Shown: in pieces, positions 1 to 64,000 of the stretch
Layout: each line of letters begins with the position of its first letter
How positions within the stretch are numbered: the first letter of the stretch is position 1
Source: an uncultured bacterium
Lineage (GTDB): Bacteria > Methylomirabilota > Methylomirabilia > Methylomirabilales > CSP1-5
NCBI GenBank assembly: GCA_964348275.1
Contig: CAYGBT010000004.1
Span: 45,449 to 109,448 of the forward strand
Direction of reading: 5' to 3'
Length of the DNA stretch: 64,000 bases
Notes under the pieces: model-generated
Seen by the model: only the letters and a program-made list of their open reading frames with translations
Told to the model about the DNA's origin: nothing
Database searches by the model: none
Program-made: the position numbers and the translations under genes

Positions 1-920
1 TTGATCACCGCCCCGTCGTACGCCTTGAACTGGCCAGTCATGCAGATAACCACCGGACCGTTTACGGCGAGCTTCGCGCCATCGTTCAGGGTGATTCGAT
101 TGAAAGCATAGGTCCCGGGGTCGAGGGTCACCGTCTGGCCCACTCCCGCGGTGAGGTCGTACGAAGCCCCATCATACGCCGCAGGCGGATTGATGCCAGT
201 GACATAACCACCAGGAGTTGGACAGTTGGGATCCGTGACGACGCTTTCGGGAGGGACCCCCGTGGTCTCTGAGCCCGTTATAGTGGAACCGGCCCCCTTC
301 GATATCGCACCCACGGCCCGCGCATCCCCATGCACGGTGTCATTCGTGTCGAGGGTGATATCGCCATTACTGTGCACATCCCCGTCTGATCCGACATTCA
401 AGATACCGCCCCCGAGATCTGCCTTATAGTCCCCTTGCGTCGAATCGTAACTGTCCACCTCTATATTATTTCCATCCAACTCGACTAACGTGAGGCCCAA
501 GAGACCGAAATCGAATGGTGAGCCGCGCTCGACGACCATCGACACGTTGGCCACAGCATTGCTGGGTGTGGTGCAGTCCCGGACACACCCGGTGGCAGTG
601 ATCAGCTGCTGATTAGGGTTGGCAGGCGGGGTAGCGGGGGGAACGCAATTCGGCGGACAGACGGTCACGTTGTACGTGCCGAAACCCAGGGGCTGCTCCC
701 CTCCTGACCCCTGATATGTCCCGTCGATGTTTAACTCCGCGATGGCCCTTTCCGCAGCGGCCTCGGCCAGGTGAAACGCCTGTACGCGATTCCGCTCGTT
801 GATGGAGATCAGGGTTTCCGTGGACGAGATGCTTAAGAACGCACTCCCCATCATCAAGAGGATCGTCATCACCAGCAGCGTGATGACCAGGGCAATGCCT
901 TCTTCGCCTCGGCACTTCAT
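1..920 (-). CDS. PilX-like minor pilin / large pilus-associated protein (3' end runs off the window)
   Basis: Hand translation of the minus strand from ATG at 920 stays open to position 1 (>=306 codons). It is absent from the supplied ORF track because it is edge-truncated. The N-terminus MKCRGEEGIALVITLLVMTILLMMGSAFLSISSTE is a PilX-N-type hydrophobic helix. GGAGGAGG lies 11 nt upstream. It follows the fimT/pilV/pilW-like genes. Confidence 0.65.
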   Translation of the reverse strand, partial: MKCRGEEGIALVITLLVMTILLMMGSAFLSISSTETLISINERNRVQAFHLAEAAAERAIAELNIDGTYQGSGGEQPLGFGTYNVTVCPPNCVPPATPPANPNQQLITATGCVRDCTTPSNAVANVSMVVERGSPFDFGLLGLTLVELDGNNIEVDSYDSTQGDYKADLGGGILNVGSDGDVHSNGDITLDTNDTVHGDARAVGAISKGAGSTITGSETTGVPPESVVTDPNCPTPGGYVTGINPPAAYDGASYDLTAGVGQTVTLDPGTYAFNRITLNDGAKLAVNGPVVICMTGQFKAYDGAVI

Positions 921-1013
921 GTTGACCGTGCCCTCCTCCGTTCGGCCGCCCGTTCGAGATTCCCACCGCCGGTGCGAACCATCTTAAGAAGATGCATGAC
1001 GAATGTCAAGGAC

Positions 1014-1706
1014 CTACAACCCCTGATTTCGTGGACGAACTTCCGCCCGCAACGTAAAGTTCATGGCGCCGCTTCCGGTCTGGGTATCGGCCGTCGTGAT
1101 CGTTACAGAGATCCGACGGATGTTGCCCAAGCTGGCACCAGGGACGTCATTGGGCGGCGGTGTACATATCCCGCCCAGACAGACATCTGCCTCGTTGAAG
1201 TAGGCAAAGGTGAGGCCGGTCACCCGCTCGGCCAGGGGCTGGGCACCACCACTGGCGGACCAATTGAGGGTGCAGTCGGCGCCTATCAAGGAGGGCCACT
1301 CCTCCCGCCTGATTTTTTGAGGATTCGATACAGTATCGTAAGTGTATTCGACTTTTTCGGTCGTGCCGTCGGAGTCGACATCGGCGATGAAGCTGATACT
1401 GGTTGCGGTCGCCGATTGAACCGCGGTGGCACACGGCGCCGGAATGATGGGCGGGATTTGCGAGTCAAACCCCGCCAGTCGCAGTTCCCGCACAATCCGA
1501 TCCATGCCGATCCGGGCGTTCTGTTGAAGATCGGTCTGCTGTTCACCTCTGATAAAAGTGGCTCGGTTCAGATCGTACGAAAGGTAAAGACCGAGGAGAA
1601 TAACACTCCCTACGGCTGCCGCGATGATGGCCTCTGCCAGCGTGAAACCCCGCTCATTCGTCCAACGGATCCATTGGTCTCTGCGGTCATCCATGGCGCG
1701 CCACAT
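1014..1706 (-). CDS. PilW-like type IV minor pilin (prepilin N-terminal methylation motif)
   Basis: N-terminus ...TNERG|FTLAEAIIAAAVGSVILLGLYL has a G|FTLxE cleavage/methylation motif plus a hydrophobic helix. Size and position after the pilV-like gene fit. The true start may be the internal Met at 1694. Confidence 0.7.
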   Translation of the reverse strand: MWRAMDDRRDQWIRWTNERGFTLAEAIIAAAVGSVILLGLYLSYDLNRATFIRGEQQTDLQQNARIGMDRIVRELRLAGFDSQIPPIIPAPCATAVQSATATSISFIADVDSDGTTEKVEYTYDTVSNPQKIRREEWPSLIGADCTLNWSASGGAQPLAERVTGLTFAYFNEADVCLGGICTPPPNDVPGASLGNIRRISVTITTADTQTGSGAMNFTLRAEVRPRNQGL

Positions 1707-2154
1707 AGGTCACGAGAGTGAGGGTTTGGCTGCCCCGCCCCTGCCACCCCACAGTGATGGTGACCTGCAAAAGGTCGGGCAACCCTGCCACTGCTGCCAC
1801 GGTGACGGTGCCCCACCCCTGCGGAAGAGCCCCGATCGGATTCGCCGGGGCGATGTCGCTCTGCCATTGGTTGAAGTGGTTGACGACTGGAGCAGGACCG
1901 ACCGGGGCAGGATTTCGCGTGTCAAGACCGTTATATTGGGAAACAACAGAAAAGGGTTGGGTCCGGATCATCTCGATCATCTCCTGGGCTAACGACGAGG
2001 CCTGGCTCATGTGTCCCCCATATCGGACATTCTCGAGGGCCGTGGGGTACATACCCACGACCCCCAGGACCGCCACCATGATGATAACAGCCGCCAGGAG
2101 GACCTCGGGGAGGGTAAACCCCGCTTTCCCGCGAACGTCATGGGTCATGGGCAA
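1687..2154 (-). CDS. PilV-like type IV minor pilin
   Basis: N-terminus ...GKAG|FTLPEVLLAAVIIMVAVLGVVG is a class III signal/methylation motif. 155 aa. Overlaps both neighbours. Confidence 0.7.
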   Translation of the reverse strand: MPMTHDVRGKAGFTLPEVLLAAVIIMVAVLGVVGMYPTALENVRYGGHMSQASSLAQEMIEMIRTQPFSVVSQYNGLDTRNPAPVGPAPVVNHFNQWQSDIAPANPIGALPQGWGTVTVAAVAGLPDLLQVTITVGWQGRGSQTLTLVTYVARHG

Positions 2155-2615
2155 GGTTCCTTACAGACCTGGACTCGGCCCGTGGACGCAGTCGCTACCC
2201 GGTAGGTTCCGGTTTGGTTCGTCAAGGTTACAGTCCCCGTCGCTCCGGAGACATCCCCTTTCGCGTCGAAGGTGATCTTGTCGCCAGGAGCGGTGGTCGT
2301 GATGACCACCCCGTCAGCGAAATCGGTCCGTGCCACCTCGACCGTCCAGGGTGTTCCCTCTCGCTCTAAAAGGTATCCCCCTGCCGGCACCGCGCTGTCA
2401 CAGCTCGACAAGCAGAAGCGGTGCCGGATCTGGGTGCTGACCGCCTTTTGGCGAGCGAGGCGGAGATCCCCCGCGATCTCCCAGGCGGCTACGCGGAGCC
2501 GGTAGCTCTCGAGGGTCCCGAGAAACCAGGGCATGGCGATCCCCGCCAGGACCACGACGACCGCGACCAGCATGAGGATCTCCATCATGGTGAACCCCCT
2601 CTGGCCGTCGATCAT
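2145..2615 (-). CDS. FimT/GspH-like minor (pseudo)pilin
   Basis: MIDGQRG|FTMMEILMLVAVVVVLAGIAMPWF prepilin motif. I moved the start to ATG 2615; the 35-codon extension in the ORF track is Arg/Ser-rich and overlaps the upstream gene. Confidence 0.7.
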   Translation of the reverse strand: MIDGQRGFTMMEILMLVAVVVVLAGIAMPWFLGTLESYRLRVAAWEIAGDLRLARQKAVSTQIRHRFCLSSCDSAVPAGGYLLEREGTPWTVEVARTDFADGVVITTTAPGDKITFDAKGDVSGATGTVTLTNQTGTYRVATASTGRVQVCKEPCP

Positions 2616-2625
2616 TGGCCGATCC

Positions 2626-3396
2626 CTATGGGACCGTTCCAAACCGGTACTCCTTTCCCTGCTCCAAGATTTGGCACTCCGGAACAAGCTGCTTGAGTTC
2701 CTCCACGATCTCCGGGGCATACTGGGGCTTCATATGGTACACATACACAGTCGCCTTCAGGCCGGCTTTACCGAGCTCCGCCTTCAGAGCCTGAGGAGTG
2801 AGGTGACCGCTCAGGTCTGCCAGCTGCTGCAACCGATTGGGGAAGGTCGTCCCGATCATGACCGCCCGCAAGCTCGGCACATCCTTTACGGCTCGCCAGA
2901 CCCCCTCCGTCGGACCGGTGTCTCCAAGGTGAAGCATAGCACCAAAATCGCCCTCGACCAGATACCCGACGCTGATCACCGAATGCGACAACCGTAACGG
3001 GGTAACGCGGAAATGGCACAGGGGACTGGTCTTTCCCTCGGGGAGAGCGCGGAAATCGAGGATGGGCACATGGGAATTGGGGATCTCGGTGAAGTCGGGC
3101 CACAACACGTTATTCAACAGCGACCTCTTGAGCCCCTCAAGGATCGGCTCGATACTGTACACAATGATAGGCTGGTCGCGGCGACCAAATACGTTATCCG
3201 CCAGGTGGGCCAGCCCGCGGACGTGATCGAGGTGGGAGTGCGTCAAGAGAATAGCCTCGATCCGTGACTGGGCAGGGATCTCGAGGACCGCCGTCACCGA
3301 CCCAGCATCGATGAGCAGCGTGTCATCGAGGAGGAAGCTCGAGAGGTGATACCGTGGGGCCTCGCCGCCAAAGCATCCAAGGACGCGGTACCTCAT
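2626..3396 (-). CDS. Metallo-beta-lactamase-fold hydrolase, class-II 3',5'-cyclic-nucleotide phosphodiesterase-like
   Basis: MRYRVLGCFGGE...LLIDAGS...THSHLDHVRGL (HxHxDH metal motif). The layout is recognised from memory of the class-II cNMP phosphodiesterase family. ATGA overlap with the HD-GYP gene. Confidence 0.55.
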   Translation of the reverse strand: MRYRVLGCFGGEAPRYHLSSFLLDDTLLIDAGSVTAVLEIPAQSRIEAILLTHSHLDHVRGLAHLADNVFGRRDQPIIVYSIEPILEGLKRSLLNNVLWPDFTEIPNSHVPILDFRALPEGKTSPLCHFRVTPLRLSHSVISVGYLVEGDFGAMLHLGDTGPTEGVWRAVKDVPSLRAVMIGTTFPNRLQQLADLSGHLTPQALKAELGKAGLKATVYVYHMKPQYAPEIVEELKQLVPECQILEQGKEYRFGTVP

Positions 3397-5189
3397 GAGG
3401 CTCCCCCCAACTTTGAAGTGCCAACCACGATTTCATTTCCCTCCCCAAGTCCTTTATCCATGGCCTGTAACGCCTCCGAGCGAATCCGTCCGGCCCGGTA
3501 GGCGCGGATGAAGGCCTCCACCACCTTGGGGTCGAACTGAGACCCTGCACATCGCTGGATTTCCCTAACCGCCGCTTCGTCGCTGATCCGTGGACGGTAG
3601 GGGCGGTCTGTGGTCATCGCGTCGAAGGTATCGGCCACGGCGATGATCCGGGATGCCATCGGAATCTCTTCCCCTTTTAGTCCGTCCGGATATCCCTGCC
3701 CATCGCACCGCTCCTGATGATGTCGCACCGCCGGAATTACGGCGTCGAGCTGCTTGATCGGGGCTAGGATCTCCGCCCCCAGTTCTGGATGCTCCCGGAT
3801 ATGCGCCAGCTCATCGGGAGTCAGGGGTCCGTCCTTTTGGAGCACCACATCTCGGATACCAATCTTGCCCACGTCGTGTAAGATGGCAGCAAGATGAAGC
3901 GTCTCCGTCTCCTCGGAGTTTAGGGTCAACTCCTCCCCTACGGTTAGGCAGATCTCGACCACCCGCCGGACATGGCCCCCCGTGTAGGGATCCCGCTTCT
4001 CGATCGCTTCGGCCAAGGTCGCCGCCGTACTCAAGAAGGTCTCCTTCACCTCTTCATAGAGTCGGGCATTTTCAATGGCAATACCCACCTGGCGAGACAG
4101 CGACTCAAACAGGCGTTGATCCTCCGCATCGAAGGGACGATCGGTGCGTCGGTTAAGAGCCTGCAGAACCCCGATGATCCGGTCCCGACTCTTGACGGGG
4201 ACGCAGATCATGTTTCGGGTGATGAAATGGGTTCGGAAGTCGACCCGTCGTGAAAACCGCGGATCTCGGCGCACGTCGCTCACAACGGTTGGCTTCCCCG
4301 TCTTGGCCACCCATCCAGCGATGCCCTCTCCGACCTTGAGCCGGACCTCCTTGACCTCCCTTCCCCGCTCTCCCAAAGCCACTTCGAAAACCAACTCGTC
4401 GCATTCTTCGTTTAGGAGGAGGAGGGATCCCACCTCACACTCCATGAGCCGGGTCGCGGCCTCAACGGCTAGCCGCAGCACTTCTGAGATTTGGAGCGTG
4501 GAGTTTAGAATGGCACTCAGCTCCATCAGGGTCGATGACTGAACGACCCGTTTTGCCGCCTCGGAGTAGAGTCGGGCGTTTTCCATTGTCATTCCCAACT
4601 GGTGTCCCATGGTGGTAGCCATCTCGGTATCTCGGGGGTCGAAGGCAGGAGAAGGCGGAAACCGCAGCAGTTCCAGCACTCCGACGATGCGGCCAGAGAC
4701 GCGGAGCGGAAGGACGAGAAGCGAAGCCCGCCCCCCCCTATATCGAGGAATGACCCAACCGTGCGGCCGTGCCCCGACGGTGCGAAGGAGCACGGTCTCG
4801 TCACCCGTGAAAAGCCCGCGGCGATACCCTCGCTTGAGGGAGACACTCTCCAGGGAGACTGTGGATCCATCGGTGCCCCGCTGAAGCCCAAAGAGGACCG
4901 TTTGTTTATCGGGATCGATCTGCAAGAGGATGCCGTAATCGGCTTCCAGGGTCTCGATAATGATTTTCAAGAGCAGATGGAAAAGCGATTCAGGCCGTAA
5001 GGTATTCGTGGACGCCCGGCGGATCGCCCTGAGCAGCTTGATGCGAAGGTCCTGTGTTTTCAACTCATTTTCCAGGACGGCAATCCGTGCCTGCTGACGG
5101 TCGAGCTGTTTCTGGTAGAGGGCCAGGAGCCGCCGCACTGCGAGTGGAGATTCCGGCTCGGTCCGGCGTGCCTGGCGATGTTTGCCCAC
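3393..5189 (-). CDS. GAF-GAF-HD-GYP domain protein (putative c-di-GMP phosphodiesterase)
   Basis: N-terminal coiled coil and two GAF-like regions. The C-terminus has AAILHDVGKI and HHERCDGQGYPDGL (HD-GYP signature). GTG start 8 nt after the trpA stop, preceded by GGAGAAGAGG. Confidence 0.85.
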   Translation of the reverse strand: MGKHRQARRTEPESPLAVRRLLALYQKQLDRQQARIAVLENELKTQDLRIKLLRAIRRASTNTLRPESLFHLLLKIIIETLEADYGILLQIDPDKQTVLFGLQRGTDGSTVSLESVSLKRGYRRGLFTGDETVLLRTVGARPHGWVIPRYRGGRASLLVLPLRVSGRIVGVLELLRFPPSPAFDPRDTEMATTMGHQLGMTMENARLYSEAAKRVVQSSTLMELSAILNSTLQISEVLRLAVEAATRLMECEVGSLLLLNEECDELVFEVALGERGREVKEVRLKVGEGIAGWVAKTGKPTVVSDVRRDPRFSRRVDFRTHFITRNMICVPVKSRDRIIGVLQALNRRTDRPFDAEDQRLFESLSRQVGIAIENARLYEEVKETFLSTAATLAEAIEKRDPYTGGHVRRVVEICLTVGEELTLNSEETETLHLAAILHDVGKIGIRDVVLQKDGPLTPDELAHIREHPELGAEILAPIKQLDAVIPAVRHHQERCDGQGYPDGLKGEEIPMASRIIAVADTFDAMTTDRPYRPRISDEAAVREIQRCAGSQFDPKVVEAFIRAYRAGRIRSEALQAMDKGLGEGNEIVVGTSKLGGAS

Positions 5190-5197
5190 CTCTTCTC

Positions 5198-5992
5198 CTA
5201 TGGCATTGCCTGCTTCAAGCTCCGGACAAATCCGGCCACTTCACTGACGATCCCGGGGTCGCCGCTTGCTCGTTCCACGCGCTCCACGATGGCCGATCCC
5301 ACGATCACCCCGTCGGCGAGCTTCGCAACCTGCGACACCTGAGCGGGCGTACTGATGCCAAATCCGACCGCGATCGGCATGTCGGTCAACCGCCGCAAGC
5401 GACTCAGGGAAAGCTCAAGATCGGTCTGCATGGTATCCCTGGCCCCCGTTACTCCTTTCAGGGAAACGTAGTAAATGTATCCCTGAGAGGACTCGGCGAT
5501 GCGCCGGAGCCGTACGTCGGTGCTCGTTGGTGCAGCCAGAAAGATGGTATGAACCGCAGCGGCCGCACAGCAGCGTTGCAATTCTTGGGCCTCTTCGGGA
5601 GGGAGATCTGGCACGATGACCCCGTCCACTCCCGCATCGCCAGCCCGGATGGCAAACTCGTGCGCGCCCGTGCGGAGGATCGGATTGATGTAGCTCATGA
5701 GGACGACGGGGATTTGGGATTTGCCGCGGATCTGCTCGACCAATCCGATGACCCTTTTCAGCGTGACCCCACTCTCCAGGGCCCGCTGACTGGCACGCTG
5801 GATGGTGGTCCCATCGGCCAGGGGATCAGAAAAGGGAACCCCGAGCTCGAGGAGGTCTGCCCCTACCTCTTCAAAGGCCCACGCCAACTCCCGGGTGGTG
5901 GATAGGTCCGGATCCCCCGCCGTGATGAAAGGAATCAAGGCCTTCCGTCCGGTCGCTCGAAGTTCCTGAAATCGCCGGTCAATCCGGTTCAT
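5198..5992 (-). CDS. trpA: Tryptophan synthase alpha chain
   Basis: 264 aa; ...ALIPFITAGDPDL...GVPFSDPLADG...; last gene of the trp cluster. Confidence 0.93.
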   Translation of the reverse strand: MNRIDRRFQELRATGRKALIPFITAGDPDLSTTRELAWAFEEVGADLLELGVPFSDPLADGTTIQRASQRALESGVTLKRVIGLVEQIRGKSQIPVVLMSYINPILRTGAHEFAIRAGDAGVDGVIVPDLPPEEAQELQRCCAAAAVHTIFLAAPTSTDVRLRRIAESSQGYIYYVSLKGVTGARDTMQTDLELSLSRLRRLTDMPIAVGFGISTPAQVSQVAKLADGVIVGSAIVERVERASGDPGIVSEVAGFVRSLKQAMP

Positions 5993-5999
5993 GATCTGC

Positions 6000-6087
6000 G
6001 TTCACGGTTGATGGTTCACGGTTCACAGCTACCCATTCGGAACCCTCCCGTCTATCAACTGTGCACCGTGAGCTGTCACCTATCACC
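6000..6087. repeat. Heptamer-array hairpin element H1 (trpB/trpA junction)
   Basis: Left arm GTTCACG GTTGATG GTTCACG GTTCACA GC (6000-6029). Right arm TATCAAC TGTGCAC CGTGAGC TGTCACC TATCACC (6053-6087) is the imperfect reverse complement. The right arm overlaps the trpB stop codon. Confidence 0.75.
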
Positions 6088-7266
6088 GAGGCGGGCCACG
6101 AGTTCAACGTCCTTATCCCCGCGTCCGGAAAGGTTGATGAGCAGGATGTCATTTGCCCCCATCGCGGCCGACAGCGGGATGGCATAGGCAATGGCGTGTG
6201 CACACTCCAAGGCGGGAATAATACCTTCAAGGTTGGCAAGGAGCCGGAAGCCCTGGAGGGCCTCCTCATCAGTCACCGAGACGTATGACGCACGGCCAGT
6301 CTCCCTGAGGTGCGTATGCTCGGGTCCGACGCTCGGATAGTCGAGCCCTGCCGACACAGAGTGTGTGGTCTGGATTTGGCCGTCTCCGTTTTGCAGGACG
6401 TAGCTCAGCGTTCCATGAAGGACTCCCGGCTCGCCAGCCGCAAACCGAGCTGCGTGTCTCCCCGATTCGATCCCCAACCCTCCTGCCTCGACGCCGATCA
6501 TCCGAACGCCGGCATCTTCAATGAAGGGATAAAAGAGACCGATCGCGTTCGATCCTCCCCCTACACAGGCAAGCAGGACGTCCGGGAGCCGTCCCTCCGC
6601 CTCGAGCATCTGGCCTCGCGCCTCCCGGCCAATGACCGACTGAAAGTCACGGACCATCATGGGAAAGGGATGAGCCCCTAGGACAGAACCCAGCACATAG
6701 TGAGTGTGCTCAACATTCGTCACCCAATCCCGCATGGCCTCGTTGATGGCGTCCTTCAATGTCCGGCTCCCCGCATCGACTGGTGTCACTTCGGCCCCCA
6801 AAAGCTGCATACGAAACACGTTGAGGGCCTGACGTTGCATATCCTCCGTCCCCATGTAGACCCGACACTCAAGACCGAAGAGGGCGGCGGCGGTCGCCGT
6901 CGCCACGCCGTGCTGTCCTGCTCCCGTCTCCGCGATGACTCTCCGCTTTCCCATCCGGCGGGTCAGCAGCACCTGTCCGAGCGTGTTATTGATCTTATGG
7001 GCACCGGTGTGGCAGAGATCTTCCCGCTTCAGGTAAATCTTTGGGCCTCCAAGCTTCTCGGTCAGACGCTGGGCAAAATAGAGGGGCGTTGGTCTGCCAG
7101 CGAACTTTCGCAAATAATGGTCCAATTCGGTTTGGAAGCTTGGGTCTTGTTGGGCCTCGCGAAATGCCCGCTCGAGCTCCTCCAGGGGAGCCATTAAGGT
7201 CTCGGGAACATACCGGCCCCCATACCGCCCAAAATGGCCCTCATGATCTGGAACAGACCACCTCAT
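6076..7266 (-). CDS. trpB: Tryptophan synthase beta chain
   Basis: ...[15 protein letters not shown]...HTGAHKINN...GGGSNAIG... Start set to ATG 7266 ([13 protein letters not shown]), which forms an ATGA overlap with the trpF stop. Confidence 0.93.
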
Positions 7267-7880
7267 TGTGCCTCCCGCACGCATGTCACGAAATCCCGGA
7301 CCTTCTTGGGATCCTTGCGGCCAGGTTCTGCCTCCACTCCACTTGACACATCAACCCCGTAGGGTTGTATCTGCCGGATCACCTCGGCGACATTTTCCGG
7401 GGTGAGGCCTCCCGCGATGATGACACGTCCAAAGGCCTTGGCGGACGATGCAACCTCGAGGGGGAACCGCTGGCCGGTGCCTCCGAGCTTCCCCGCCACG
7501 AACGTGTCCAAGAGATAGGCATGCACGCGGTAGGCCTCGAAGGGCGGCAGCCCTTGGCCGCCCCCGATACGGAAGGCCTTGATGACCGATCCGGTCACGC
7601 GTCGACAATACTCGGGTGCCTCGGACCCGTGAAGCTGCACCACCCGGAATCCACATCGCTTCATCAGCCCTTCGACTTCCTCAACCGGATGATCGGCAAA
7701 GAGCCCCACCGGCGTCACCAGAGGAGGCAGATTGTTGATAATGGCCAGGGCCGTCTCCGGATCGACGTATCGAGGAGTTCCCGGGACGAAGACGAAACCC
7801 AGGGCATCGGCGCCGACGTCGGCCGCCAGCTCGGCGTCCTTGGCGTTCGTGATCCCGCAGATCTTAACCCGAACCGCCAT
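7263..7880 (-). CDS. trpF: Phosphoribosylanthranilate isomerase
   Basis: [31 protein letters not shown]... Start moved to ATG 7880; the 83-codon extension in the ORF track lies inside trpC. 17-nt overlap with the trpC end. Confidence 0.9.
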
Positions 7881-8667
7881 ACCCCCTCCCCAAGAGCTCC
7901 CGGACCTTTGCCTCCACGTCGCGGGCCCGAAGGACCCCCTCTCCGACCAAAACGGCATCGATCCCAGCCGCTTCGAGGCGGGCAACCTCCCTTTGATCGT
8001 TGATGCCGCTTTCGCTGACAACGACACGATCTGGTGGAATCTCCGGGATGAGTGCAAAGGTGGTATCCAGGGAGACCTTGAACGTCTTGAGGTCCCGGTT
8101 GTTGATCCCCACGATGGGGACCTTGGCATCCAGAGCGGTATGCAGCTCTTCGCGCGTGTGGATCTCCGTGAGGGGGTGGAGGCCTATCTCCTGGGAGAGG
8201 GCCAGCAGGTCTTGCAAGGTTTGCGGCTCCAAGACGGCCGCAATCAAAAGGACCGCGTCGGCCCCCCATGCACGGCTCTCGTAGACCTGATAGGGATCAA
8301 GAATGAAGTCCTTGCGGAGGACCGGCAGAAAGGCACTTGCCTTGGCCCGGGCCAGGTCGTGCAAGTTTCCGCGGAAAAAGGGCTCATCGGTCAGGATGGA
8401 AAGCGCCGCCGCTCCCCCACCGGTATAGGCTGAGATCAGGGCCTCGAGGTCGAATTCCTGCCGGATGATTCCTTGGGAGGGAGACGCCCGCTTCACCTCA
8501 GCGATCAACCGGATCCGCTCATCGCTCGACTGGCGATCCACCGCTTGGTGGAAGTCGCGAGGAGATGGTAGATCCCGAATCTGAGCCTTGAGGTCTTGGA
8601 GCGGGACCGCCACCTTTCGGGCAGTCACCTCTTCGCGCTTCGCTTTCACAATCTTCTCTAAAATCAT
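7864..8667 (-). CDS. trpC: Indole-3-glycerol-phosphate synthase
   Basis: MILEKIVKAKREEV...LIAEVKRASPSQG...LRKDFI...INNRDL... Confidence 0.92.
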   Translation of the reverse strand: MILEKIVKAKREEVTARKVAVPLQDLKAQIRDLPSPRDFHQAVDRQSSDERIRLIAEVKRASPSQGIIRQEFDLEALISAYTGGGAAALSILTDEPFFRGNLHDLARAKASAFLPVLRKDFILDPYQVYESRAWGADAVLLIAAVLEPQTLQDLLALSQEIGLHPLTEIHTREELHTALDAKVPIVGINNRDLKTFKVSLDTTFALIPEIPPDRVVVSESGINDQREVARLEAAGIDAVLVGEGVLRARDVEAKVRELLGRGYGGSG

Positions 8668-8672
8668 TTCCC

Positions 8673-8739
8673 GCTGTCAGCTGTCGGCAGTCAGCCGTCA
8701 GCATTCACTCCTTTACGCTGACCGCTGATAGCCGATTGC
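8673..8739. repeat. Heptamer-array hairpin element H2 (trpD/trpC junction)
   Basis: Left arm GCTGTCA GCTGTCG GCAGTCA GCCGTCA GC (8673-8702), 14-nt loop, right arm GCTGACC GCTGATA GCCGATT GC (8717-8739). 18/23 positions are complementary by hand count. Confidence 0.75.
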
Positions 8740-8758
8740 TCGTGCTGTGTGTTGCACC

Positions 8759-9802
8759 TCATTGCTTACAGAAGGCGACCACCTTCTCCAATGTGTTCCA
8801 GGCAGTCCCGCTTTCAATGGATCGTTCTGCAGTGACGATCCCTTCCTGCATGTCTTGCGCGCCCCCACCAGCAACGATGGCGGCACCCGCGTTCAACACG
8901 ACGATGTCTCGCCGGGGCCCCTTGGCTCCTTGAAGGATCTGCCTGATGATCTCGGCGTTCGCAGCGGCATCGCCCCCCCTGAGGTCGGCCAGCCGTGCTC
9001 GGGCAATCCCGAAATCCTCCGGCTGGACGAAGTATGTTCGTATGTGGCCGTTGTGCACTTCGGAGATCTTGGTCTCGGCGATAGTGGAGATCTCATCGAG
9101 GCCATCCATCCCATGGACGACAAAGGCCCGGTGGCAGCCCAGCTCGTTCATAACACCCGCCAAGAGCTCGGTGAGCGCCCCATCGTACACGCCGATCACC
9201 TGCGCGGGAGCACTCGCGGGATTGGTCAAGGGCCCGAGGATATTGAAAAGCGTCCGGATCCGGATCTCGCGACGCGCCGACATGACAAATTTCATGGCCG
9301 GGTGAAGCAGCGGGGCAAAGAGAAACCCGATCCCGACCTCGTCAATACATCGGCCCACGCGCTCAGGCGCAAGATCGAGCAGAACACCGAGCGCCTCGAT
9401 CACATCGGCACTCCCGCACGGCCCGGACACACCACGGTTGCCATGTTTGGCCACGGGAATGCCCGCTCCCGCAACGACAAAAGCCGCCGCGGTAGAGATA
9501 TTGAAGGTCCCTTGGGCGTCCCCTCCGGTCCCGCATGTGTCCACCAGCATCGGCTTGCCCAGATGGGGCCTCGCCTGCGCGCCCGCATGCCGGGTGGGCA
9601 CCGGAGTTACTTTATCCCGCATCACGCGGGCAAAGCCACAGAGCTCCTCGACGGTCTCTCCTTTTATCCGCATGGCGGTCAGGAAGGCAGCAACTTGCGC
9701 ATCGGTAGCCTGGCCAGACATGAGGAACTCCATGACCTGGGCGGCCTCCTCCCGGCTGAGGTCCGTTCCGTCCACCACCTTATGAAGAGCCTCCACGATC
9801 AT
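8759..9802 (-). CDS. trpD: Anthranilate phosphoribosyltransferase
   Basis: ...DTCGTGGD...FNISTAAAFVVAGAG..VAKHGNR... Confidence 0.93.
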   Translation of the reverse strand: MIVEALHKVVDGTDLSREEAAQVMEFLMSGQATDAQVAAFLTAMRIKGETVEELCGFARVMRDKVTPVPTRHAGAQARPHLGKPMLVDTCGTGGDAQGTFNISTAAAFVVAGAGIPVAKHGNRGVSGPCGSADVIEALGVLLDLAPERVGRCIDEVGIGFLFAPLLHPAMKFVMSARREIRIRTLFNILGPLTNPASAPAQVIGVYDGALTELLAGVMNELGCHRAFVVHGMDGLDEISTIAETKISEVHNGHIRTYFVQPEDFGIARARLADLRGGDAAANAEIIRQILQGAKGPRRDIVVLNAGAAIVAGGGAQDMQEGIVTAERSIESGTAWNTLEKVVAFCKQ

Positions 9803-9816
9803 TGCTCAGCCATCCC

Positions 9817-9883
9817 GCTGTCAGCGATCGGCAATCAGCTTCTGGCCTTTCAACACCAATGGCCACTGCTGACAGCTGACTGC
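9817..9883. repeat. Heptamer-array hairpin element H3 (trpG/trpD junction)
   Basis: Left arm GCTGTCA GCGATCG GCAATCA GC (9817-9839), right arm GCTGACA GCTGACT GC (9868-9883). Shares the flank TCCCGCTGTCAGC with H2. Confidence 0.7.
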
Positions 9884-9884
9884 A

Positions 9885-10448
9885 TTACACCCTGAGAAAG
9901 TTTCGCAAGAGATCTTTACCCACCGCGGTCAGGATCGACTCCGGGTGAAATTGCACCCCTTCTACCTGATGCTCCCTGTGGCGAAGCCCCATCAGCTCCC
10001 CCTCGACCGTCTGTGCTGTAATTTCGAGACAGGCGGGAAGACTCTCCCGCTCCACGACCAGACTGTGATAGCGAGTCGCCTCGAAAGGGTTGGGAAGATT
10101 TCGAAAGATGGTGCCTCCGTCATGCTGGATCAAGGAGGTCTTTCCATGCATCAGCCGTTCAGCTCGAACGATTCTCCCCCCAAACGCCGCTCCGATACAC
10201 TGATGCCCGAGACAGACCCCCAGGATAGGGATACGACCCGCAAAGGCCAAGATCAGGTCGCACGAAATTCCCGCCTCCTTCGGGGTGCAGGGGCCAGGCG
10301 AAATGACAATCCGCGCCGGACGAAGGTCTTCCACCTCGTTCAGGCTTACCTTGTCATTCCGGACCACATGGACCTTCTCACCAAGTTCCCCAAGGTATTG
10401 GACCAGGTTGTAGGTAAAGGAATCGTAATTGTCGATAACAAGAACCAT
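9885..10448 (-). CDS. trpG: Anthranilate synthase component II (glutamine amidotransferase)
   Basis: [19 protein letters not shown]...GVCLGHQ...QFHPES triad motifs. Confidence 0.93.
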
Positions 10449-10458
10449 TGCTCCCTCA

Positions 10459-10584
10459 GTTCATGGGTCAGGCTTCATAGTTCAGAATCGATGGTTGACG
10501 GTTCACCGCTCTCTGTCGAGACGTTGCGTATCACGTTGTAACCGTTCTAGGTTCTCCATGAACCATGAACTATGAACTATGAAC
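10459..10584. repeat. Heptamer-array hairpin element H4 (trpE/trpG junction)
   Basis: Left arm is 7 heptamers: GTTCATG GGTCAGG CTTCATA GTTCAGA ATCGATG GTTGACG GTTCACC (10459-10507). Right arm CATGAAC CATGAAC TATGAAC TATGAAC (10557-10584) contains the trpE stop and its last codons. Further GTTCAC/GTGAAC units continue to ~10622 inside trpE. Confidence 0.75.
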
Positions 10585-12108
10585 CGCATCGTCGGTGAGC
10601 GGTTCACGGTCCACGGGTGAACTTTCGAGGCCTCTCTCGGCCATCTCGATGGCCCGAAGCATCCCCGCGGCCTTGTTCAGGGTCTCTTGATACTCCCGCT
10701 CCGGGTCCGAGTCAGCCACAATTCCAGCTCCTGCCTGAATCCATGCCCGCTCTTTGGTGAAAAGGACGGTCCGAATAGTGATGCAGGTATCCATATTGCC
10801 AGAGAAGCTGAGGTAGCCGACCGCGCCTGCATAAGGGCCCCGTTTGGCCGGCTCCAGCTCTTCGATGATTTCCATCGCCCTGATCTTCGGAGCCCCGCTC
10901 ACCGTCCCGGCCGGAAACGAAGCACGGAGCAGGTCAAAGGCGTCGAGCCCTTGCTGGAGACGACCCCGAACATTCGACACGATGTGCATGACGTGGGAGT
11001 ATCGCTCGATCACCATCAGCTCGTTGACCTCCACGCTTCCCGGTACGGCGACGCGACCGACATCATTCCGTCCAAGATCAACAAGCATGATATGCTCCGC
11101 CCGCTCCTTCGGATCCTCCAAAAGCTCGGCGGCCAGCGCCTGGTCTTCAGACTCGTGACGGCCTCGAGGCCTGGTCCCGGCGATGGGGCGTAAGTCGATC
11201 TGTCCCTCTTCCAAGCGCACTAAAACCTCAGGAGAACTCCCCGCTACTGATAGATCTCCCAGGCGGAGGAAGTACATGTACGGAGATGGGTTAATGATGC
11301 GCAGGGCACGGTAGACGTCAAAGGGCTGAGCGCCCGTCTTGACCTCGAGCCGCTGCGAAAGCACCGCCTGGATAATGTCTCCTGCCGCCACATATTCCTT
11401 GCACTTCAACACTGCCCCACAGAAGCCATCATGGGAAAAGGTCGACCTCGTCTCTAGCGTGCGGGGCGAGAGTGGAGCGAGCAACGGCCGATCAAGCGGT
11501 TTCCGGAGATCGGCAACCAATGCCTCGATCTTCGACAGAGCATGATCATACGCGGCCTCGAGTGTGCTGGCTGCGGTGTCAGGGACAAAGGCATTCGATA
11601 CCACCTGGATCCGCTGACTCAGGTTGTCGAAAATGAGCAGCGTATCCGTAAGCAGGAATACGGCATCGGGGAGCTCCATGTCGTCATCGGTCAGATCTGG
11701 AAGGGTTTCGAAAAAACGAACGGCATCATAGGCCAGATACCCTACCATGCCGCCGAAAAAGCGCGGCAGGCCGTCTACCTTGACGGGCCGATAGACGCTG
11801 AGGGCCTCCTTGACCAGATCGAGCGGATCAGTGATCGTTCGCGTCTCAACTTGCAGCCCCGACCGCAGGAGCTCCGCCTGCCCCTCCTTGGTCCGAATCA
11901 CCAAGAAGGGATTGCGCCCCAGGAAGCTGTATCGGGCCCATTTTTCCCCTCCTTCGACGCTTTCCAGGAGGAAAGCGGTTTCCCCTCCCCCAATCTTCAG
12001 GAAGGCCGATACGGGGGTCTCGATATCAGCGAGGACCTCGCGGTAGACTGGGATCAGGTTACCGAGGCGAGCCTTTGCTTTGAATTCATTTCGAGACGGG
12101 TAATACAT
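10570..12108 (-). CDS. trpE: Anthranilate synthase component I
   Basis: ...LLESVEGGE...GAPKIRAMEIIEELE...GAGIVADSDPE... Start set to ATG 12108 (MYYPSRNEF) with GGGAG 8 nt upstream; the ORF-track start at 12123 is a TTG. Confidence 0.92.
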   Translation of the reverse strand: MYYPSRNEFKAKARLGNLIPVYREVLADIETPVSAFLKIGGGETAFLLESVEGGEKWARYSFLGRNPFLVIRTKEGQAELLRSGLQVETRTITDPLDLVKEALSVYRPVKVDGLPRFFGGMVGYLAYDAVRFFETLPDLTDDDMELPDAVFLLTDTLLIFDNLSQRIQVVSNAFVPDTAASTLEAAYDHALSKIEALVADLRKPLDRPLLAPLSPRTLETRSTFSHDGFCGAVLKCKEYVAAGDIIQAVLSQRLEVKTGAQPFDVYRALRIINPSPYMYFLRLGDLSVAGSSPEVLVRLEEGQIDLRPIAGTRPRGRHESEDQALAAELLEDPKERAEHIMLVDLGRNDVGRVAVPGSVEVNELMVIERYSHVMHIVSNVRGRLQQGLDAFDLLRASFPAGTVSGAPKIRAMEIIEELEPAKRGPYAGAVGYLSFSGNMDTCITIRTVLFTKERAWIQAGAGIVADSDPEREYQETLNKAAGMLRAIEMAERGLESSPVDREPLTDDAVHSS

Positions 12109-12135
12109 AAAAGACTCCCGCAAGTAGAGGACGAT

Positions 12136-12164
12136 AAACTAGCATGACCAAAAGAAAAGGTCAA
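12136..12164 (-). promoter_or_regulatory. Candidate sigma70-type promoter of the trp operon
   Basis: Minus strand reads TTGACC (12164-12159), 17 nt, TAGTTT (12141-12136), about 25 nt upstream of the trpE ATG. Confidence 0.4.
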
Positions 12165-12285
12165 GCGTCCTTCCTGTGTGAAAGCCTACATTCCCCTGGG
12201 AGATCGGTTATGGACTGGCGACAGAGGTGGGGTTGTACACGGGTGGGGGAAAGTTTGTCCGTAATCGACCCAATGGTATAATTCG

Positions 12286-12618
12286 CTAGCCAAGATAGGT
12301 CCCGATCTTCGATTGAATGGTACCGCGAGGAACCGCGCCGATCACTTGATCGACGCGCTCCCCCCCCTTGAAGAAGAGGAGCGTCGGAATGCTTCGGATG
12401 CCAAAGCGGGCCGCTGTCTGAGGATTCTCATCGACGTTCAACTTGGCGATGGTTACTTTTCCCGCATACTCCTGGGCCAGCTCTTCCAGGATGGGTGCGA
12501 TTATACGACAGGGAGCGCACCACTCCGCCCAAAAGTCGACAACCGTAAGGCCCTGGCCGTCGACGACCTTCTGCTCGAAATCGGCATCGCTCACCTGGAC
12601 GATGTTTTCAGAAGCCAT
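12286..12618 (-). CDS. trxA: Thioredoxin
   Basis: MASENIVQVSDADFEQKV...VVDFWAEWCAPCRIIAP...; thioredoxin fold with a WCAPC (not WCGPC) active site. Start set to the ATG preceded by GGGGGG. Confidence 0.88.
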   Translation of the reverse strand: MASENIVQVSDADFEQKVVDGQGLTVVDFWAEWCAPCRIIAPILEELAQEYAGKVTIAKLNVDENPQTAARFGIRSIPTLLFFKGGERVDQVIGAVPRGTIQSKIGTYLG

Positions 12619-12660
12619 GTTCCCCCCCATGAATGTTTGTTCGCTCGTCGCATTGGATTC

Positions 12661-12689
12661 ATGCTACCCCCGCCCCCCTCCCCTGTCAA
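12661..12689 (-). promoter_or_regulatory. Candidate sigma70-type promoter of trxA
   Basis: Minus strand reads TTGACA (12689-12684), 17-nt G-rich spacer, TAGCAT (12666-12661). Confidence 0.45.
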
Positions 12690-12768
12690 GCGCCTCACCA
12701 ACGGAAGGGAAAGTGATCCTTGTCGTCGTCTAATTGCTGACTTCCCGGTATAAAAAAGCTGGTAGGTC

Positions 12769-13008
12769 GTGTACCATTATTTGGAAAGCACTTGGCGTGA
12801 AAACCGGAGACACGCTGTGCAAATCAAGACGGCCCATAAAATTTTGATTGCCAGTGCCATTGCGTTCTTTATCTCCTTTGGGGTGTGGCAATTCAGATCC
12901 TATGTCAGTACGGGCGAGGCGCGGCCCCTCGTGGGTGCCATCTTGTCGGTGTTGGTTGCCATTGGCTTCGGTATCTACTTCCGGACGCTGAGATGGAAAA
13001 AGTTCTAG
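12769..13008 (+). CDS. Small hypothetical membrane protein (two predicted TM helices)
   Basis: The ORF has two hydrophobic stretches (ILIASAIAFFISFGVW; LVGAILSVLVAIGFGIYF). No recognisable family and the start is uncertain. Confidence 0.4.
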   Translation: MYHYLESTWRENRRHAVQIKTAHKILIASAIAFFISFGVWQFRSYVSTGEARPLVGAILSVLVAIGFGIYFRTLRWKKF

Positions 13009-13032
13009 CCATCAAAAAACGAGAGAAGCCCC

Positions 13033-13752
13033 GTGAGGCCTTCCAGGAAAGACAGCGAGCAGGATTCGTGGCTGCAGCAGGCTGAAAGGAAGCTCGGGCA
13101 GCGTTTCCGAAGCCGAGCCTTGCTTCGGGCCGCGCTCACCCATCCCTCGGCCGGAAGAGAGGGACGGGCCTTCGAACGATTGGAGTTTTTGGGTGATGCC
13201 ATCCTCACCCTCCTTTTGAGTCTGCACCTATATCGGAACTACCCCGATCTCTCCCCCGGCGGATTGACCCGACTCCGCGCGAGCATAGTGAATCGCACCA
13301 AGCTAGCCCAAGCAGCAATGCAATTGGGACTCCCCGTCATGCTCCGCCTGGGAAAGAGCGAGGAGCCGGACGGCCGCCATCGGTCTGCCCTCCTCGCCGC
13401 AGCGTTTGAAGCGGTCGTGGCTGCCCTCTTTCTCGATCGTGGCCTTCGTGGCGTGACGAAATTTCTTCAACAGCATCTGCTTCCCTTGTTTCCCCCGGAT
13501 GCCTCCCTCGATTCGAAATCAGAGCTTCAGACTCTCCTGCAAGCCATGCTCAAGATTCCTCCACGCTACCGCCTCCTCCGGCATTGGGGCCCTCCCCATG
13601 CCAGGCGTTTTGCCGTAGAAGTCGAGGTCAGAGGCCAGCGGCTCGGCAGGGGTGAAGGCCAAAGCCGCCGTGAGGCCGAGCAGGGTGCAGCCCGGAGTGC
13701 ACTCGGTTATCTCCGGGATCACCACAATATTTTGCGGTCCTTTGGAAAATGA
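13033..13752 (+). CDS. rnc: Ribonuclease III
   Basis: ...LLRAALTHPS...ERLEFLGDAIL... signature plus a C-terminal dsRBD-like region. GTG start. Confidence 0.9.
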   Translation: MRPSRKDSEQDSWLQQAERKLGQRFRSRALLRAALTHPSAGREGRAFERLEFLGDAILTLLLSLHLYRNYPDLSPGGLTRLRASIVNRTKLAQAAMQLGLPVMLRLGKSEEPDGRHRSALLAAAFEAVVAALFLDRGLRGVTKFLQQHLLPLFPPDASLDSKSELQTLLQAMLKIPPRYRLLRHWGPPHARRFAVEVEVRGQRLGRGEGQSRREAEQGAARSALGYLRDHHNILRSFGK

Positions 13753-13776
13753 CCACAGGATTTTGCGTAATTTCCC

Positions 13777-13805
13777 TTGACACGACCATAAGCCTATGCT
13801 AGCCT
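13777..13805 (+). promoter_or_regulatory. Candidate sigma70-type promoter of smc
   Basis: TTGACA (13777-13782), 17 nt, TAGCCT (13800-13805). Confidence 0.35.
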
Positions 13806-13856
13806 GCCGAAAATTTCATAAGAATTTGCCCGAATTATTATACTGAGGGGAGGGCT

Positions 13857-16800
13857 ATGTACCTCAGCAATCTGACCTTGTTCGGATTTAAGTCCTTCGT
13901 CGACCGGCTGAGTATCGATTTCCAGGCCGGCATCACGGCTCTGGTCGGGCCGAATGGCTGCGGCAAGAGCAACATCGTCGACGCCATCCGCTGGGTATTG
14001 GGAGAACAGAGCTCGAAGTCCCTCCGCGGCGATCGGATGGAGGACTTGATATTCGCCGGCAATAGCCACCGGAAGCCTGTGGGGATGGCTGAAATCTCCT
14101 TAACCCTAACGAATATAGAAGGCCGGCTGGCTGTCCCTTACGAGGAGGTAACGATCACCCGCCGCGTCTACCGATCAGGCGAGAGCGAGTATCTCATCAA
14201 TCAAAATCCCTGTCGTCTAAAAGACATCACCGGCCTCTTCCTCGACACCGGGCTTGGGCGGGAGCCTTACGCCCTCATCGAGCAGGGGGCGATCGGGTCA
14301 CTCTTGAACTCGAAACCGGCTGACCTCCGAACCCTCTTGGAGGAGGCGGCGGGGACTATGTCATACAAGGTCAAGCGCAATACCGCTCTGGGCCGGCTGC
14401 AGGCAGCGGAGCAAAATCTGTTGAGAGTGAGGGACGTCCTCCAGGAAATCGAACGGCAGCGAAACTCGCTACACCGACAGGCGAAAAAGGCGGAACGATA
14501 CCAGCGCATGACGGGGAGATTAAAAGGGATTCAGGCGTGTCTCCTTCTCCAGGCGGATCGCCGCCTCGAGGAGGAGCTCGATCGAATCCGTCACCAGGAG
14601 AGGGAGTATGCCGTTGCCCAGGAGTCCTGCCACCTACGAATTTCTACCGAAGAAACCTCCTTGGAAAATGGGCGCCTGAACGATCTCGATCTCGAGAAGA
14701 GGATCGGGGCGGCTCAGGAACAGCTGTATACCCTGCGCGGCCGACGGGAGCGGGAACAGGCGGAAGTGCGGTCGCGGGAAGGGTTACTTGGTAGCCTGAG
14801 GCATCGTGGCGAAGAGCACCGGGAAGAGCTGAGCGTCGTCGACGAGCGGCTTCGTTGCCTGCGGCAGGATTACGAGGCCGACACAAGAACACGGGGACTC
14901 ACGGAGGAAGAAATTACAGCGGCCTCTCGGCAACTTCAGGATCTTAACGATGCCCTCACGAGTCTGGAAGCAGAACTCCGTGACAACGAGGGGGCATTGG
15001 CAAAACGGAAGGGGGAAGTTCTCACGCTGACCGAGCAGATGGTCCACACGCAGAATCATATGGCGTCTCTTACGGAACGGGACCGACTCCTCCACCAAGA
15101 GCGGGAGACCTTAGCGCGGCAACTCACCGCGTCCCGGACAGAATCGGAAACCGTAGCAACCCGCGAGCGAGAACTGACCAGCGAACGGCAACAGCTCGAG
15201 CACAGGATTGCAATCCTGACTGAGGAGCGGGAACAACTTCTCCAGGAGATGGGAAGCCTCGAGACGCGCCAGGAGACGCTGGGCCGGCGTCGAGCGACTC
15301 TCCGCGAGGAACTCAGCGGACTCGAGGGCCGCCTCGACTCACTCCGGGAGCTCGAGGGGAGCCTTGCCGGACTCGACGAAGGGCAGCAGTTCCTCCTCAA
15401 AGGAAAAGCGGCAGGGGTGCCTGTCTGCCAGATGATTGACGGTCCCCTGTCTAGTTTGGTTCGGGTTGAAGTCGCTTGGGAAAAGGCAGTGGAAGCCCTC
15501 CTCGGCGACCTCCAGCAAGGACTCCTCACTCCGACCGCCACCGATGCCCTTTCTCTTATCGGCTATCTCGAACAGGAGGGGACTGGTTGGGCAACCCTGC
15601 TACCCCATCGGGAGGAATGGCTGGCCAACGGTAAAGAGGCGTTCCGCCTCCAGGAGGCGTTGGGAGAAGCCGTGGGTTCCCTCGACCCCGAGATTGCCCA
15701 CCGGGTCGTTGGACCGGCCCTGAGACTCGTGAAGACGTCGGAGGAGCTTCAGCCACTGCTCGGTGCCCTCTTAGCAGATGCCGTGATCGTCCGGGACATC
15801 CCCACCGCCCTCGCTCTCCTCCGGAGTCTCCCGTACCCTATCCGAGTGGCGACGACATCTGGCGCCGTGCTGAGCTCGCGGGGCCCCATACAGGGTGGAA
15901 AGACCATTGCAATAAGTCTCCTGAGTCGCCGGAGGGAGCTCGAAGAGCTTCCCGGTGTCATCGCCCGGGCGATGGAAGAGCTCCAGGAAACCGAAGAGGA
16001 GTGGGAGAAGGTTCAAAACACACTGTCCCACCACCGGCAGGCCCTGAGTGCACAGGAGCGAACCCTTAAAGACGTGCAGGCAGCCCGTCACGACGTCGAC
16101 CGATCCCTCGCCGAGGTGCATACGGTCGCCTCCAGACTCGGGAGCCAAACATCATTTTTGGCTTCCGAGCTGACACGCCTCGAAGAGGAACTCAGTGATG
16201 TTGGGAATGCGCTGCAGGATTCCCGAGTGGGACTCGAGGAACTAGGGCGGCGGGAGGCATCACTCAAAGGCGAAACTGCTGACCATGACCGCCAGGTGAC
16301 CCTCCTTCGCGCACGACAGCAGGAACTTCAGCAGGAGGTGGCGGAGGTCCGAATTCGATCGACCTCCCTGCAAGAGAGAAAGGAAGCTCTGTCCCGCTCT
16401 CTGGAGCGCTTGGAGGCTGATCTCGAGAGGGAACGCACACGCGAGGTGGATATCCGCATGCAGGAAGAAGAGGACCGCTCCAGCGAGTCTCGGCTCACCC
16501 AAGAGATCGCCGCGCTGCAGCAATGCCTCGAGGTCTTAAACCACCATGAGAACCAGGAGGCTCTGGCGGTCCAGGAACTTCAGAACCAGAGGGATCAGCT
16601 TCGACAAACCCTCGTCGCTAACGAGGAGGCTCTGAGGAACGCGAGGAGGGAACTCACCGACATCCAACAGCAAAAGTCTTCACTCGCCACGCAGGGCGCA
16701 GCCCTGAGCACAGAGCGTTCGCTCCTTCAAAAACGCCTCCAGGAGGAGACACCGGAGGGCGAGGACCTTCAAGAATTGCTCCACGGAGGAGACTCGCCCC

Positions 16801-17486
16801 TGGATTCACAGTTGCTCGAACAGGAGGGAGAAGACCTCCGCCACAAGATTGCCACCATGGGTCCCATTAACATGGCTGCCTTAAAGGAATACGAAACTCT
16901 CTCGGAGCGCTATCGCTTCCTCACGAACCAAGCAGAGGATCTCACCGCCTCGGTGACCTCCCTCAAGGCTACCATCGCCGAAATCAATCGGACGATCCAG
17001 GACCTCTTCGGGGAGACCCTCAGCTCGGTTAGCCAACAGATGCATCACTTTTGGCAGCGCCTTTTCGGAGGGGGCGACGCAGAACTCGTCTTGAGTGACG
17101 GGGATGACGTCGAGGAGCCCGGCGTCGAAGTCCGGGTCCGCATCCCAGGAAAGCGAACCACCACGCTCTCCCTGCTCTCGGGCGGAGAGAAGTCCCTCGG
17201 CGCCATCGCCCTCCTGATGGCCCTGTGGGCCACGAGACCCAGCCCCTTTGTTGTGCTCGACGAAGTGGATGCTGCTTTGGATGATGTAAACGTGGATCGC
17301 TTTGCCTCTCTGATCCGAGAACTTTCCTCCACCTCCCAATTCATCCTCGTCACCCACCATCCCCGGACTATCGAGTTGGCCGATCTGCTGTACGGGATCA
17401 CCATGGAAGAACCGGGGATCTCGAAGCTGATCTCGGTTCGTCTCGGGGAACAGGCCGAGCAGCCGGCTACCGCGACCGTCCCCTGA
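13857..17486 (+). CDS. smc: Chromosome partition protein Smc
   Basis: 1209 aa. N-terminal Walker A GPNGCGKSNI, long coiled coils, a hinge, and C-terminal LSGGEKSL...VLDEVDAALD. Confidence 0.95.
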   Translation: MYLSNLTLFGFKSFVDRLSIDFQAGITALVGPNGCGKSNIVDAIRWVLGEQSSKSLRGDRMEDLIFAGNSHRKPVGMAEISLTLTNIEGRLAVPYEEVTITRRVYRSGESEYLINQNPCRLKDITGLFLDTGLGREPYALIEQGAIGSLLNSKPADLRTLLEEAAGTMSYKVKRNTALGRLQAAEQNLLRVRDVLQEIERQRNSLHRQAKKAERYQRMTGRLKGIQACLLLQADRRLEEELDRIRHQEREYAVAQESCHLRISTEETSLENGRLNDLDLEKRIGAAQEQLYTLRGRREREQAEVRSREGLLGSLRHRGEEHREELSVVDERLRCLRQDYEADTRTRGLTEEEITAASRQLQDLNDALTSLEAELRDNEGALAKRKGEVLTLTEQMVHTQNHMASLTERDRLLHQERETLARQLTASRTESETVATRERELTSERQQLEHRIAILTEEREQLLQEMGSLETRQETLGRRRATLREELSGLEGRLDSLRELEGSLAGLDEGQQFLLKGKAAGVPVCQMIDGPLSSLVRVEVAWEKAVEALLGDLQQGLLTPTATDALSLIGYLEQEGTGWATLLPHREEWLANGKEAFRLQEALGEAVGSLDPEIAHRVVGPALRLVKTSEELQPLLGALLADAVIVRDIPTALALLRSLPYPIRVATTSGAVLSSRGPIQGGKTIAISLLSRRRELEELPGVIARAMEELQETEEEWEKVQNTLSHHRQALSAQERTLKDVQAARHDVDRSLAEVHTVASRLGSQTSFLASELTRLEEELSDVGNALQDSRVGLEELGRREASLKGETADHDRQVTLLRARQQELQQEVAEVRIRSTSLQERKEALSRSLERLEADLERERTREVDIRMQEEEDRSSESRLTQEIAALQQCLEVLNHHENQEALAVQELQNQRDQLRQTLVANEEALRNARRELTDIQQQKSSLATQGAALSTERSLLQKRLQEETPEGEDLQELLHGGDSPLDSQLLEQEGEDLRHKIATMGPINMAALKEYETLSERYRFLTNQAEDLTASVTSLKATIAEINRTIQDLFGETLSSVSQQMHHFWQRLFGGGDAELVLSDGDDVEEPGVEVRVRIPGKRTTTLSLLSGGEKSLGAIALLMALWATRPSPFVVLDEVDAALDDVNVDRFASLIRELSSTSQFILVTHHPRTIELADLLYGITMEEPGISKLISVRLGEQAEQPATATVP

Positions 17487-17506
17487 CCGAGGTCGGGCAT
17501 CGCACG

Positions 17507-18415
17507 ATGTCAGAGCACGCTACCCTTTTCTCCCACTTCGCCGCTGGTCTCCGAAAGACCCGAGAAGCATTTTTCGATCGCATCGCTCGCCTCCTGAAGC
17601 GTCCCCGTGTCGACCAGGAACTTCTGGATGAACTTGAAGAAATTTTGATTACGGCCGACCTGGGGATGCCGACAGCCCAGCGGCTTTTAGAAACCGTTCC
17701 TCCCAGGATGGCGGAGCCGGAAGAGCTTCTCCACCACCTCCAGCGGGAGGTTGCAGCTCTTCTCTCAATCCCCGAGGAAAGCATCCCGGAAGGGCACCCT
17801 CATGTCGTTTTGACCCTTGGAGTGAACGGGGTTGGCAAGACGACCACGATCGGAAAACTTGCCTTTCGAGCGACCCGTAAAGGGAAGCGCGTACTCTTGG
17901 CTGGCGCGGACACCTTCCGGGCTGCGGCCATCGAGCAGCTCCAAATTTGGGGGAAAAGGGCTGGTGCCGAGGTGATTGCTCATCAACCAGGGGGCGATCC
18001 AGCCGCCGTGGTGTTCGATGCACTCGAGGCGGCCCAGGCACGCAGTGCGGACCTGGTGCTCATCGATACCGCGGGCCGGTTGCACACGAAGAGAAATCTG
18101 ATGGAGGAGCTCAAAAAGATCGACCGAGTCGTCGCCAGGGCTCTCCCCGGGGCCCCCCATGAGAAGCTCTTGATGCTGGATGCCACCACGGGCCTCAACT
18201 CCGTCCCCCAGGCCCGGGAATTCCATCAGGCTATCGGCATAACAGGGCTCATCGTGACGAAATTGGACGGGACAGCCAAGGGAGGTGCCGTCGTGGGTAT
18301 TGTGTCTGAGCTGCATATTCCAGTGCGGTACGTAGGCCTGGGAGAGCAAATTGGAGACCTTGAGGCCTTTTCCCCCTCTGCGTTCGCCACAGCGCTCTTT
18401 GCCCGGGAGACCTAG
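17507..18415 (+). CDS. ftsY: Signal recognition particle receptor FtsY (NG domain only)
   Basis: ...GVNGVGKTTTIGKLA...DTAGRLH...TKLDGTAKGG... Confidence 0.93.
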   Translation: MSEHATLFSHFAAGLRKTREAFFDRIARLLKRPRVDQELLDELEEILITADLGMPTAQRLLETVPPRMAEPEELLHHLQREVAALLSIPEESIPEGHPHVVLTLGVNGVGKTTTIGKLAFRATRKGKRVLLAGADTFRAAAIEQLQIWGKRAGAEVIAHQPGGDPAAVVFDALEAAQARSADLVLIDTAGRLHTKRNLMEELKKIDRVVARALPGAPHEKLLMLDATTGLNSVPQAREFHQAIGITGLIVTKLDGTAKGGAVVGIVSELHIPVRYVGLGEQIGDLEAFSPSAFATALFARET

Positions 18416-18448
18416 TCTAAATCCAGCTTCCCTGCACGCCAATTGACC

Positions 18449-18477
18449 TTGACACCTCAGACCCCTGGTGATAGCGT
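18449..18477 (+). promoter_or_regulatory. Candidate sigma70-type promoter of the rib operon
   Basis: TTGACA (18449-18454), 17 nt, TAGCGT (18472-18477). Consistent with ribD starting at 18521 rather than 18443. Confidence 0.4.
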
Positions 18478-18520
18478 GAGCGAAAAGTGCCTGAGAAATC
18501 CGCTTGTTACAGAGACAAGG

Positions 18521-19642
18521 ATGATCGAGACGAATCGTACATACATGGAGCGGGCCCTAAATCTCGCAGCGTTAGGCAGGGGGCGGACCAGTCCGAACCC
18601 TATGGTCGGAGCCGTCTTAGTCCATGCGGGGCTGATCGTCGGAGAAGGGTACCACGCCAAAGTGGGAGGAGATCATGCCGAGGTCGTAGCCTTGAAGGCC
18701 GCCCAGGGGGCCGCACGAGGTGCAGTCTGCTACGTGACCCTCGAGCCGTGTGCCCATCACGGGAAGACACCTCCGTGCACCGAGGCCCTTATCGAGGCCG
18801 GAATAGCCAAGGTGGTCGTCGCCGCCCACGATCCCAACCCGCTGGTGGCAGGGCGGGGGGTGCAAGTCCTTCGAGAGGCGGGGGTTTCCGTAGAGGTTGG
18901 CCTTCTCCAGGAGCAGGCGGTTCGGCTGAATGAAGCTTATTTGAAATTCATTCGCACGGGAGACCCCTTTGTCCTCCTCAAGGCCGCTCTGAGCTTGGAC
19001 GGGAAGTTGGGCACCCGAACTGGGGACTCCCAATGGATTACCGGCGATCCGGCTCGGCATCGGGTTCATGAGATTCGTAACGGGGTAGACGCGGTTGTTG
19101 TGGGCATCGGAACGGTGTTGAGAGACGACCCCATCCTCACCACGCGGATGGACGGCCAGGAAGGCCGCGACCCCTTGAGGGTGGTCGTAGACAGCCGGGG
19201 CCGTCTGCCCCACACCGCAAGGCTCTTGAGGAGTGGGACACGCCCCCCGCTCGTGGCTGTTGGACCCCGCATCTCTCCCACTCGCTTTCGCCAACTCCAA
19301 CGCCAGGGGATAGAGGTGACGGTACTCCCGACGGCCGAAGGGGGCCTTTCGCTCCCCGGACTGATCCGTGAGTTAGGACGACGACAGATCACTTCGGTCA
19401 TGATCGAGGGGGGAGGAAAACTGGCTACCTCTGCCCTCCAGGCGGGAATTGTGGACAAGTTGATCCTGATGCTCGCCCCCATCCTGATTGGAGGCAAGAA
19501 GGCCCCAACACTCCTCCAGGGGGACGGTGTCGAGAAGCTCACGGAAGCGTTGTGCGTCAAAGAGCTCACGGTCGAACGGATTGGGGATGATCTGGTGCTC
19601 GAGGGGTATGTGAACGAGCCTGCACCCCCGTGGACCCCGTAG
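18521..19642 (+). CDS. ribD: Bifunctional riboflavin biosynthesis deaminase/reductase
   Basis: MIETNRTYMERALNLA...SPNPMVGAVLV...HAEVVAL...TLEPCAHHGKTPPC (CDA zinc motif) plus a C-terminal reductase domain. Start chosen by N-terminal length comparison with known RibD. Confidence 0.9.
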   Translation: MIETNRTYMERALNLAALGRGRTSPNPMVGAVLVHAGLIVGEGYHAKVGGDHAEVVALKAAQGAARGAVCYVTLEPCAHHGKTPPCTEALIEAGIAKVVVAAHDPNPLVAGRGVQVLREAGVSVEVGLLQEQAVRLNEAYLKFIRTGDPFVLLKAALSLDGKLGTRTGDSQWITGDPARHRVHEIRNGVDAVVVGIGTVLRDDPILTTRMDGQEGRDPLRVVVDSRGRLPHTARLLRSGTRPPLVAVGPRISPTRFRQLQRQGIEVTVLPTAEGGLSLPGLIRELGRRQITSVMIEGGGKLATSALQAGIVDKLILMLAPILIGGKKAPTLLQGDGVEKLTEALCVKELTVERIGDDLVLEGYVNEPAPPWTP

Positions 19643-19646
19643 GGAG

Positions 19647-20294
19647 ATGTTTACTGGTATCGTAGAAGAGCAAGGTAGCGTTGTTACGTTAACGCGCGGT
19701 GTGGAAGGTGCCCGTCTCACCGTCGAGGCAAGCGCACAGATGACCGACCTGTCCGTGGGACAGAGTATCGCCGTCAACGGTGTCTGTCTCACCGTCATCC
19801 AGAGCGCGAAAGCGATCTTTACCACCGACCTCTCCTCTGAGACCCTCGAGCGGACCAACCTGGGCGACCTGAAACTGCAAGAACGCGTCAATCTTGAGCG
19901 CCCGCTGAAGGTAGGTGATTCTCTTGGAGGGCATTTCGTCACTGGGCATGTGGACGGCGTCGGCCGGATCACTCGACTCGAGTCCGCGGGTGACTCGGCG
20001 TGGATGTGGATCGGCTTCCCTCCTCCTCTGGCAATCTACATTGCGTCTAAAGGCTCGATCGCCGTCGACGGGGTGAGCCTTACTCTTGTGGAGGTTTCTC
20101 GGGAAGACTTTTCCGTGTGTCTGATCCCCCACACGCTGGCGATCACAACGCTGGGGTGGAAGAAGGCCGGCAGTCTTGTCAACTTGGAGGTCGATCTGTT
20201 AAGCCGTTACATCGAGCGGCTCCTCGCCGAGCGGAGCACACAGCATCGATCCCCCCTCTCTCGCGAACTTCTCCAGGAGCAAGGGTTCGCGTAA
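19647..20294 (+). CDS. ribE: Riboflavin synthase alpha chain
   Basis: MFTGIVEEQGSV... with duplicated lumazine-binding halves (...GHFVTGHVDG...). Confidence 0.92.
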   Translation: MFTGIVEEQGSVVTLTRGVEGARLTVEASAQMTDLSVGQSIAVNGVCLTVIQSAKAIFTTDLSSETLERTNLGDLKLQERVNLERPLKVGDSLGGHFVTGHVDGVGRITRLESAGDSAWMWIGFPPPLAIYIASKGSIAVDGVSLTLVEVSREDFSVCLIPHTLAITTLGWKKAGSLVNLEVDLLSRYIERLLAERSTQHRSPLSRELLQEQGFA

Positions 20295-20325
20295 GTTGGG
20301 TGTACCGACTGAGGGCGCGAGAACA

Positions 20326-21543
20326 ATGTCCTTTGACAGCATAGAAGACGCCATCAGAGAAATCCGGGCCGGGAAAATGGTTATCGTCGTCGATGACGAG
20401 GACCGAGAAAACGAAGGCGATCTGACGATGGCCGCCGAGCGCGTCACTCCCGAGGCGATCAACTTTATGGCGAAGCACGGTCGGGGCCTTATCTGCGTCT
20501 CCCTCGCAGGCCAGCGACTCGACGAGCTGCGAATTCCCTTGATGGTTTCGGAAAACACCTCTCCTTACGAGACCGCCTTTTGCGTCTCTGTCGGGGCCCG
20601 ACGGGGTGTAACCACTGGGGTCTCAGCCCATGACCGGGCAACGACTGTTCTAGCACTTGTGGATTCTAAGACAAAGCCAGATGATCTGTCGCGACCGGGC
20701 CATATCTTTCCACTTCGGGCAAAGGAAGGGGGCGTCCTCGCCCGGGCGGGTCAGACTGAAGCCGCACTCGATCTAAGTCACCTGGCTGGTCTTTACCCCG
20801 CGGGGATCATCTGCGAGATCATGAACGAGGATGGAAGCATGGCTCGTGTCCCGGATCTTTTCGAGTTCGCGAGCCGTCATGCCCTCCGAATCATCACGGT
20901 CAAGGATCTGATTACGTTTCGGATGCGGCGAGAAAAGCTGGTTCACCGCGTAGCGGAGGCGACGATCCCCACCCTCCATGGAACGTTCCGCGCCCTCCTC
21001 TATCAGAGCCGGGTCGGCAGCGATCAGCATCTCGCCCTCACCATTGGGGATATCACTCCGGGCGATGAGGTCTTAGTCCGCGTGCACTCCGAGTGCTTGA
21101 CGAGCGACGTCTTTGGCTCTCTCCGCTGTGATTGCGGCTTGCAGATGGATGGGGCCCTCTCAATGATTGCAGCGAAGGGCAGGGGGGTGTTCCTCTACAT
21201 GCGGCAGGAGGGACGAGGTATCGGACTCGCCGACAAGTTTCGGGCCTATGAATTGCAAGATCTCGGCTATGATACAGTGGAAGCGAACGAGAAGCTGGGG
21301 TTGAAGGCAGATCTCCGTGACTACGGCATCGGAGCTCAGGTTTTGGTTGATCTCGGCGTGGGGAAGATGTGCCTGCTCACCAACAATCCCCGGAAGATTG
21401 TCGGACTCGAAGGGTATGGGCTTCGTATCGTCGAGCGTGTCCCCCTTGAGATCCAACCCAACGCGGAAAACCGAAACTACCTGGTAGCCAAGCAGGCGAA
21501 GTTGGGACACCTGTTACACGGAATCAGCGAGGGAGACGGGTAA
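20326..21543 (+). CDS. ribBA: Bifunctional DHBP synthase / GTP cyclohydrolase II
   Basis: [33 protein letters not shown]... and ...[21 protein letters not shown]... Start moved to ATG 20326 (GAGGG upstream). Confidence 0.92.
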
Positions 21544-21557
21544 GAAAGGGAGGAACC

Positions 21558-22061
21558 GTGCCACGGCATTTCGAAGGACACATGTCTGCCCAGGGGTTTT
21601 CCTTTGCCGTTGTTGTTAGCCGTTTCAACGAGTCCATCACGGCAAGACTCCTCGATGGGGCCTTGGATGGTTTGATCCGCCACGGAGCAGACCCCGACAA
21701 GATCGATGTGGTCAAGGTCCCGGGTGCTTTTGAGATTCCGGTCACGGCTGAGCGCCTGGCCGCGAGTCACCGCTACGATGCGGTCATTTGCCTGGGGGCG
21801 ATCATCCGGGGGGCTACCCCCCACTTCGACTACATCGCGGGAGAAGCCGCACGGGGCGTGGCGGCTACGGCGCGAAGAACGGGGGTGCCGACCATCTTCG
21901 GCGTCGTCACGGCCAACACCATCGAGCAAGCGGTTGAACGAGCCGGCACCAAGTTTGGCAACAAGGGGTTCGAGGCAGGCCTGGCCGCCATTGAGATGGC
22001 TCACCTGTTTGCCCAGCTCGACAAGGAAGAGGGAGACGGCCCGGGCAAGCAAAGGAAGTGA
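21558..22061 (+). CDS. ribH: 6,7-dimethyl-8-ribityllumazine synthase
   Basis: ...[13 protein letters not shown]...[10 protein letters not shown]...[13 protein letters not shown]... Confidence 0.92.
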
Positions 22062-22062
22062 G

Positions 22063-22494
22063 ATGGGAAAACGCCGGCGTGCGCGTGAAGCTGCCCTGAG
22101 TATGCTCTACCAGCTCGAGTTCCGTCCCGGGGACCTCGTAGAGACCTTTCGGGCCTTCTGGGCGGATCACTCTTTTCCACCGGAGGTTTGCGCCTTCGCC
22201 GAAGAGCTCGTTACCGGAACCCTCGCCCATCGGGAAGAAATCGATGCCTTGATCGCCCGGTACGCAGAGCACTGGCATTTCTCTCGCATTGCACTTGTCG
22301 ACCGGAACATCCTCCGCGTGGCAACGTACGAGTTTCTCTTTCGCAAGGAAATCCCAGAAAAGGTGATTCTGAACGAGGCCATCGAGATTGCAAAACAGTA
22401 TGGCGGTGAAGACTCCGGCCGGTTCGTGAACGGGATCCTGGATAGGATTCGCACTATCACCCGCCCGCCGCTCTTGGAACCTGCCGAACGATGA
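22063..22494 (+). CDS. nusB: Transcription antitermination factor NusB
   Basis: MGKRRRAREAALSMLYQLEF...LVDRNILRVATYE... ATG 22063 is 1 nt after the ribH stop. Confidence 0.9.
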   Translation: MGKRRRAREAALSMLYQLEFRPGDLVETFRAFWADHSFPPEVCAFAEELVTGTLAHREEIDALIARYAEHWHFSRIALVDRNILRVATYEFLFRKEIPEKVILNEAIEIAKQYGGEDSGRFVNGILDRIRTITRPPLLEPAER

Positions 22495-22958
22495 CCTCCT
22501 CACACTCGGCTCCGGTCGAAGAAGTCTGCGGCGACGTACTGGTCCTCTTTCACTTTGAGGATGTCCCCGTTCCCAAGAATTCCCTAGGGAAGGTTGATTG
22601 GTACCTCTCGGGGGCGGTTTCTCGACTTACAGTGGAGGGTAAGTTCACCGGCGCCCTGGGCAGTGCGGTTCTCTTGCATCCGGCGGGCAAGTTTCAGGTG
22701 GAGAAAATCTTGATCCTCGGCCTGGGGCTGAAAGCACACGTGGATTCCCGAACTCTGGAGACCGCTGCCAGGCACCTGCGCAGTCTGCTGGACAATCTCC
22801 AGGCCAGATCCGTCCACATCGCACTGCCTGACCTAGCGCTCATTCCCCCCCAAGAAGCGATAAACCTCTTGTCGGGCACCTTACGAAGCCCCGGAGAGAG
22901 GCCCGCCAACCCCGACGTCGTGACCTTCCTCACCTCTGGGAATGAAAACCGCCCATGA
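22491..22958 (+). CDS. Hypothetical protein (weak resemblance to the N-terminal domain of M17 leucyl aminopeptidases)
   Basis: 155 aa; ATGA overlap with nusB suggests co-translation. The similarity call is from memory only. Confidence 0.4.
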   Translation: MTSSHSAPVEEVCGDVLVLFHFEDVPVPKNSLGKVDWYLSGAVSRLTVEGKFTGALGSAVLLHPAGKFQVEKILILGLGLKAHVDSRTLETAARHLRSLLDNLQARSVHIALPDLALIPPQEAINLLSGTLRSPGERPANPDVVTFLTSGNENRP

Positions 22959-23168
22959 GTCCCGAGGCAAGCTCCCCCGCGGACGGCGAGATCAGCACAA
23001 CACTCGCCCAAGACAGGCAAAAAAGGACTGGTAAGCGGAGCAGTACGGCTGTCGCGTGACTACGCCTTTATCCCATGCGAACTGGGCACGCTCGTCTCTG
23101 ACAAGACAGCGGAATGGAAAGACGGGCCTGGAGGGTCAGCTCGAAACCGGATCGGTCGATGAGCCCTG

Positions 23169-24407
23169 TTATGCTTCGTAGCGTCGAAAGACCGTGGTGG
23201 CGTTGGTCCCCCCGAAGCCGAAGGAGTTGTTCAGGGCGACCTGAATCGCCAGCTGCCGTGCCTGATTCGGGACGTAGTCCAAGTCACAATCGGGGTCGGG
23301 GAATTCGTAGTTGGTGGTTGGGGGAACAATCCCATGCTTGAGCGACAAGACCGTGGCCGCCGCTTCAATTGCGCCGGCGGCCCCCAGGGTATGCCCTATC
23401 ATTGACTTGATGGAACTCACAGCCATCCGATGCGCGTGGTCGCCAAAGACGCGCTTTATCGCTAAGGTCTCGTTCGCATCATTGTATGGGGTCGAGGTCC
23501 CATGGGCATTGATGTAATCCACTACCTCCGGATGGATGCCAGCATCTTGGAGGGCCGAGAGCATGGACTGAACTGCCCCCTCCCCCTCAGGAGCCGGAGC
23601 CGTGACGTGGTAGGCATCCGCGCTCATACCGTATCCGATCATCTCAGCATAGATCGTTGCCCCGCGGTCCAGGGCGTGCTCTAACGCCTCCAAGATAAGG
23701 ACCGCCGCCCCCTCGCCCATAACAAAGCCATCCCGCTCCTTATCAAAGGGGCGACTGGCTCGTTCGGGGTCGTCGTTCCTGCTAGAGAGAGCCTTACAAT
23801 TGCTAAATCCGGCAACGCACAAGGGGGCGATCACCGCCTCAGTCCCCCCGGCCAGCATGATGTCCGCCTCTTCTCGTTGAATGATGCGATAGGAATCGCC
23901 GAGTGCGTGATTGCCGGTGGCACAGGCCGTGGAGACACACAAGTTGGGACCTTTGAGTCCAATTTGCATGGAGATGCGGCCCGAGGCCATGTTGGGAATA
24001 ATGCCCGGGATGAAGTACGGACTCACTCGATCCGGCCCCTTCTCCAAGAGGAGTCGGTGCTGATCCACAAGCATCGGGATCCCGCCCATCCCCGTGCCGA
24101 CCAGGACCCCGGCACGACCTCGCGTGCCGTCATTCACCTTGAGGTGGCCGTGCTCAACCGCGATGAGGGCTGCTGCCAGCGCGTACTGCACGAAAATGTC
24201 CATCTTTCGGATTTCTTTTTTCTCGATCCACTGGAGGGGATCGAAATCTTTCACCTCCGCTGCGATCTGGCAATCGTGCCCGGTTGGATCAAAGGCGGTA
24301 ATCCGCCTCACCCCTGAGGTCCCGCTCAGGAGCGCCTTCCAAAAGTGATCCACTCCAATCCCGATGGGGGAGACAACGCCCAACCCCGTCACTACCACAC
24401 GCCTCAT
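23169..24407 (-). CDS. fabF: 3-oxoacyl-ACP synthase II
   Basis: MRRVVVTGLGVVSPIG...TACATG...HGTSTP...NSFGFGGTN. Start moved to ATG 24407 (GGGAGAG upstream). Confidence 0.93.
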   Translation of the reverse strand: MRRVVVTGLGVVSPIGIGVDHFWKALLSGTSGVRRITAFDPTGHDCQIAAEVKDFDPLQWIEKKEIRKMDIFVQYALAAALIAVEHGHLKVNDGTRGRAGVLVGTGMGGIPMLVDQHRLLLEKGPDRVSPYFIPGIIPNMASGRISMQIGLKGPNLCVSTACATGNHALGDSYRIIQREEADIMLAGGTEAVIAPLCVAGFSNCKALSSRNDDPERASRPFDKERDGFVMGEGAAVLILEALEHALDRGATIYAEMIGYGMSADAYHVTAPAPEGEGAVQSMLSALQDAGIHPEVVDYINAHGTSTPYNDANETLAIKRVFGDHAHRMAVSSIKSMIGHTLGAAGAIEAAATVLSLKHGIVPPTTNYEFPDPDCDLDYVPNQARQLAIQVALNNSFGFGGTNATTVFRRYEA

Positions 24408-24443
24408 GATATCTCTCCCTGAGCTGGACTCCTTCCCCAAAGC

Positions 24444-24686
24444 TCAGATTCGGTCCTTGATGTACTGTACAGCGTCTTTCACATGAACGATCTTCTCTGC
24501 ATCCTCGTCCGGAATTTCAATCCCGAATTCCTCCTCAAGAACCATGATCAACTCCACAGTATCCAGGGAGTCTGCCCCCAAATCCTCGACGAAGGAGGCA
24601 TCAGGATTTACCTCCGATTCATCCACCCCGAGTTGCTCTACGATGATCTTCTTTACTTTCCCGTCGACATCCACAGTCCCACTCAC
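24444..24686 (-). CDS. acpP: Acyl carrier protein
   Basis: 80 aa, ...[13 protein letters not shown]... phosphopantetheine attachment site. Confidence 0.95.
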
Positions 24687-24722
24687 TTCCTCACCTCCCC
24701 ACGAAAATCAGCACACATTGCG

Positions 24723-25463
24723 TCACGTCCATAGGCCGCCGTTGATATGGATGACCTGACCCGTGATGTACGCCGCTCGATCCGAGGCGAGGAAAACCAC
24801 CAGGTCCGCCACCTCCTCAGGCGTCCCGAACCGCCCCAGAGGAACCTGAGCACGTATGCGTTCTTGAAGCTCCGGATCCAAGGTGTGTGTCATGTCAGTC
24901 TCGATGAATCCTGGGGCCACCGCATTGACGGTGATGCCCCGCGAGGCTACCTCTTTGGCGGTCGCCTTGGTCAGGCCGATGATCCCCGCTTTGGCTGCGG
25001 CATAGTTCGCCTGCCCAGGATTCCCCATGACCCCTATCACGGAGGAAAGATTGATGATGCGCCCTCCTCGTTGTTTAAGCATGGGCCGAAGGGCAGCCCG
25101 GGTACAGTGAAAAACGCCTTTGAGGTTTGCGCTCAACACCGCTTCCCACTCATCATCCTTCATCCGAAGCAAGAGATTGTCCCGAGTAACACCAGCATTG
25201 TTCACCAGGATGTTGATCGATCCAAAGCGTTCAACGCAGGCCTCCATCAATTGGTCGACCTCAACGGCCTGTGCGACATCGGCCTTGACCGCCAATACCT
25301 GACCGCCGGAAGCCTCAAGCTCTTCCGCAACCTTCTTCAGAGGATCGGGGTCCCGAGCACAGAGGGTAACCGCCGCCCCTTCCCGTGCCAGTGCGAGGGC
25401 CACAGCACGGCCAATTCCCCGCGATCCTCCTGTAACAACGGCCACCTTTCCGTGCAGGGTCAT
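24723..25463 (-). CDS. fabG: 3-oxoacyl-ACP reductase
   Basis: ...VAVVTGGSRGIGRA...NAG...YAAAKAG... SDR motifs in fab cluster context. Confidence 0.93.
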   Translation of the reverse strand: MTLHGKVAVVTGGSRGIGRAVALALAREGAAVTLCARDPDPLKKVAEELEASGGQVLAVKADVAQAVEVDQLMEACVERFGSINILVNNAGVTRDNLLLRMKDDEWEAVLSANLKGVFHCTRAALRPMLKQRGGRIINLSSVIGVMGNPGQANYAAAKAGIIGLTKATAKEVASRGITVNAVAPGFIETDMTHTLDPELQERIRAQVPLGRFGTPEEVADLVVFLASDRAAYITGQVIHINGGLWT

Positions 25464-26401
25464 GCCTTTGTTACCGCAGCAAGGGTTTGCTCAAGGCTCT
25501 CCCGGTCCTCGATGTGGTAAACCCGCACCGCTTCATCGATCCGCTTGATCAAGCCAGAGAGAACCTTCCCAGGACCCAACTCAACGAAGGTCTCGACCCC
25601 GTATTCGATGAGGCGCCGGATGATCTCAACCCAGCGCACCGGATGGTCCAGCTGCTCGATCAGGCTCTGGGTGACTTCCGTCGCCGTTCGCTTGGGTTGC
25701 GCATCACGGTTGGCAATGAATCGGATGTGCGGGTCGCGGATATTGAGGCGACTCAGGACGTTCGCAAATTCCTTCGCAATGGGCCGCATGAGGCTCGAAT
25801 GGAACGGGGCACTCACGGAGAGCATCTGGACTCGCTTGGCTCCCTTTGCCCGGGCGGCTGAAGCCGCACGGTTTACCGCGGTCGTATGTCCCGCTATCAC
25901 CGTCTGCATTGGAGCATTCAAATTCGCCACCTCCAACACCTCACCGTGGGCCAATTCTCGGCATGTTTCTTCCGTGGCTTCAGGACTGAGACCAATAATG
26001 GCCGCCATCGCGCCGTCACCGACGGCAACCGCGTCCTGCATCAGTTCGCCACGTCGCCGGACTGTCCGCAGGGCGTCCGGATAGGTCAGAGACCCGGCAG
26101 CTACCAGGGCTGTGTACTCTCCCAGACTATGTCCGGCGACAAAATCTGGGTGGATTCCATGTGCAAGCACGGCTGACCAGACCATGGTACTGACCGTGAG
26201 CACGGCCGGCTGCGTGTTCGCTGTCAGCGCAAGGACGTCCTCTGGACCCATGAAGCAAACGCGTTCCAAATCGATCCCCAGGACTTCGCTCCCCTCTGCC
26301 ATGAGCGCCTGTGCAGCAGGAAAGGTCTCCGCCAGCTCACGGCCCATGCCTACGTATTGGGAGCCCTGTCCTGGAAAAACAAACGCGGTCTTTCCCGCCA
26401 T
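25460..26401 (-). CDS. fabD: Malonyl CoA-ACP transacylase
   Basis: MAGKTAFVFPGQGSQY...GHSLGEY... Start moved to ATG 26401 (GGAG upstream). Confidence 0.92.
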   Translation of the reverse strand: MAGKTAFVFPGQGSQYVGMGRELAETFPAAQALMAEGSEVLGIDLERVCFMGPEDVLALTANTQPAVLTVSTMVWSAVLAHGIHPDFVAGHSLGEYTALVAAGSLTYPDALRTVRRRGELMQDAVAVGDGAMAAIIGLSPEATEETCRELAHGEVLEVANLNAPMQTVIAGHTTAVNRAASAARAKGAKRVQMLSVSAPFHSSLMRPIAKEFANVLSRLNIRDPHIRFIANRDAQPKRTATEVTQSLIEQLDHPVRWVEIIRRLIEYGVETFVELGPGKVLSGLIKRIDEAVRVYHIEDRESLEQTLAAVTKA

Positions 26402-26464
26402 TGACTCCGACTCGGTGTAGGCGCTGGACTGTCCATCCATCCCTTGGACCGACGGGGACTGCTC

Positions 26465-27448
26465 TTACCAGCGGATCGCCGCCGATCCCCAGGTGAGACC
26501 TCCTCCAAACGCCACGAGGAGGACTAAATCTCCTTCGTGAACTTTCCCACCTCGTACCGCCTCATCCAGGGCCAGGGGGACGGAGGCAGCCGAGGTATTC
26601 CCGCGACGAACAATGTTACTGATGACCTTTTCGGGAGGGAGGGAGAGGCGGTGGGCAAGCGCCTGAATGATCCGGGCGTTGGCCTGGTGCGGGATGACCA
26701 GATTGACGTCGGCGACCTCAAGATGGTTGTGCTTTAAGGATGCAACGCAGGCATCTTCCATTGCCCGGACGGCGATCCGAAAGACCTCATTCCCGTTTGG
26801 CATCTTGATCTTGTTTAGACGCTGGTCGAAGTTCTCCGGCGTTACGGGACACCGGGATCCTCCCCCGGGCGCATTGAGGACCTCCCACTGCGATCCGTCC
26901 GAGTACAGGTGTGTGGAGAGAACTCCCCGCTCCCCTCGCTGACCCTGCAACACGACGGCTCCCGCCCCGTCGGCAAAGAGGACGCAGGTGTTCCGGTCGG
27001 TCCAGTCAGTCAGGACAGAGAGGGCCTCGGATCCGATGAGGAGAACGGTTCGGTACATCCCGGTCCGTATGAAACTGTCGGCCACCGCGAGACCATAAAT
27101 GAACCCTGAACACGCTGCAGAGACATCGAGGGCCGCCGCTCGGCGGGCTTGGAGCGAATCTTGGACGAGACACGCCGTAGCCGGGAAGGGTAGCGCGGGG
27201 GTGATGGTGGCCACCAGGATGAGGTCAAGGTCCATGGGGTCCAGAGCGGCAGCCTCCAATGCTGGGAGTGCTGCTTGTTCCGCAAGGGTGGCTGCATCCT
27301 CCCCCTGACCGCAGATATGGCGCTCTGAGATTCCCGTCCGAGACGTTATCCACTCATCACTCGTGTCAACCAGCCGCTCCAGGTCAGCGTTGTTCATGAC
27401 CCGTGCCGGCACTGCGGACCCCGTGCCGATTATTCGGCTCCGCTCCAT
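26465..27448 (-). CDS. fabH: 3-oxoacyl-ACP synthase III
   Basis: ...DVSAACSGF...HQAN...GNTSAAS... Confidence 0.93.
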   Translation of the reverse strand: MERSRIIGTGSAVPARVMNNADLERLVDTSDEWITSRTGISERHICGQGEDAATLAEQAALPALEAAALDPMDLDLILVATITPALPFPATACLVQDSLQARRAAALDVSAACSGFIYGLAVADSFIRTGMYRTVLLIGSEALSVLTDWTDRNTCVLFADGAGAVVLQGQRGERGVLSTHLYSDGSQWEVLNAPGGGSRCPVTPENFDQRLNKIKMPNGNEVFRIAVRAMEDACVASLKHNHLEVADVNLVIPHQANARIIQALAHRLSLPPEKVISNIVRRGNTSAASVPLALDEAVRGGKVHEGDLVLLVAFGGGLTWGSAAIRW

Positions 27449-27457
27449 GGCTCCCCC

Positions 27458-28489
27458 TTAGCTCTGGGCGACCCCTTCTCGGATGCTTTCGATCACCCGA
27501 TTCTTGACGCACTCCGCCGCGACCCGGACCCCGTTCTTGATGGCTTTACCCGTCGATCGTCCGTGGCCGATAACCACTACCCCATTGACACCCAGGAGCG
27601 GGGCACCTCCATACTCCGTGTAATCGATCCGGCGGTGGAACCGTCGCAGGGCTCCGCGAAGAAGCAGCAGTCCCGCCTTTCCGGTCAGGCCACGGCTCAG
27701 CTCCTCTTTGAAAAGGGTGAGCATGGTCTCAGCCGTACTCTCCACGATCTTGAGTGCCACGTTTCCGGTAAAGCCGTCGCAGACCACCACATCAGCCTTC
27801 CCGTTGAAGACGTCCACCCCCTCGACATTCCCAACGAAGTCCACCCCGGCTACGTCCTCCAATGCGCGGAAGGCCTCCTTAGTCAACTCGTTCCCCTTCG
27901 TTTCTTCCTCGCCGATGCTCAGGAGGCCGACCCGCGGATTTGGGTTTCCCAGGATCTGTCGGGCATAGACCGTTCCCATGATCGCGAACTGAACCAGATG
28001 GCGAGGTTTGCATTCTACGTTCGCTCCTACATCCAGGAGAATCGCGTAACCGGGCAAAGTGGGCACCTGTGCAGCAATGGCAGGCCGCTCGACACCGGCC
28101 AGCGGGCCAAGAATGACCAGGCCGGTCGCCATAACCGCCCCGGTATTTCCCGCGCTCACCATGGCATCCGCCTCCCCCTCCCTGACGAGGTCAACGGCCA
28201 CCCGGATTGAAGAATCTTTCTTCTTCCGAAGCGCCGCCGAAGGGGATTCGTCCATCTCCACCACCTCCGGGGCATGGCGGATGCGGATATCCAACCCTCG
28301 GGTGTCAAAACGAGACAGTTCCCGGACGATCTCGTCCTCGATCCCGACCAAGATCACCGAAAGCCCTAGGTCGCGCGTCGCCGAAACCGCCCCTTCTACA
28401 GTAACGGCCACACCGCCATCCCCACCCATGGCGTCAAGGGCAACGGTCACTCGACCGCGATGGGACAGCAAAAAGGGTGAACTTTCCAT
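27458..28489 (-). CDS. plsX: Phosphate acyltransferase PlsX
   Basis: ...VALDAMGGDGG...CDGFTGNV...; conserved position after rpmF. Confidence 0.92.
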   Translation of the reverse strand: MESSPFLLSHRGRVTVALDAMGGDGGVAVTVEGAVSATRDLGLSVILVGIEDEIVRELSRFDTRGLDIRIRHAPEVVEMDESPSAALRKKKDSSIRVAVDLVREGEADAMVSAGNTGAVMATGLVILGPLAGVERPAIAAQVPTLPGYAILLDVGANVECKPRHLVQFAIMGTVYARQILGNPNPRVGLLSIGEEETKGNELTKEAFRALEDVAGVDFVGNVEGVDVFNGKADVVVCDGFTGNVALKIVESTAETMLTLFKEELSRGLTGKAGLLLLRGALRRFHRRIDYTEYGGAPLLGVNGVVVIGHGRSTGKAIKNGVRVAAECVKNRVIESIREGVAQS

Positions 28490-28525
28490 TCAGTCTTGCC
28501 TTTCGGGAAGAAGACGGCTCCTCTC

Positions 28526-28708
28526 CTATTCCTCTTCCCGCTTGACCACCTCGCGCCCCCGGTAGTAACCACAGCTCGGACAGACCCGGTGAGGAAGCAT
28601 CTTCTCCCGACAGCGAGGGCAAACTGCTAACGGAGGCAGTGCAAGGGCATCATGTGCCCTCCGTTTCCTAGTGCGCGCGTTTGAATGGCGACGCTTGGGA
28701 AGTCCCAT
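28526..28708 (-). CDS. rpmF: 50S ribosomal protein L32
   Basis: 60 aa MGLPKRRHSNARTRKRRAH...CPRCRE...CPSCGYY. Confidence 0.95.
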   Translation of the reverse strand: MGLPKRRHSNARTRKRRAHDALALPPLAVCPRCREKMLPHRVCPSCGYYRGREVVKREEE

Positions 28709-28724
28709 GATCCCTTTCTCCCGA

Positions 28725-29237
28725 TTACAACAGAGACTCCAGTTTTCTCCATCGGGGATCGCGGCGGATGGGGGAACAGGGACAGATTCCCATATTCAAG
28801 TTCACCCCACAACGCGGACAAAGGCCCCGACATCCTTCATCGCAGAGCGGTTGCACCGGCAGCGCCAGCAGAACGTTCTCTCGAACAAGCGCCGCGAGGT
28901 TGATCGTCACCCCGTCAAAAAAATTCACATCAAGTTCATCGGGGGCCAATTCGCGTTCCTCCTCCCCGCCTCTGGCAAGCGGCTTACGGTATTCCACCTC
29001 AAAACCCTCACGGACCGGGAGGGTAAAGAGCTCAAAACACCGACTGCAATGCAGCTGGAGGTCCGAGGAGATCTGCCCCCGCACCCAGACCCCGGTCGGA
29101 GTCCGGCGGAAATGAAGTGTGGCCTCAACCGGCCTGAGAAGCTGAATCCTCTCCCCCGAGGGATCTAGAAAATCCTCAGCCTCACGGAAGTGGATATCCA
29201 GACCCTCTGCAGGAATCTGGGCGATGTCAACGAACAT
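28725..29237 (-). CDS. yceD: YceD/DUF177 family protein (23S rRNA accumulation protein)
   Basis: 170 aa with C-terminal CxxxCxGLCPxCGxNLN; conserved position upstream of rpmF. Confidence 0.85.
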   Translation of the reverse strand: MFVDIAQIPAEGLDIHFREAEDFLDPSGERIQLLRPVEATLHFRRTPTGVWVRGQISSDLQLHCSRCFELFTLPVREGFEVEYRKPLARGGEEERELAPDELDVNFFDGVTINLAALVRENVLLALPVQPLCDEGCRGLCPRCGVNLNMGICPCSPIRRDPRWRKLESLL

Positions 29238-29265
29238 CGAAGCTTAACCCCACAAAATCTGGCGA

Positions 29266-29294
29266 ATTATAGTGAGGGGACCCCAGCATGTCAA
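29266..29294 (-). promoter_or_regulatory. Consensus sigma70 promoter of the yceD-rpmF-plsX-fab operon
   Basis: Minus strand reads TTGACA (29294-29289), exactly 17 nt, TATAAT (29271-29266), about 30 nt upstream of the yceD ATG. Confidence 0.65.
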
Positions 29295-29359
29295 GCGAAA
29301 AACCAGACCAACCATGGATAAACCCGCGACGCAACAGCATTCTTTCCACTGCAATCGCA

Positions 29360-29818
29360 TTAGCGATTGCCACCTGGACCCATAACACGATTGAGGCGGG
29401 TGTAATCGAAGGTGTCAACCGTCGCAAAGAAGTAGGGCACCTCAAACGCCGCAGACTCCGGCGAGTCCGAACCGTGGACCGCATTGCGCTCAATCCCCGT
29501 GCCAAGATCCCGCCGGATGGTCCCCGGAGACGCCTGAGCGGGGTCCGTCGCCCCCATGATGGCGCGGACAGTTGAAATCGCCCCCTCACCCTCCAAAACC
29601 ATGACCACCGATGGCCCGGAACTCATGAAGACAGTCAAGCTGTCGAAAAACGGTCGTGTCCGGTGGACGTGATAAAACCCCTCCGCCCTCCGCTTATCCA
29701 GATAGACCATTTTGAGGCCACAGATCCGAAGGCCTGCCTCCTCGAAACGGCGAATGACTTCTCCGATCCTACCGGCGGCCACGGCATCCGGTTTCACAAT
29801 GGCGAGTGTTCGCTCCAT
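29360..29818 (-). CDS. ndk: Nucleoside diphosphate kinase
   Basis: [13 protein letters not shown]...[12 protein letters not shown]... Start moved to ATG 29818; the 44-codon upstream extension passes through the hairpin at 29840-29868. Confidence 0.92.
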
Positions 29819-29839
29819 GCCTGCCCCCTGTCTTGAAAC

Positions 29840-29868
29840 AAAGACCACCTGGAACACAGGTGGTCTTT
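29840..29868 (-). terminator. Strong hairpin (12-bp stem, 5-nt loop) with U-rich tails; terminator-like
   Basis: AAAGACCACCTG-GAACA-CAGGTGGTCTTT. On the minus strand it is followed by GUUUCAAG, on the plus strand by UGUCUCG. It lies ~160 nt after the sucD stop and only ~20 nt before the ndk ATG. Confidence 0.5.
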
Positions 29869-29922
29869 TGTCTCGAAGCACCGTGATGTCCACGGCGCAG
29901 CTTCCCGGAATCCTCTTCTTGG

Positions 29923-30030
29923 TCAGTGCCGTTCCAACTATTTTTGCCAACGGTCTCGCTGTACTCGCTCAAGACCCTTGCAACAAGGCAGGCCGCTCAA
30001 ATTCGGCTTATCAAGTTAGAACGGTACTAG
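29923..30030. mobile_element. 108-bp MITE-like element, copy E1 (16-bp terminal inverted repeats)
   Basis: TCAGTGCCGTTCCAAC ...76 nt... GTTAGAACGGTACTAG. The reverse complement aligns ungapped with copy E2 (53805-53912): same length, 49/76 internal positions identical by hand count. The right terminus contains the sucD stop codon. Confidence 0.7.
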
Positions 30031-30902
30031 CGACCCCGAAGGGCCGCTTCCACCCTGACCCCCATCTCGGCCGGAGACCGGCAGACGTGAATCCCTGCCA
30101 CCTCCATCGCTTTAACCTTTTCAGCTGCGGTTCCTTTCCCCCCTGCGATGATCGCACCCGCATGTCCCATCCGCCGGCCCGGGGGAGCCGTCATTCCTGC
30201 CACATACCCAACGACCGGCTTGTCCATGTGGGTGTTAACGAACGCCGCCGCTTCTTCCTCCGCAGTCCCACCAATCTCTCCAATCAGAAGAATGGCTTCT
30301 GTCCCCGGATCTTCCTGGAAAAGACGAAGGCAATCCACAAAGCTCGTTCCAATAATCGGATCGCCACCAATTCCAACACAGGTGGATTGTCCGATCCCGC
30401 GCTGAGTCAGCTGTCCTACTGCTTCATAAGTCAAGGTGCCACTTCGAGAAACTACACCGACTGGTCCAGGCATGTGGATGTGGCCGGGCATGATCCCCAC
30501 TTTGGCCTTACCGGGGGAAATCACGCCCGGACAGTTGGGACCGATTAAACGTAAGGCCTGCCCCTGCAGACACCGCGATACCTTTACCATATCCAGTGCG
30601 GGAATTCCCTCGGTAATACACACGATCACGCCAATGCCAGCATCGGCCGCCTCGAGAATGGCGTCGGCGGCAAAACCAGGCGGAACAAAGATCAGGGAGG
30701 TATTCGCCCCGGCCTCCTTGACCGCATGGGTCACAGTATTGAAAACGGGGATTCCCTCGTGGAGCATTCCCCCCTTGCCAGGAGTGACCCCCGCGACTAC
30801 CTTCGTCCCATACTCCACACACCCCCTGGCGTGAAAACTCCCCTCCTTCCCCGTAATCCCCTGGACGACCACCCGCGTCTGCTCGTCGACTAAGATGCTC
30901 AT
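30027..30902 (-). CDS. sucD: Succinyl-CoA ligase subunit alpha
   Basis: [24 protein letters not shown]...MGHAGAI... Start set to ATG 30902; the upstream [10 protein letters not shown] extension is read out of the heptamer repeat. Confidence 0.93.
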
Positions 30903-30919
30903 GCCCCTCTTCCCTCGGC

Positions 30920-31003
30920 GTTCACGGTTCACCGTTCACAGTTCACAGACGGACCCGGTAGGAACTGCCTCATACCGTGAACCGTGAACTGTCAACTGTG
31001 AAC
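30920..31003. repeat. Heptamer-array hairpin element H5 (sucC/sucD junction)
   Basis: Left arm GTTCACG GTTCACC GTTCACA GTTCACA G (30920-30948), 26-nt loop, right arm CCGTGAAC CGTGAAC TGTCAAC TGTGAAC (30975-31003). 23/28 positions are complementary by hand count. The right arm carries the sucC stop and its last 3 codons. Confidence 0.8.
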
Positions 31004-32161
31004 TCCTTTGGCGGTTTGGGCGGCCAACTCCGCGGCATCAGCCATCGTTTCGGCATTCACAAAGTTCAATCCTGATTCCTTCAGCATTTGCCTCCCTAGC
31101 TCCACGTTGGTTCCTTCCATCCGAATCACGATGGGGAGAGTGACACCCAGCGCCGTGACAGCCTTGATGACCCCCTCCGCCAACCGGTCACACCGCAAGA
31201 TGCCTCCGAAGATGTTGATCAGGACGACTTTGACGTTCCGGTCCGAGATTAAAATACGGAAGGCGTTCTCGATCTGCTCGGCGCTGGCGCCGCCCCCCAC
31301 ATCCAAGAAGTTAGCTGGTTCGCCCCCAGCCAACTTAATAATGTCCATGGTGGCCATGGCCAGACCAGCCCCGTTGACCATACACCCCACGTTGCCGTCC
31401 AGCTTAATGTAGCTCAAGTCGTACTTTGACGCCTCAACCTCCAGGGGAGACTCCTCGTCCACGTCGCGGAGCGCCAGGACTTCGGTGTGTCGGGAGGTCG
31501 CGTTGTCGTCGAAAGTCATTTTCGCATCCAGGGCGAGCAGGCGGCCATCCCCTGTAATCACCAGCGGGTTAATCTCGGCTAGGGAGCAGTCCTTTGTCTC
31601 AAAGGCGCGGTACAGTCTTATGAGGAAATCGGCCACCCCCTTGAGCGTGTCCCCTGTGACGCCAAGCCCGAACCCCAGCTTGCGGGTGTGGAAACCTTGG
31701 ACGCCCGTGGCCGGATCCACGTGCACCCGTGTGATAGCCTCCGGCCTGGTCAGGGCCACCTCCTCAATGTCCATCCCGCCAGCACTGGAGGCCATAATCA
31801 CTGGCAGGCCGACCGAGCGGTCAATCACGATCCCGAGGTACAGCTCCTGGCGGATGTCCATGGCCTCCTCGACCAGTACGCGCTTCACGCGCTGGCCTTC
31901 CGGCCCAGTCTGATGCGTCCTCAGCATCATCCCCAGGATTTGAGATGCAACCTGCTCTGCCTCATCCGGAGACTTCGCCAGTTTGACGCCGCCCCCCTTG
32001 CCTCGGCCGCCAGCATGGATCTGTGCCTTGACTACCACGGTCCCACCGAGCTCCCGTGCGACGGCTAGAGCCTCAGCTGGCGTTTCGACCACGCGCCCCC
32101 GCGGGACTGGGACCCCAAACTCCGCCAGAATTGCCTTGGCCTGATACTCGTGAATCTTCAT
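30992..32161 (-). CDS. sucC: Succinyl-CoA ligase subunit beta
   Basis: [20 protein letters not shown]... ATP-grasp domain ...NIFGGI... Confidence 0.94.
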
Positions 32162-32225
32162 CGCTATCTCGAGAGGTTACAGCTTATGCCCAATGGAAAA
32201 CCGGAAGCCGCCCTTATCAAGGTGC

Positions 32226-32989
32226 TTATCCTTTTTCTAATCCGTTTCGACCGAAGAATTTCGCCTTCAAAAAATCGCGGTTCATGCGGGCGATGAAGTC
32301 GATGCTGATCCCCTTTGGGCAGACGGCCTCGCACTCCCCGTAGTTGGTGCAGCTTCCGAACATCTCCTTCTCCATCGTCGCCACCATCTTTTGCGCGCGA
32401 TGCCAGCGCTCGGGTTGCCCTTGCGGGAGCAGTCCGAGATGAGAAATCTTTGCTGCGGTGAAAAGCTGGGCTGCCCCGTTCGGGCACTGGGCCACGCAGG
32501 CACCGCACCCGATGCAGGAGGCAGCGTCGAAGGCGAGGTCAACCACTTCCTTCGGAATCAGGATCTCGTTTGCTTCAGGAGCACTGCCGGTATCAACCGA
32601 GATAAAGCCACCGGCTTGGATGATCCGGTCAAAGGCGCTCCGGTCCACGATGAGGTCTTTGACCACCGGAAAGGCTTTCGCGCGCCAGGGCTCGATGGTA
32701 ATGGTGTCTCCGTCCTTAAAGTGCCGCATGTGAAGCTGGCAGGCGGTCGTGCGCAGAAAAGGTCCATGGGCTCTCCCGTTAATGATGATCCCGCAGGTAC
32801 CGCAGATCCCTTCCCGACAATCGTGATCGAAGGCGATCGGAGCTTCCCCTTTCTCGATAAGTCGCTCGTTGACGACATCGAGCATGTCCAGAAACGAGAT
32901 GTCCGGGCTGATGTCGGTGGCCTCGTACGCAACCATCCGCCCCTGTGCATGCGCATTCGGCTGGCGCCAGACATGGAGGGTGAAATTCA

Positions 32990-32990
<1 letters not shown>
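32226..32990 (-). CDS. sdhB: Succinate dehydrogenase/fumarate reductase iron-sulfur subunit
   Basis: [10 protein letters not shown] (2Fe-2S), [12 protein letters not shown] and [10 protein letters not shown] cluster motifs. Confidence 0.9.
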
Positions 32991-34906
<1,916 letters not shown>

Positions 34907-34919
34907 GGTGAGATACCCC

Positions 34920-35597
34920 TTAAAAAACCCACCCAGTGAGCACCGCTACCGGGAATGAAATGTTACCGACGGCAATAATCCACGCGAAGGCAATGGCAAA
35001 CTGTCGGCGCCAATGGTTGAATTTGGGGTGGTTCCAACCCAGGGACTGAAAGAGGCTCCAGAGGCCGTGATAGAGGTGAAGACCGAGGATGACCTGCGCA
35101 AGGATGTAAAAACCCGCAACCCACCACACCCGAAAGCTCGCTACGACGTTGTGATAGACGTCCTGCGGGTTAAAGCCCGGGGTCACCTTCCCCCACGTGA
35201 GGTCGAACAGGTGAAAGACCACGAACAGGCCAATGATCACTCCACCCCAACGCATGGTCCGCGAGGCATAGCCCGCCGCAACGACTTGCTTCTGTTCGTA
35301 CCCGATCGGCCGGGCCCGCCAGTTCATCCAAGTCAGCTGGACCGCAGCGAGGATATGCAAGCCGAACGATACAAGCAGAATGATCCGGAAAATCCAGAGC
35401 ACTGTGCCGTGCGGGAAAAGGGGTTCGCCCATCACTCTGAGGAACTCGGCATAGTGGTTCAAACTTTCTCTGCCCAGGTAGAGCTTCAGGTTGCCCAGCA
35501 TGTGCACCAGGACATAGCCATAGAGCACTATACCGGTAACGGCCATCACGACCTTCTTGCCTAGAGCGGATCGATAAAAGTCCAGTAACAATACCAT
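34920..35597 (-). CDS. sdhC: Succinate dehydrogenase/fumarate reductase cytochrome b subunit (single large membrane anchor)
   Basis: 225 aa with about five hydrophobic helices and conserved His residues. Position upstream of sdhA as in B. subtilis/Wolinella-type (type B) enzymes. Confidence 0.75.
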
Positions 35598-35628
35598 TCC
35601 CTTTCCCCTCGAAGTACAGGAGGGGGTT

Positions 35629-36553
35629 TTAGAGCTCTAATTTATCCAGCAATTCGCGAACCGCGGCGGCCGACTTATCGAAGGCGGCCTGTTCGTCTGG
35701 CGTCAGCTTAATCTCAACGACCGGCTCGATCCCACGCTGACCGAGCTTGACCGGAACCTCCACGTAGAATCCCTTGACGCCATACTTACCGTTCAGATGG
35801 GCGGCACACGGGAGGATCTTTTTTTGTCCTTCAGGATGGCTTCGATCATCTCGGTGACCGCCGCGCCGGGGGCGTAATATGCCCCGCCCGTCTTGAGCAA
35901 GCTGACGATCTCTGCCCCGCCGTCTCGCGTTCGCTGGACGATGGCATCGATTTGCACCTGGGAAAGCATCTCGGTGATCGGGATTCCCGCCACGGTACAG
36001 TACCGGGGAGTGGTACCATGGTGTCCCCATGGCCCCCAAGGACAAAGGCGTCCGCGTTCTCTACTGAGACCTGAAGTTCGAGCGCAACAAAGGTCCGGAA
36101 GCGTGCTGAGTCCAGGATCCCCGCCATCCCCATGACTCGTTCTGGTGGAAAGCCACTTCGCTTCCAGGAGAGGTGGGTCATTGCATCTAAGGGATTCGAG
36201 ACCACACTGAGGATGGCGTTCGGGGAGCGCGGCACAACCTGATCCACAACTGTCCCGACGATCTCCGCATTCTCGAAGAGAAGATCATCCCGGCTCATCC
36301 CAGGCTTCCGGGCGAGCCCGGCGGTGATTACAACAATGTCGGAGTCCGCGGTAGGGCCGTAGTCATTGCTTCCGGTTAACTGAGAGTCGTACCTGTGGAT
36401 TGGCCCTGCCTCTCGCAGATCGAGCCCTTTGCCCTGGGGGAGCCTCTCAATAATATCCAGGAGGACCACATCGGCGAACACTTTCTCGACGGTGTACTGA
36501 GTTACCGAGGCTCGGACGTTTCCCGCCCCAACCACAGTTACCTTAGGCCACAT
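35629..36553 (-). pseudogene. mdh: Malate dehydrogenase (LDH-like family) interrupted by two 1-nt frameshifts
   Basis: A full-length MDH can be read only by joining three frames: ...[13 protein letters not shown] | [14 protein letters not shown]...EAILKDKK | [13 protein letters not shown]...LDKLEL. The shifts are at a C4 run (plus-strand 36005-36008) and an A7 run (35819-35825). Also GAGNVR instead of GAGNVG (codon at 36512-36514). Confidence 0.8.
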
Positions 36554-36833
36554 AGTCTCTTTCCAAACTCCGACATGCGAGATCCGCGGTCCGAATCAAG
36601 GCCAAGACCCCGAGAAGTCCTACCATCCGACTTCGGACGTTGGACCGGTCCAGCCCACATTTTCGATGATGGCGTCGACGAACCGGGAGGGGCGCTAGCC
36701 ACTCCCCAAATCGCCAGCGCGGCCTGCGAACGGGTTCGGTAGGCTTCCGGTAATATAACCAATTGAAATTACCATGACGAGACTAGACTGTCAAGATTGA
36801 GGCTCGTCGAGGCCTCCACTGAGGATGTCCTCT

Positions 36834-38075
36834 TTAACTCCACGCGATGAGGCGGGCCGCGACATGGTACCCTCGCCAGGCAGTGGCCGAGAGCCCGCGC
36901 CCAAGTGGGCTTTCGCGCGCGATAACGAGCATATTCCGGGGGCGGGGTCGGCGGCGAGAGAGGAGCGAGCGGCCCATCCCATCTCGCCTCAGAGGCGGTG
37001 AGCAGACCTTCGCCTTGGTCCAACCCGGAAAGGTCTTCCCTAAGAGGGTTATCGGGTTCTCTCGGGAACTGCGCAGTATCCGGACCGCCACTGTTCGTTC
37101 TTCAGGCAATGAATCCTGACGACGGGCGATCCCGCCTAAGGTGAGCTGGAGGACGGCCAATGGCCCCCCCTTCTCCGAATCGGCCTCCAGGAGTATCACA
37201 TTCTGTCCCATTTCGCCGGGGATCAGCGCCTCGTCCACGAGAACGTGCAGGATCCGATCCTCGGGACTGACCTCCGCCTCCAAAACCACATGCCGACAGG
37301 AAACCACCTCCCCGTCCGTCATGGTCACCCCACGCACTTCTCCCCACCTGCTCTTGACCTCCCCCACGGCGCTTACCCGGATCTCTCCTCCCAGGCCTTG
37401 GAAGCGGGAGATGAGCCACTCGGCTAATGCCCTCATTCCTCCACGCGGCGCAAAAAAACCTCTGTGGGTATGCCCAAAGGCGGCAGCGCCCATGGCGACT
37501 GTGGTTTGACGCGGTTCCACGTGGAAGCAGGCCCCGGCCACCACTTCAGCTATATCACAAAACGAGAGCGCGGCTCCGCGCTCCCGCAGATAGCCTCGAA
37601 GGGGACGCCTTCCGATGAGGTGGGTATGCCTCCAGGAAGTGATACCCCTGAGGGGAGCCTCCGTTTGCTTCCAGATTATCTCGGAAAGGCGGCATAACTG
37701 TTCGGAGCTTACAATCATGGAGTGCCAACAGCTGGGAAACTCTCGCCGAAGTTCTCGTTCCCAGTCGGGTCCCAACGGGTAAAGACCGAAACGGTGGTCA
37801 GGCAGGACCACCTGGATTCCAGGCTTCAGTCGACTTAACGGCGGCTCACTCTTTTCGGCAGCCAGCAGTGGGTGAAGTAACCCACCGTCCTCGAACCCCC
37901 AGAGCAGCTCCGGAGACCGATGGTGTTCGAGTCCATCCTGGACCCAAAAGAAAGATTCCTGGAGCGGCCTGCCCGTGAGCAGAAGGACCTGCCAGCCCCG
38001 CTGGGCTAGTACTGTCCCACAGACCAATCCGCCAATCCCAGATCCGACAATGAGGCAGTCAATCTCCCGACGCAT
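36834..38075 (-). CDS. FAD/NAD(P)-binding oxidoreductase (phytoene-desaturase-like family)
   Basis: MRREIDCLIVGSGIGGLVCGTVLAQRGWQVLLL Rossmann motif. Start moved to ATG 38075; 17-nt overlap with the der end. Confidence 0.65.
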   Translation of the reverse strand: MRREIDCLIVGSGIGGLVCGTVLAQRGWQVLLLTGRPLQESFFWVQDGLEHHRSPELLWGFEDGGLLHPLLAAEKSEPPLSRLKPGIQVVLPDHRFGLYPLGPDWERELRREFPSCWHSMIVSSEQLCRLSEIIWKQTEAPLRGITSWRHTHLIGRRPLRGYLRERGAALSFCDIAEVVAGACFHVEPRQTTVAMGAAAFGHTHRGFFAPRGGMRALAEWLISRFQGLGGEIRVSAVGEVKSRWGEVRGVTMTDGEVVSCRHVVLEAEVSPEDRILHVLVDEALIPGEMGQNVILLEADSEKGGPLAVLQLTLGGIARRQDSLPEERTVAVRILRSSRENPITLLGKTFPGWTKAKVCSPPLRRDGMGRSLLSRRRPRPRNMLVIARESPLGRGLSATAWRGYHVAARLIAWS

Positions 38076-39414
38076 GCTGTCCCTGCTCGCGAAGGGAGCG
38101 CCTACCCCGTAAGCGTAGGCGGATGGGGTTGCCCTCAAAGCCATAGGTGGCCCGAAGTCGATTGATCAGGTACCGCACATAGGACGTGGGAATACTGTGG
38201 GGGGCACTTACCAAGAGGTCAAAGGTGGGGGGCCACCCGCGCCGTTGGGTGGCGGTACCGATCTTGATCTGTCGTCCTCGGGTTGACGGAGGCGGGTGGA
38301 CTGCTACCAGTTCGTCGATGAAGTGATTGAGCTCCTGCGGAGGGATTGAGCGGTCGCGTTCCTTGAGGACACGCTCGACCAAACCGAAGATCTTGAAGAC
38401 GCGCTGCCCGGTGAGGGCCGAGATGAACACGACCGGGGCATAGTCAAGATGTCTCAACTTCTCCCGGATTTGTCGAACATGCTGATGAGCTGTCCCCGCT
38501 TGCTTCTCGACAAGATCCCATTTGTTCACCACCAGGATCGAGGCGCAGCCCGCCTCGTACGCAATACCGGCAATCCGGGCATCCTGACGCACCACGCCGG
38601 TGCTCGCATCAAGGAGGATGAAAGCGACATCACAGCGCTGCACGCTCTTGATGGCCCGGAGCACGCTGTAATACTCGAGTCGATGAGTCATCCGGCTCTT
38701 CGACCGAATCCCAGCGGTGTCCACCAAAACATACCGCTGGCCCTGGTAAGCAAAGGGGGTATCGATTGCGTCCCGAGTCGTCCCAGGCTCGGGAGTAACG
38801 ATGACTCGAGACTCGCCGAGGATTCTGTTGACGAGGGAGGACTTCCCCACATTGGGGCGACCGACCACGGCGATCGTCACCGCCGCCGGGACTGCGTCTA
38901 CCTTCTCTGCTGGTGGAAGAAAGTCGAGAAGGTGGTCAAGGAGTTCTCCCACCCCCGTTCCGTGCTCGGCCGACACTGACAGAACCTCAGAAAATCCAAG
39001 CCGGTAAAACTCGCCGATATGAAAGGTCTTTGCCGCGACATCCACCTTGTTGGCCACGAGGAGGACTGGTTTCTTCGTCTTCTCCCGCAACAGAAGGGCT
39101 ACTTCCTCGTCTAAAGGGGTAAGCCCTTCCCTGGCGTCTACGAGGAACAGAATGAGGTCCGCATCCTCCATCGCCAGCTGGGCCTGCTGGACCACGCGGC
39201 GCGTAATCGGAGTGGGGGCCTTCGGTTCAAAGCCACCAGTATCCACAAGAAGAAAGGACCGTCCCCGCCACTCGACCGTCCCATAGTTTCGGTCCCGGGT
39301 CACTCCGGGCGTCGCTTCCACGATTGCCCGTCGTCTTCCTATCAGGCGATTGAAGAGCGTAGACTTTCCCACGTTGGGACGGCCCACGATCGCGATGGTA
39401 ACAAGCTTCCTCAT
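38059..39414 (-). CDS. der: Ribosome-associated GTPase Der (EngA)
   Basis: Two tandem G domains (GRPNVGKSTLFN... and GRPNVGKSSLVN...) plus a KH-like C-terminus. Confidence 0.94.
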   Translation of the reverse strand: MRKLVTIAIVGRPNVGKSTLFNRLIGRRRAIVEATPGVTRDRNYGTVEWRGRSFLLVDTGGFEPKAPTPITRRVVQQAQLAMEDADLILFLVDAREGLTPLDEEVALLLREKTKKPVLLVANKVDVAAKTFHIGEFYRLGFSEVLSVSAEHGTGVGELLDHLLDFLPPAEKVDAVPAAVTIAVVGRPNVGKSSLVNRILGESRVIVTPEPGTTRDAIDTPFAYQGQRYVLVDTAGIRSKSRMTHRLEYYSVLRAIKSVQRCDVAFILLDASTGVVRQDARIAGIAYEAGCASILVVNKWDLVEKQAGTAHQHVRQIREKLRHLDYAPVVFISALTGQRVFKIFGLVERVLKERDRSIPPQELNHFIDELVAVHPPPSTRGRQIKIGTATQRRGWPPTFDLLVSAPHSIPTSYVRYLINRLRATYGFEGNPIRLRLRGRRSLREQGQHASGD

Positions 39415-39605
39415 CTTCGTCCGTTTCTTCCCCTATCAACGCACAATTAGGATACTGCATTGGTATAGAGCACGCAACGGAGAGGAAGGACCAGCCATGC
39501 AATATACTGGCAGCCAGACCTGGCCGGGTTACAGTCTGAGTCCTGCCAACCTGAGCGCGGCTGGAGGGATAGAGCGGAGAAACGGACAGAGAGCGCTGCG
39601 GTCTC

Positions 39606-40154
39606 TTATGCGGTCGAGGCGTTCCGCAAACGGGAGATCAACTCAACCGCCCCTCGATAAGTGTAGTCCACCCCTGACAGAACGGTTACTACCGCCGTTC
39701 CCAAGATCAAAGGCGGAAGCACGCCGTCCCCCTCCGCCATGAGCATGGCCGCAAGGACTGTAAGGACTTGCAGGACCGAGCTCAGCTTCCCGATGGATGA
39801 CGGTGGGTAGCCGAGGCGACCACTTGCCGTGTACAGGATGCAGGACCCGATTATCAAGACGAGGTCCCTCCCCACACCGACCACCGCAAGCCACATGGGG
39901 AGGCGACCGACCAAGGCCAAGGTAAGAAAGGACGAACCTAACAGGACCTTGTCCGCTACCGGGTCGAGGACCCTCCCGAACTCCGTTCGCTCCCGCAAGG
40001 AGCGAGCGAAGTATCCGTCAAGCCCATCCGTGATCCCCGCTAGGAGAAAGACGAAAAAGGCCAAGAGAAAGGACCCATCGAGGAGGAGGAACACGATGAT
40101 CGGGGTCAGAATGAGACGAAGAAAGGTCAGTCCATTGGGAAGATTGAAGATCAC
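39606..40154 (-). CDS. CDP-alcohol phosphatidyltransferase family protein
   Basis: DGLDGYFARSLRERTEFGRVLDPVADKVL matches the D-G-x2-A-R-x8-G-x3-D-x3-D motif. Multi-pass membrane protein. Second family member in the window (see pgsA). Confidence 0.8.
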   Translation of the reverse strand: MIFNLPNGLTFLRLILTPIIVFLLLDGSFLLAFFVFLLAGITDGLDGYFARSLRERTEFGRVLDPVADKVLLGSSFLTLALVGRLPMWLAVVGVGRDLVLIIGSCILYTASGRLGYPPSSIGKLSSVLQVLTVLAAMLMAEGDGVLPPLILGTAVVTVLSGVDYTYRGAVELISRLRNASTA

Positions 40155-40237
40155 AGTCTACACGCCTCATTTTCTGTACGTGTCGAAAGGCTGCTCGAAT
40201 CTTCACACCATGCTCAAGTCCTTGGAGGCCTGACATC

Positions 40238-41374
40238 TCAGCTTCGACTCGTCACCTTCGCTCGAATCCTGGCCTCTTCGACGGTGTGCAGGGTCTCTGC
40301 AACCGCAGTCTTGAGCGCGGCAAGCCCTCTGCCTGTCTTCGCCGAGGTGACGACCGACATGGGCCGACGGGTCAGGAAGGTAACTGCCTCAGGATGTGGA
40401 AGCTTGTCGACTTTGTTGTAAACGTTAATGAGCGGCTTATCGGCCACTTCGAGCTCCTCTAAAACCGCAATCACCCCCTGCTCCTGGCTTTGCCACTGAA
40501 GATGGGAGATATCGATCACGTGGAGTAACAGGTCTGCTGCCCCCACTTCCTCCAAAGTTGCCTTGAACGCCGCCACCAGCTGATGGGGGAGCTTTCTGAT
40601 GAATCCCACCGTATCGGACAGGAGGATCACCCGGTCATCGGGCAAAGTCACCTTCCGGAGGGTCGGGTCCAGGGTGGCGAAGAATTTATCGGCAACCGGT
40701 AAGTTGGCGTGGGTCAACGCGTTCAGCAACGATGACTTCCCTGCGTTCGTGTATCCCACGAGGGCTGCCGTCGGGAGAGCCTGTTTCTGTCGATGGCGGC
40801 GCAGCAGTGCCCGATGGCGTCGGACTTTCTCCAGCGCCTCCTCAATCTTGTCGATGCGGCGACGAATCCGTCGACGGTCCACCTCCAGCTGCGTCTCACC
40901 CGGGCCTCGAGTCCCGATTCCACCACCCAGCCGGGATAACTCGACGCCATGGCCGGTGAGGCGCGGAAGAAGATATTTGAGCTGGGCAAGCTCGACTTGG
41001 AGCTTCCCCTCCCTTGACCGGGCCCGCTGGGCAAAGATATCTAGGATGAGCCCGGTGCGGTCGATCACCTTTCGCCCGACGGTCGCTTCGAGATTCCGCT
41101 GCTGGGAACCGGTCAGGTCATCGTCAAAGATGACCAGATCGATCCCCTCTTCACAGAGTTCTTTGACCTCCTGGGCCTTGCCCGGACCGATTAGCATCCG
41201 CGGATCGGGCAGCGATCGCTCTTGGAGCACGCGGAGGGCCGGCTCAGCCCCTGCGGCAATCGCCAGCTGGGCGAGCTCATCGAGAGAGTCTTCGGCCTGC
41301 CACCGAGATTGGTAAATTCGCCTCAGCCCGATGAGAAGCGCCACCTCACGTTGTGGAAAGGACACCGTTTTCAC
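40238..41374 (-). CDS. hflX: GTPase HflX
   Basis: HflX N-domain plus G domain (...VGYTNAGKSSLLNAL...DTVGFI...). Confidence 0.9.
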   Translation of the reverse strand: MKTVSFPQREVALLIGLRRIYQSRWQAEDSLDELAQLAIAAGAEPALRVLQERSLPDPRMLIGPGKAQEVKELCEEGIDLVIFDDDLTGSQQRNLEATVGRKVIDRTGLILDIFAQRARSREGKLQVELAQLKYLLPRLTGHGVELSRLGGGIGTRGPGETQLEVDRRRIRRRIDKIEEALEKVRRHRALLRRHRQKQALPTAALVGYTNAGKSSLLNALTHANLPVADKFFATLDPTLRKVTLPDDRVILLSDTVGFIRKLPHQLVAAFKATLEEVGAADLLLHVIDISHLQWQSQEQGVIAVLEELEVADKPLINVYNKVDKLPHPEAVTFLTRRPMSVVTSAKTGRGLAALKTAVAETLHTVEEARIRAKVTSRS

Positions 41375-42249
41375 CGAAGTTGTTTGCGTACCTCCTTGGC
41401 CCGCTGAAACTCCTGCATCAGGCGAGTCCCATCCTGCCTCCGAATCATCTCCTCAATCTGCTCGAGAACCTTCCGGAACCTTGCGATGGCCTCCAGTACC
41501 TCTCCGCGATTTTCAATCAGGATATCACGCCACATGACGGGATGAGAGGACGCAATCCGAGTGAAATCGCGAAGCCCACCAGCACTAAACCTCAAAAGAT
41601 CCTCCCCCCCGTCTGCCAGGTTCGCGATGGTTCCGATGAGCGCGTAGGCCACAACATGCGGCAGATGACTCACCAGGGCGAAGATCTGATCGTGTCGGAA
41701 CGGATCCATCAGGACCACGTGAGATCCTACCCTTTCCCATAGGCGAATGACGTGTTTGAGCGCCTCCTCTGGGGTCCGGGAAGTCGGCGTGAGAACACAC
41801 AGGCTTCCATGAAAGAGCCCCGCCGAGGCAGCGTCGGGGCCGGAGCGCTCATTCCCGGCGATTGGATGTGAAGGAACGTAGGATCGGCCGGGAGGGATTT
41901 CTGCCTCCACCTGGGCGACGAGGTCTCCTTTCACACTTCCGACGTCAGTGATGATACATCCCGGCCCGAGATAGGGTCCGATGGCGTGAACCACTTCTGC
42001 CATGGCCCCGATCGGAACCGCTACCACGACAAGGTCGGCCCCTTCTACCCCTGCGGGAAGATCGCCCACTTGGTCGACGAGGCCCAGGGCGAGAGCCTGG
42101 TTCAGATGGGTTCGGTCCGCATCCAGCCCGATCACGCGAGTGGCAATCCCGCCCCGGCAGGCCTGAGCCAGACTCCCCCCGATCAGCCCCACACCAATCA
42201 CTACCATCCGCTCGAACAGCGGCTCTGCCTTTGCTGGATCATGGTTCAT
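41371..42249 (-). CDS. tyrA: Prephenate dehydrogenase
   Basis: ...MVVIGVGLIGGSLA... Rossmann fold plus a PDH domain. The start codon ATGAACC lies inside heptamer array H6. Confidence 0.88.
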   Translation of the reverse strand: MNHDPAKAEPLFERMVVIGVGLIGGSLAQACRGGIATRVIGLDADRTHLNQALALGLVDQVGDLPAGVEGADLVVVAVPIGAMAEVVHAIGPYLGPGCIITDVGSVKGDLVAQVEAEIPPGRSYVPSHPIAGNERSGPDAASAGLFHGSLCVLTPTSRTPEEALKHVIRLWERVGSHVVLMDPFRHDQIFALVSHLPHVVAYALIGTIANLADGGEDLLRFSAGGLRDFTRIASSHPVMWRDILIENRGEVLEAIARFRKVLEQIEEMIRRQDGTRLMQEFQRAKEVRKQLR

Positions 42250-42279
42250 GGTTCAAAGTTCACGGCAGTCAAACTTTCG
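42237..42279. repeat. Heptamer array H6 (aroF/tyrA junction; partial element)
   Basis: GATCATG GTTCATG GTTCAAA GTTCACG, then a short hairpin CAAAGTTCAC-GGCA-GTCAAACTTTG. There is no long opposite arm. A 10-bp palindrome ATTTCGAAAT follows. Confidence 0.55.
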
Positions 42280-42317
42280 AATTTCGAAATCGGTCGGGGG
42301 GTCGGTTATCGCATTGT

Positions 42318-43331
42318 TCACAGGCTTCGACCCACAATCGGTGCCAAGGCCCGGATCTGCTCCATCAGTGCGACAAACCGGTCGGGGATCAAGGCCTGAG
42401 GTCCATCCGAGAGGGCCAACTCTGGTTGGGGATGCACTTCGACCATGAGCCCATCCGCCCCCACGGCGATGGCAGCCAGGGATAAAGGAGCAACGAGATC
42501 CCACTTCCCGGTTCCGTGACTTGGATCGACAATCACTGGAAGGTGGGAGAGCTGCTTGAGCCCTGGAACCGCTGAAAGATCCAGGGTGTTCCGAGTGTAA
42601 TCCTCAAAGGTTCGAATGCCCCGCTCGCACAGGACAATGTTATAGTTCCCCTCAGACATGATGTATTCGGCTGACATGAGGAGCTCTTTGATCGTGGAAC
42701 TCATTCCCCGTTTGAGGAAGACCGGTTTGCGGTGGATGCCCACCTCCTTGAGGAGACGAAAGTTTTGCATATTCCTCGCGCCGATCTGGACCATGTCTGC
42801 ATACTTCATGACGAGATCCGCATCCCGTGGGTCCATTAGTTCGGTGACCACCGGCAGCCCAGTGATCTCCCGAACTTCGGCTAGATACTGGAGCGCTTCC
42901 TCTCCCAGTCCCTGGAACGAGTATGGAGACGTCCTGGGCTTAAACGCCCCGCCTCTCAGTAGGTTGGCTCCCGCATCCTTGACCACCCGTGCAGTATCCA
43001 GCAACATCTGCCGACCCTCCACAGAACAGGGGCCGGCAATCACCGCTAATCGTTTACCCCCCACCACCGTGCCATTGACTTCGACCACGCTAGGCTCGGA
43101 CTTGAAATCGCGGCTCGCGAGTTTGAAGGGCTTCAAAATGGCGAGGACCTCTTCAACGCCGGGCAAGGCCTGGAATGGGACATTGCGGAGGATCCGCTCA
43201 TCTCCGATGGCTCCGATAATGGTCCGTTCCACTCCCTTGGAGATATGGGGTTTGAGTCCGTGCTGGGTGATTCGTTCCACCACCTGGTCGATGTCAGCCT
43301 GCGTGGCGGTGGATCGCATGACGATGATCAT
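42318..43331 (-). CDS. aroF: 3-deoxy-7-phosphoheptulonate (DAHP) synthase, type I-beta with N-terminal regulatory domain
   Basis: 337 aa. The N-terminal ~70 aa ferredoxin-like domain (MIIVMRSTATQADIDQVVERI...) is followed by a KDSA-like TIM barrel (...IAGPCSVE...KPRTSPYSFQG...), as in the Thermotoga-type enzyme. Confidence 0.85.
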   Translation of the reverse strand: MIIVMRSTATQADIDQVVERITQHGLKPHISKGVERTIIGAIGDERILRNVPFQALPGVEEVLAILKPFKLASRDFKSEPSVVEVNGTVVGGKRLAVIAGPCSVEGRQMLLDTARVVKDAGANLLRGGAFKPRTSPYSFQGLGEEALQYLAEVREITGLPVVTELMDPRDADLVMKYADMVQIGARNMQNFRLLKEVGIHRKPVFLKRGMSSTIKELLMSAEYIMSEGNYNIVLCERGIRTFEDYTRNTLDLSAVPGLKQLSHLPVIVDPSHGTGKWDLVAPLSLAAIAVGADGLMVEVHPQPELALSDGPQALIPDRFVALMEQIRALAPIVGRSL

Positions 43332-44494
43332 TGTGTACTCCTCCCACCTGTGGTGTCCGAAGCCCTCACTGCTGTCTCCACCTCGCTGAGAACCTCGGTG
43401 AGGGCTTCGATAGCCCGGGTGTTCTCGCGAGGTGTCCCTACCGTTACACGAATATGCGCCGGGAGACCATACCCTTCCATGGATCTGACAATGACCCCCT
43501 TCTGGAGGAGGGCATCGGCGACTCTCCTTCCGTTCATTCCTACGTCTACGAGAATGAAATTCGCCACGCTAGGAATACAGATCAGTCCCAATTCCTTCAA
43601 GCGGGTCTCAATGGCCCGCCTTCCTGCCTCCGTGATCCGCACCGTCTCCTCGAGGTGGCCCGTATCGTCCAGAGCCGCCAAGGCCGCCTTCTGGGCTAAC
43701 GTATTCACGTTGAAGGGCTGCCGAACCCGATTCAGAACCTCCACCATCTCACCGGAAGCAATCCCGAAACCGATCCGCAGTCCCGCGAGACCATACGCCT
43801 TTGAAAAAGTTCTCAGGGTCAGGAGATAGCGTCCCTCTCGAATATGCCTGAGGACATCCGGCCGAAGATGCCGCGGCACATACTCCCGATACGCCTCATC
43901 CACCACCAAGATGACATCCCGGGGAAGCTCCTGCACAAAATCATGCAAGTCCGTCGGAGCAACGCAGGTCCCAGTGGGATTGTTGGGGTTTCCAAGGAAG
44001 ACCATCTTCGTCCGCGCAGTCACCGCCTGGAGCATCCGACTCAGATCATGAGTGAAATCCGTGAGGGAGACTTCTCGGATCTGGCACCCGACGGCGCGAC
44101 AGACACTCCGGTATACGACAAAGGCAGGATCGCCCATCACCGCCTCATCTCCCGGCCCCAAGAAGGCGCGGGTTACAAGTTCTAACAGTTCATTGCTCCC
44201 GTTACCAAAGCAAAGCTCCTCCGGACTCACGCCCAGGCGCCGACTGAGTCCCTCCCGTAGGTTGTGACAGCCCCCATCGGGATATCGGTGAAGCCCCTGA
44301 AGCGCTTCCCGGATCGCCTGCAACGCCATTGGAGAGGGACCCAGGGGATTCTCGTTCGAGGCGAGCTTGAGCACTTCATCAAGGCCGAGATCCCGCTCCA
44401 CCTCCTCTATGGGCCTCCCCGGGCTATACGGGGCGAGCCCGAGAACCTGGGGCTGTGCTAACTCCTCGAGTGACTTGAAGTTCCCTTGCACCAT
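43328..44494 (-). CDS. hisC: Histidinol-phosphate/aromatic aminotransferase
   Basis: ...KLASNENPLGPSP...YPD...FSKAYGLAGLRIG... class-II aminotransferase. Embedded in an aromatic amino-acid cluster. Confidence 0.85.
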   Translation of the reverse strand: MVQGNFKSLEELAQPQVLGLAPYSPGRPIEEVERDLGLDEVLKLASNENPLGPSPMALQAIREALQGLHRYPDGGCHNLREGLSRRLGVSPEELCFGNGSNELLELVTRAFLGPGDEAVMGDPAFVVYRSVCRAVGCQIREVSLTDFTHDLSRMLQAVTARTKMVFLGNPNNPTGTCVAPTDLHDFVQELPRDVILVVDEAYREYVPRHLRPDVLRHIREGRYLLTLRTFSKAYGLAGLRIGFGIASGEMVEVLNRVRQPFNVNTLAQKAALAALDDTGHLEETVRITEAGRRAIETRLKELGLICIPSVANFILVDVGMNGRRVADALLQKGVIVRSMEGYGLPAHIRVTVGTPRENTRAIEALTEVLSEVETAVRASDTTGGRSTQ

Positions 44495-44526
44495 TCACCG
44501 TCTCCTGGTTCCTGTCACTTGTCTAC

Positions 44527-45630
44527 TCAGCTCTTCGCCCGGAGGGGCTCCTTCGGATACGATCCCAAGATCTTCAGAAAAAGGCATTCCTCCCGAAGCC
44601 CCTCCAGGGCAGCCTTCACTCGTGTATCCTCAGCATGCCCTTCGAAATCCACGTAAAAGATATACTCCCAGACCCGATAGCGGGATGGTCGTGACTCGAT
44701 CTTGGTCAAATTGATCTGATTGTGGGCGAAGGGCTCGAGGATGCGGTACAGAGCCCCTACCCGATCCCGAATCGTGAACAAGATGGAAGTCTTGTCCTGA
44801 CCGGTCACCGGACACGGCACCTGTCCGACCACAAGGAAGCGAGTAAAATTATACGGACTGTCTTCAATCCGCGAGGCCACCACCTTAAGCTCGTAAAGGC
44901 GACTTGCAAGCTCAGAGGCGATAGCTGCTGTTGTCTCATCCTGGGAGGCAAGCTCCGCTGCCGCCGCTGTCGACGATACCTCGACGAGAGTGGCCTTTGG
45001 CATGTTTGCCTCCAGCCACTTTCGTGATTGGGCGATGGCATGCGGATGGGAGTAGATTTTAACAATCCGCCCTTTCTCCCCGTGCTTGGAAAGAAGGTGA
45101 TGGGAGACCTCCATGAGAATCTCGCCACAAATCTTCACGTCGGAATCGACGAACATGTCGAGGGTATGGCTTACCACTCCCTCGGTCGAGTTCTCCACGG
45201 GCACGACCCCATAATCTGCCTTCCCCTTCTCCACCTCGGTAAAGACCTCACCAATCCCACGAGTTGCGACATACTCTGCCAGCAGTCCAAATCGCTTCAT
45301 GCAGGCCATATGCGTGAACGTCGCCTGAGGACCAAGGTAGGCCACCTTGAGGGGCTGCTCGAGGGAAAGACACGCTGAGAGAATTTCCCGGTAAACCGCC
45401 TTGACCGCCCTGCTGGGGAATGGTCCGCGGTTTTCCCGAGTAAGCCGAAGGATAATCTCTTCTTCCCGTTGCGGTGAGTGGTAAGCAACATTTCCCTTGG
45501 TCTTCTCCTCCCCGACCCGCACGACGATCTCGGCCCGATGATTCAAGAGCTCGAGGATCTGGCTGTCGATGGCATCGATCTGGCGCCGAAATTCCTCGAT
45601 TCCCATCCGTTTTTTCTTATCCGCGCACAT
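44527..45630 (-). CDS. pheA: Bifunctional chorismate mutase / prephenate dehydratase (P-protein)
   Basis: N-terminal CM (…IDAIDSQILELLNHRA…), PDT domain, and C-terminal ACT (…ESRPS…). The start may be the internal Met at 45606. Confidence 0.9.
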   Translation of the reverse strand: MCADKKKRMGIEEFRRQIDAIDSQILELLNHRAEIVVRVGEEKTKGNVAYHSPQREEEIILRLTRENRGPFPSRAVKAVYREILSACLSLEQPLKVAYLGPQATFTHMACMKRFGLLAEYVATRGIGEVFTEVEKGKADYGVVPVENSTEGVVSHTLDMFVDSDVKICGEILMEVSHHLLSKHGEKGRIVKIYSHPHAIAQSRKWLEANMPKATLVEVSSTAAAAELASQDETTAAIASELASRLYELKVVASRIEDSPYNFTRFLVVGQVPCPVTGQDKTSILFTIRDRVGALYRILEPFAHNQINLTKIESRPSRYRVWEYIFYVDFEGHAEDTRVKAALEGLREECLFLKILGSYPKEPLRAKS

Positions 45631-45684
45631 CTCTGCCTGAACCTCAGCGCATCCTATTCGTCGACGGAAAAAGCCGCAACCCGC

Positions 45685-46257
45685 TCATGGTCCTTCTTCC
45701 TTCGTTTCTCCGGTCTTACCCATGTCTCGCCTTACCGGGGTAAGGGCTTCGATCTCTTGCGTGGAAGGTAGCTCTGTAAGGTCCTGGAAGCCGAAATGCT
45801 CCAGGAACCTCCGCGTGGTCCCGTAGAGCAGTGGTCTCCCCACCTCCCGCTTCCGTCCGAGGATCCGGACGAGCTCCCGTTCCATGAGAGTCTTCAAAAC
45901 TCCGTCTACCATCACACCTCGGATGGTTTCGATCTCGGCCTTGGTGATCGGTTGCCGGTAGGCAATGATAGCCAAAGTCTCGAGCGCAGGGCGGGACAGC
46001 CTCGCCGGTCGTGTCTTGGCCAAGCGGCTCAGGCACCGGTGCAGATCGGGTCGGGTCGCCATTCGATAGCCGCCGGCGACCTGAACTACACAGAGCCCAG
46101 AACCTTTTTTTTCGTATGTTTCCTTAAGAATGTTTAGGTACTGTATTATGTTTTCTTTCGTTGCCTCTCCTAAAATCACTTGCAGCTGATCGAGCGACAC
46201 CGGGTCAGGAGAGGCGAATAAGACCGCCTCTAAGATCGCGATCTCTTCTTGATTCAT
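45685..46257 (-). CDS. scpB: Segregation and condensation protein B
   Basis: MNQEEIAILEAVLFAS...AGGYRM.T...; ATGA overlap with scpA. The ORF-track extension upstream is discounted. Confidence 0.88.
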   Translation of the reverse strand: MNQEEIAILEAVLFASPDPVSLDQLQVILGEATKENIIQYLNILKETYEKKGSGLCVVQVAGGYRMATRPDLHRCLSRLAKTRPARLSRPALETLAIIAYRQPITKAEIETIRGVMVDGVLKTLMERELVRILGRKREVGRPLLYGTTRRFLEHFGFQDLTELPSTQEIEALTPVRRDMGKTGETKEEGP

Positions 46258-46961
46258 GCTACGGCCTGCCTGATCATGATATCGCCGAACTGAACCCCTT
46301 GCTGGACGCGCACCGCCCCTTGTCGCAGGAGCTCCAGGAGGGCCAGAAAGGTTACAATCACGAGCCAACGTTGGGCGTCCGAAGGAAACAGCCCTGCAAA
46401 GGCCACGGGTCCTTCCGTCGCCAGCCGGTCGAGGATTGCCACCATCCGCTCCGCCGTCGTCACCGGACGGGGAACAAGGTCTAACACCGGCTCATCCTTG
46501 ACGCGGGCCAGGACATCCCGGAAGGCTCCAAGCAGATCGAAAAGACTGACCTCCAGGACGCCTCCAGCCGCGGGAATCTCGAGAGGACTCGCGCGGAAAA
46601 AGAACTGACGCTGGTGGTCCTCCCGCCCCGCCAAGGTCTGGGCGGCACCTTGGAAGCGCTCGTACTCCAAGAGCATATCGACCAGGGCGGTTCGAGGATC
46701 CTCTTCGGCTGCCTCTCCCTCGGCCGCGGTTTCGGCCGGCAATAGCATCCTGGATTTGATATACACAAGCGTCGCCGCCATGACAAGAAACTCCCCGGCT
46801 ACCTCCAGGTCCAGCTCTTGGAGCAAGGTGAGATACTGGAAGTATTCGTCGGTAATCCGTGCGATTGGAATATCATATATATCGATCTCGTTGACGCGGA
46901 TGAGATGCAGGAGCAGGTCTAAGGGCCCCTCAAATGCCGGAAGCTTTACTTGGTAGACCAC
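46254..46961 (-). CDS. scpA: Segregation and condensation protein A
   Basis: ...FEGPLDLLLHLI....EIDIYDIPI..ITDEY... Confidence 0.9.
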   Translation of the reverse strand: MVYQVKLPAFEGPLDLLLHLIRVNEIDIYDIPIARITDEYFQYLTLLQELDLEVAGEFLVMAATLVYIKSRMLLPAETAAEGEAAEEDPRTALVDMLLEYERFQGAAQTLAGREDHQRQFFFRASPLEIPAAGGVLEVSLFDLLGAFRDVLARVKDEPVLDLVPRPVTTAERMVAILDRLATEGPVAFAGLFPSDAQRWLVIVTFLALLELLRQGAVRVQQGVQFGDIMIRQAVA

Positions 46962-47344
46962 ACAGCCTCCTCCCCCAGAGTGAGATGGGGCAGCATCTTT
47001 TGCATCCGCTTTGGGCCGATCCCCGGGACCTCCTGCAGATCCGAGAGGCGCTCGAAAGGACCGTGCATTTCCCGAAACCGTACAATGCCTTCGGCCAGTG
47101 TAGGGCCTATTCCCGGTAGGTTGGTCAGGCGCTGGGCGGTGGCCCGATTCGGATTTACGCGCAGTTTTTCGGCGGAACGAGACAGATCCGTTGGAAGATG
47201 CGAGCGAACCTCAACCTCCGATCGGATCCCAAATCCCGATTCCTCGTCCACCGTCACGGGCCAACGGAATGTCACAACGACTAACACGAGTAGAAGCAGC
47301 GCGGCAAAAATGCCATCTGCCGGCTCGAAGACGCGCAGTCTCAT
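46946..47344 (-). CDS. comEA: ComEA-like helix-hairpin-helix DNA-binding protein
   Basis: N-terminal TM helix, then ...[33 protein letters not shown]....[11 protein letters not shown]... Confidence 0.85.
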
Positions 47345-48573
47345 TGCTCCCCCGTTTGCTGAGTCCCCAGCTGGAAGACATCGTGGAGGACCCGCACCGC
47401 CAGCTCGGTGTACTTTTCCTCGATGATGCAGGAAACCTTAATTTCTGAAGTGCTGATCATCATGATGTTGATGTTCTCTGCCGCCAAAGCGCCAAACATC
47501 CTGGCCGCTACTCCAGAGTGGGTCCGCATTCCCACCCCCACGATCGAGACCTTGGCAATGCGATCGTCTCCCAGGATCTGATCCGCCCCGATCTCTTTGG
47601 CCACGCCTTCCACCAGCTCCCTGGCCTTGTGAAAATCAGTCCGGGGGACGGTAAAGGAGATATCAGTATGCCCATCCTGGCTAATGTTCTGAACGATCAT
47701 GTCCACAACAATTCCCGCATCCGCTACCCTGCCAAAGAGTCTGGCGGCGATCCCAGGGCGATCAACCACCCGCGTAATGGTGATCTTCGCCTCGTTCTTG
47801 TCATAGGTAATCCCCGAGACCGCAACCCTCTCCATATCTCGATCCTCCTGCACCACGAGCGTTCCTGGCCTCTTGGTGAAGCTCGAACGGACGTGGATGG
47901 ATACATTGTAGTTCTTGGCATACTCGACTGCACGTGCCTGGAGGACTTTAGCCCCCAAGCTGGCGATTTCGATCATCTCCTCATACGCGACGCGGGGAAG
48001 CATGCGAGCCGTAGGGACTAGGTCAGGATCAGCCGTGTACACCCCCTCCACATCCGTGTAGATCTCACAAACATCGGCCTTCAAGGCAGCGGCCAATGCG
48101 ACAGCAGTGAGATCCGACCCTCCGCGACCGAGGGTGGTGACTTCCTCCTCCGCGTTCACCCCCTGAAAGCCAGCCACGATGGCGATTTCGCCCTCCTGCA
48201 GCACTTGTCGGATTCGCTCGACGTCAATATTAAGAATGCGGGCTCTGGTATGCACGTTATCTGTGAGAATACGCACCTGGGTTCCAGTAAACGAGCGCGC
48301 TCTTGAGCCAGTGTCCTGAATGGCCAATGAGAGCAGGCCGATGGCCACCTGTTCTCCTGTGGCCAGGATGACATCCAGCTCCCGTGTATCCGGGGATCCC
48401 GTGATCTGATGAGCGAGTTGGAGGAGACGATCGGTCTCACCCGCGATGGCCGAAACAACCACGACCACCTCATTCCCGGCCTCCCTTACGTCCACAATCC
48501 GTCGAGCGACTTGCTTGAGCCGTCCGACGTCTCCCACCGAGGTTCCTCCATATTTCTGGACGATCAGAGCCAA
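47341..48573 (-). CDS. lysC: Aspartate kinase
   Basis: [14 protein letters not shown]... kinase domain plus two C-terminal ACT domains. Confidence 0.94.
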
Positions 48574-48574
48574 C

Positions 48575-49144
48575 TCACTCCCCCTTGGACCGAACGGTCA
48601 CCCCAAGGTCCAGCTGCCGCCAAAACCGGAGGAAGTAGTCTGTTCCTGAAACGGTGCTCAGGACAACCGCCACCCCTAATGCAAGCCCTCCCGCGCTGAG
48701 GGGGATCCCGGGAAGGCGCGACATCCCCGGATCGAGGATCAGGAAGATTACCGCAACAACTTCCGCTGCCATCTTGTATTTGCCGAGCTGAGAGGCAGCG
48801 ATAATCAGCCCCTGTGAGGCAGCAATGCCTCTGAGCCCGGTAATCGCGATATCTCGTCCGATAAGGACGGTCGCCACCCAAGCCGGCACCCGGCCAATCT
48901 CTACCAAGGAGATGAGCGCCGCCGCGATCAACAGTTTGTCGGCAATGGGGTCTAAGAGCTGACCCAGGGTGGTGACCTGTCTGCGCCTCCGGGCAATCCG
49001 ACCATCCAGCCAATCGGTGAACACCGCTGCCAGAAAGATGGCCGCCGCCGGATAATTACGGGGCTCAGCGTTGGCGATCAGGAAAACCACAAGGAAGGGA
49101 ACGAGGAAGATTCGAACTAGGCTAAGTGTATTCGGCAGATTCAC
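48575..49144 (-). CDS. pgsA: CDP-diacylglycerol--glycerol-3-phosphate 3-phosphatidyltransferase
   Basis: [13 protein letters not shown]...[32 protein letters not shown] start. Confidence 0.88.
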
Positions 49145-49277
49145 TGAAGGCCACCCGATGTCATGTAACCCAGCAGATGAAGTTCTTAACCGGGATCATC
49201 CTTCGGAAAAGCACCCCCCCCGACAAAGGGAATCCGACGGCCGGGGAGCCTGTTCTGATTTACCCTGATCGGTCCCA

Positions 49278-51323
49278 TTATCCTCGCGAGGATCCCCGGT
49301 CTGCGTCAAGACGGCTTCGTATGTCCCGGACCCGTAGGCGGATATCCCGAAACTTCGGCGCCTCACTGTAAATGGCAATCAGGGCCTCGAGCGCTTGTTT
49401 TGCGTTGCCAAGTGCCTCATAGGCTGTCGCCAGATCGTAAAGGACACCCCACCGCTCATCAGTGCCCCCCTCTGTCGCAGCAAGCCCCTTGAGCAATTCC
49501 TCGACCGACCGCTCAGGCTCACCCTTCGCCAGAAAGCAAAGGCCTAAAAGGCTCGCGCATCGCACCCGATAGGTGGCATCGTTCGCGGCTAGTCGAAATT
49601 GCTCGATGGCCTTATCGTAGAGCTCCAAATCTTTATAGGCGAGTCCCAAATTGTAGCGGGTCTCATAGTCGGTCACTTCCAACTGATTGCGAATCCCTTG
49701 ATCGAGCTGGTGGAGCATTTTCTGCACCTGTGGATCGAGATCCGACGGCACGGGGACCTCTTCCGGGCTAAGCTCCTGGTTCAACTCACCGGCGAGGTCC
49801 ACGAATTCTCCCTGGGCAGCTCCTGCCTCAGCCACGCGAAAAATTGAGGTCTGCTTCACGTCCGCTGAAGGAATTTCCTCCTTCCCTGATGCTTCCTCCA
49901 ACCGCTCAATTATTGCCAAGTGCTGCTTGGCCAGCGGATGCTCTGGATCCTGCTGGAGAATCCCATGCAAGATGGCTCGGGCCTCTTGTATCATCCCTTG
50001 TTGCAGAAAAAACCTCGCCTCCTGCAGCTGCTCTTCCAGCGCTTGTGGCCCGGCGAGTTCCACCCGCTCTGATGGCTGCTCCGTTTGCATAGCCATCTCC
50101 TCAGATCCTTCCACGGGATCTAATTCGATGACTGCCGGCTCCGTTTCCTCACCAGCTTGGGCCTCCTCGGCAAAGGAGATATACCTCCGCTCCATCATCT
50201 CCTCCGCGGCCCTCAGCCGTTCGGTCTCTTCGTCAGCCCGTTTTGAGGGGAGGTGCTTGAGGTCTTTGTCATCAAGGGATACCGCCCCTTCGGGCTCTGC
50301 ATCAAACCATCCTCCGAGTTCTTCGTGCAGTTCCAAGGTCGGTGAATCTTGTTCCATAGCTGATGACGCTGGCTCAAAAGCTGGTGTCTTTGCCTCAGAA
50401 GCCGGAGAGATTGTTTCGAGCGCGGGGGACGTTTCCTCGAGGACCGGAGACACTTCCTCGATCGCCGGGGACACTTCTTCGAGGGCCGGGGATAGTTCCT
50501 CAACGGCAGGGGAAATTTCCTCCAGGGTCAGTGTGGAATTTTGTTCCACAGAAGGTCCTGAGAAAATCTCAACGGGGGAAGCCTGCTCCGCGATTTTTCC
50601 TCCCGGATCCGCCTGTTCTCCCTCCCCAGGGAACGCCGCCGCCAGTACCTCGTCGCCCCTCGCCTCTGCCTCAGCGGGGTCGAGGAATCGGAGCGCATCT
50701 GCGAAGCTTGCCGCTTCGGCCGCCCGACCTTGGGACTGCAAAGCCGCCACCGCCCCTTCGTAAATCTGCCGCGCCGCCTCGGCCTGCCCTTCCATCACAA
50801 GGCGCTCTCCCAGGGCATTGAGCTTGGCTAACGACTCACCGACCCTTTCGGGCCTTACCAGGATCCCCACGACCTTGGACAAGGTCGGGCGATGTCCTGG
50901 GTCCATTAGGATAATTTTTTCATATATTTCTAGCGTCCGGGACACATCCCCCTTCTTGAGGTAAGTATCGGCAAGTCCATGGAACTGAAGCTTCGCTTCC
51001 GCAACCAGGCCTTGGTCGGCGTACAACTCGGCGCAAGCGAGCGAGGCGTCCGCATTCGATAGATCGAGCCTGAGCACCTTCTTGTAAACCGCAATAGCCC
51101 GCTCATAAAAGCCATCCGCCCGGTAGACGTCTGCGAGGCGCATGAAGTACGCGATAGCCTCCGACCTATTCCCGATCCGGGCGCAGAGGTCCCCAAGGGC
51201 GTTCAGCACATTACAGTTACTCGGATCGGCCCCCAGGATCGCCTGATATTCAGCGATAGCCCGATCGAGTTTTCCCTGTTGGACGTAGTTTAAGGCAGTT
51301 TGTAGCTGCTTTCGCTTCGCCAT
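49278..51323 (-). CDS. TPR-repeat protein with central acidic heptapeptide-repeat linker
   Basis: 681 aa. TPR-like helices at both ends, with an acidic Glu/Ser/Pro-rich middle. Confidence 0.75.
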   Translation of the reverse strand: MAKRKQLQTALNYVQQGKLDRAIAEYQAILGADPSNCNVLNALGDLCARIGNRSEAIAYFMRLADVYRADGFYERAIAVYKKVLRLDLSNADASLACAELYADQGLVAEAKLQFHGLADTYLKKGDVSRTLEIYEKIILMDPGHRPTLSKVVGILVRPERVGESLAKLNALGERLVMEGQAEAARQIYEGAVAALQSQGRAAEAASFADALRFLDPAEAEARGDEVLAAAFPGEGEQADPGGKIAEQASPVEIFSGPSVEQNSTLTLEEISPAVEELSPALEEVSPAIEEVSPVLEETSPALETISPASEAKTPAFEPASSAMEQDSPTLELHEELGGWFDAEPEGAVSLDDKDLKHLPSKRADEETERLRAAEEMMERRYISFAEEAQAGEETEPAVIELDPVEGSEEMAMQTEQPSERVELAGPQALEEQLQEARFFLQQGMIQEARAILHGILQQDPEHPLAKQHLAIIERLEEASGKEEIPSADVKQTSIFRVAEAGAAQGEFVDLAGELNQELSPEEVPVPSDLDPQVQKMLHQLDQGIRNQLEVTDYETRYNLGLAYKDLELYDKAIEQFRLAANDATYRVRCASLLGLCFLAKGEPERSVEELLKGLAATEGGTDERWGVLYDLATAYEALGNAKQALEALIAIYSEAPKFRDIRLRVRDIRSRLDADRGSSRG
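50334..50522 (-). repeat. 9 x 21-nt in-frame tandem repeat (heptapeptide EExSPAx)
   Basis: EEISPAV EELSPAL EEVSPAI EEVSPVL EETSPAL ETISPAS EAKTPAF EPASSAM EQDSPTL, read from the minus strand. Confidence 0.85.
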
Positions 51324-51466
51324 GCTGATGCAAATTCTCCGCTCGGCGGCTCTAACCTCCAGAGATTATACGCCTAACCGCGTTAGGTTATCAGGGATCC
51401 GCTCCCACTGTCAAGGTACAACTCCGTTGGCAGCCACCCTCGGAGGACTCTTGGGAGAGCTTTGTC

Positions 51467-52285
51467 TTATCGGCGAAGGGTCCATTCGTTCGTTCCATAT
51501 CGCGCTCTTACCATTTCGCCGACCATCGCCCACTCTCGCGCGGTGAGGGATCCCGCCTCGAAGGAAACATTCCCGCCTTCCTCAAACCCTGTACGGACGG
51601 CCTGAACCACGTCCTCCCAAGAGGGGGCCTGGCCCAGGATGGACTTGAGAGCAGTCGCGCGTGCTTCGAGCCCCCTCGCTTGGGGGAAAAGGGTGATCCA
51701 GGTGGGGTAATCGATATCGATCAGGAGAGATCCATGCTGCAGCAGCGCGCGGTTAAACCGCCGTTGCGCCGATCCGATTAGCTTCCGTCCATTGACACTC
51801 AGCTCGTACCGCGAAGGTGAGCTAAAACAAACACCGGTGGCCTCGCCCCTGGCATGATCTCCGCGGCTCAAGGTCGCCACCACCCCCAACTTCCTCAAAG
51901 CCAGGAGGAGGCAATGGCTAATCCATTGGTAGTCTTGGAGGACACTCCGGCTCCCGAGCGGAATGGGAATGGCAACGCTATAGGTGAGCTCGTGGTGGTG
52001 GAGAAGGGCCCGGCCTCCCGTGGGCCGCCGTACCACGGGGATCCCCCGCTGACGGCAGGTAGTTAGGTCCACCTCTCCCTGGCTGGACTGGTTGTAACCC
52101 AGGGAGACGGTGGGGAGGCTCCAGCCGTATACACGGAGGCTTGGGGGACTCGAGCCTCGGGAGCAACCGAGCGCCATGACCTCATCGATGGCCATGTTGG
52201 TCGGGCCATCATGGGGCTCGTCCAGAATAAGGCGCCAGCGGTTTTGATGTGTTCCTCTCTGCGGAATGGACGGGACTGCGGACAT
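51467..52285 (-). CDS. Lipoate-protein ligase / octanoyltransferase family protein (BPL_LplA_LipB domain)
   Basis: ...GPTNMAIDEV...RRPTGGRALLHHHELTYSV...RKLIGSAQRR...LQHGSLL... Start moved to ATG 52285, just after the rapZ stop. Confidence 0.75.
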   Translation of the reverse strand: MSAVPSIPQRGTHQNRWRLILDEPHDGPTNMAIDEVMALGCSRGSSPPSLRVYGWSLPTVSLGYNQSSQGEVDLTTCRQRGIPVVRRPTGGRALLHHHELTYSVAIPIPLGSRSVLQDYQWISHCLLLALRKLGVVATLSRGDHARGEATGVCFSSPSRYELSVNGRKLIGSAQRRFNRALLQHGSLLIDIDYPTWITLFPQARGLEARATALKSILGQAPSWEDVVQAVRTGFEEGGNVSFEAGSLTAREWAMVGEMVRARYGTNEWTLRR

Positions 52286-52289
52286 CGAT

Positions 52290-53147
52290 TTACTCTTTAT
52301 CGATGTCTCGATGCCGAATCCCCACTTCCCGGTTCTCAGCCTGAAACTGGCCGACCAGATACTCCGCAGCCGCCACCGACCGGTGCCGCCCACCCGTACA
52401 GCCGAGGGCAATAGTGAGATAAGCTCGTCCCTCTTCAACGTAAAAGGGAAAAGCAAATCGAAGAAATCCCCAGAGCTGCTCTAGATAAGATCCGGCCCGG
52501 GGATCGTCCAGAAGAAACTTCGCAACCTCCGGATCTTGCCCAGTAAGTGGCCGCAATTCTTCCTGAAAATGAGGATTGGGGAGACATCGGAGATCGATGA
52601 CCAGATCGGCATCGGGAGGTAGACCGTGCCGGTACCCAAAAGAAACAATAGTAATTGTCGTTTTGCTCCCCGGTCGGTGATCGTGAAAAGCGCTCAGTAA
52701 CAGCCTTCGAAGGTCATGAACAGTCAGGTCACTTGTATCGAGAACCATGTCCGCCTCGCTCTTGAGCTGTGCCATCCGCTTTCGCTCAAGGCTGATCCCC
52801 TGGAGAATCGAGCCCTGCGCAGCAAGCGGATGGGGCCGACGGCTCTCGCTGAAGCGCCTGAGCAAGACCTGATCTTCCGCCTCCAGAAAAATCACACGGA
52901 CGACGTGTCCACGCTGCCTCAGGGTTGCCAAGACCTCTTCAAGGGGGCCGAGAAACTCTCCCTCCCGAACGTCGATGACGAAGGCGACTCGTTCAATGCG
53001 CGGTTCCGAATGGGCACAGAGATCCGCGACGGTGGGAATCAGGGAAGCCGGGAGATTGTCAACGCAAAATACGCCAAGGTCTTCCAGGGTCTTGATCGCC
53101 TGGCTCTTACCAGCCCCCGACATCCCCGTAACAATGATGAACTCCAT
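52290..53147 (-). CDS. rapZ: RNase adapter protein RapZ (P-loop ATPase YvcJ family)
   Basis: MEFIIVTGMSGAGKSQAIKTLEDLG..CVDNLP... ...CTGGRHRSV... Confidence 0.92.
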   Translation of the reverse strand: MEFIIVTGMSGAGKSQAIKTLEDLGVFCVDNLPASLIPTVADLCAHSEPRIERVAFVIDVREGEFLGPLEEVLATLRQRGHVVRVIFLEAEDQVLLRRFSESRRPHPLAAQGSILQGISLERKRMAQLKSEADMVLDTSDLTVHDLRRLLLSAFHDHRPGSKTTITIVSFGYRHGLPPDADLVIDLRCLPNPHFQEELRPLTGQDPEVAKFLLDDPRAGSYLEQLWGFLRFAFPFYVEEGRAYLTIALGCTGGRHRSVAAAEYLVGQFQAENREVGIRHRDIDKE

Positions 53148-53150
53148 AGC

Positions 53151-53225
53151 TTCACGGATGACGGTTCACAGTCCACAGACACGAGGGAACCGAGACGAAC
53201 GGGAATCGTCAACAGTGAACGATAA
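53151..53225. repeat. Heptamer-array hairpin element H7 (hpf/rapZ junction)
   Basis: CTTCACG GATGACG GTTCACA GTCCACA ... CGTCAAC AGTGAAC GAT. Imperfect inverted arrays. The left arm abuts the rapZ ATG with no SD. Confidence 0.6.
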
Positions 53226-53239
53226 ACCGTAAAGGGTGT

Positions 53240-53758
53240 TCAGGTCTCGGGCTCGATCAGACCATAGTTGCCCTCGTGGCGACGGTACACCACATTGACA
53301 TCATCGGTCTGGGCGTTCCGGAACACATAAAAGGTGTGGCCCAACAAATCCATTTGTAGGATCGCCTCATCGGGGGACATCGGCTTGATGGCAAAGCGCT
53401 TGCTCTTTACCACCCGGGATTTTTCACCTTCCAGAGATGCCATCGGCGGCTGAGACCTCCCGCTCCGACTGGCATGGCCTAAAATCTTCCCTTTGTATCT
53501 ATGCAGCTGGCGCTCGAGCTTCTCTACGACTAAGTCGATAGAGGAATATAAATCTTCAGTGCTCTCTTCACCACGGATCGTAAGGTCTCTCACTCGGAGG
53601 GTCACTTCGGCGATTTGACGATATTTTTGCAACGAGAGCACGATGTGAGCCGACGTGATCTTTTCCAGGTACTTCTGAAGCCTTCCCACCTTCTCTTCCG
53701 CATAACGCCGGAGGGCGTCGGTGATCTCGAGATTGCGTCCGGTGAGATAGATCTGCAT
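53240..53758 (-). CDS. hpf: Ribosome hibernation promoting factor (long HPF)
   Basis: MQIYLTGRNLEITDALRRYAEEKV... plus a C-terminal dimerisation domain. Start moved to ATG 53758 (GAGGAGG upstream). Confidence 0.9.
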   Translation of the reverse strand: MQIYLTGRNLEITDALRRYAEEKVGRLQKYLEKITSAHIVLSLQKYRQIAEVTLRVRDLTIRGEESTEDLYSSIDLVVEKLERQLHRYKGKILGHASRSGRSQPPMASLEGEKSRVVKSKRFAIKPMSPDEAILQMDLLGHTFYVFRNAQTDDVNVVYRRHEGNYGLIEPET

Positions 53759-53804
53759 GTGGAACCTCCTCAGGGAAAGGGACGTAGACGGAACCGGAGG
53801 GAAT

Positions 53805-53912
53805 CTAGTGCCGTTCCAACCTGATAAGCCCAATGAGACCTGTGCGTCTTGTTACAACAGGCACGAAAGCGTCCAGTGAGAAAATTGGCACAAGTCGTTG
53901 GAACGGCATTAG
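53805..53912. mobile_element. 108-bp MITE-like element, copy E2
   Basis: CTAGTGCCGTTCCAAC ...76 nt... GTTGGAACGGCATTAG; the termini are 15/16 complementary. Flanked by TA/TA if the termini are taken as GTGCC.../...GGCAT. The right terminus contains the rpoN stop codon. Opposite orientation to E1. Confidence 0.7.
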
Positions 53913-55312
53913 TATCTCCGGCGCCGGCTAGAGGAGGGAATCTTGAGCTGTCCCCGATACTTGGCCACGGTTCGGCGGGCGATCTCAATTCCTTGTTGTC
54001 TCAAGATTTCGACGACCTTTTGATCTGAAAGGGGCTTGCCTGTGTCTTCACCGGTGAGGAGCTTTCGGACCAACTCTTTAACCGTGAGGGAAGAAACCGC
54101 CTCACCATCCACCGCCTGAACCCCACGATGGAAAAAATACTTGAGTTCAAAGAGACCCTCGGGCGTATGTACGTACTTGTTGGTGGTGACCCGACTCACG
54201 GTGGACTCATGCATATTGATATCTTCAGCCACCTCCTTGAGGGTCAGCGGCCGCATATGGGTGATTCCCTTATCCAAGAACTCCCGTTGGAACTTCACAA
54301 TCGATTCAGTCACCTTGAACAGAGTGCGTTGCCGCTGCTCGATGGAGCGAATGAGCCACAGTGCAGATCGCATCTTCCCCTCGACGTATTCCCGCGTCTC
54401 CTTGGAACTCGATCGCCCCTTACTTAAGAGCCCCCGGTAGTACGAGCTGATCCGGAGGCGAGGGAGCCCATCTTCGTTGAGGACGACCACGAAGCGATCA
54501 TCGATCTTCAAGATATACACGTCGGGAGTGATATAGCGGGGTTCTTCGGTACTGAACGTGCGGCCCGGCTTTGGTTCTAAGGAACAGATAAGGAGAACCG
54601 CATCTTGAATGGCCTTGATAGGGACTTTCAGTTTATCCGCAATCCGTGTGAGATAGCGCCCTTCGAGGTCCACGAGGTGGTCAGCAACAAGTGTGCGCGC
54701 CAGGGCAATCTCTGACCCGTCCTTGATGCTATCGAGCTGAAGGAGAAGACACTCCCGGAGGTCTCGTGCAGCCACCCCGACAGGATCAAAGCTCTGGACG
54801 AGTCCAAGAGCGTGCTCGATTACATCAAGTTCCGTCGAGGTCTCTCCCCTCAGGTCTTCCAGGGGAACGTTCAGATATCCATTTTCATCGAGATTCCCAA
54901 TGATCTCGGTGGCCCAACGAATAACAATGGGATCCGAGGTGGAGAGGTGAAGCTGAAAGAGGAGATGGTCCGACAGCGAGCGTGGTCTGGTCAGGCGTTC
55001 CTCGGGGGACCAGGTTTCGACTTCCTCCCGCGGAAACTCCCGGCGATAGTCCGAGGCATCCTGCAGATAGCTCTCCCAGTCAAAGTCTGAGAGACGGTCA
55101 TCGGCCTGTTCCCCCTCTTCCTCACCCGACGTCTCTGTGGAAAGTCGCGGCTCTTCCATAACCTCTTCGTCCAGGACGGGATTTTCCTCCAACTCCTGCC
55201 GCACCGCCTGGATCAGCTCCAACCGCGACAGCTGCAACAGACCGATAGCCTGCTGCAACGATTGGGTCATGATCATTCGCTGGGTCTGGCGAAGGCTGAG
55301 GCGTAGTTCCAT
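53909..55312 (-). CDS. rpoN: RNA polymerase sigma-54 factor
   Basis: 467 aa. N-terminal Gln/Leu-rich region I, an acidic region, and a C-terminal HTH plus RpoN box (ARRTVAKYR). Confidence 0.94.
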   Translation of the reverse strand: MELRLSLRQTQRMIMTQSLQQAIGLLQLSRLELIQAVRQELEENPVLDEEVMEEPRLSTETSGEEEGEQADDRLSDFDWESYLQDASDYRREFPREEVETWSPEERLTRPRSLSDHLLFQLHLSTSDPIVIRWATEIIGNLDENGYLNVPLEDLRGETSTELDVIEHALGLVQSFDPVGVAARDLRECLLLQLDSIKDGSEIALARTLVADHLVDLEGRYLTRIADKLKVPIKAIQDAVLLICSLEPKPGRTFSTEEPRYITPDVYILKIDDRFVVVLNEDGLPRLRISSYYRGLLSKGRSSSKETREYVEGKMRSALWLIRSIEQRQRTLFKVTESIVKFQREFLDKGITHMRPLTLKEVAEDINMHESTVSRVTTNKYVHTPEGLFELKYFFHRGVQAVDGEAVSSLTVKELVRKLLTGEDTGKPLSDQKVVEILRQQGIEIARRTVAKYRGQLKIPSSSRRRRY

Positions 55313-55417
55313 GGCTCTAATTGATCAGCTCACGGTTGGCAGCTCCCGCACAACCGATCACTCAAGGGTATTTTCGCTGGCCCCTCTCGTGATAGTCCCC
55401 CCTCACAAGTTAAGCGT

Positions 55418-56182
55418 CTACAAGGTAAACCGCTCCCCGAGATAGATTTCTCGGGCTTTCTGGTCCGCGGCCAGCTCAGATGCGGTTCCGGACATTAGCA
55501 CCTCTCCATTATGCAAGATATAGGCCCGATCCACAATTTGCAAGGTCTCGCGTACGTTGTGATCGGTAATGAGGAGGCCGATTCTCCTTCTCTTGAGCTG
55601 CATCATCATCGTCTGGATATCGTACACGGCGATAGGATCGATCCCTGCAAATGGCTCATCCAACAGAATAAATGCAGGGGACGTCGCAAGAGCGCGTGCG
55701 ATCTCAGTCCGCCGACGTTCCCCCCCGGACAGGCTGAAGGCCGCTGCCTCGGACAAGTGGCTGATATTCAGGTCGTGAAGGAGCTCGTCCAATCGCTTCA
55801 TCCGTTCCGTCCCACTCAGGGGAAGAGTCTCGAGAACGGCCATCAGATTTTCCCTAACCGTCAGCCGCCGGAAAACCGACGCTTCCTGGGGTAGAAATCC
55901 CAATCCTCGCCTCGCCCGCTGGTAGACAGGGAGAGCCGTAATCTCCTCGCCGTTTAAGAAGACGCGCCCACCGTCTGGCCGGACAAGGCCAAGAATCATA
56001 TAGAAGGTGGTGGTCTTTCCCGCACCGTTTGGCCCCAGGAGCCCGACCACCTCTCCTGGTTGTATGGCTACACTCACCCCGGAAACGACCTTTCTTCCCT
56101 GAAATGCCCTAACCAATTCCTCGGCTCGAAGACCATCATCCGGGATGTCGTATGCTGCCCTGATGCTAGGCTCCTGACTCAC
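55418..56182 (-). CDS. lptB: LPS export ABC transporter ATP-binding protein
   Basis: GPNGAGKTT Walker A, LSGGERRR signature, LLDEP Walker B. Located between lptA and rpoN. Confidence 0.92.
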   Translation of the reverse strand: MSQEPSIRAAYDIPDDGLRAEELVRAFQGRKVVSGVSVAIQPGEVVGLLGPNGAGKTTTFYMILGLVRPDGGRVFLNGEEITALPVYQRARRGLGFLPQEASVFRRLTVRENLMAVLETLPLSGTERMKRLDELLHDLNISHLSEAAAFSLSGGERRRTEIARALATSPAFILLDEPFAGIDPIAVYDIQTMMMQLKRRRIGLLITDHNVRETLQIVDRAYILHNGEVLMSGTASELAADQKAREIYLGERFTL

Positions 56183-56192
56183 CAGTTCAGAC

Positions 56193-56705
56193 TCACCTCG
56201 CCTGTTCGGGCCGTCGCTTTGGATGGATCACCGCCGTTACCCGCTCGCTTCCATCCCCTTCGACGACCTGACGGTCTTCCTTAATGAACAAGACTATCCG
56301 GGTCCCGCTCACCATGCTTTTGCGGCGCCACGCCTTGGGATGGCCCTCCAAGACCAACTCTTCCTGGGGGATATAATACGTTGCCCGTTCGGCCACCGCC
56401 TTAGACCCGTCGCTCCACGAAATATGGACTTCGCCAATTGCCACCATGCGTTCGACCTCTTCCATTTTCTCGTCAAAGTCTAATTCCATCCGATGAGCCG
56501 TGACCGTCAGATCGTTTGTGCTGACTACCACCTTACCAGTGTAGATCGCCCGGCGATCTTTTCTGTTTACTTCCAGACGGTCGGCGGTAACGGTTGTAGG
56601 CTGCTGTGGTTCCTCGTCTTGTGAGGATGGAGTCTGGGCGGTCACCGCGACCGTCCCGTATAAAACCAACACAACACATGCTGCCCATCTTCCCAACCGG
56701 GTCAT
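56193..56705 (-). CDS. lptA: LPS transport periplasmic protein LptA (OstA-like)
   Basis: Signal peptide plus an OstA_N-like beta-jellyroll (…ITADRLEV…GKVVV…); synteny. Confidence 0.8.
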   Translation of the reverse strand: MTRLGRWAACVVLVLYGTVAVTAQTPSSQDEEPQQPTTVTADRLEVNRKDRRAIYTGKVVVSTNDLTVTAHRMELDFDEKMEEVERMVAIGEVHISWSDGSKAVAERATYYIPQEELVLEGHPKAWRRKSMVSGTRIVLFIKEDRQVVEGDGSERVTAVIHPKRRPEQAR

Positions 56706-57286
56706 TGGTGCTGCTCCTGCTTTCTGGACAGCGTGACCTGAGAGGCAATCCGTTCGTGGATGGTCATTTGTTCCAGGACGGCGTCCGCCACCATCCCCTT
56801 GCCTTTGATTCGAAACCCCTCCTTCTCAATGACGACCGCGGCTTTAGTGCTGATTTTTTGGCTCCTCGTCGACCAGTTAAGGCGCTCGGTGAAAACCCTT
56901 GTCCCCTGGCTGGATTCTGACCGGACGTGGCCAATGAGCTGGAGATCTTTGGTTTCCAAGTCAACAACGGCCCTTTCGGCCAGCGCAGTTAACGTTTCCT
57001 CACCATTATAAATGACGATGCGGACAGGGTGCGTCACACGCCTGAAGACGGCTATGCCTCGATCCTCAAACACCTCCACCTTGTCTGCCTCAACGTCCCA
57101 CAGCTTCTCTCCCTTGCGCGTCTCTGTGATCCGAACCTGCTCGATGGCTGCATCAGGCCGTAGAGCAGGCGAACGGGGCGTGACCGGGGTGTGCTGCCGT
57201 TCCGCCGCCATCGGGACGCGCGAATCCAACAGGTTCGCCGAGGCTACCACGACAGTGACCATCAGCATGCACACAGAGAATCGCAT
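56702..57286 (-). CDS. lptC: LPS export system protein LptC
   Basis: N-terminal membrane anchor and LptC-like fold; synteny with lptA/lptB; ATGA-type overlap. Confidence 0.7.
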   Translation of the reverse strand: MRFSVCMLMVTVVVASANLLDSRVPMAAERQHTPVTPRSPALRPDAAIEQVRITETRKGEKLWDVEADKVEVFEDRGIAVFRRVTHPVRIVIYNGEETLTALAERAVVDLETKDLQLIGHVRSESSQGTRVFTERLNWSTRSQKISTKAAVVIEKEGFRIKGKGMVADAVLEQMTIHERIASQVTLSRKQEQHQ

Positions 57287-57394
57287 TGTGGCTCTTGCTT
57301 ACCATAGGCAGGGGGGCGAAGTAAAGGGGAAAGCCGGGGCACGCCCAGTCCGCAAACGCTTGCGGGTTGGCCACGAAAGGGAAAGAAGGAGGAA

Positions 57395-58615
57395 TCAGGC
57401 AAAGGCACTTAGGCCAGTGATGTCGCGGCCTAAAATGAGGGTATGAATATCGTGGGTCCCCTCATAGGTGTAGAGGCTCTCTAGGTTCAGCATGTGACGG
57501 ATCACCGGGTACTCGTCTACAATACCAGCAGCCCCTAATATCTCCCGGGCCAATCGGGCAATGTCCCTGGCCTTCTCCACATTGTTCATCTTGGCCAGGG
57601 AGATCTGGGTATGCGGGACTGGTCCTGCCTGCTTGAGTTGACCCAACCGGAAACAAAGAAGCTGAGCCTTCGTAATTTCAGTGAGCATAGAAACCAGCTT
57701 CTGTTGCACGAGTTGAAACCCGGCAATGGGGCGGTCAAATTGAATCCTGGTCTTGGCATACTTGAGGGCAACATCGTAGCAGGCCAGCGCGGCACCCACG
57801 GCTCCCCAGGCGATACCGTACCTCGCCTGGCTCAGGCACTTCAGGGCTGCCTTCAATCCCTCCTCGGTCCCCGGCAGGAGATTTTCTCCAGGGATACGGC
57901 AATCTTGGAAGATGAGCTCAGAGGTGATGGAGGCCCGCAGAGAGAATTTCCCGTGGATCTCTCTCGTGGTAAACCCCGGCATCCCCCTCTCCACCAATAG
58001 GCCCCGAATCCCTTCGTCGGTTCGGGCCCAGACCACCGCAACATCCGCAATGGAGCCATTGGTGATCCACAGCTTACTTCCATTCAAAATATAGTGATCG
58101 CCCCGGCGCACGGCCTTGGTCACCATACCGGCAGGATCTGACCCGTGGTCCGGCTCGGTAAGTCCAAAGCATCCGATCTTTTCTCCCTTCGCGAGGCGGG
58201 AAAGCCATTTCCCTTTCTGCTCCTCTGTGCCAAAGGCGTAGATCGGATACATGGCTAACGCTCCCTGGACAGAGGCAAAGCTTCGGAGTCCACTATCTCC
58301 TCGCTCGAGCTCCTGCATGATGAGCCCATATGCCACCTCCGAGACGCCAGGACAGCCATACCCTCGAAGATTAGCCCCGAGTACTCCTATTTCCCCAAGG
58401 CGTGGGATGAGTTCGCCCGGGAAGCTTCCCTCTCGGTGGTGGGTCTCTATGATCGGCAGCACTTCAGCATCGACGAAGGCTCGGACCGTGTCCCTGACCA
58501 ATCGCTCTTCATCTGTATACAGGTCATCAACCCGGTAGTAGTCTAGGCGAACAAACGGCTCCATATCGGTTTCAGGAAAAGAAGGGAGAGGCGTCTCAGG
58601 AGGAGAAGATACCAC
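57395..58615 (-). CDS. gcdH: Glutaryl-CoA dehydrogenase (acyl-CoA dehydrogenase family)
   Basis: Colinear from memory with GCDH: ...GVLG....GYGC.GVS.VAYGL...ELER.DSG.RS..SVQ..L.M.PIY..G.EEQ...L..LAKGE..GCFGLTEP..GSDP...KFSLRAS...ARYGIAWG...NLE...TYEGTHDIH.LILGR.ITG..AF. The start is either GTG 58615 or ATG 58564; neither has a clear SD. Confidence 0.88.
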   Translation of the reverse strand: MVSSPPETPLPSFPETDMEPFVRLDYYRVDDLYTDEERLVRDTVRAFVDAEVLPIIETHHREGSFPGELIPRLGEIGVLGANLRGYGCPGVSEVAYGLIMQELERGDSGLRSFASVQGALAMYPIYAFGTEEQKGKWLSRLAKGEKIGCFGLTEPDHGSDPAGMVTKAVRRGDHYILNGSKLWITNGSIADVAVVWARTDEGIRGLLVERGMPGFTTREIHGKFSLRASITSELIFQDCRIPGENLLPGTEEGLKAALKCLSQARYGIAWGAVGAALACYDVALKYAKTRIQFDRPIAGFQLVQQKLVSMLTEITKAQLLCFRLGQLKQAGPVPHTQISLAKMNNVEKARDIARLAREILGAAGIVDEYPVIRHMLNLESLYTYEGTHDIHTLILGRDITGLSAFA

Positions 58616-58789
58616 AGCCGCTAAGGGAAGACAAGAATAGCCTCCTTCCCTGAGGGAAACAGGTAAGCCTTCGAGCGCGTGATCGTCAGGGTGCCGGCAA
58701 TGCTGGCCCCCTCATTTCACGGTGGATCCGTCCTGGGGATTCTGGATAATTGATCCTCCTTCGACTCAGATCATCGGAATATAATTACA

Positions 58790-58809
58790 GCTGGGGGGAC
58801 ACCCCCAGC
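58790..58809 (-). terminator. GC-rich hairpin, intrinsic-terminator-like, 12 nt after the mini-ORF stop
   Basis: Minus-strand RNA GCUGGGGG-UGUC-CCCCCAGC (8 perfect bp) followed by UGUAAUUAUAUU. This is A/U-rich but not a clean U-tract. Confidence 0.55.
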
Positions 58810-58821
58810 CAGGTACCACCT

Positions 58822-58887
58822 CTATTTCTTCTTAGTGGCCTTTTTCTTCTTTGCCGGCTTCTTGGCGGCCTTCTTCTTCTTTGCCAT
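58822..58887 (-). CDS. Mini-ORF, 21-aa poly-lysine peptide MAKKKKAAKKPAKKKKATKKK
   Basis: ATG 58887 to TAG 58822. AGGAGGTGA is 6 nt upstream. An in-frame TGA lies immediately 5' of the ATG. Paralogous to the neighbouring mini-ORF. Confidence 0.5.
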   Translation of the reverse strand: MAKKKKAAKKPAKKKKATKKK

Positions 58888-58945
58888 TCAGTCTCACCTC
58901 CTTTCTTTCGGAGATCGTTCTTCGCGACCTAGCGAGGCACCTCTC

Positions 58946-59008
58946 TTATTTCTTCTTCTTGGGAGCTGCCTTCTTCGTAGTCTTTTTCGCCTTCCGCTTG
59001 GCTGCCAT
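58946..59008 (-). CDS. Mini-ORF, 20-aa lysine-rich peptide MAAKRKAKKTTKKAAPKKKK
   Basis: ATG 59008 to TAA 58946. GGGGGTGA is 6 nt upstream. An in-frame TGA lies 3 codons upstream. Same SD/ATGGCA context as the other mini-ORF. Confidence 0.5.
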   Translation of the reverse strand: MAAKRKAKKTTKKAAPKKKK

Positions 59009-59072
59009 TCCGTCTCACCCCCTTTCCTCGCAGGTCATCCCCCGCGACCCAGCTCAGGGGATGGGTTACACG

Positions 59073-59522
59073 TTATAGAAGTCGCGTCTGGGGGTCCTTG
59101 GCATAGACGCGTTTGGCCACGACCCCCACTAATTGCTCGGCAACGTTCAGCGTTGCTTCCAGCTCATAAAGGGAAATTGGGCGGTCCGCCGAATCCAAGA
59201 GATGCTGTGCCTTCTTTCGAACCTGATCGAGGTCCGCCACCATAGAGACCTCCTCCTCACTGACCAGGCAGGCCGTCAGTTGTAGAAGTGTCCGTGCTTG
59301 ATCTCGCCCTCTGGGACGAAGACCTTCCGCCAGCGTAAGGGCTCGAGCTGCTCGGAGCATTGAGTGAGCGGCAATGACGTAGGCCCACTCTGAATCGGTC
59401 CCCACCATGGCTTGAGCGGTCTTGAGATCTTTTTGAACTCTCGCCATAAGACGATTCGCGCGTTGCAAGTCAGGTGCCACCGCCTCCACCAAGCCCTTGG
59501 CCTTGAGTTGCTCAAAGATCAT
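59073..59522 (-). CDS. HEPN domain protein (Rx4H motif retained)
   Basis: 149 aa, all-helical, with C-terminal ...DQVRKKAQHLL (R-x4-H). 11-nt overlap with the upstream wHTH-NTase gene, the typical two-gene HEPN/NTase arrangement. Confidence 0.75.
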   Translation of the reverse strand: MIFEQLKAKGLVEAVAPDLQRANRLMARVQKDLKTAQAMVGTDSEWAYVIAAHSMLRAARALTLAEGLRPRGRDQARTLLQLTACLVSEEEVSMVADLDQVRKKAQHLLDSADRPISLYELEATLNVAEQLVGVVAKRVYAKDPQTRLL

Positions 59523-60072
59523 GGACCGATCCGATCAATGGGATCGTCCTTCCCTGTAGGACCTCCCGCAGGAAAGGGTCTCCCTCCGCTTTCCGCCGCT
59601 GATATTCCCCTTCGTCAAAGACCAGGCAATTGATACTCCGTCCGATGCGGAGCTCCAGGCCTGCTATGCCCCGATTCAATTGAGCCATGCGAGGTCGCCC
59701 CACCACCAGCAGATCAATCGCCTCTCCCTCCGGGCTCTCCGCCTCGCCAAAGATAAAAGCGACTCGAATTCCCGTAATGTTGCGCAACGCCTCACTAATC
59801 GCCTGCGGGACTCCATGAGTCTTATCGATGATCGCCTTGAGTTCTGGATAAATCGAAAAAGACGTATCGACGGTGTAATACCGAAGATTCCCAACCTTCG
59901 TGCTCGTCAGGAGGCCCGCCTTTTCCAAATTATCTAGCTCCCGCTTGATACCCGAGATGTCCCGTTTGAGCTCCCGGACAATCTCCCTCACGTAGAACCG
60001 ATCCTCTGGACGGCTCAAAAATAGCTCCAGCAGGTCAACCCGTGTCTCGGACGAAAAGAGCCTATCCAGCAT
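59512..60072 (-). CDS. Winged-HTH (ArsR-like) + nucleotidyltransferase-like domain protein, catalytic motif degenerate
   Basis: MLDRLFSSETRVDLLELFLSRP...YVREIVRELKRDISGIKRELDNLEKAGLL (wHTH), then ...RVAFIFGEAESPEGEAIDLLVVG, where the canonical G-S...D-x-D is GE...IDL. Start set to ATG 60072 (GAGGGA upstream); the ORF-track extension runs through the AT-rich promoter. Confidence 0.7.
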   Translation of the reverse strand: MLDRLFSSETRVDLLELFLSRPEDRFYVREIVRELKRDISGIKRELDNLEKAGLLTSTKVGNLRYYTVDTSFSIYPELKAIIDKTHGVPQAISEALRNITGIRVAFIFGEAESPEGEAIDLLVVGRPRMAQLNRGIAGLELRIGRSINCLVFDEGEYQRRKAEGDPFLREVLQGRTIPLIGSVHDL

Positions 60073-60093
60073 CTGAATGTTCCCTCGATGAAA

Positions 60094-60123
60094 GAAATAC
60101 ATCAAAGGATATTTTTTTGTCAA
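60094..60123 (-). promoter_or_regulatory. Candidate promoter in an AT-rich island upstream of the wHTH-NTase/HEPN genes
   Basis: Minus strand reads TTGACA (60123-60118), 17-18 nt, then GTATTT/TATTTC. It sits in a strikingly AT-rich ~110-bp stretch of an otherwise GC-rich window. Confidence 0.45.
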
Positions 60124-60137
60124 CACTTTTTTACACT

Positions 60138-60157
60138 TTTCAAAAAAAATTTTGAAA
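60138..60157. promoter_or_regulatory. Inverted repeat TTTCAAAA-N4-TTTTGAAA just upstream of the -35 (possible operator)
   Basis: Perfect 8-bp arms. The adjacent direct repeat ACACTTTT-TT-ACACTTTT lies at 60123-60140. Confidence 0.35.
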
Positions 60158-60271
60158 TCAACAGATATACCACTTCGGCTTACAGATTGCTTCAAGAGGA
60201 GTGAGACATTGTATGAAAGGAAATGAGAATAGCCGGAGACAAGCAGCCATCCCCGCGTCAGTGCAAGGCCT

Positions 60272-61303
60272 TTACCCTTCTTCTCGCGCCAAGCCTAGCG
60301 GGCCTCCGGGAGATTCCATTTCTCCAAAGAAGAGGGGGCGCTCGAAGCTTCGGTGGAAGACGGTCCACCCCCCACGGTGCGGATCGGGGTGGTGTTTGAC
60401 CAGTTTCAGAAAGAGGTTAACCTTCCCGTCCAAATTTTCCACCGCATGTAGAATGAGGGCCTCGACTGTCTTTGGGCGCCGTGGGGACCCCCACTCATAC
60501 TGTCCGTGATGACTCAGGAGGTTGTGAAGCAGCTCCATGCGGAGTTGCGACGGGAAGTCCGGAATCTGTTGGATGTGTTCTTCAACAAATAATACTCCCT
60601 CGGTAATGTGCCCAAGCAGCCGTCCCTCATCGGAATAATCGAATCCACGTCCCCATGTCAGTTCAAAGATCTTTCCCACATCGTGGAGGATGGCGCTAGC
60701 GACGAGCAGATCGCGATCGACCGCCCGCCCATAATGGGAGGCGATGGCCTCGCAGATCTTGACCACCGAGACGGTGTGTTCGAGCAGACCTCCGAGGTAC
60801 GCGTGGTGGAGCCCTTTGGCCGCTGGCGCCGCAGCAAAGGCCTCGCGAAAGCCTTCTTCCTCAAAAATCCTGGAGAGGAGCTGTTTGAGCGGCTCGCTCG
60901 CAAGAGTGCGGATCCTCTCCTGGAGAAAAGTGAGCATGGAGGGGACATCGGCCTCCGTGGCGGGCAGAAAATCTTCCAGTGCAGCCTCCCCTTCCCGAGC
61001 GTGGCGTAGGCGATGAATAGTGAGTTGCATCTCTCCCTGATAACTCCCGACCATACCCTGCACTTTCACGAGATCCCCCTCCCGGATCCGTTCTCCCACC
61101 CCCTCGAGGTCTTCCCACATCACTGCCGGGAGCTCACCGGTCTGGTCAGCCAAGAGGAGGCTCAGAAAGGGCTCGCCGGTTTTTCGGAGCCGCAATTGGG
61201 GATTTCGTACTAAGAAGAAGGAGATGACGGTATCGTTGAGCTTCAGGTCTTTGACGGCCACTCGCTCAGCCACCACCTTGCTCCCATCCGCGATGCCCAT
61301 CAT
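60272..61303 (-). CDS. OB-fold + HD-domain phosphohydrolase (YhaM/Cbf1-like 3'-5' exoribonuclease family)
   Basis: N-terminal OB fold (…FLVRNPQLRLRKTGEPFLSLLLADQTGELPAVMW…VKVQG…) and an HD domain (…LLEHTVSV…AILHDVGK…). Confidence 0.8.
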   Translation of the reverse strand: MMGIADGSKVVAERVAVKDLKLNDTVISFFLVRNPQLRLRKTGEPFLSLLLADQTGELPAVMWEDLEGVGERIREGDLVKVQGMVGSYQGEMQLTIHRLRHAREGEAALEDFLPATEADVPSMLTFLQERIRTLASEPLKQLLSRIFEEEGFREAFAAAPAAKGLHHAYLGGLLEHTVSVVKICEAIASHYGRAVDRDLLVASAILHDVGKIFELTWGRGFDYSDEGRLLGHITEGVLFVEEHIQQIPDFPSQLRMELLHNLLSHHGQYEWGSPRRPKTVEALILHAVENLDGKVNLFLKLVKHHPDPHRGGWTVFHRSFERPLFFGEMESPGGPLGLAREEG

Positions 61304-62811
61304 GGCTCACCGCGGCGTTCAAGCTGCTGCCTCAGGACCTTTCCCGAGATGGTTCTCGGCAAGCTCTGACACAGCTCCAGTTCCCGGGGGACCTTGAAGG
61401 AGGCCAATCGTTCACGTAGAAACCTTAAGAGCTCCCGTTTGGTCGCGGGCACCCCAGGCTTCAGGACCACGTAAGCCTTCGGCGCTTCGCCCCGCATCGA
61501 ATCCGGGACACCAACGACAGCCACGTCTGCCACTGCAGGATGGGTCGCCAATGTCTCCTCTACTTCTCGGGGATACACGTTCAATCCCCCGACGATGATT
61601 AGGTCTTTCCTGCGGTCGAGGATATAGAAGTATCCGTCTGCATCCTGCCGTCCGAGATCTCCAGAGTAGAGCCAGCCATCCTTTAAGACTTTCGCGGTAG
61701 CCTCGGGTTCATTGAGGTAGCCCAGCATGATGTTGGGACCCCTCGCCACGATCTCGCCCACTTCTCCCGTCGGCACGTCCTTTCCCTCCGCATCGACCAC
61801 CCGGAGTTCCACGTTGGGGAGTGGCTTGCCAACCGAACCGACCTTCCTCGGGCCCAAGGGGGGATTTTCGGTCAGAACCGGAGAAGCCTCCGTGAGGCCG
61901 TAGCCTTCGTAGATCGGGATCCCGTACCGTTCTTCAAACCGATGAAGGATCTCCATAGGCAAGGGCGCGCCTCCAGAAACTGCGAACCGCACTGAGGAGA
62001 GATCGATGTCAAGCGGCGGAAGCTGTGCCCAGACAGCATACATGGATGGGACAGCGGCAAAGACGGTGACGCCCCGCTCCGCAATGCCCCGAAGGGCCTG
62101 TTCGGGAGCAAATCGAGGCTCTAACACGATTCCAGCCCCGATACTCAACGGAAAGAGCATGAGGACGCTGGCAGCGAAGGAGTGAAATAGGGGAAGAATG
62201 CACAGAAAGAGATCCCGCTCGTCACACGGAGCAATCTGGTGAAATGATTCCACGTTGCTCACCAGATTTCCATGGGTGAGGAGCGCTCCTTTCGGTCGGC
62301 CTGTGGTCCCCGAGGTGTACAGGCAGACCGCCACGTCATTCTGCCCCAACCGCGCCGGTTCGTGGGCCGAGTCACGGCTAGGGTCAACAACCCGGACCGC
62401 ATCCCCCAGCGGGCCAGGTCCTGCATCCAACGGGATCACATGCACGGGGTGGCGGAGCCGACTGGTAGCCTCTTGAACACCGGGCAAGAAAATCCGGCTG
62501 GTAAGAATTCGTTCAATCGCCGCATCCTCGACGAGGTAGCAGATCTCCTCGGGCTTATACAGGGTATTGAACGGCACCACCGTCCCGCCAGCCGCCAAGA
62601 TCCCGAAGTAAGACTGAACGAACGCTGGAACGTTTGGCAGCATCACGCCGACCTTCTCTCCTGCCTTAACGCCTAGCTGGCGTAACGCCGCACCGTCGCG
62701 TAATACAGACTCCCACAGATCCCGGTAGGTCAGGAAAAAATCACCGGCAATCAGTGCGGTCTTGTCACCAAATTTTTCTGCGGATCTTTGAAGCAGGTGG
62801 AGAAGGGTCAC
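61300..62811 (-). CDS. fadD: Long-chain-fatty-acid--CoA ligase (AMP-binding family)
   Basis: ...LYTSGTTGRPKGA... AMP-binding motif, ...GYGLTE..., ...SGKVLR. GTG start; ATGA-type overlap with the downstream gene. Confidence 0.85.
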   Translation of the reverse strand: MTLLHLLQRSAEKFGDKTALIAGDFFLTYRDLWESVLRDGAALRQLGVKAGEKVGVMLPNVPAFVQSYFGILAAGGTVVPFNTLYKPEEICYLVEDAAIERILTSRIFLPGVQEATSRLRHPVHVIPLDAGPGPLGDAVRVVDPSRDSAHEPARLGQNDVAVCLYTSGTTGRPKGALLTHGNLVSNVESFHQIAPCDERDLFLCILPLFHSFAASVLMLFPLSIGAGIVLEPRFAPEQALRGIAERGVTVFAAVPSMYAVWAQLPPLDIDLSSVRFAVSGGAPLPMEILHRFEERYGIPIYEGYGLTEASPVLTENPPLGPRKVGSVGKPLPNVELRVVDAEGKDVPTGEVGEIVARGPNIMLGYLNEPEATAKVLKDGWLYSGDLGRQDADGYFYILDRRKDLIIVGGLNVYPREVEETLATHPAVADVAVVGVPDSMRGEAPKAYVVLKPGVPATKRELLRFLRERLASFKVPRELELCQSLPRTISGKVLRQQLERRGEP

Positions 62812-62843
62812 GTCGCATGACCTCGCCAGAGGTTTGGTCCGGG

Positions 62844-62872
62844 ATCATAACAGAGGGCTTCTGCCAAGTCAA
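62844..62872 (-). promoter_or_regulatory. Near-consensus sigma70 promoter of fadD
   Basis: Minus strand reads TTGACT (62872-62867), 17 nt, TATGAT (62849-62844), about 30 nt upstream of the GTG start. Confidence 0.55.
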
Positions 62873-62937
62873 ACACAGGGCAGCGGCCACCGGCGAACCG
62901 TAAGCAGCGTTAGGTGTCTCTGCTGAGCAGGGAACCA

Positions 62938-64000
62938 TTACGGTGGAACCGCTCCGGAGGAATCCATTACCCCGGGCAGGGAAGGTTGTTCACCGCGGCC
63001 CTCAACCGTATCGAGCTTGGCCTCGAAGCGAGCCAGCGCTCCCGCTGCCTCCTCGAATCGGTTCTTGGCATCCGTGACGTGTTTGCCCACCAGGTCAAAC
63101 CGCTCCCGAAACTTCTTCAGATCCACCTGAAGCCGTCCAAGGAGTTCCATAATCTCCCGGGCGTTCTGCTCGATGCGAAGCCCTTTCAATCCGAGGAGTA
63201 TGGTTTGGAGGTAGGCGTAAAAGCTGTTCGGGGATACCGGAATCACTCGGCGTTCATAGGCATACCCCCGGATGGAATCCTCCATTTCATCCTTCACGAT
63301 CACCTCGTAGTAGATGTTCTCTGCTGGGATGTACATGAGGGCGAAGTCGAAGGTTCCTTCATCGGGAAGGATGTATTTCTTCGCAATTTCATTGAGTCGA
63401 TTCTGGACGTCCCTGAGAAAGGCCTTGCGAGCTGTCCTCCGACGCTCCTCGTCTCCGCCCTCGGTGGCCTCCAGCATCTTGCGGAAGTTCTCCAGGGGAA
63501 ACTTCGCGTCCACCGGGACCAAACGACTGCCTAATCGGATGACGGCATCTACCCTTTCGCCACTGCGGAAAGCGTACTGAAGCTCGAAGGCTTCAGCGGG
63601 GAGGATCTGACCCAAAAGTTGCTCCAGCAGCGTTTCGCCAAAGCCTCCCCGGAGTTGAGGAGGTCTAAGAATCTGTTGAAGGCCGGCGATATCCTGGCCT
63701 ACCTCCAGCACGCGCCGGGTCGCCTCGTCTAGTTTCCCTAAACTCCCCTGGACCCCTCCGACAACGTCGGCCGCTCGATCCAGGCGTTCCCCAATAGACT
63801 GATGGGCTTGTTGGATTAAGACAGCACTCTCCTGCAGCCGCTGATTCACCTGGGTCTCCATCCGATGAAGTTCTTGGCTCACTGTGGTACCAAATTGGCC
63901 GATCTGCTGCTGGAGCAAGAGAATGGAAGGGTCTTGCTTGCTGCGGTCTTCCTGGAGACCCTTGAGGGCCCGAGCCATCATCGCCAGGCCAACCCCGAGC
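62938..64000 (-). CDS. rmuC: DNA recombination protein RmuC (5' end off window)
   Basis: Coiled-coil N-half and a C-terminal RmuC nuclease-like domain (…VDAKFPLENF…ALMYIPAE…). The frame stays open upstream of the listed Met to position 64000 (…LGVGLAMMARAL, probably the TM anchor). Confidence 0.85.
   Translation of the reverse strand, partial: LGVGLAMMARALKGLQEDRSKQDPSILLLQQQIGQFGTTVSQELHRMETQVNQRLQESAVLIQQAHQSIGERLDRAADVVGGVQGSLGKLDEATRRVLEVGQDIAGLQQILRPPQLRGGFGETLLEQLLGQILPAEAFELQYAFRSGERVDAVIRLGSRLVPVDAKFPLENFRKMLEATEGGDEERRRTARKAFLRDVQNRLNEIAKKYILPDEGTFDFALMYIPAENIYYEVIVKDEMEDSIRGYAYERRVIPVSPNSFYAYLQTILLGLKGLRIEQNAREIMELLGRLQVDLKKFRERFDLVGKHVTDAKNRFEEAAGALARFEAKLDTVEGRGEQPSLPGVMDSSGAVPP

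Follow-up and report, generated by a model that had tools for sequence, protein, structure and literature searches.

What are the arrays of short repeats that fill the spacers of a bacterial tryptophan operon: a control device of that operon, or local copies of something more widespread? The question is raised by a trpEGDCFBA operon on the minus strand of a genome from the Methylomirabilota (NC10 phylum), within a 64-kb stretch of DNA that was analysed as a whole (the window). We think it probable that the four trp elements are heptameric simple-sequence-repeat arrays in an inverted-pair (hairpin) layout, and that they represent a genome-wide, cross-phylum intergenic repeat and not a trp-specific device.

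Anatomy of the arrays

All seven trp genes were verified by NCBIfam. The genes and the elements between them are as follows.

10570-12123, minus strand, trpE
10459-10625, minus strand, trpE/trpG element
9885-10448, minus strand, trpG
9803-9884, minus strand, trpG/trpD element
8759-9802, minus strand, trpD
8668-8758, minus strand, trpD/trpC element
7864-8667, minus strand, trpC
7263-7883, minus strand, trpF
6076-7284, minus strand, trpB
5993-6075, minus strand, trpB/trpA element
5198-5992, minus strand, trpA

A preliminary description of this DNA had placed arrays at four of five trp junctions. The four array-bearing junctions are as it named them, but seven genes make six junctions, so the proportion is four of six. 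The gene coordinates bear out its statement that the other two, C/F and F/B, are array-free overlapping genes. The four spacers (E/G 121 nt, G/D 82 nt, D/C 91 nt, B/A 83 nt) are occupied almost wholly by a tandem heptamer array opposite its own reverse complement. They are not an assembly artefact, since the window sequence is identical in the independent assemblies L081-L083, the near-identical assemblies available being of the same strain only.

As had been described, the operon is split between two unit types: the E/G and B/A elements are built of GTTCAYN, those at G/D and D/C of GTCAGCN. The flank GCTGACAGCGGGA, said to be shared by the latter two, does occur in exact copies (8669-8681 and 9813-9825); a search tolerating one mismatch finds 3 sites where chance predicts 0.12. 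At B/A the mRNA 5' arm CAGCTCACGGTGCACAGTTGATAG (+ strand 6052-6075) lies immediately past the trpB TGA, and the 3' arm GCTGTGAACCGTGAACCATCAACCGTGAACG (+ strand 5999-6029) ends 8 nt ahead of the trpA ATG. At D/C the 5' arm is AATCGGCTATCAGCGGTCAGCG (+ strand 8716-8737) and the 3' arm GCTGACGGCTGACTGCCGACAGCTGACAGCGGGA (+ strand 8669-8704), which ends ~10 nt ahead of the trpC ATG. The G/D 5' arm GCAGTCAGCTGTCAGCAG (+ strand 9866-9883) begins 1 nt past the trpG stop and faces GAAGCTGATTGCCGATCGCTGACAGCGGGA (+ strand 9813-9842). The E/G 5' arm, GGTTCATA GTTCATA GTTCATG GTTCATG (+ strand 10556-10585), contains the trpE TAG stop, and its 3' arm is degenerate: GGTGAAC CGTCAAC CATCGAT TCTGAAC TATGAAG ... 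CATGAAC (+ strand 10459-10509). This element extends into trpE, where array units encode a non-conserved 16-residue TrpE tail and the stop codon, which accounts for the end coordinate of 10622 given earlier; an additional GTTCACC/CGTGAAC mini-hairpin lies within the tail (10595-10625).

Lag-7 self-identity is 0.44-0.55 in each of the four spacers and at most 0.35 in the remaining short co-directional spacers of the window, save at three further array sites.

30918-31005, minus strand, sucC/sucD element of the GTTCACN family: four GTTCACN units, a loop and four NGTGAAC units
42234-42317, minus strand, aroF (DAHP synthase)/tyrA array: one-armed, NATGAAC, abutting or overlapping the tyrA start
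53148-53239, minus strand, hpf/rapZ element: degenerate GTTCAYN/GTTGAC hairpin (lag-7 identity 0.52, fold z -1.5)

In all seven array-bearing spacers of the window the flanking genes are co-directional and belong to a conserved operon: trp (four), sucCD, aroF-tyrA and hpf-rapZ. Six of them are convergent arrays of one unit able to form a stem-loop. The seventh, at aroF/tyrA, has NATGAAC units followed by TTTCGAA palindromic heptamers (about 42275-42295) and forms no hairpin (fold z -0.5). Seven is the sole enriched period among periods of 4-12 in the 64 kb, with 5 runs against 0 for every other, and TRF likewise reports the arrays.

Turnover in relatives and distribution beyond the lineage

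The arrays vary between related genomes: across the trp junctions scored for unit variation (L001-L011, L084, L087, L089 and L090), both the number and the sequence of units differ at the same locus. Among the near-identical assemblies, all of one strain, no unit-number polymorphism was seen. The Methylomirabilota relatives L084, L087, L089, L090, L001 and L005 carry the same unit families in differing numbers and with decay. Other families (GAGACCG, GGTGACT, TTCGAAA, GGACATC) are found at relatives' trp junctions, and octamer arrays occupy the same junctions in L006, L007 and L009. The D/C junction holds nested arrays in L090 and, in L087, a different terminal-inverted-repeat element of ~100 nt. 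That the architecture (tandem array, loop of ~30 nt, reverse complement) is conserved while the unit varies, as was claimed for the operon, is true of the window, of its relatives and across phyla.

The trp junctions of L002, L008, L010, L033, L034 and L037 are array-free, with spacers of -4 to 30 nt in the last five. Because the spacers of array-free relatives measure only -4 to about 50 nt (in L002, 13 nt at E/G and 30-51 nt at the others), it is probably the array that makes the spacer. The earlier statement that every junction with a spacer carries an array is not supported as worded, its direction of cause probably being the reverse. L013 and L014, too, have short spacers at most junctions; the exceptions are G/D (74 nt and 142 nt, respectively) and the E/G junction of L014, whose 1669 nt apparently include an inserted gene. 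A one-unit hairpin, AGTCAGGCG..CGCCTGAT, is retained at G/D in L002 and L004 and could be a seed or a remnant.

Outside the lineage, GTTCACN arrays occur in >120 metagenome contigs of 35-75 % G+C, and trp genes lay near them in 0/80 contigs tested. An inverted partner accompanies 66/171 of these arrays (39 %) and a direct partner 5/171 (3 %); the median loop of the inverted pairs is 32 nt. The unit families GTGAACN and GCTGAYN recur across phyla, and in contigs L107 and L165 GTTCACT arrays adjoin arrays of CAGTTAT, which is the TAACTGA unit read from the opposite strand. In reverse complement, the GTTCACT-type unit reads GAACAGT, one base away from the STRR3 unit CAACAGT. At trpD-selected loci, arrays are ~3-fold commoner per junction in trp operons than in their own flanks (p=0.02) and 5-fold commoner per kb (p=2e-4).

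Probable repeat turnover or possible post-transcriptional control

The trp arrays are best read as belonging with the heptameric simple-sequence-repeat hairpins described in Xanthomonas and cyanobacteria. Among the long simple-sequence repeats (LSSRs) of bacteria, heptamers show the strongest over-representation, for which slippage is a proposed cause (PMC4692102; PMC4679880). Like LSSRs, the window arrays consist of tandem units within the 5-11 nt range and exceed the length that chance would give in their genome; like inverted LSSR pairs, they are convergent arrays at co-directional intergenic sites, and the locus varies between related genomes. The closest counterpart is the Xanthomonas GGGAATC repeat (Mrazek et al. 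2007; Rehm et al. 2015, PMC4692102), which also has 7-nt units with one variable position, typically in 3-5 copies, and lies intergenically, mostly between co-directional ORFs, near the upstream stop, often as two convergent arrays that form a stem-loop. It occurs as 70-75 inverted pairs, for which no function was found (PMC4692102). The present units, GTTCAYN and GTCAGCN, differ in lacking G-quadruplex potential and in their phylum, Methylomirabilota; here, moreover, several elements share one operon, and one of them supplies the TrpE stop codon and C-terminal tail. Cyanobacterial STRR and TAACTGA repeats (Beggiatoaceae, Cyanobacteria, Bacteroidetes; MacGregor 2015, PMC4679880) are likewise dispersed non-coding tandem heptamers, often directly 5' of start codons, with one unit common to distant phyla. 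They are described mainly as direct repeats, with only one indirect repeat reported in the Beggiatoaceae genome (PMC4679880), whereas inverted pairs dominate the operon junctions here.

We propose that each array grew from a small palindrome that served as a seed within a short spacer between cistrons. Replication slippage, eased by out-of-register pairing of the repeated arms, would then add or remove 7-nt units on each arm. Arrays would be homogenised locally, would drift and decay, and might sometimes be swapped for another unit family or a small palindromic element. A self-folding insert would loop itself out without bringing a promoter or terminator and would leave stop and start codons spatially close, and we infer that arrays persist in co-directional operon junctions because such an insert is tolerated there. 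No promoter-like or terminator-like sites were detected in the four trp junctions. The local amplification suggested in the preliminary description agrees with the copy-number differences and unit decay in relatives, but its proviso that whatever heptamer was present became amplified is not supported, as the same two unit families turn up repeatedly at non-orthologous places within the window as well as in relatives and unrelated phyla.

Some findings fit repeat turnover less easily. The E/G spacers of the window and of L084 share 81 % identity, compared with 48-67 % for the four-fold degenerate sites of the flanking genes, and this higher conservation counts against the repeat-turnover reading. 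Pure tolerance does not obviously predict the enrichment of arrays in trp operons, and undirected slippage offers no explanation for the recurrence of the GTGAACN and GCTGAYN families across phyla.

It is possible, though on balance unlikely, that the hairpins are instead selected post-transcriptional elements that set the relative output of the trp cistrons, by blocking 3'-5' exonucleases as REPs do, by stalling terminating ribosomes if the stem lies <=15 nt from the stop, or by masking a ribosome-binding site until upstream translation. REPs stabilise mRNA and stall ribosomes when <=15 nt from a stop codon, both effects being documented in E. coli (PMC12306157). Within the polycistronic trp mRNA the elements would form long imperfect stem-loops without a U-tract, which, by analogy with REPs, might delay 3'-5' degradation or hinder ribosomes that terminate no more than 15 nt away. 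The stop-to-element distance falls within 15 nt at E/G, G/D and B/A: stems begin 1-4 nt past the trpG and trpB stops, and the trpE stop is within the stem. The elements at trpE/G, trpB/A and sucC/D separate subunit genes of heteromeric enzymes. In both the minimum-free-energy and centroid folds of E/G, the trpG Shine-Dalgarno pairs with CCUC of the trpE tail, a predicted pairing that would suit translational coupling. Moreover, the final three NATGAAC units ahead of the trpG start are conserved in six relatives, which hints at constraint beside the start codon; the E/G spacer identity and the modest trp enrichment across lineages also favour control.

However, the preliminary description's inference of selection on structure is not borne out. 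The predicted mRNA-strand folds range from D/C (-40.8 kcal/mol, z -4.35, the best of the four trp junctions) through E/G (190 nt, -61.1 kcal/mol, z -2.6) and B/A (-33.5 kcal/mol, z -2.2) to G/D (-36.0 kcal/mol, z -1.4), which is the weakest and no better than shuffles; the sucC/sucD element reaches -58.2 kcal/mol (z -4.6), and the aroF/tyrA array does not fold. The sense strand folds better at 11 junctions and the antisense strand at 9, with no G.U-type strand asymmetry. Shuffling the units leaves pairing at the variable seventh position just as good, although the two arms are alike in unit composition. One-armed arrays lie in the two orientations relative to neighbouring genes about equally often (27 vs 25). 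Orthologous junctions share no alignable hairpin, conserved register or compensatory pairs, and many relatives with the same operon have lost the elements or carry them in decay. From sequence alone, any part that the elements play in expressing the trp cistrons at different levels is neither proven nor disproven.

Stable stem-loops within or ahead of trp genes also recall intrinsic terminators and trp attenuators, but the present ones lie between cistrons and not in a leader, and have no leader peptide or Rfam match. An intrinsic terminator was rejected, as none of the four trp stems is followed by a U-tract or gives a terminator-like match. A trp leader attenuator, T-box or other curated RNA family was rejected for want of a covariance-model match: the Rfam gathering scan of the whole window returned 0 matches, and a permissive scan of 5900-12700 gave a single chance sR32 match, inside trpD.

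Improbable alternatives: dedicated, mobile or protein-bound elements

A bolder proposal, which we hold to be doubtful, is that array hairpins form an unrecognised cross-phylum class of structured element. Such a class would be made or maintained by a dedicated mechanism (amplification templated by the hairpin, or a conserved protein that binds or processes it), and operons such as trp would use it to make the translation of adjacent cistrons coupled or independent. Its candidate traits are the preferred units (GTGAACN, GCTGAYN), the 7- or 8-nt period, the loop of ~30 nt and the 13-fold excess of inverted over direct pairs. If this were true, array hairpins would be no passive microsatellites, in a trp operon that here has no attenuator.

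Less probable still is that the elements are non-autonomous mobile DNA of the REPIN or MITE kind, in which an inverted doublet is moved by a transposase (e.g. a RAYT/IS200-type enzyme acting on DNA hairpins) and the unit families are separate element families. REPs have a consensus of 20-40 nt, a GTAG or CGTC tag and a cognate RAYT (IS200/IS605-like) transposase, and inverted doublets are over-represented among REPINs. Like the REP/BIME elements and REPINs of proteobacteria, the arrays are hairpin-forming extragenic repeats inside operons with doublets over-represented, inverted doublets strongly exceeding direct pairs. A few unit families occupy many non-orthologous sites in many genomes, and the pattern GTGAAC-GTGAAC-GTCAAC-GTGAAC is common to the window sucCD element and an unrelated L002 site. 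The nested arrays and the replacement by another palindromic element at one site point the same way, as do the contigs of relatives that break within the E/G array, as dispersed repeats predict. Yet beyond the 6-7 nt unit nothing is conserved, loops, arm lengths and flanks differing by copy, and the period shifts to 8 at the same junctions in sister lineages. No terminal tag or target-site duplication was found at the window elements, and no evident transposase gene lies near any of them within the 64 kb. The copies share a heptamer core without a consistent tag, unlike the REP/REPIN consensus, and unlike a MITE they have arms that are internally tandem arrays, unrelated internal loops and no end duplication.

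It is very improbable that the heptamers are reiterated sites for a sequence-specific DNA- or RNA-binding protein, whether a trp/aromatic regulator or a cold-shock, S1 or Csr-type RNA binder. RNA binders of the latter types were proposed for TAACTGA repeats in Beggiatoaceae (PMC4679880), and a similar proposal exists for Nostoc heptamers (bioRxiv 10.1101/2022.06.06.494920). The conserved core hexamer with a free seventh base would suit binding sites, as would the location of five of the seven window arrays in aromatic amino-acid operons (the four in trp, and aroF-tyrA), but two unrelated unit types inside one operon, the further units and periods that relatives carry at these junctions, the absence of orientation preference and the 0/80 result for trp genes near metagenome arrays do not. 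In a TRAP site (G/U)AG triplets, nine to eleven in number, follow one another every 5-6 nt (2-3 nt between); the present arrays, with a period of 7 and GTCAGCN units that have no (G/U)AG, do not fit this pattern.

The window also holds a separate MITE-like element of ~104 nt, with copies at 29925-30028 and 53807-53910.

Array hairpins in the trp operon

The trp operon of the window is complete, with seven genes and six junctions on the minus strand, each gene being assigned by an NCBIfam model:

10570-12123, minus strand, trpE
9885-10448, minus strand, trpG
8759-9802, minus strand, trpD
7864-8667, minus strand, trpC
7263-7883, minus strand, trpF
6076-7284, minus strand, trpB
5198-5992, minus strand, trpA

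Spacers separate trpE from trpG (E/G, 121 nt), trpG from trpD (G/D, 82 nt), trpD from trpC (D/C, 91 nt) and trpB from trpA (B/A, 83 nt); at the trpC/trpF (C/F) and trpF/trpB (F/B) junctions the genes overlap. Each of the four spacers consists almost entirely of tandemly arrayed 7-nt units, followed by a loop and a reverse-complement array. In mRNA sense the units are GTTCAYN ... NRTGAAC at E/G and B/A and GTCAGCN ... NGCTGAY at G/D and D/C, and the flank GCTGACAGCGGGA has two exact copies, one at the 3' end of the G/D element and one at that of the D/C element. The preliminary description, which had reported two unit types within one architecture and a flank common to two elements, is borne out on both points, and its account of the junctions was right in the body but wrong in its title, which counted four of five. 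The junction sequence is identical in independent assemblies (L081-L083). The E/G element extends into trpE: TrpE of the window carries 16 extra, non-conserved C-terminal residues, SSPVDREPLTDDAVHSS (window 10570-10622), where the protein of relatives ends in ...AIEMAEAGL(E/D), and this tail is encoded by units of the E/G array, the trpE TAG stop being part of a GTTCATAG unit. At the other end of trpE, a promoter-like TTGACC-17 nt-TAGTTT site seen by eye (12136-12164, minus strand; unflagged by a consensus promoter scan) lies ~12 nt ahead of where the longest trpE ORF begins and thus leaves no room for a leader attenuator.

A scan of periods 4-12 across the 64 kb found arrays at period 7 only (5 vs 0). 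Lag-7 self-identity was 0.44-0.55 in the four trp spacers and, with three exceptions, <=0.35 in other short co-directional spacers. The predicted RNA folds differ in strength, with -61.1 kcal/mol (z -2.6) for E/G extended to 190 nt, -33.5 kcal/mol (z -2.2) for B/A, -40.8 kcal/mol (z -4.35) for D/C and -36.0 kcal/mol (z -1.4) for G/D, so that the predicted D/C hairpin is convincing and that of G/D marginal. Further arrays of the window lie outside the trp operon:

30918-31005, sucC/sucD element, clean GTTCACN hairpin (fold z -4.6)
53148-53239, hpf/rapZ element, degenerate hairpin
42234-42317, aroF/tyrA array, one-armed NATGAAC, abutting the tyrA start, without a fold

Arrays thus occupy 4/4 trp spacers vs 3/~20 other short co-directional spacers (Fisher's exact p ~0.003, hand calculation), a value subject to selection bias since this contrast was also why the locus was flagged. 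Aromatic amino-acid operons hold five of the seven arrays. The aroF/tyrA spacer (42270-42296) also contains self-complementary TTTCGAA/AATTCGA heptamers, as does the trpE/trpG junction of two relatives (L087 5-24, L090 81-100).

Turnover of the arrays among relatives

By TrpD-based retrieval the window falls in Methylomirabilota (NC10), the phylum of nitrite-dependent methane oxidisers; its nearest species-level relatives have 75-80 % TrpD and 87-90 % TrpG identity. In close relatives (L001, L005, L084, L087, L089, L090) each junction keeps its unit family, with varying unit number and some decayed units. Other relatives have different heptamers at the trp junctions (GAGACCG, GGTGACT, TTCGAAA, GGACATC), and three sister lineages have octamer arrays instead, built from NGTTCGGC, GTACGASR and GTTCGARG (L006 7324-7402 and 9102-9129; L009 3557-3593 and 5255-5325; L007 9051-9383). 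The D/C spacer of L007 amounts to 425 nt of arrays, and in L090 one D/C array is nested inside the loop of another. An array hairpin is present even in the C/F junction of L007.

Array-free trp junctions are compact: spacers measure -4 to 30 nt in L008, L010, L033, L034 and L037, and L002 has 13 nt at E/G and 30-51 nt elsewhere. L013 and L014 are mostly compact too, the exceptions being G/D of L013 (74 nt) and G/D (142 nt) and E/G (1669 nt) of L014. The rule of the preliminary description, by which a trp junction has an array wherever it has a spacer, is therefore best turned round: judging from these compact junctions, the array is best read as being the spacer. At strain level no slippage polymorphism was seen, the only near-identical assemblies (L081-L083) having identical junctions. 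Short-read contigs of L084-L086, L087 and L088 start (position 1) within the trpE/trpG array, which suggests that, like dispersed repeats, the arrays interrupt assembly.

Slippage, function and mobility

The trp elements belong to a known class, the heptameric long simple-sequence repeats. Mrazek et al. 2007, as cited in PMC4679880 and PMC4692102, are credited with finding heptamers to be the most over-represented size of such repeats in many bacteria and with proposing polymerase slippage as the cause. The closest described case is the GGGAATC arrays of Xanthomonas. These intergenic arrays are found mostly where two ORFs run in the same direction, close to the stop of the upstream one, and each genome has 70-75 convergent pairs; sister species differ in them at corresponding loci, and no function has been demonstrated (PMC4692102). 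Given this likeness, we interpret the trp elements as array hairpins driven by slippage, which would originate from small palindromic seeds, turn over fast and persist between the genes of operons because an insert that folds on itself and has neither promoter nor terminator may be tolerated there. A consensus scan found no promoter- or terminator-like sites in the four trp junctions, and Rfam, at gathering and permissive thresholds, returned nothing relevant.

The main rival, which is possible, has the elements acting at E/G and B/A on mRNA decay or on the coupling of translation. Several observations point to a degree of constraint. Between the window and L084 the E/G spacer has 81 % identity, against 48-67 % at flanking four-fold degenerate sites, and six relatives show conservation of the last three NATGAAC units ahead of the start of trpG. 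In the predicted E/G fold the trpG Shine-Dalgarno sequence is paired with CCUC of the trpE tail, and the predicted stems start 1-4 nt from the trpG and trpB stops, a distance at which REP hairpins of E. coli stall terminating ribosomes (PMC12306157). Moreover, across the trpD-selected loci (L001-L080) arrays number 28 in trp operons, including three intragenic false hits, vs 5 in flanks of approximately equal length (per-kb comparison, p=2e-4), or 16/108 vs 5/98 junctions (p=0.02), an enrichment that is suggestive only since related genomes are non-independent through shared ancestry.

Selection on structure, which had been proposed for these elements, found no support in tests. Sense and antisense folding of 20 array-bearing trp junctions, a G.U-based test for RNA selection, showed no bias (11 sense, 9 antisense). 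Seven orthologous G/D junctions did not align in register, and RNAalifold found neither a common hairpin nor a compensatory pair among them. The two arms of an element have their unit composition in common, and pairing of the variable seventh base in mirror order showed no excess (40 vs 42.5 +/- 2.2 in unit-shuffled controls). One-armed arrays had no preferred orientation relative to neighbouring genes when strand was assigned independently of the array (27:25); the strong biases of 33:12 and 39:16 obtained otherwise were an ORF-calling artefact, because TGA stops and GTG starts within GTGAAC units fix the called ORF ends.

REPIN- or MITE-type mobility is a weaker rival, since conservation between copies stops at the unit. 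A binding protein specific to trp is unlikely. Binding of the TRAP type and tandem operators of the TrpR type were dropped on period and sequence. GGUGAAC/GGUGAUC units resemble an extended Shine-Dalgarno sequence (the complement of the 16S 3' tail), a likeness that GTCAGCN units do not fit.

Occurrence beyond the lineage and other repeats

Array hairpins with 7- or 8-nt units are also present among the trpD-selected loci of Blastocatellia, Chloracidobacterium, Actinomycetota, Poribacteria and other MAGs (L019 9059-9175, L025 3655-3785, L043, L050, L053, L062, L067, L069). Their units in or next to trp genes (GCAGAGGA, TTCTGGC, GCTGATG, AT-rich heptamers) are quite unlike those of the window. 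In metagenomes, exact matching to three GTTCACN units recovered arrays in >120 contigs of 35 to 75 % G+C; trp genes are absent from all 80 contigs tested, so a trp-specific association of GTTCACN arrays is rejected. With partners counted at 10-100 nt, 66 of 171 metagenome arrays have an inverted partner and 5 a direct one (median loop 32 nt), in both topologies, GTTCAC..GTGAAC and GTGAAC..GTTCAC. The hairpin layout is hence a real and general property of GTTCACN arrays. In low-G+C contigs GTTCACT arrays adjoin other heptamer arrays (L107 ~4830-4985, L165 ~7700-7845, L142, L168), including CAGTTAT, on the other strand the TAACTGA repeat known from Beggiatoaceae and Cyanobacteria (PMC4679880).

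We found no description of such repeats in Methylomirabilis in the literature; the locus extends the heptamer-repeat phenomenon to Methylomirabilota and shows that conservation lies in the hairpin layout and not in the sequence of the unit. Recurrence of a few unit families across phyla and the 13-fold surplus of inverted pairs relative to direct ones may be new, as may a possible preference of arrays for trp operons. The operon offers a compact test bed, with four elements of two unit types in one conserved operon, each absent in natural relatives. Should the elements prove to act on mRNA decay or on the coupling of translation, they would represent a general layer of operon tuning that has been overlooked; otherwise they cleanly illustrate repeat turnover making intercistronic spacers and even new protein tails.

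Other repeats were also observed. A separate palindromic element of ~104 nt, which looks MITE-like, is present at 29925-30028 and 53807-53910, and its terminal inverted repeats are (C)YAGTGCCGTTCCAAC ... GTTGGAACGGCAYTAG. The first copy is flanked by sucD and the neighbouring gene downstream of it (29360-29950); the second, with a fold of -41 kcal/mol (z -3.9), is flanked by rpoN and hpf. The same element fills the trpD/trpC junction of L087 and L088 (1755-1926). At 58616-59072 on the minus strand, two tandem tiny ORFs encode the lysine-rich peptides MAAKRKAKKTTKKAAPKKKK and MAKKKKAAKKPAKKKKATKKK, each preceded by a similar ribosome-binding region (GGGGGTGAGAC / GGAGGTGAGAC), and TRF gives 30-nt repeats at 58828-58885. 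Finally, a tandem repeat of 21 nt (or 42 nt) in ~5 copies at 50416-50526, inside a 681-residue ORF (49278-51323), probably encodes a 7-residue protein repeat.

Follow-up and report, generated by a model that had tools for sequence, protein, structure and literature searches.

Two 108-bp elements at the sucD and rpoN stop codons of an uncultured Methylomirabilota bacterium as probable old copies of a CTAG-flanked MITE family

Two 108-bp sequences with terminal inverted repeats lie exactly at the stop codons of sucD and rpoN in a 64,000-nt stretch of DNA from an uncultured bacterium of the Methylomirabilota (here the window), and this arrangement raises the question of whether they are copies of a mobile element or a structured RNA retained at gene ends. 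A sequence-only reading had proposed a MITE-like element with a TA target duplication of the IS630/Tc1-mariner type, and had looked to further copies, empty sites in relatives and a full-length IS with the same termini on the one side, and to compensatory base changes on the other, to separate the two. The results described here indicate that E1 and E2 are both old copies of a non-autonomous DNA transposon (MITE) and belong to the same subfamily; taken as a whole this is the best explanation, with a probability that we put at about 0.85.

E1 (29923-30030) and E2 (53805-53912) are 108 bp apiece and mutually inverted. When E1 is reverse-complemented, it can be aligned with E2 along all 108 bp without a gap; 76/108 positions agree, among them 49/76 of the interior, the same number as in an earlier count made by hand. 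Random 108-mers of the window agree with E2 at 27 +/- 4.5 positions. The 13-mer GTGCCGTTCCAAC occurs eight times in the window with up to two mismatches (1.6 expected), and four of the eight are the termini of E1 and E2. Both sucD and rpoN are on the minus strand, and the opposite orientation of the two copies relative to these genes was borne out. The sucD-like ORF (30027..30902, minus) ends in a TAG stop at 30029-30027, within the right CTAG of E1, and the rpoN ORF (53909..55312, minus) in a TAA stop at 53911-53909, within the right TTAG of E2, such that each copy does have one terminus at a stop codon, inside its terminal 4-mer. The downstream genes ndk and hpf start at 29818 and 53758, respectively. 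The features of the two loci are as follows.

29923..30030, no strand: E1, probable MITE copy including both duplicated target copies, 108 bp, A-side end toward sucD; net insertion of 104 bp relative to the empty sites in L120 and L125/L128
29927..30026, no strand: E1 element proper under the 4-bp duplication model, 100 bp, TGCC...GGTA (from family consensus and boundaries)
29923..29926, no strand: E1 distal target copy, TCAG on the plus strand (CTGA on the minus), degenerate from CTAA/CTAG (compared with the empty site GGC TAA CCAAG in L120)
30027..30030, no strand: E1 proximal target copy CTAG, holding the sucD stop TAG (30029-30027, minus; from the ORF and empty-site comparison)
29927..29938, plus: E1 terminal inverted repeat, left arm, TGCCGTTCCAAC (motif scan and copy alignment)
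30015..30026, minus: E1 terminal inverted repeat, right arm, TACCGTTCTAAC, two transitions away from the consensus (motif scan and copy alignment)
53805..53912, no strand: E2, probable MITE copy including both target copies, 108 bp, B-side end toward rpoN; site empty in L134-L136, orthologous filled site in L133
53809..53908, no strand: E2 element proper under the 4-bp model, 100 bp, TGCC...GGCA (from family consensus and boundaries)
53805..53808, no strand: E2 distal target copy CTAG, on the hpf side (sequence, with relatives compared)
53909..53912, no strand: E2 proximal target copy, TTAG on the plus strand (CTAA on the minus), holding the rpoN stop TAA (53911-53909, minus; ORF, with relatives compared)
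53809..53820, plus: E2 terminal inverted repeat, left arm, TGCCGTTCCAAC (motif scan)
53897..53908, minus: E2 terminal inverted repeat, right arm, TGCCGTTCCAAC (motif scan)
29833..29865, minus: terminator-like hairpin GACCACCTG-N5-CAGGTGGTC followed by TTTGTTTC, located between E1 and the start codon of ndk; conserved among relatives whether or not they carry the element

The terminator-like hairpin is located 15-45 nt upstream of the ndk start and differs in its loop among the relatives; a simple terminator scan of the window did not list it. Its conservation with and without the element shows that it is older than the E1 insertion, E1 being located upstream of it, in the 3' region of sucD. 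Judging from this position, the 3' untranslated region of sucCD probably includes E1. With E2 in place the spacer between rpoN and hpf is 150 nt long instead of 49 nt, and the ribosome-binding site of hpf is intact. Transcription of the copies as a 3'UTR or intercistronic hairpin, as gene order would predict, is plausible. For both copies a long hairpin is predicted whichever strand is folded (about -41 to -46 kcal/mol, z -3.2 to -3.8), and its stability comes simply from the terminal repeats.

The window contains other repeats. Arrays of three to four heptamers (GTGAACN) occur in short intergenic spacers at 6000-6026, 10474-10616, 30920-30948, 30977-31004, 42235-42263 and 53145-53220, those between sucC and sucD forming an inverted pair, and GTGAACNGTGAAC was found 12 times in the window with at most one mismatch (0.24 expected). 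These arrays are a second repeat family, unrelated to the MITE. A tandem repeat of 21/42 nt, with 5.1 copies and 75% matches, is present at 50416-50526.

The nearest named relatives, by SucD and RpoN, are Candidatus Methylomirabilales / NC10 MAGs. In close relatives empty sites were found at the places of both E1 and E2. Between sucD and ndk the empty junction reads '...GGTGGC TAA CCAAGAAAAGG' in L120-L122 (SucD 90% identical; L120 junction TAA|CCAAG) and '...GGTAGA TAG CCAGGAGG' in L125-L132 (SucD 85% identical), while the filled site of the window reads '...GGTCGC TAG[TACC...GGCA]CTGA CCAAGAAGAGG'. The rpoN-hpf junction is empty in L134-L136 (RpoN 87% identical), with 'GGAGATAC TAA TCTCCTTCCGG' and the junction TAA|TCTCC, and filled in the window and in L133 (RpoN 90% identical). 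At the E1 and E2 sites compared with these relatives the net gain per insertion is 104 bp. Between the window and L133 the orthologous E2 copies share 89/108 positions, and the adjoining 300 nt of rpoN share 271/300, thus the element drifts faster than the gene.

Two observations concern the sucD locus in other relatives. In L123 (SucD 88% identical) a different insert of ~125 nt is present exactly at the E1 site (2876-3010); it begins with CTAGTCC, contains GATAAACC, has no recognisable terminal repeats and its fold is not unusual (z -1.4), and it could be either a decayed E1 orthologue or an independent insertion. Many SucD homologues (P0024-P0120) have 313-345 aa with K/R/A/P-rich C-terminal tails, while the window protein, of 291 aa, is without a tail. 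These C-terminal extensions were considered as possible read-through into elements, but they proved to be basic, low-complexity tails instead.

The family was delineated by scanning species-representative genomes with the pattern GCCGTTCYAAC-N60-90-GTTRGAACGG, which is anchored in 10-11 terminal-repeat bases per end, and at least 118 loci with the same ends were found. From ~121 copies among the matches listed the consensus CTAG-TGCCGTTCCAAC-TTGTT-nnGnC-nAAT ... T-n-GGC-nn-AAATA-GTTGGAACGGCA-CTAG was derived. At each end the outermost six bases (CTAG plus TG/CA) were not part of the pattern, yet they are ~87-97% conserved in the matches listed, and in the same ~121 copies conservation drops sharply outside CTAG on both sides. 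The ends consist of 12-bp, near-perfect terminal inverted repeats, 5'-TGCCGTTCCAAC ... GTTGGAACGGCA-3', followed by imperfect subterminal boxes that differ by end (A side AAC-TTGTT-nnGnC-nAAT; B side AAC-TATTT-nnGCC-nA). Between them is an unconstrained core of ~45-46 nt, with a median identity between copies of 54-57% in gapped global alignments. The modal length of the copies among the matches listed is 108 bp, and in the properties by which a MITE is recognised they are below 300 bp, have no coding capacity and carry a hypervariable core.

All hosts of the matches listed are MAGs from soil, peat or groundwater, and the taxon labels given here are the wording of the MAG record titles. They include Acidobacteriota/Terriglobia, Methylomirabilota/Rokubacteria, Gemmatimonadota, Beta- and Gammaproteobacteria and 'delta proteobacterium', as well as Nitrospirota, Binatia, Tectomicrobia, Chloroflexota, Planctomycetota/Planctomycetales and two actinobacterial bins. 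Several copies sit on contigs of 0.7-3.7 Mb, hence mis-binning is not the cause of the host spread. Bacterial MITE families are usually described within one genus. Retention of the same termini across many phylum labels implies either that the family has spread horizontally more than once or that its partner transposase is very widespread. A search of the literature for the terminal string, or for MITEs in these taxa, disclosed no description of the family, which is not proof that none exists. The variable cores of L004 936-1033 and L048 5018-5115 are ~91% identical, though the MAG labels are Streptomycetaceae and Gammaproteobacteria, respectively, and either cross-phylum transfer or mislabelled bins would account for this likeness. 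Another copy (L137 13195-13298) directly adjoins the stop of a 362-aa ORF on a very GC-rich contig of 20.9 kb that is labelled 'viral' in IMG/VR.

Variable cores that are 96-98% identical were found at unrelated loci of one MAG, each with perfect CTAG flanks. In addition, a metagenome scan with a 21-mer specific for E1/E2 yielded four more copies of the E1 subfamily, at other loci and 81-89% identical to E1. Nested insertions of a family member within a family member were seen at L021 4081-4293, L035 4620-4835 and L043 2626-2800, consistent with each element regenerating CTAG targets. At L085 5640-5790 two elements abut via one shared CTAG, and this pair is followed by four tandem copies of a 25-nt terminal repeat plus subterminal box (AATGCCGTTCCAACnTGTTnCGGCY).

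Some features of the copies would equally be expected if the family were a structured RNA or cis-regulatory hairpin conserved at gene ends, for instance to stabilise or process 3' ends. Both window copies are predicted as stable hairpins on either strand, many copies lie just past stop codons in spacers taken as transcribed, and between the window and L133 the terminal repeats of E2 have changed at 3/32 positions, compared with 16/76 in the interior. Such an RNA does not account for empty sites with a duplicated target, nor for near-identical copies at unrelated loci and copies nested in one another. The copies are randomly oriented with respect to the gene that they abut (18:13, p=0.47). Apart from the terminal repeat and a handful of subterminal positions, the left and right halves are no more complementary than those of shuffled sequences, and there is no interior covariation; positions 11-12 are even systematically mismatched (z -4.4 and -4.8), because the two ends differ. 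No match to Rfam was found in the window at the gathering threshold, and a permissive search with E1 and E2 returned only noise at E<=10. Given the random orientation and the interior without covariation, no selection for an RNA role is seen, and together with the lack of an Rfam match and of conserved pairing in the variable interior this identifies the family as a MITE rather than an RNA motif. The reading as a structured RNA or cis-regulatory hairpin is largely refuted, and we regard it as extremely improbable. The empty sites, the many further copies, the recent copies within one genome and the nested insertions strongly support the MITE that the sequence-only reading had proposed, and the covariation that would have led to its reclassification as RNA does not exceed chance in the interior.

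An integron attC-like site, suggested by AAC...GTT cores with an unpaired spacer, was also considered and rejected, as the copies are single, dispersed and nested, show target duplication and empty sites, and are without cassettes.

CTAG is present on both sides of 73 of the ~121 copies among the matches listed. At such a target, duplication of 2 bp (C-TA-[G...C]-TA-G) and of 4 bp (CTAG-[TG...CA]-CTAG) gives identical junctions, so that individual copies may have arisen by the former. This was the proposal of the sequence-only reading, namely a MITE of IS630/Tc1-mariner type with ends GTGCC...GGCAC that duplicates only the TA of CTAG, the terminal G rebuilding TAG. Copies with flanks other than CTAG distinguish the two models. 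Matching non-CTAG 4-mers occur on both sides of 10 of 121 copies, where shuffling predicts 0.91 (p<0.0002). Four of them vary at the outer positions (TTAG/TTAG twice and CTAA/CTAA twice, at independent loci; 0.45 expected, p=0.0004), and six vary at the centre (CCAG twice, CTGG twice, CTCG and CGAG). Matches of the direct-repeat type are significant at each of the four positions (p = 0.048, 0.0004, <0.0002 and 0.0008), and there is no inverted-type flank correlation among the 121 copies. From this co-variation the whole 4-mer behaves as a duplicated target and the element proper is 100 bp, TG...CA. A 6-bp duplication would pair position -7, which is variable, with a position within the right end that is a conserved A, and is excluded on this ground.

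A few junctions point the other way. From the empty E1 site (CTAA in L120) the present junctions can be derived with one later mutation if 2 bp were duplicated and with two if 4 bp were. L088, which has CTAG on the left, CTAA on the right and a core 98% identical to that of L001, fits 2 bp better, no mutation being needed. There is also precedent for TA duplication: a passage of PMC2170065, citing Tenzen & Ohtsubo 1991, reports that IS630 prefers and duplicates TA within CTAG, ends of 30 bp suffice for transposition of ISY100 (PMC2170065), and RUP, a 107-bp MITE, is attributed to IS630-Spn1 (PMC2229807). However, the IS630 family is described as inserting almost exclusively at TA (PMC2170065), so that the six matching non-TA centres would be unusual for it. 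Duplication of TA alone does not predict the co-variation of the outer positions, and neither an IS630-family transposase (Mos1 probe) nor a matching inverted repeat was found in the loci. The target duplication thus fits 4 bp of CTAG better than TA, and the assignment to IS630/Tc1-mariner, whose cognate IS was not found, is not established. We consider a 4-bp duplication probable, and a MITE of IS630/Tc1-mariner type that duplicates only TA unlikely.

Single-strand transposition, as of a palindromic element of the IS200/IS605 type or a REPIN moved by RAYT, would likewise leave CTAG on either side and lengthen the site by 104 bp, if the element inserted 3' of a CTAG without duplication and brought its own CTAG at the other end; formation of a hairpin and the extragenic location agree with such a process as well. 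It does not predict matching non-consensus 4-mers on both sides, and the family has one long terminal inverted repeat rather than separate subterminal hairpins at each end. Absence of target duplication is a mark of REP/REPIN sequences, and here a duplication is present. This route is accordingly very unlikely.

The position of the copies at stop codons was evaluated over open frames, in GC-rich DNA (the family genomes have roughly 59-60% G+C), with two control frames and with vacant CTAG sites taken from the same loci. At 68/244 ends among the matches listed, an open frame of 150 or more codons comes to its stop; the control frames gave 12 and 24 such ends. For frames of 250 or more codons the corresponding numbers are 51 against 5 and 10. 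The stop at the 68 ends is TAG in 63 and TAA in 5. Counted by element, 62/122 of those listed abut such an open frame, compared with 22% of 495 vacant CTAG sites. CTAG itself is ~4.6-fold depleted in the window (51 occurrences, 234 expected from composition).

A mechanism that would produce this pattern can be outlined. A transposase acting in trans, presumably of the DDE type, would insert the element into the palindrome CTAG and, less often, into CTAA, TTAG, CCAG/CTGG or CTCG/CGAG, with duplication of 4 bp of target and hence a net gain of 104 bp. TAG or TAA is part of this target, and CTAG is depleted in the genome. After the duplication the gene would still end in an intact stop codon, so that an insertion where the stop reads C-TAG or C-TAA would be harmless to the protein and survive, and intragenic insertions would be purged by what is presumed to be a selective filter. 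As each insertion would regenerate CTAG at both element ends, abutting and nested copies could follow. The exact location of copies at stop codons would then be due to a target that holds TAG or TAA, to the depletion of CTAG and to the duplicate that keeps the stop intact. Target availability plus purifying selection is the simplest account of the stop-codon siting, the selective step being surmised from the distribution of the copies. If so, the family is a clean, quantifiable example of how a CTAG target together with its duplication makes stop codons tolerated landing sites.

The partner transposase was sought in ~1 Mb of loci, in a plasmid collection and in IMG/VR, and no autonomous element or full-length IS with these termini was found in them. 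Pairs of repeats 0.3-4 kb apart in all the loci were only chance or host-gene cases, with no transposase in between, and solo ends turned out to be half copies and not IS ends. BLASTN of a 30-nt end against the plasmids gave no match, IMG/VR contained one MITE copy and 15 chance 16-mer matches, and phmmer with the Mos1 transposase against all ORFs of the loci detected no IS630-like ORF. An IS481-family transposase (Pfam rve, rve_3, LZ_Tnp_IS481) is encoded 130 nt from a half copy in L159 and was rejected as the partner, having its own TGTAC...GTACA ends on nine contigs, in eight of which, those other than L159, MITE ends are absent; this element is an unrelated neighbour of the MITE. It is ~1.3 kb long (L159 5270-6600 and L161-L168), encodes a transposase of 375-383 aa, carries repeated ACATAGGT boxes and is common on Logan contigs of 1.2-1.5 kb; where enough flank is available, a CCCTCCCC-N-GGGGAGGG palindrome surrounds or adjoins the copies. 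The MITE ends have the heptamer CCGTTCC in common with a mutated form of a terminal repeat of plant mariner-like type, and presumably with Stowaway ends, but seven nucleotides are too few to serve as evidence.

A more speculative and rather doubtful suggestion is that a hitherto undescribed transposase of very broad host range, which might be of the TG...CA/rve type and cut CTAG with a stagger of 4 bp, has spread across phyla in soil and groundwater, and that its CTAG specificity evolved as a 'safe-harbour' strategy targeting stop codons. If this were true, the tight length limit of ~108 bp around an unconstrained core would reflect a mechanistic requirement for size or for a hairpin, and not descent from a deleted IS. 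In practical terms, copies of the family break short-read assemblies and give spurious ORF extensions in MAG annotation, and as insertion markers they can be used to tell strains apart within uncultured populations of NC10 and Acidobacteria.

Among known insertion sequences, IS5 has the target YTAR and a 4-bp duplication (PMC5009759), and its (C/T)TA(A/G) matches the CTAG and the matched CTAA and TTAG pairs of the family. The variants CCAG/CTGG and CTCG/CGAG lie outside YTAR, and no IS5-family transposase was found near any copy. Ends of the IS5 group start with GGAAGG or GA.. and are not known to start with TGCC. IS481 resembles the family in its preference for CTAG and its TG...CA-type termini; its target is NCTAGN, its ends are TGT, and the stop codon of its transposase is supplied by the TAG of the target (PMC2516522). 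However, it duplicates 6 bp (NCTAGN), while the positions outside CTAG are not repeated in the family. IS630/Tc1-mariner elements, for which ends of ~24-30 bp suffice for mobility, duplicate 2 bp, almost always TA (PMC2170065), and share the preference for CTAG insofar as the passage citing Tenzen & Ohtsubo 1991 reports it, but in the family the outer positions and the non-TA centres co-vary as direct repeats.

The closest likeness is to RUP, the repeat unit of pneumococcus, and to further bacterial MITEs like Correia/NEMIS, small non-coding elements which are alike in being ~107 bp, in their terminal inverted repeats, target duplication and many intergenic copies, in the hairpin that extends from end to end and in being presumed to be moved in trans by the transposase of an IS (PMC2229807). 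RUP and Correia are described as A+T-rich, with TA at their ends, and as each confined to one genus, whereas the family described here has CTAG flanks that act as a 4-bp duplication and occurs under many phylum labels; the terminal sequence of RUP is unrelated to that of the family, and the core of the latter is hypervariable. This is a MITE of a familiar kind, closest in size and behaviour to RUP and Correia, and distinctive in its CTAG duplication, its TG...CA ends, its hypervariable core held at a tight length and its spread over many phylum labels.

What the first reader, a model, noticed from the sequence alone, without database searches (positions are those of the whole stretch)
30920..31003. 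Family of intergenic hairpin elements whose arms are tandem heptanucleotide arrays
Seven junctions between co-directional genes carry the same architecture. The layout is 3-7 tandem heptamers, a 14-50 nt loop, then the reverse-complement heptamer array. The copies are H1 6000-6087 (trpB/trpA), H2 8673-8739 (trpD/trpC), H3 9817-9883 (trpG/trpD), H4 10459-10584 (trpE/trpG), H5 30920-31003 (sucC/sucD), H6 42237-42279 (aroF/tyrA, one arm only) and H7 53151-53225 (hpf/rapZ). The best example is H5: GTTCACG GTTCACC GTTCACA GTTCACA ... CGTGAAC CGTGAAC TGTCAAC TGTGAAC. Because each arm is 7-nt periodic, pairing can occur in several registers. All copies sit exactly between a stop codon and the next start codon inside operons, never at operon ends in this window. 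They resemble REP/BIME-type elements in position and the cyanobacterial STRR heptamer repeats in periodicity, but I do not recognise this inverted heptamer-array design. Possible roles include mRNA processing or stabilisation, uncoupling or tuning of translation of the downstream cistron, or a footprint of a repeat-generating mechanism.
Basis: seen in the sequence. Interest (0 to 1): 0.7.

Follow-up and report, generated by a model that had tools for sequence, protein, structure and literature searches.

The report
Heptamer-repeat hairpins between operon genes
Between neighbouring genes of several operons, this uncultured NC10 (Methylomirabilota) bacterium carries short 7-base tandem repeats followed by their mirror-image copy, able to fold into long hairpins; this is a real but already described kind of bacterial repeat (like cyanobacterial STRR hairpins) whose function is still unknown.

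Summary
The window has six period-7 runs, against 0.09 expected from shuffles and none for periods 4-6 and 8-12. They lie in seven short gaps between co-directional minus-strand genes: trpE/G, G/D, D/C, B/A, sucC/D, aroF/tyrA and hpf/rapZ. Six of the seven have a complementary second arm; H6 has one arm.

The organism belongs to candidate division NC10. Its close relatives carry inverted arrays at the same trp and sucC/sucD junctions, but with other units (GAGAC, GTTCAG/T, GACCG). One sister lineage uses period 8 (GTTCGNNN). More distant relatives have spacers of roughly 10-40 nt and no arrays.

Related assemblies differ by a 7-nt single-unit indel and by a 111-nt indel. Arrays overrun stop codons and extend TrpE, TrpB and SucC. 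RNA folds show no sense/antisense bias, and covariation is weak.

The design is not new. Inverted heptamer-array pairs are published for Xanthomonas, and STRR hairpins between hupS and hupL for cyanobacteria. I also found them in many phyla.

Best reading: these are STRR-type heptanucleotide microsatellite hairpins made by slippage and template switching. They are tolerated after stop codons and co-transcribed, possibly with REP-like effects on mRNA. This is a new member of a known, still unexplained kind.

The parts
30977..31004 (-). H5, arm at the mRNA 5' side: GTTCACA GTTGACA GTTCACG GTTCACG. It contains the last codons and stop of sucC (GGA GTT CAC AGT TGA = G V H S stop; stop at 30992-30994).
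30920..30947 (-). H5, arm at the mRNA 3' side: TGTGAAC TGTGAAC GGTGAAC CGTGAAC. It ends 17 nt before the sucD ATG (30903-30901); the purine-rich Shine-Dalgarno-like stretch GGGAAGAGGGG lies outside the stem.
   Evidence: MFE -47.2 kcal/mol, z -4.1
30948..30976 (-). H5 loop. It was replaced by NN in an independent assembly of the same organism (L001). It is poorly conserved in the 92%-SucC relative L213.
6000..6087 (-). H1, trpB/trpA junction. The 3' arm is at 6000-6027 (GTTCACG GTTGATG GTTCACG GTTCACA on +). The degenerate 5' arm is at 6052-6087 and covers the trpB stop (6076-6078; GGT GAT AGG TGA).
   Evidence: (z -1.2)
8673..8739 (-). H2, trpD/trpC junction, unit GTCAGCN / NGCTGAC. The 3' arm ends 5 nt before the trpC ATG (8667).
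   Evidence: (MFE -40.8, z -4.3)
9817..9883 (-). H3, trpG/trpD junction, degenerate GTCAGCN hairpin. The same outer hairpin type is present in relatives L122-L130.
   Evidence: (z -2.2)
10459..10625 (-). H4, trpE/trpG junction. The 3' arm is at 10459-10507 (degenerate GTTCAYN units). The 5' arm is at 10556-10585 (ATGAACY x4 on +) and covers the trpE stop (10570-10572; ...GTT CAT AGT TCA TAG). Further period-7 units lie inside the trpE 3' end (about 10595-10625). They help encode a C-terminal extension of roughly 20 residues that lies beyond the family profiles.
   Evidence: (z -2.0)
42237..42264 (-). H6, aroF/tyrA junction. A single array (GTGAACT TTGAACC ATGAACC ATGATCC in mRNA sense) overlaps the tyrA start codon (42249-42247). 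There is no complementary arm and no hairpin.
   Evidence: (z -0.5)
53151..53226 (-). H7, hpf/rapZ junction, degenerate GTTCACN hairpin. The 3' arm ends 4 nt before the rapZ ATG (53147).
   Evidence: (z -1.5)

Best explanation
These are STRR-type heptanucleotide microsatellite arrays arranged as inverted pairs. The same kind is described between hupS and hupL in cyanobacteria and as GGGAATC pairs in Xanthomonas. Here they occur in a candidate-division NC10 (Methylomirabilota) genome.

Origin (inferred). Units multiply by slipped-strand replication. Strand or template switching copies an array into its reverse complement, which creates or re-homogenises the second arm. The 7-nt periodic arms allow slipped registers, and that promotes further gain and loss of units.

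Persistence (inferred). The arrays sit in the short spacer after a stop codon and before the next ribosome-binding site. A self-complementary insert folds out of the way in the polycistronic mRNA, so the stop codon and the next start stay close together.

Effect (inferred, untested). The arrays are co-transcribed. As 20-30 bp imperfect RNA stems they probably have REP-like side effects: a barrier to 3' exonucleases, a possible RNase III substrate (an rnc gene is in the window), and ribosome unwinding at the stop codon. Variation in unit number would change these effects.

Shown: the anatomy, the statistics, persistence with turnover at the same junctions in relatives, one unit-sized indel between related assemblies, invasion of coding ends, and the absence of an RNA strand signature.

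Inferred: the generating mechanism and any role in mRNA.
For: - Excess of period 7: six runs against 0.09 in shuffles, and none at other periods.
- Taxon: the best named SucC hits are candidate division NC10 (95%) and Ca. Methylomirabilis (83%).
- Same junctions, different units. Relatives with TrpD 74-80% identical carry inverted arrays at trpE/G, G/D, D/C and B/A with units such as GAGACNN/GTCTC and CGTTCAA. L131/134/141 use period 8 (GTTCGNNN). Relatives with TrpD at most 68% identical mostly have short spacers (roughly 10-40 nt, apart from L138/L139) and almost no arrays.
- The sucC/sucD junction in five NC10 lineages always has inverted heptamer arrays, with three unit families. Identical sequence was recovered from six independent assemblies.
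- DNA-level dynamics: L124 and L127 differ by exactly one 7-nt unit, L126 and L127 by a 111-nt indel, and a new GAGAC hairpin sits nested in the loop of the older GTCAGC hairpin.
- Arrays supply the stop codons and C-terminal residues of TrpE, TrpB and SucC. SucC length varies from 387 to 390 aa.
- Slipped registers at exactly +/-7 nt are the next-best folds.
- No strand signature: in 34 junction hairpins the sense strand is more stable in 18 and the antisense in 15 (p = 0.44).
- The unit is arbitrary. In viral contigs GTTCACN x3 gives 92 loci and permuted controls give 43, 30 and 103. Period 7 (92) exceeds period 6 (71) and period 8 (25).
- Widespread: 362 period-7 runs in 814 kb from more than 10 phyla, 93 of them in inverted pairs.
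- Literature: PMC4692102, PMC2670836 and PMC4679880, the last also summarising Mrazek 2007 on heptamer excess and the polymerase-slippage idea.
Against: - Independent local slippage does not explain why five of seven sites in this genome share GTTCAY, or why each related genome has its own dominant unit. Some copying between loci, or a trans-acting preference, is implied but not identified.
- Variability within units is concentrated in one or two adjacent positions: 0.74 against 0.58 under the null, p = 2e-4, in NC10, and weaker in other phyla. Pure slippage does not predict this; it hints at constraint on a 5-6 nt core.
- Persistence of the architecture at the same junctions while unit, and even period, are replaced could equally mean selection for the hairpin itself.
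- No experimental data on transcripts were available.
- The indels between relatives come from metagenome assemblies, and hairpins disturb assembly (NN in L001).
Confidence: 0.6

Rival explanations
1. Selected intercistronic RNA hairpins that work like REP/BIME. The stem in the polycistronic mRNA is the functional unit. It would block 3'-5' exonucleases, serve as an RNase III site, or couple and tune translation of the flanking cistrons. Periodic arms would let slippage adjust stem length, giving a heritable rheostat for operon stoichiometry.
For: - A hairpin is kept at the same trp and sucC/sucD junctions in all close lineages although unit and period change.
- A more distant Methylomirabilis (L204) has a non-periodic GC hairpin at sucC/sucD.
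- Arms begin at or over the stop codon and end 4-17 nt before the start codon. A Shine-Dalgarno-like stretch is left free in four of seven sites.
- In other phyla they are rare between divergent genes (1 of 24).
- Two compensatory pairs occur in the sucC/sucD alignment.
- An RNase III gene is present.
- The same roles are proposed in PMC2670836.
Against: - There is no sense-strand advantage in folding energy. Some hairpins are 15-20 kcal/mol better on the antisense strand.
- Covariation is not above controls (46 of 500 shuffles).
- H6 has no second arm, and H1 and H7 fold little better than shuffles.
- Relatives without arrays do well with short spacers.
- Arms invade coding sequence.
Confidence: 0.25
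2. A REPIN/MITE-like mobile hairpin family, copied between loci by a trans-acting enzyme such as a RAYT-type Y1 transposase or an unknown repeat-generating activity. The heptamer core would be its recognition unit.
For: - Unit families are shared between unlinked loci within a genome. GTTCAY occurs at five sites here and GAGAC at two or more trp junctions in L127 and L122. Related genomes differ in their dominant unit.
- A GTTGAY variant unit recurs next to GTTCAC units in H1, H4, H5 and H7.
- A new hairpin sits inserted in the loop of an older one.
- A conserved core with variable positions.
Against: - Loops and flanks share no sequence, and I saw no target-site duplications or terminal signature such as GTAG.
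- Unit number and even period vary.
- No transposase was seen among the window proteins I scanned; I scanned only part of the window.
- Permuted control heptamers are about as common as GTTCAC in a large collection.
Confidence: 0.1
3. Transcription terminators or attenuators inside operons.
For: They are strong stems placed directly after stop codons. In other phyla many lie between convergent genes. PMC2670836 considers termination for one STRR hairpin.
Against: - There is no U-tract, and loops of 14-50 nt are too long for an intrinsic terminator. The terminator scan flags none of them.
- Four in a row inside the trp operon would abolish expression of the distal genes.
- A more conventional stem followed by TTTGTTT lies after sucD at the operon end.
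Confidence: 0.05

Closest known systems
Cyanobacterial STRR (short tandemly repeated repetitive) heptamer sequences, including the hairpin between hupS and hupL (PMC2670836; Calothrix repeats cited in PMC4692102)
   Same: 7-nt tandem units. They can form a hairpin. They lie in an intercistronic spacer of an operon. The function is unknown, with the same proposals of transcript stability and translational coupling. A title in the reference list of PMC2670836 (Jackman and Mulligan 1995) describes 'highly variable but structured intergenic regions' in closely related cyanobacteria.
   Different: The unit sequences differ: STRR1-3 are CCCCAGT, TTGGTCA and CAACAGT from my own knowledge, against GTTCACN, GTCAGCN and GTTCATN here. 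The host phylum is NC10 rather than cyanobacteria. Here a sister lineage uses period 8 at the same junctions.
Xanthomonas GGGAATC heptamer repeats in inverted pairs (Rehm et al. 2015, PMC4692102)
   Same: Two heptamer arrays in convergent orientation close together (70-75 pairs per genome). Mostly between co-oriented ORFs, within 0-50 bp of or overlapping stop codons. Rare between divergent genes. Transcribed. Length and sequence vary between close species.
   Different: Those units are G-rich and were interpreted as G-quadruplex formers; the units here cannot form G4. The host is different.
TAACTGA direct repeats of marine Beggiatoaceae, cyanobacteria and Bacteroidetes (MacGregor 2015, PMC4679880)
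   Same: Heptamer arrays a few nucleotides upstream of start codons, often without a canonical ribosome-binding site. This resembles H6, and the 3' arms of H1 and H7.
   Different: Almost all of those are direct repeats (169 direct sets and one indirect), with one dominant unit per genome.
REP/BIME/REPIN elements of enterobacteria and pseudomonads (own knowledge: Higgins, Stern, Newbury; Bertels and Rainey; Liang, Rudd and Deutscher 2015)
   Same: Extragenic hairpins in transcribed spacers within or at the ends of operons, and absent from promoters. Known effects include mRNA stabilisation. When placed within about 15 nt of a stop codon they reduce translation of the upstream gene.
   Different: REPs are non-periodic 20-40 nt palindromes with a conserved sequence and a GTAG signature, spread by RAYT transposases. 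Here the arms are tandem arrays of arbitrary units and no RAYT link is known.

Membership tests
STRR-type heptanucleotide tandem-repeat hairpins (heptamer LSSR class) | Head-to-tail tandem units of 7 nt, three or more copies, far above chance | tested here: met
   TRF. Six lag-7 runs against 0.09 in shuffles, and none at other periods.
STRR-type heptanucleotide tandem-repeat hairpins (heptamer LSSR class) | Intergenic, close to or overlapping stop or start codons of flanking genes | tested here: met
   All seven lie in gaps of 68-121 nt. Arms overlap the stops of trpB, trpE and sucC and the start of tyrA.
STRR-type heptanucleotide tandem-repeat hairpins (heptamer LSSR class) | Second array in inverted orientation nearby, giving a stem-loop | tested here: met
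   Six of seven sites. z from -4.3 to -1.2; inverted repeats I2, I5, I6, I10 and I14. H6 lacks the second arm.
STRR-type heptanucleotide tandem-repeat hairpins (heptamer LSSR class) | Length and sequence vary between close relatives at the same locus | tested here: met
   Unit turnover, a 7-nt indel and a 111-nt indel at trp junctions. Three unit families at sucC/sucD.
STRR sensu stricto (cyanobacterial STRR1-3) | Unit CCCCAGT, TTGGTCA or CAACAGT, in a filamentous cyanobacterium | tested here: not met
   Units are GTTCACN, GTCAGCN and GTTCATN. The host is NC10.
REP/BIME/REPIN | Conserved non-periodic palindrome sequence shared by all copies, with a GTAG-type signature | tested here: not met
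   Arms are periodic arrays, units differ between sites, loops are unrelated, and no GTAG lies at the element ends.
REP/BIME/REPIN | Associated RAYT (Y1 transposase) gene in the genome | not testable with these tools
   Only a 64-kb window is available. None was seen among the 20 window proteins scanned.
REP/BIME/REPIN | Located in transcribed spacers, not in promoter regions | tested here: inconclusive
   All seven lie in short co-directional gaps, but 30 of 33 gaps are co-directional. In other phyla 1 of 24 lies between divergent genes.
Intrinsic (Rho-independent) terminator | Short GC-rich stem, small loop, then a U-tract | tested here: not met
   The terminator scan flags none of the elements. 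Loops are 14-50 nt and no T run follows the 3' arms.
MITE | Terminal inverted repeats plus a target-site duplication, with near-identical dispersed copies | tested here: not met
   No duplicated flanks and no shared internal sequence.
Any curated RNA family (Rfam 15) | Match at the gathering score | tested here: not met
   No hits at gathering score in the whole window. Only generic hairpin (miRNA-precursor) matches far below threshold at H5.

The most novel reading that the evidence does not exclude
Periodic-arm hairpins (period 7 or 8) are kept at the same intercistronic junctions across an NC10 clade while their unit sequence is completely replaced. On this reading the periodic, register-slippable structure itself is under selection. 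It would act as a slippage-tunable rheostat for the stability or translation of neighbouring cistrons, that is, a contingency-locus logic applied to housekeeping operons. Alternatively an unidentified repeat-generating or repeat-copying activity is shared by the many phyla that carry such arrays.
Probability: 0.12. Interest if true: 0.75.

Novelty: new member of a known kind. Interest (0 to 1): 0.4.

Why it matters
Heptamer tandem repeats are the most over-represented long simple repeats in many bacteria, and no mechanism or function has been established in more than 30 years.

This locus adds a phylum (NC10/Methylomirabilota) and a useful natural series. The same operon junctions in related lineages carry hairpins with different units, different unit numbers, a nested insertion and even a different period. 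That series could be used to separate selection for structure from self-perpetuating mutation.

Practically, such hairpins break short-read assemblies, shift stop codons and add repeat-derived tails to annotated proteins.

Tried and rejected
- Strand asymmetry (G.U pairs) as a signature of RNA-level selection: no bias, 18 against 15, p = 0.44.
- Covariation on a five-sequence sucC/sucD alignment: two compensatory pairs, not above shuffles. The trpG/D junctions were too rearranged to align.
- Rfam: nothing.
- A universal GTTCAC motif or factor: rejected. Permuted control heptamers are about as frequent in viral contigs, and by-catch arrays have 123 distinct units among 165.
- Terminator reading: rejected.
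- Bias for intra-operon junctions: not testable in this window and not general elsewhere.
- A TRAP-like regulator of aromatic amino-acid operons (five of seven sites are in trp or aro operons): rejected. sucCD and hpf/rapZ also carry the elements, and relatives have other units at the same sites.
- Identifying the source record: the exact-protein look-up gave only an accession, RpoN was not on record, and no paper mentions the accession.
- Exhaustive suboptimal folding timed out and was replaced by a register scan.
- Stems against loops: arms were better conserved than the loop between the window and L213, but not between L202 and L203. This was a by-eye count on the sequences and is inconclusive.

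Full report
**What is there**

The sequence at 30920-31003 reads GTTCACG GTTCACC GTTCACA GTTCACA, a 29-nt spacer, then CGTGAAC CGTGAAC TGTCAAC TGTGAAC.

The periodicity is far beyond chance:
- Counting 21-nt windows with at least 16 self-matches at a given lag gives six runs at lag 7.
- Lags 4-6 and 8-12 give none.
- Three hundred local shuffles give a mean of 0.09 runs.
- Tandem Repeats Finder reports the same arrays.

**Gene context**

All flanking genes are on the minus strand.

In mRNA sense each element begins at or just after the upstream stop codon.
- In H1, H4 and H5 the stop codon lies inside the first units of the 5' arm: sucC ends GGA GTT CAC AGT TGA, trpE ends GTT CAT AGT TCA TAG, and trpB ends GGT GAT AGG TGA.
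- The 3' arm ends 4-17 nt before the next ATG.
- TrpE family profiles stop near residue 497 of 517. Further period-7 units lie inside the trpE 3' end, so the tail of TrpE appears to be at least partly repeat-derived.

**Folding**

As RNA in the sense orientation, z-scores against dinucleotide shuffles are -4.3 (H2), -4.1 (H5), -2.2 (H3), -2.0 (H4), -1.5 (H7), -1.2 (H1) and -0.5 (H6). H6 has only one arm.

A register scan shows that the best alternative hairpins are shifted by exactly 7 or 14 nt. For H5 the energies are -43.0, then -31.3 and -29.2 kcal/mol. For H2 they are -35.5, then -30.5. The 'several registers' remark is therefore correct.

None of the elements looks like an intrinsic terminator. 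By eye, a more conventional stem followed by TTTGTTT lies after sucD at about 29850-29895, although the scan tool did not flag it. Rfam has no matching family.

**Position statistics**

The window has 33 gaps of at least 25 nt, and 30 of them are co-directional. Seven of seven elements in co-directional gaps therefore carries no weight (p about 0.5). The elements occupy short gaps of 68-121 nt and essentially fill them.

**Organism and relatives**

The closest named SucC relatives are candidate division NC10 (95%) and Candidatus Methylomirabilis (83%).

*trp operon.* A metagenome scan with TrpD returned 80 loci.
- Relatives with TrpD 74-80% identical (L122-L130) carry inverted period-7 arrays at the same four trp junctions, often with other units. 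L124/126/127 and L122 have GAGACNN/GTCTC, and L129 has CGTTCAA.
- L131/134/141 (TrpD about 70% identical) carry inverted arrays of period 8 (GTTCGNNN/NNNCGAAC) at trpE/G and trpD/C.
- Relatives with TrpD at most 68% identical mostly have short spacers (roughly 10-40 nt, apart from L138/L139) and almost no arrays.

*sucC/sucD.* Five NC10 lineages all have inverted heptamer arrays at this junction.
- The window and L213/214 have GTTCAC.
- L202, L205-210 and L203 have GTTCAG/T.
- L211/212 have GNTGACC/GGTCGNC.
- A more distant Methylomirabilis (L204, 67% GC) has a non-periodic GC hairpin there.
- Six independent assemblies give the identical junction, so these are not assembly artefacts. One assembly of the window's own organism has NN in the loop.

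**Signs of DNA-level dynamics**

- L124 and L127 differ by exactly one GAGAC unit in one arm.
- L126 and L127 differ by a 111-nt indel that removes a hairpin.
- In L124/126/127 a GAGAC hairpin sits inside the loop of the older GTCAGC hairpin, and it folds as nested stems (z = -3.1).
- SucC length varies from 387 to 390 residues.

**Tests for selection on RNA structure**

- Across 34 junction hairpins the sense strand is the more stable in 18 and the antisense in 15 (Wilcoxon p = 0.44). Some hairpins are 15-20 kcal/mol better on the antisense strand.
- In a five-sequence sucC/sucD alignment 77% of cells pair, but only two pairs show compensatory change. The covariation score is reached by 46 of 500 shuffles.
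- No RNA-specific signature was therefore found. These tests have little power, and they do not exclude a double-stranded RNA role.

**What simple slippage does not explain**

- Five of the seven sites share GTTCAY, and each related genome has its own dominant unit.
- Variability within units is concentrated in one or two adjacent positions. The share is 0.74 against 0.58 under the null (p = 2e-4) in NC10, and 0.63 against 0.57 (p = 5e-6) in other phyla.
- These two points leave room for copying between loci or for constraint on a core.

**Breadth**

- Those 814 kb hold 362 period-7 runs with very diverse units, and 93 of the runs form 52 inverted pairs within 200 nt.
- Of 24 hairpins I could classify, 13 lie between co-directional genes, 9 between convergent genes, 1 between divergent genes and 1 inside an ORF. 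The arms commonly abut the gene ends.
- The unit is not special. In viral contigs GTTCACN x3 gives 92 loci and three permuted controls give 43, 30 and 103. Period 8 gives 25 and period 6 gives 71.

**Literature**

- Heptamers are the most over-represented long simple repeats in many bacteria, and polymerase slippage was proposed as the cause (Mrazek 2007, as summarised in PMC4679880).
- Rehm et al. 2015 found 70-75 inverted pairs of GGGAATC arrays per Xanthomonas genome. They lie mostly between co-oriented ORFs, within 50 bp of or overlapping stop codons. They are transcribed and differ between close species (PMC4692102).
- STRR 7-bp repeats forming hairpins between hupS and hupL in several cyanobacteria are described. 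Transcript stability and translational coupling are the suggested roles (PMC2670836).
- TAACTGA arrays sit just upstream of start codons in Beggiatoaceae (PMC4679880).
- I found nothing on NC10.

**Conclusion**

It is an NC10 member of the STRR-type heptamer-hairpin class.

- The best-supported account is a self-perpetuating DNA repeat made by slippage plus template switching and tolerated after stop codons. It is co-transcribed, and any REP-like effects on mRNA are plausible but untested.
- Selection for the hairpin itself, or an active copying mechanism, cannot be excluded.
- The series of orthologous junctions found here would be a good system for deciding between these readings.

Noticed in passing
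window 10595-10625 and 10570-10585; also 30992-31004 and 6076-6087: Repeat units lie inside the 3' ends of trpE, sucC and trpB and supply their last residues and stop codons. TrpE has a tail of roughly 20 residues beyond the family profiles. SucC homologues vary from 387 to 390 aa.
   Followed up: partly
L131 1893-2032 and 3716-3759; L134 3580-3612 and 5407-5438; L141 1725-1767 and 3463-3543: A sister lineage (TrpD about 70% identical, GC 68-69%) has inverted arrays of period 8 (GTTCGNNN / NNNCGAAC) at the same trpE/G and trpD/C junctions.
   Followed up: partly
L127 4866-5003 (also L124, L126): Nested element: a GAGAC/GTCTC heptamer hairpin sits in the loop of the older GTCAGC hairpin at trpG/trpD (fold z -3.1).
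   Followed up: yes
L001 4189-4190: An independent assembly of the same organism has NN in place of the H5 loop, so the hairpin breaks short-read assembly or scaffolding.
   Followed up: no
window about 29850-29895 (minus strand): A stem GACCACCTG/CAGGTGGTC followed by TTTGTTT lies between sucD and ndk. It looks like a conventional terminator at the operon end, but the scan tool did not flag it.
   Followed up: partly
window 53805-53820 and 53897-53912; similar motif near 29935-29950: A 16-nt inverted repeat, 94% complementary (CTAGTGCCGTTCCAAC / GTTGGAACGGCATTAG), spans the rpoN/hpf gap. GTTGGAACGGCAC also occurs in the sucD/ndk spacer. Its meaning is unknown.
   Followed up: no
window 13033-13752 (+): An RNase III gene (Ribonuclease_3 plus dsrm domains) lies in the window, so the enzyme that would cut long RNA stems is encoded by this organism.
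   Followed up: no
window 50416-50526: A 21/42-nt tandem repeat (about 5 copies, 75% matches) lies inside a 681-aa TPR-repeat protein gene (49278-51323, minus strand).
   Followed up: no
window 58828-58885: A 30-nt tandem repeat (CTTCTTAGCGGCCTTCTTCTTCTTTGCCGG, 1.9 copies) lies in the 457-nt gap or small ORF between 58616 and 59072.
   Followed up: no
window 35629-36553: The malate/lactate dehydrogenase gene looks split. The 235-aa ORF matches Ldh_1_N but only the start of Ldh_1_C, and a second ORF (35629-36045) follows. The homologue in L202 is 308 aa. This may be a frameshift or a sequencing error.
   Followed up: no
L204 20664-20734: In a 67%-GC Methylomirabilis contig, an inverted heptamer pair (GCTCATA... 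/ ...GCCATGA) lies between nusB and the lumazine synthase gene. The class is therefore present there too, but at other junctions.
   Followed up: no
L215-L578 (viral contigs): Heptamer arrays of arbitrary unit are tens of times more frequent in IMG/VR contigs than I roughly estimate chance would give (30-103 loci per 18-base pattern).
   Followed up: partly

What the first reader, a model, noticed from the sequence alone, without database searches (positions are those of the whole stretch)
59073..60195. AT-rich islet carrying a wHTH-pseudo-nucleotidyltransferase + HEPN(Rx4H) pair, co-oriented with the poly-Lys mini-ORFs
This is the only accessory-looking DNA in the window. A ~110-bp AT-rich stretch (60090-60200) carries TTGACA-17/18-TATTTC, a perfect inverted repeat TTTCAAAA-N4-TTTTGAAA and a direct repeat ACACTTTT x2. 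It precedes two overlapping genes. The first fuses an ArsR-like wHTH to an NTase-like domain whose catalytic G-S...D-x-D is degenerate (FGEAESPEGEAIDLLVV). The second is a HEPN protein that keeps an R-x4-H motif (VRKKAQH). Gene order matches HEPN/MNT (type VII toxin-antitoxin-like) modules. However, an NTase lacking catalytic residues and fused to a DNA-binding domain suggests neutralisation or regulation by binding rather than by nucleotidylylation. No terminator is visible between HEPN and the two Lys-rich mini-ORFs. The first strong hairpin comes only after them, so all four ORFs may form one transcription unit.
Basis: partly seen in the sequence, partly recalled or inferred. Interest (0 to 1): 0.55.

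Follow-up and report, generated by a model that had tools for sequence, protein, structure and literature searches.

The report
Decayed MNT–HEPN pair plus polylysine micropeptides
This is not a mobile toxin–antitoxin islet: it is a chromosomally fixed, enzymatically decayed relative of a toxin–antitoxin/defence pair that, across two bacterial phyla, always sits in front of tiny genes for 12–25-residue peptides made mostly of lysine, and that linkage appears to be undescribed.

Summary
ORF1 starts at 60072, not 60195 (186 aa). It has an ArsR-like winged helix plus an MNT-fold domain, and it overlaps a 149-aa HEPN-fold gene by 11 nt. PADLOC models call the pair PDC-M05, a known candidate defence system. 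The window comes from a Methylomirabilota (NC10) genome.

The pair is not accessory DNA. Its G+C content is genome-like. It holds the same chromosomal position throughout NC10, and it recurs in Nitrospirota.

None of 80 related loci keeps the NTase DxD motif, whereas the wider family does. In the HEPN partner, Arg102 is invariant, but a His at positions 106–108 occurs in only 10 of 72 orthologs. The Tyr found in canonical partners is Glu/Asp here. Thermodesulfovibrionales have lost the HEPN gene altogether.

The Lys-rich mini-ORFs are conserved throughout. With a Shine-Dalgarno (SD) sequence, 134 lie just downstream in the 80 loci and none lie in the other 1.17 Mb. None were found in 80 catalytically intact relatives.

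A near-consensus promoter is also conserved, with an inverted repeat around its −10 box.

Best reading: a domesticated, autoregulating DNA-binding module co-operonic with polycationic micropeptides. The peptides' function is unknown.

The parts
60124..60160 (-). A/T-rich tract upstream of the -35 box (UP-element-like).
   Evidence: 31% G+C. The TTTTTTGA[AG]AA..GTGTTGACA part is conserved in NC10 loci, but the left arm of the perfect inverted repeat is not.
60118..60123 (-). -35 hexamer TTGACA
   Evidence: Read from the sequence. TTGACA is present in nearly all of the 80 related loci.
60094..60099 (-). -10 hexamer TATTTC, 18 nt after the -35 box
   Evidence: Orthologs have TATTTA, TATATA, TATAAA or TATATT at the same spacing.
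60085..60105 (-). Imperfect inverted repeat TTGATG-N9-CATCGA around the -10 box; candidate operator of the wHTH protein
   Evidence: The pattern T[TC]G[AT]TG-N9-CA[AT]C[AG]A matches at 4 or more of 6 positions in 59 of the 76 promoters that could be scored. Binding is inferred, not shown.
59512..60072 (-). 186-aa protein: ArsR/SmtB-like winged helix (about residues 1-85) plus an MNT-fold domain lacking the GS and DxD catalytic residues (pseudo-nucleotidyltransferase)
   Evidence: PADLOC PDC-M05A E=8.6e-42. AF2 pLDDT 92. Foldseek hits to HlyU/SqrR/CzrA and to MNT antitoxins 8xeo, 6m6u and 8xeh. Motif alignments.
59073..59522 (-). 149-aa HEPN-fold protein. It overlaps ORF1 by 11 nt. R102 is invariant, and H107 is not conserved.
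   Evidence: PADLOC PDC-M05B E=5.9e-8. Pfam HEPN at 18.6 bits, below the cut-off of 22. AF2 pLDDT 90. Foldseek hits to 1ufb, 3o10, 2hsb and 1wol. Residue counts.
59037..59062 (-). Intercistronic hairpin (ATCCCC...GGGGGAT) without a T-tract
   Evidence: Conserved in 11 close loci with little covariation.
58946..59008 (-). Mini-ORF 1: MAAKRKAKKTTKKAAPKKKK (20 aa), preceded by the SD sequence AAGGGGGTGA
   Evidence: Equivalent ORFs occur in all related loci that have enough downstream sequence.
58822..58887 (-). Mini-ORF 2: MAKKKKAAKKPAKKKKATKKK (21 aa), preceded by the SD sequence AAGGAGGTGA. It is a tandem copy of the ~121-nt unit.
   Evidence: (D2-D4).
58788..58811 (-). G+C-rich hairpin (GCTGGGGG-N4-CCCCCAGC); the likely end of the transcription unit
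   Evidence: Terminator-like site. A stable hairpin follows the last mini-ORF in 60 of 72 loci.

Best explanation
The locus is a chromosomally fixed, catalytically decayed descendant of a wHTH-MNT/HEPN module. That module is the PADLOC PDC-M05 type and resembles a type VII toxin-antitoxin system.

Shown:
- The 186-aa protein is an ArsR-like winged-helix DNA binder fused to an MNT-fold domain that has lost its catalytic GS/DxD residues.
- The 149-aa partner has a HEPN fold. It has no conserved catalytic His, and it lacks the Tyr that canonical partners carry.
- The two genes overlap by 11 nt in every locus of the clade that has both.
- They are followed by one to three SD-preceded genes for 12-25-aa peptides of about 55% Lys, and then by a hairpin.
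- They are preceded by a conserved near-consensus sigma-70 promoter whose -10 box is bracketed by an inverted repeat.
- The whole arrangement is inherited at fixed positions in Methylomirabilota and Nitrospirota.

Inferred:
- The wHTH protein binds the inverted repeat over the -10 box and autoregulates one transcript. It probably does so as a complex with the HEPN protein, in the way a toxin-antitoxin antitoxin/co-repressor pair works.
- The conserved cargo of that transcript is the polycationic micropeptides.
- The dead NTase-HEPN pocket may act as a ligand (nucleotide) sensor.
- The module therefore works as a transcriptional switch for the Lys-rich peptides. It does not work as an RNase toxin held in check by nucleotidylylation.
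For: - Family and folds.
- NTase motif: the wider family keeps GS...SDIDL, but none of the 80 clade loci has both Asp residues. They read AxD, NxN, DxN, AxF and so on. The GS position varies freely within NC10.
- HEPN: R102 72/72 and Q106 68/72. A His at positions 106-108 occurs in 10/72. Position 110 is Glu/Asp in 72/72, where canonical partners read RxRxxRHxxxY.
- HEPN loss: the gene is absent within about 4 kb in 9 Thermodesulfovibrionales loci that keep the wHTH-MNT gene and a mini-ORF.
- Mini-ORFs: 134 SD-preceded Lys-rich ORFs lie within 450 nt downstream in the 80 loci, against 0 in the remaining 1.17 Mb. By strict criteria 74 of 78 loci have one, and the other 4 have one just under the Lys threshold. 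None occur in 80 catalytically intact relatives.
- wHTH: the recognition helix RDISGIKRELDNLEKAGLL..KVGNLRYY is nearly invariant in NC10.
- Promoter and inverted repeat are conserved.
- No terminator-like site before the mini-ORFs, and a hairpin after them.
- Synteny and housekeeping neighbours, and genome-like G+C.
Against: - There are no expression, binding or peptide data. Co-transcription, operator binding, complex formation and translation of the mini-ORFs are all inferred.
- The window's own HEPN protein does carry R102-x4-H107. That spacing is in register with the RxxxxH of TT1696 in a profile alignment, so residual RNase activity in this sub-clade is not excluded.
- One NC10 homologue (P0044) has DVD, although it has ST in place of GS.
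- A cold-seep PDC-M05 representative was reported to give some phage protection in E. coli (bioRxiv 10.1101/2024.09.26.614923).
- The inverted repeat around the -10 box is imperfect. It is weak in Nitrospiria and absent in Thermodesulfovibrionales.
- The function of the peptides is unknown.
Confidence: 0.5

Rival explanations
1. This is a working PDC-M05 / type VII-like toxin-antitoxin or anti-phage module. The HEPN protein is an Rx4H RNase toxin, and the wHTH-pseudo-NTase neutralises it by binding and represses the operon. Under it, the mini-ORFs are incidental.
For: - Both PADLOC PDC-M05 models hit.
- Gene order and the gene overlap are typical of MNT/HEPN pairs.
- R102-x4-H107 is present in the window and in 9 close orthologs, and it aligns with the RxxxxH of TT1696.
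- One PDC-M05 system was reported to be protective.
Against: - The His is replaced by Q, L, Y, R, S, T and other residues in 62 of 72 orthologs that are otherwise strongly conserved.
- The Tyr target is lost.
- The HEPN gene is lost in one lineage while its supposed antitoxin is retained.
- The pair has a fixed position among housekeeping genes and shows no sign of mobility.
- The strict linkage to the mini-ORFs is left unexplained.
Confidence: 0.2
2. The Lys-rich peptides are the effector or toxin. Examples would be nucleic-acid-condensing or membrane-active polycations. The dead wHTH-MNT(/HEPN) proteins would be their dedicated repressor, chaperone or antidote. That would make this a new kind of three-part stress or abortive-infection module derived from a toxin-antitoxin system.
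For: - The linkage of the peptides to the wHTH-MNT gene is more constant than the linkage of the HEPN gene.
- The promoter is strong, with an inverted repeat over the -10 box, and the mini-ORFs have strong SD sequences.
- Position 110 of HEPN is invariably acidic in the clade.
Against: - There is no evidence that the peptides are made or are harmful.
- The peptides are very low in complexity and vary in length, which argues against a specific protein partner.
- The neighbours are housekeeping genes, not defence genes.
Confidence: 0.15
3. The mini-ORFs are not a protein-coding cargo. They would be an A/G-rich RNA element, such as a 3'UTR, sRNA or stability element, or an independently expressed small gene that merely neighbours the pair. 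The pair would regulate other targets.
For: - The sequence is low in complexity and purine-rich, and a conserved hairpin lies upstream.
- No Pfam or NCBIfam family matches the peptides.
Against: - Every copy has an ATG or GTG start 5-9 nt after a strong SD sequence, and an open Lys frame ending in KKK-stop. This holds despite large nucleotide divergence across two phyla.
- Such ORFs occur nowhere else in 1.17 Mb of flanking sequence.
- There is no Rfam match.
Confidence: 0.15

Closest known systems
PADLOC candidate defence system PDC-M05 (M05A ArsR-like HTH + KNTase-like nucleotidyltransferase; M05B HEPN)
   Same: Both HMMs hit (PDLC04368 E=8.6e-42 over the full length; PDLC04374 E=5.9e-8), and the genes are adjacent in the order A then B. 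The domain content matches what is described in PMC12988326 and bioRxiv 10.1101/2024.09.26.614923.
   Different: - The catalytic GS/DxD residues of M05A are lost, and the His and Tyr of M05B are not conserved.
- The pair is chromosomally fixed and inherited in parallel with taxonomy.
- It always carries Lys-rich mini-ORFs, which 80 catalytically intact relatives lack.
Type VII toxin-antitoxin HepT/MntA (Shewanella SO_3166/SO_3165; Aphanizomenon HEPN/MNT; PDB 6m6u, 7bxo, 7ae8, 8xeh)
   Same: The MNT fold and HEPN fold are recovered by Foldseek. The MNT gene comes first, and the two genes overlap.
   Different: - From my own knowledge of the published work: MntA neutralises HepT by poly-AMPylating a Tyr next to the Rx4H motif.
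- Here the NTase carboxylates, the Tyr and the conserved His are all missing.
- An N-terminal wHTH domain is added.
ArsR/SmtB-family winged-helix repressors (HlyU, SqrR, CzrA, SmtB)
   Same: The N-terminal ~85 residues superpose on them with TM-scores (normalised to target length) of 0.62-0.70. There are weak HMM hits to HTH_20, HTH_5 and NF033788. A palindromic site lies over the promoter.
   Different: All sequence hits are below the curated cut-offs. No metal- or sulfide-sensing site was identified. The domain is fused to an MNT-fold domain rather than standing alone.
'Domesticated' MNT-HEPN derivatives and inactive HEPN regulators (kanamycin NTase, GlnE/GlnD-type, MtlR), as discussed by Anantharaman et al. 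2013 (PMC3710099)
   Same: The concept is the same: a former toxin-antitoxin pair in which HEPN loses its RNase residues and serves as a binding or regulatory partner.
   Different: In those cases the NTase stays active and is fused to HEPN. Here both partners look inactive, remain separate genes, and are linked to micropeptide genes.

Membership tests
PADLOC PDC-M05 | Hit to a PDC-M05A model | tested here: met
   PDLC04368 E=8.6e-42, residues 3-186 against model positions 8-195 of 201.
PADLOC PDC-M05 | Hit to a PDC-M05B model in the adjacent gene | tested here: met
   PDLC04374 E=5.9e-8, full length. The genes overlap by 11 nt.
PADLOC PDC-M05 | Anti-phage function | not testable with these tools
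   The only evidence is a literature report for one cold-seep representative. The context here is housekeeping genes.
Type VII TA HepT/MntA | MNT with catalytic G-S...D-x-D | tested here: not met
   The window reads GE...AID. None of the 80 clade loci has both Asp residues.
Type VII TA HepT/MntA | HEPN with a conserved Rx4-6H RNase motif | tested here: inconclusive
   R102-x4-H107 is present in this protein, but a His occurs in only 10 of 72 orthologs. R102 is invariant. The alignment register against canonical partners is ambiguous.
Type VII TA HepT/MntA | Tyr near the motif as the nucleotidylylation target | tested here: not met
   Canonical partners read RxRxxRHxxxY. The aligned position 110 is Asp or Glu in 72/72.
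Type VII TA HepT/MntA | HEPN toxicity relieved by MNT | not testable with these tools
   This needs expression assays.
HEPN superfamily | Four-helix up-down HEPN fold | tested here: met
   AF2 pLDDT 90. Foldseek hits to 1ufb, 3o10, 2hsb and 1wol at probability 1.0 with TM-scores of 0.58-0.78. Pfam PF05168 scores 18.6 bits, below the cut-off of 22, but many orthologs carry precomputed PF05168 hits.
Pol-beta-like minimal nucleotidyltransferase (fold) | MNT alpha/beta fold | tested here: met
   Foldseek hits to 8xeo, 6m6u and 8xeh MNT antitoxins, with TM-scores (normalised to target length) of 0.51-0.63. There is no Pfam NTP_transf_2 hit for this protein, although relatives with an intact motif have one.
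ArsR/SmtB wHTH | Winged-helix fold and family HMM above the cut-off | tested here: inconclusive
   The fold is met. HMM scores are 21.2/27 for HTH_20 and 28.5/55 for NF033788, both below the cut-offs.

The most novel reading that the evidence does not exclude
The real cargo of this operon is an undescribed class of ribosomally made, polylysine-like micropeptides. They are 12-25 aa long and about 55% Lys, and they occur in 1-3 tandem genes. Their expression would be gated by a toxin-antitoxin-derived, enzymatically dead wHTH-MNT/HEPN sensor. In this reading a domesticated toxin-antitoxin module has become the regulator, or the chaperone or antidote, of polycationic effector peptides. It would have been conserved since before Methylomirabilota and Nitrospirota diverged.
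Probability: 0.35. Interest if true: 0.8.

Novelty: new variant of a known kind. Interest (0 to 1): 0.62.

Why it matters
- **Defence censuses.** Automated pipelines would count this locus as a PDC-M05 defence or toxin-antitoxin system. The evidence says this whole clade in two phyla has lost the catalytic residues and behaves like a housekeeping operon. Censuses of 'defence systems' in Nitrospirota and Methylomirabilota may therefore be inflated.
- **Domestication.** It is a clear, testable case of a toxin-antitoxin module turning into a regulatory module, with both partners inactivated.
- **Hidden peptides.** It points to a family of extremely Lys-rich micropeptides. Gene callers miss them, and I would expect (not tested) trypsin-based proteomics to miss them too. 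They occur in environmentally important nitrite oxidisers and nitrite-dependent methane oxidisers. Their strict genetic linkage gives a direct handle for finding out what they do.

Tried and rejected
- Sequence search of both proteins against PDB gave only marginal ArsR hits for ORF1 and nothing for ORF2. Fold search was needed.
- The Rfam search of 58500-60400 gave no match.
- Pfam and NCBIfam gave nothing for four micropeptides.
- Literature searches for Lys-rich small proteins or ORFs together with HEPN, Nitrospira or nucleoid found nothing relevant. The AbiV 'small ORF' is an unrelated RNA component.
- Alignments A1 and A5 were too diverse for locus scans. A3 and A6 worked.
- The 227-aa TTG-started ORF was rejected as the gene model.
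- A mobile-element origin for this clade was rejected. There were no IMG/VR or phage hits, and plasmid hits were only distant relatives at 30-35% identity. The one plasmid relative inspected has an intact motif and lies next to mazEF.
- The intercistronic hairpin shows too little covariation to be claimed as a structured RNA element.
- Prediction of the ORF1:ORF2 complex was not possible with the tools offered.
Full report
**What is there.** On the minus strand, a 186-aa ORF (60072-59512) overlaps a 149-aa ORF (59522-59073) by 11 nt. The 227-aa version of ORF1 that starts at the TTG at 60195 is an artefact. All homologues begin at MLDRLF, and the promoter lies inside the extension. Two SD-preceded mini-ORFs follow: MAAKRKAKKTTKKAAPKKKK (59008-58946) and MAKKKKAAKKPAKKKKATKKK (58887-58822). 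They sit on a tandemly duplicated unit of about 121 nt. A G+C-rich hairpin at 58811-58788 comes next. No terminator-like site lies between the HEPN gene and the mini-ORFs.

The upstream 128 nt are 31% G+C, against 58.7% for the window. The two genes themselves are 54.7% and 56.7% G+C. TTGACA (60123-60118), an 18-nt spacer and TATTTC (60099-60094) are present. So are the perfect inverted repeat at 60138-60157 and the ACACTTTT direct repeat.

**What the proteins are.**
- Pfam and NCBIfam give only sub-threshold winged-helix hits for ORF1 and no NTP_transf_2 hit. They give a sub-threshold HEPN hit for ORF2.
- PADLOC models identify ORF1 as PDC-M05A (E=8.6e-42, full length) and ORF2 as PDC-M05B (E=5.9e-8).
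- PDC-M05 is a described candidate defence system with an ArsR-like HTH + KNTase-like NTase and a HEPN protein. It is enriched in archaea, resembles a toxin-antitoxin module, and is largely unvalidated (PMC12988326). One cold-seep representative was reported to give some phage protection in E. coli (bioRxiv 10.1101/2024.09.26.614923).
- The AlphaFold2 model of ORF1 has pLDDT 92. Its N-terminal domain matches ArsR/SmtB repressors (HlyU, SqrR, CzrA). Its C-terminal domain matches MNT antitoxins (8xeo, 6m6u MntA, 8xeh).
- The ORF2 model has pLDDT 90 and matches HEPN structures (TT1696 1ufb, sacsin HEPN 3o10, AF0298 2hsb, ST0689 1wol).

**The pair is not accessory DNA.** Homologues at 54-91% identity all come from Methylomirabilota (NC10), so the window is from that phylum. 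In NC10 genomes the pair always lies upstream of lptC-lptA, with or without an intervening acyl-CoA dehydrogenase gene. In the window's own sub-clade it lies between a yhaM-like OB-HD gene and that dehydrogenase gene.

A scan of species-representative genomes returned about 45 Methylomirabilota and 35 Nitrospirota loci. In Nitrospiria the neighbours are a DEAD-box helicase, ftsB/DivIC and a GH57 enzyme. In Thermodesulfovibrionales they are lpxC and an AP endonuclease. Nothing related was found in IMG/VR or in phage genomes. Only distant relatives, at 30-35% identity, occur on plasmids. The one inspected has an intact GS...DVD motif and lies next to mazEF on a Cupriavidus conjugative plasmid.

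**Both active sites have decayed.** The wider family numbers 1531 50%-identity clusters at E<=1e-10. Its consensus is AFIYGSxAxGxxxxxSDIDL.
- The window protein reads FIFGEAESP---EGEAIDL. Gly-Ser has become Gly-Glu, the first Asp has become Ala, and there is a 3-4-residue deletion in the loop.
- Within NC10 both positions vary freely.
- None of the 80 genomic loci has both Asp residues. NC10 loci read AxD, AxF, PxL and similar. Nitrospiria read NxN or DxN. Thermodesulfovibrionales read AxD. One NC10 metagenomic homologue (P0044) does have DVD, but with ST in place of GS.
- The Glu of the conserved REINY strand is Ser in the window. I infer that this Glu is the third carboxylate. I did not test this.
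- In the HEPN partner, R102 is invariant (72/72) and Q106 is nearly so (68/72). A His at positions 106-108 occurs in only 10 of 72 orthologs. All ten are the window and related NC10 loci, and even within that group Q, L and Y occur.
- Canonical partners of intact NTases read RxRxxRHxxxY. The Tyr position is Glu or Asp in all 72 clade members. Anantharaman et al. predicted such a Tyr to be the nucleotidylylation site (PMC3710099).
- The register of the window's R-x4-H is ambiguous. It is shifted by one residue against canonical partners, but it is in register with the RxxxxH of TT1696. The motif is therefore literally present, but it is not under conservation.
- Nine Thermodesulfovibrionales loci have no HEPN gene within about 4 kb, yet they keep the wHTH-MNT gene.

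**The unexpected constant is the Lys-rich mini-ORFs.**
- Every locus with enough downstream sequence carries one to three of them directly after the pair. In Thermodesulfovibrionales they come directly after the wHTH-MNT gene.
- With strict criteria (10-35 aa, at least 45% Lys, SD within 16 nt), 134 such ORFs lie in the 450 nt downstream of the 80 loci, which is 34 kb in total. None lie in the other 1.17 Mb on both strands. The window has only its two.
- 74 of 78 loci score under the strict criteria. The other four have the same kind of ORF just under the Lys threshold.
- The peptides are 12-25 aa long (median 18). Their composition is 55% Lys, 25% Ala, 8% Thr and 3% Pro.
- As a control, 80 metagenomic loci of relatives with an intact SD[IV]D motif were examined. 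74 of them had at least 150 nt of downstream sequence, and none had an SD-preceded Lys-rich ORF. These loci were retrieved with a pattern that includes the intact motif.
- The mini-ORFs match no Pfam, NCBIfam or Rfam family, and I found no literature on them.

**Regulatory signals.**
- TTGACA-18-TATxxx, preceded by an A/T tract, is conserved in NC10 and Nitrospiria.
- An imperfect inverted repeat brackets the -10 box, with the pattern T[TC]G[AT]TG-N9-CA[AT]C[AG]A. The window has TTGATG (60105-60100) and CATCGA (60090-60085).
- The repeat matches at 4 or more of 6 positions in 59 of the 76 promoters that could be scored. It is best in NC10, weaker in Nitrospiria and absent in Thermodesulfovibrionales.
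- The wHTH recognition region is nearly invariant in NC10. This site is a better operator candidate than 60138-60157, which is not conserved.
- A stable hairpin follows the last mini-ORF in 60 of 72 loci.
- A conserved hairpin without a T-tract lies between the HEPN gene and mini-ORF 1 (59062-59037).

**Interpretation.** The best-supported reading is that a wHTH-MNT/HEPN (PDC-M05-type) module was domesticated. It lost both enzymatic activities and kept DNA binding, and probably also the MNT-HEPN interaction. It now autoregulates a strongly promoted operon whose conserved cargo is polycationic micropeptides (confidence 0.5). The anatomy, the residue losses and the linkage are shown. Binding, co-transcription, translation and the role of the peptides are inferred.

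The rival readings are:
- a still-active binding-neutralised toxin-antitoxin or defence pair (0.2);
- the peptides acting as effector or toxin, with the pair as their regulator or antidote (0.15);
- mini-ORFs that are non-coding or merely adjacent (0.15).

**Novelty and verdict.** The pair belongs, by HMM, to a known candidate system. It fails the catalytic criteria of type VII HepT/MntA. The catalytically dead, vertically inherited clade and its obligate association with polylysine-like micropeptide genes appear to be undescribed. I rate it a new variant of a known kind, with interest 0.62.

Noticed in passing
window 58817-59053 (minus strand); L024 5049-5211: The mini-ORF unit (leader + SD + ORF) is a tandem duplication of about 121 nt. 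In L024 the two copies encode the identical peptide. This suggests concerted evolution or repeated recent duplication.
   Followed up: partly
window 59037-59062 (minus strand): A conserved hairpin (ATCCCC...GGGGGAT) without a T-tract lies between the HEPN stop codon and mini-ORF 1. It may be a processing or stability element. Covariation is minimal.
   Followed up: partly
window 56193-57286; L080 4984-5862: Lipopolysaccharide (LPS) genes recur next to the cassette. In NC10, lptC-lptA (then lptB-rpoN-hpf) lie downstream. In Thermodesulfovibrionales, lpxC is convergent with it. Coincidence is not excluded.
   Followed up: partly
L050-L075, about 60 nt upstream of the -35 box: Nitrospiria loci share a second conserved upstream motif, TGTTGATAAATTGTCTAAC. 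It could be an additional operator or promoter.
   Followed up: no
L077, L079-L081, just upstream of the ATG at 4001: In Thermodesulfovibrionales the start codon lies only 6-7 nt after the -10-like TATAAA(T). This suggests a leaderless mRNA.
   Followed up: no
window 60272-61303 and 60225-60254 (minus strand): The upstream gene is a YhaM-like OB-fold + HD-domain protein (NF010007 E=2.9e-52, below the equivalog cut-off). A terminator-like hairpin follows it, which separates it from the cassette's promoter.
   Followed up: partly
L036, L043, L046, L066: Contigs from metagenome-assembled genomes labelled Baltobacteraceae, Planctomycetota, Patescibacteria and Betaproteobacteria carry NC10-type or Nitrospirota-type cassettes. 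They are probably mis-binned contigs rather than horizontal transfers.
   Followed up: no
L172 (NZ_CP032520.1 331094-332111): A distant relative with an intact GS...DVD motif, together with its HEPN partner (KRNLAEYEG motif), lies next to mazEF on a conjugative Cupriavidus plasmid. This shows the mobile, canonical state of the family.
   Followed up: partly
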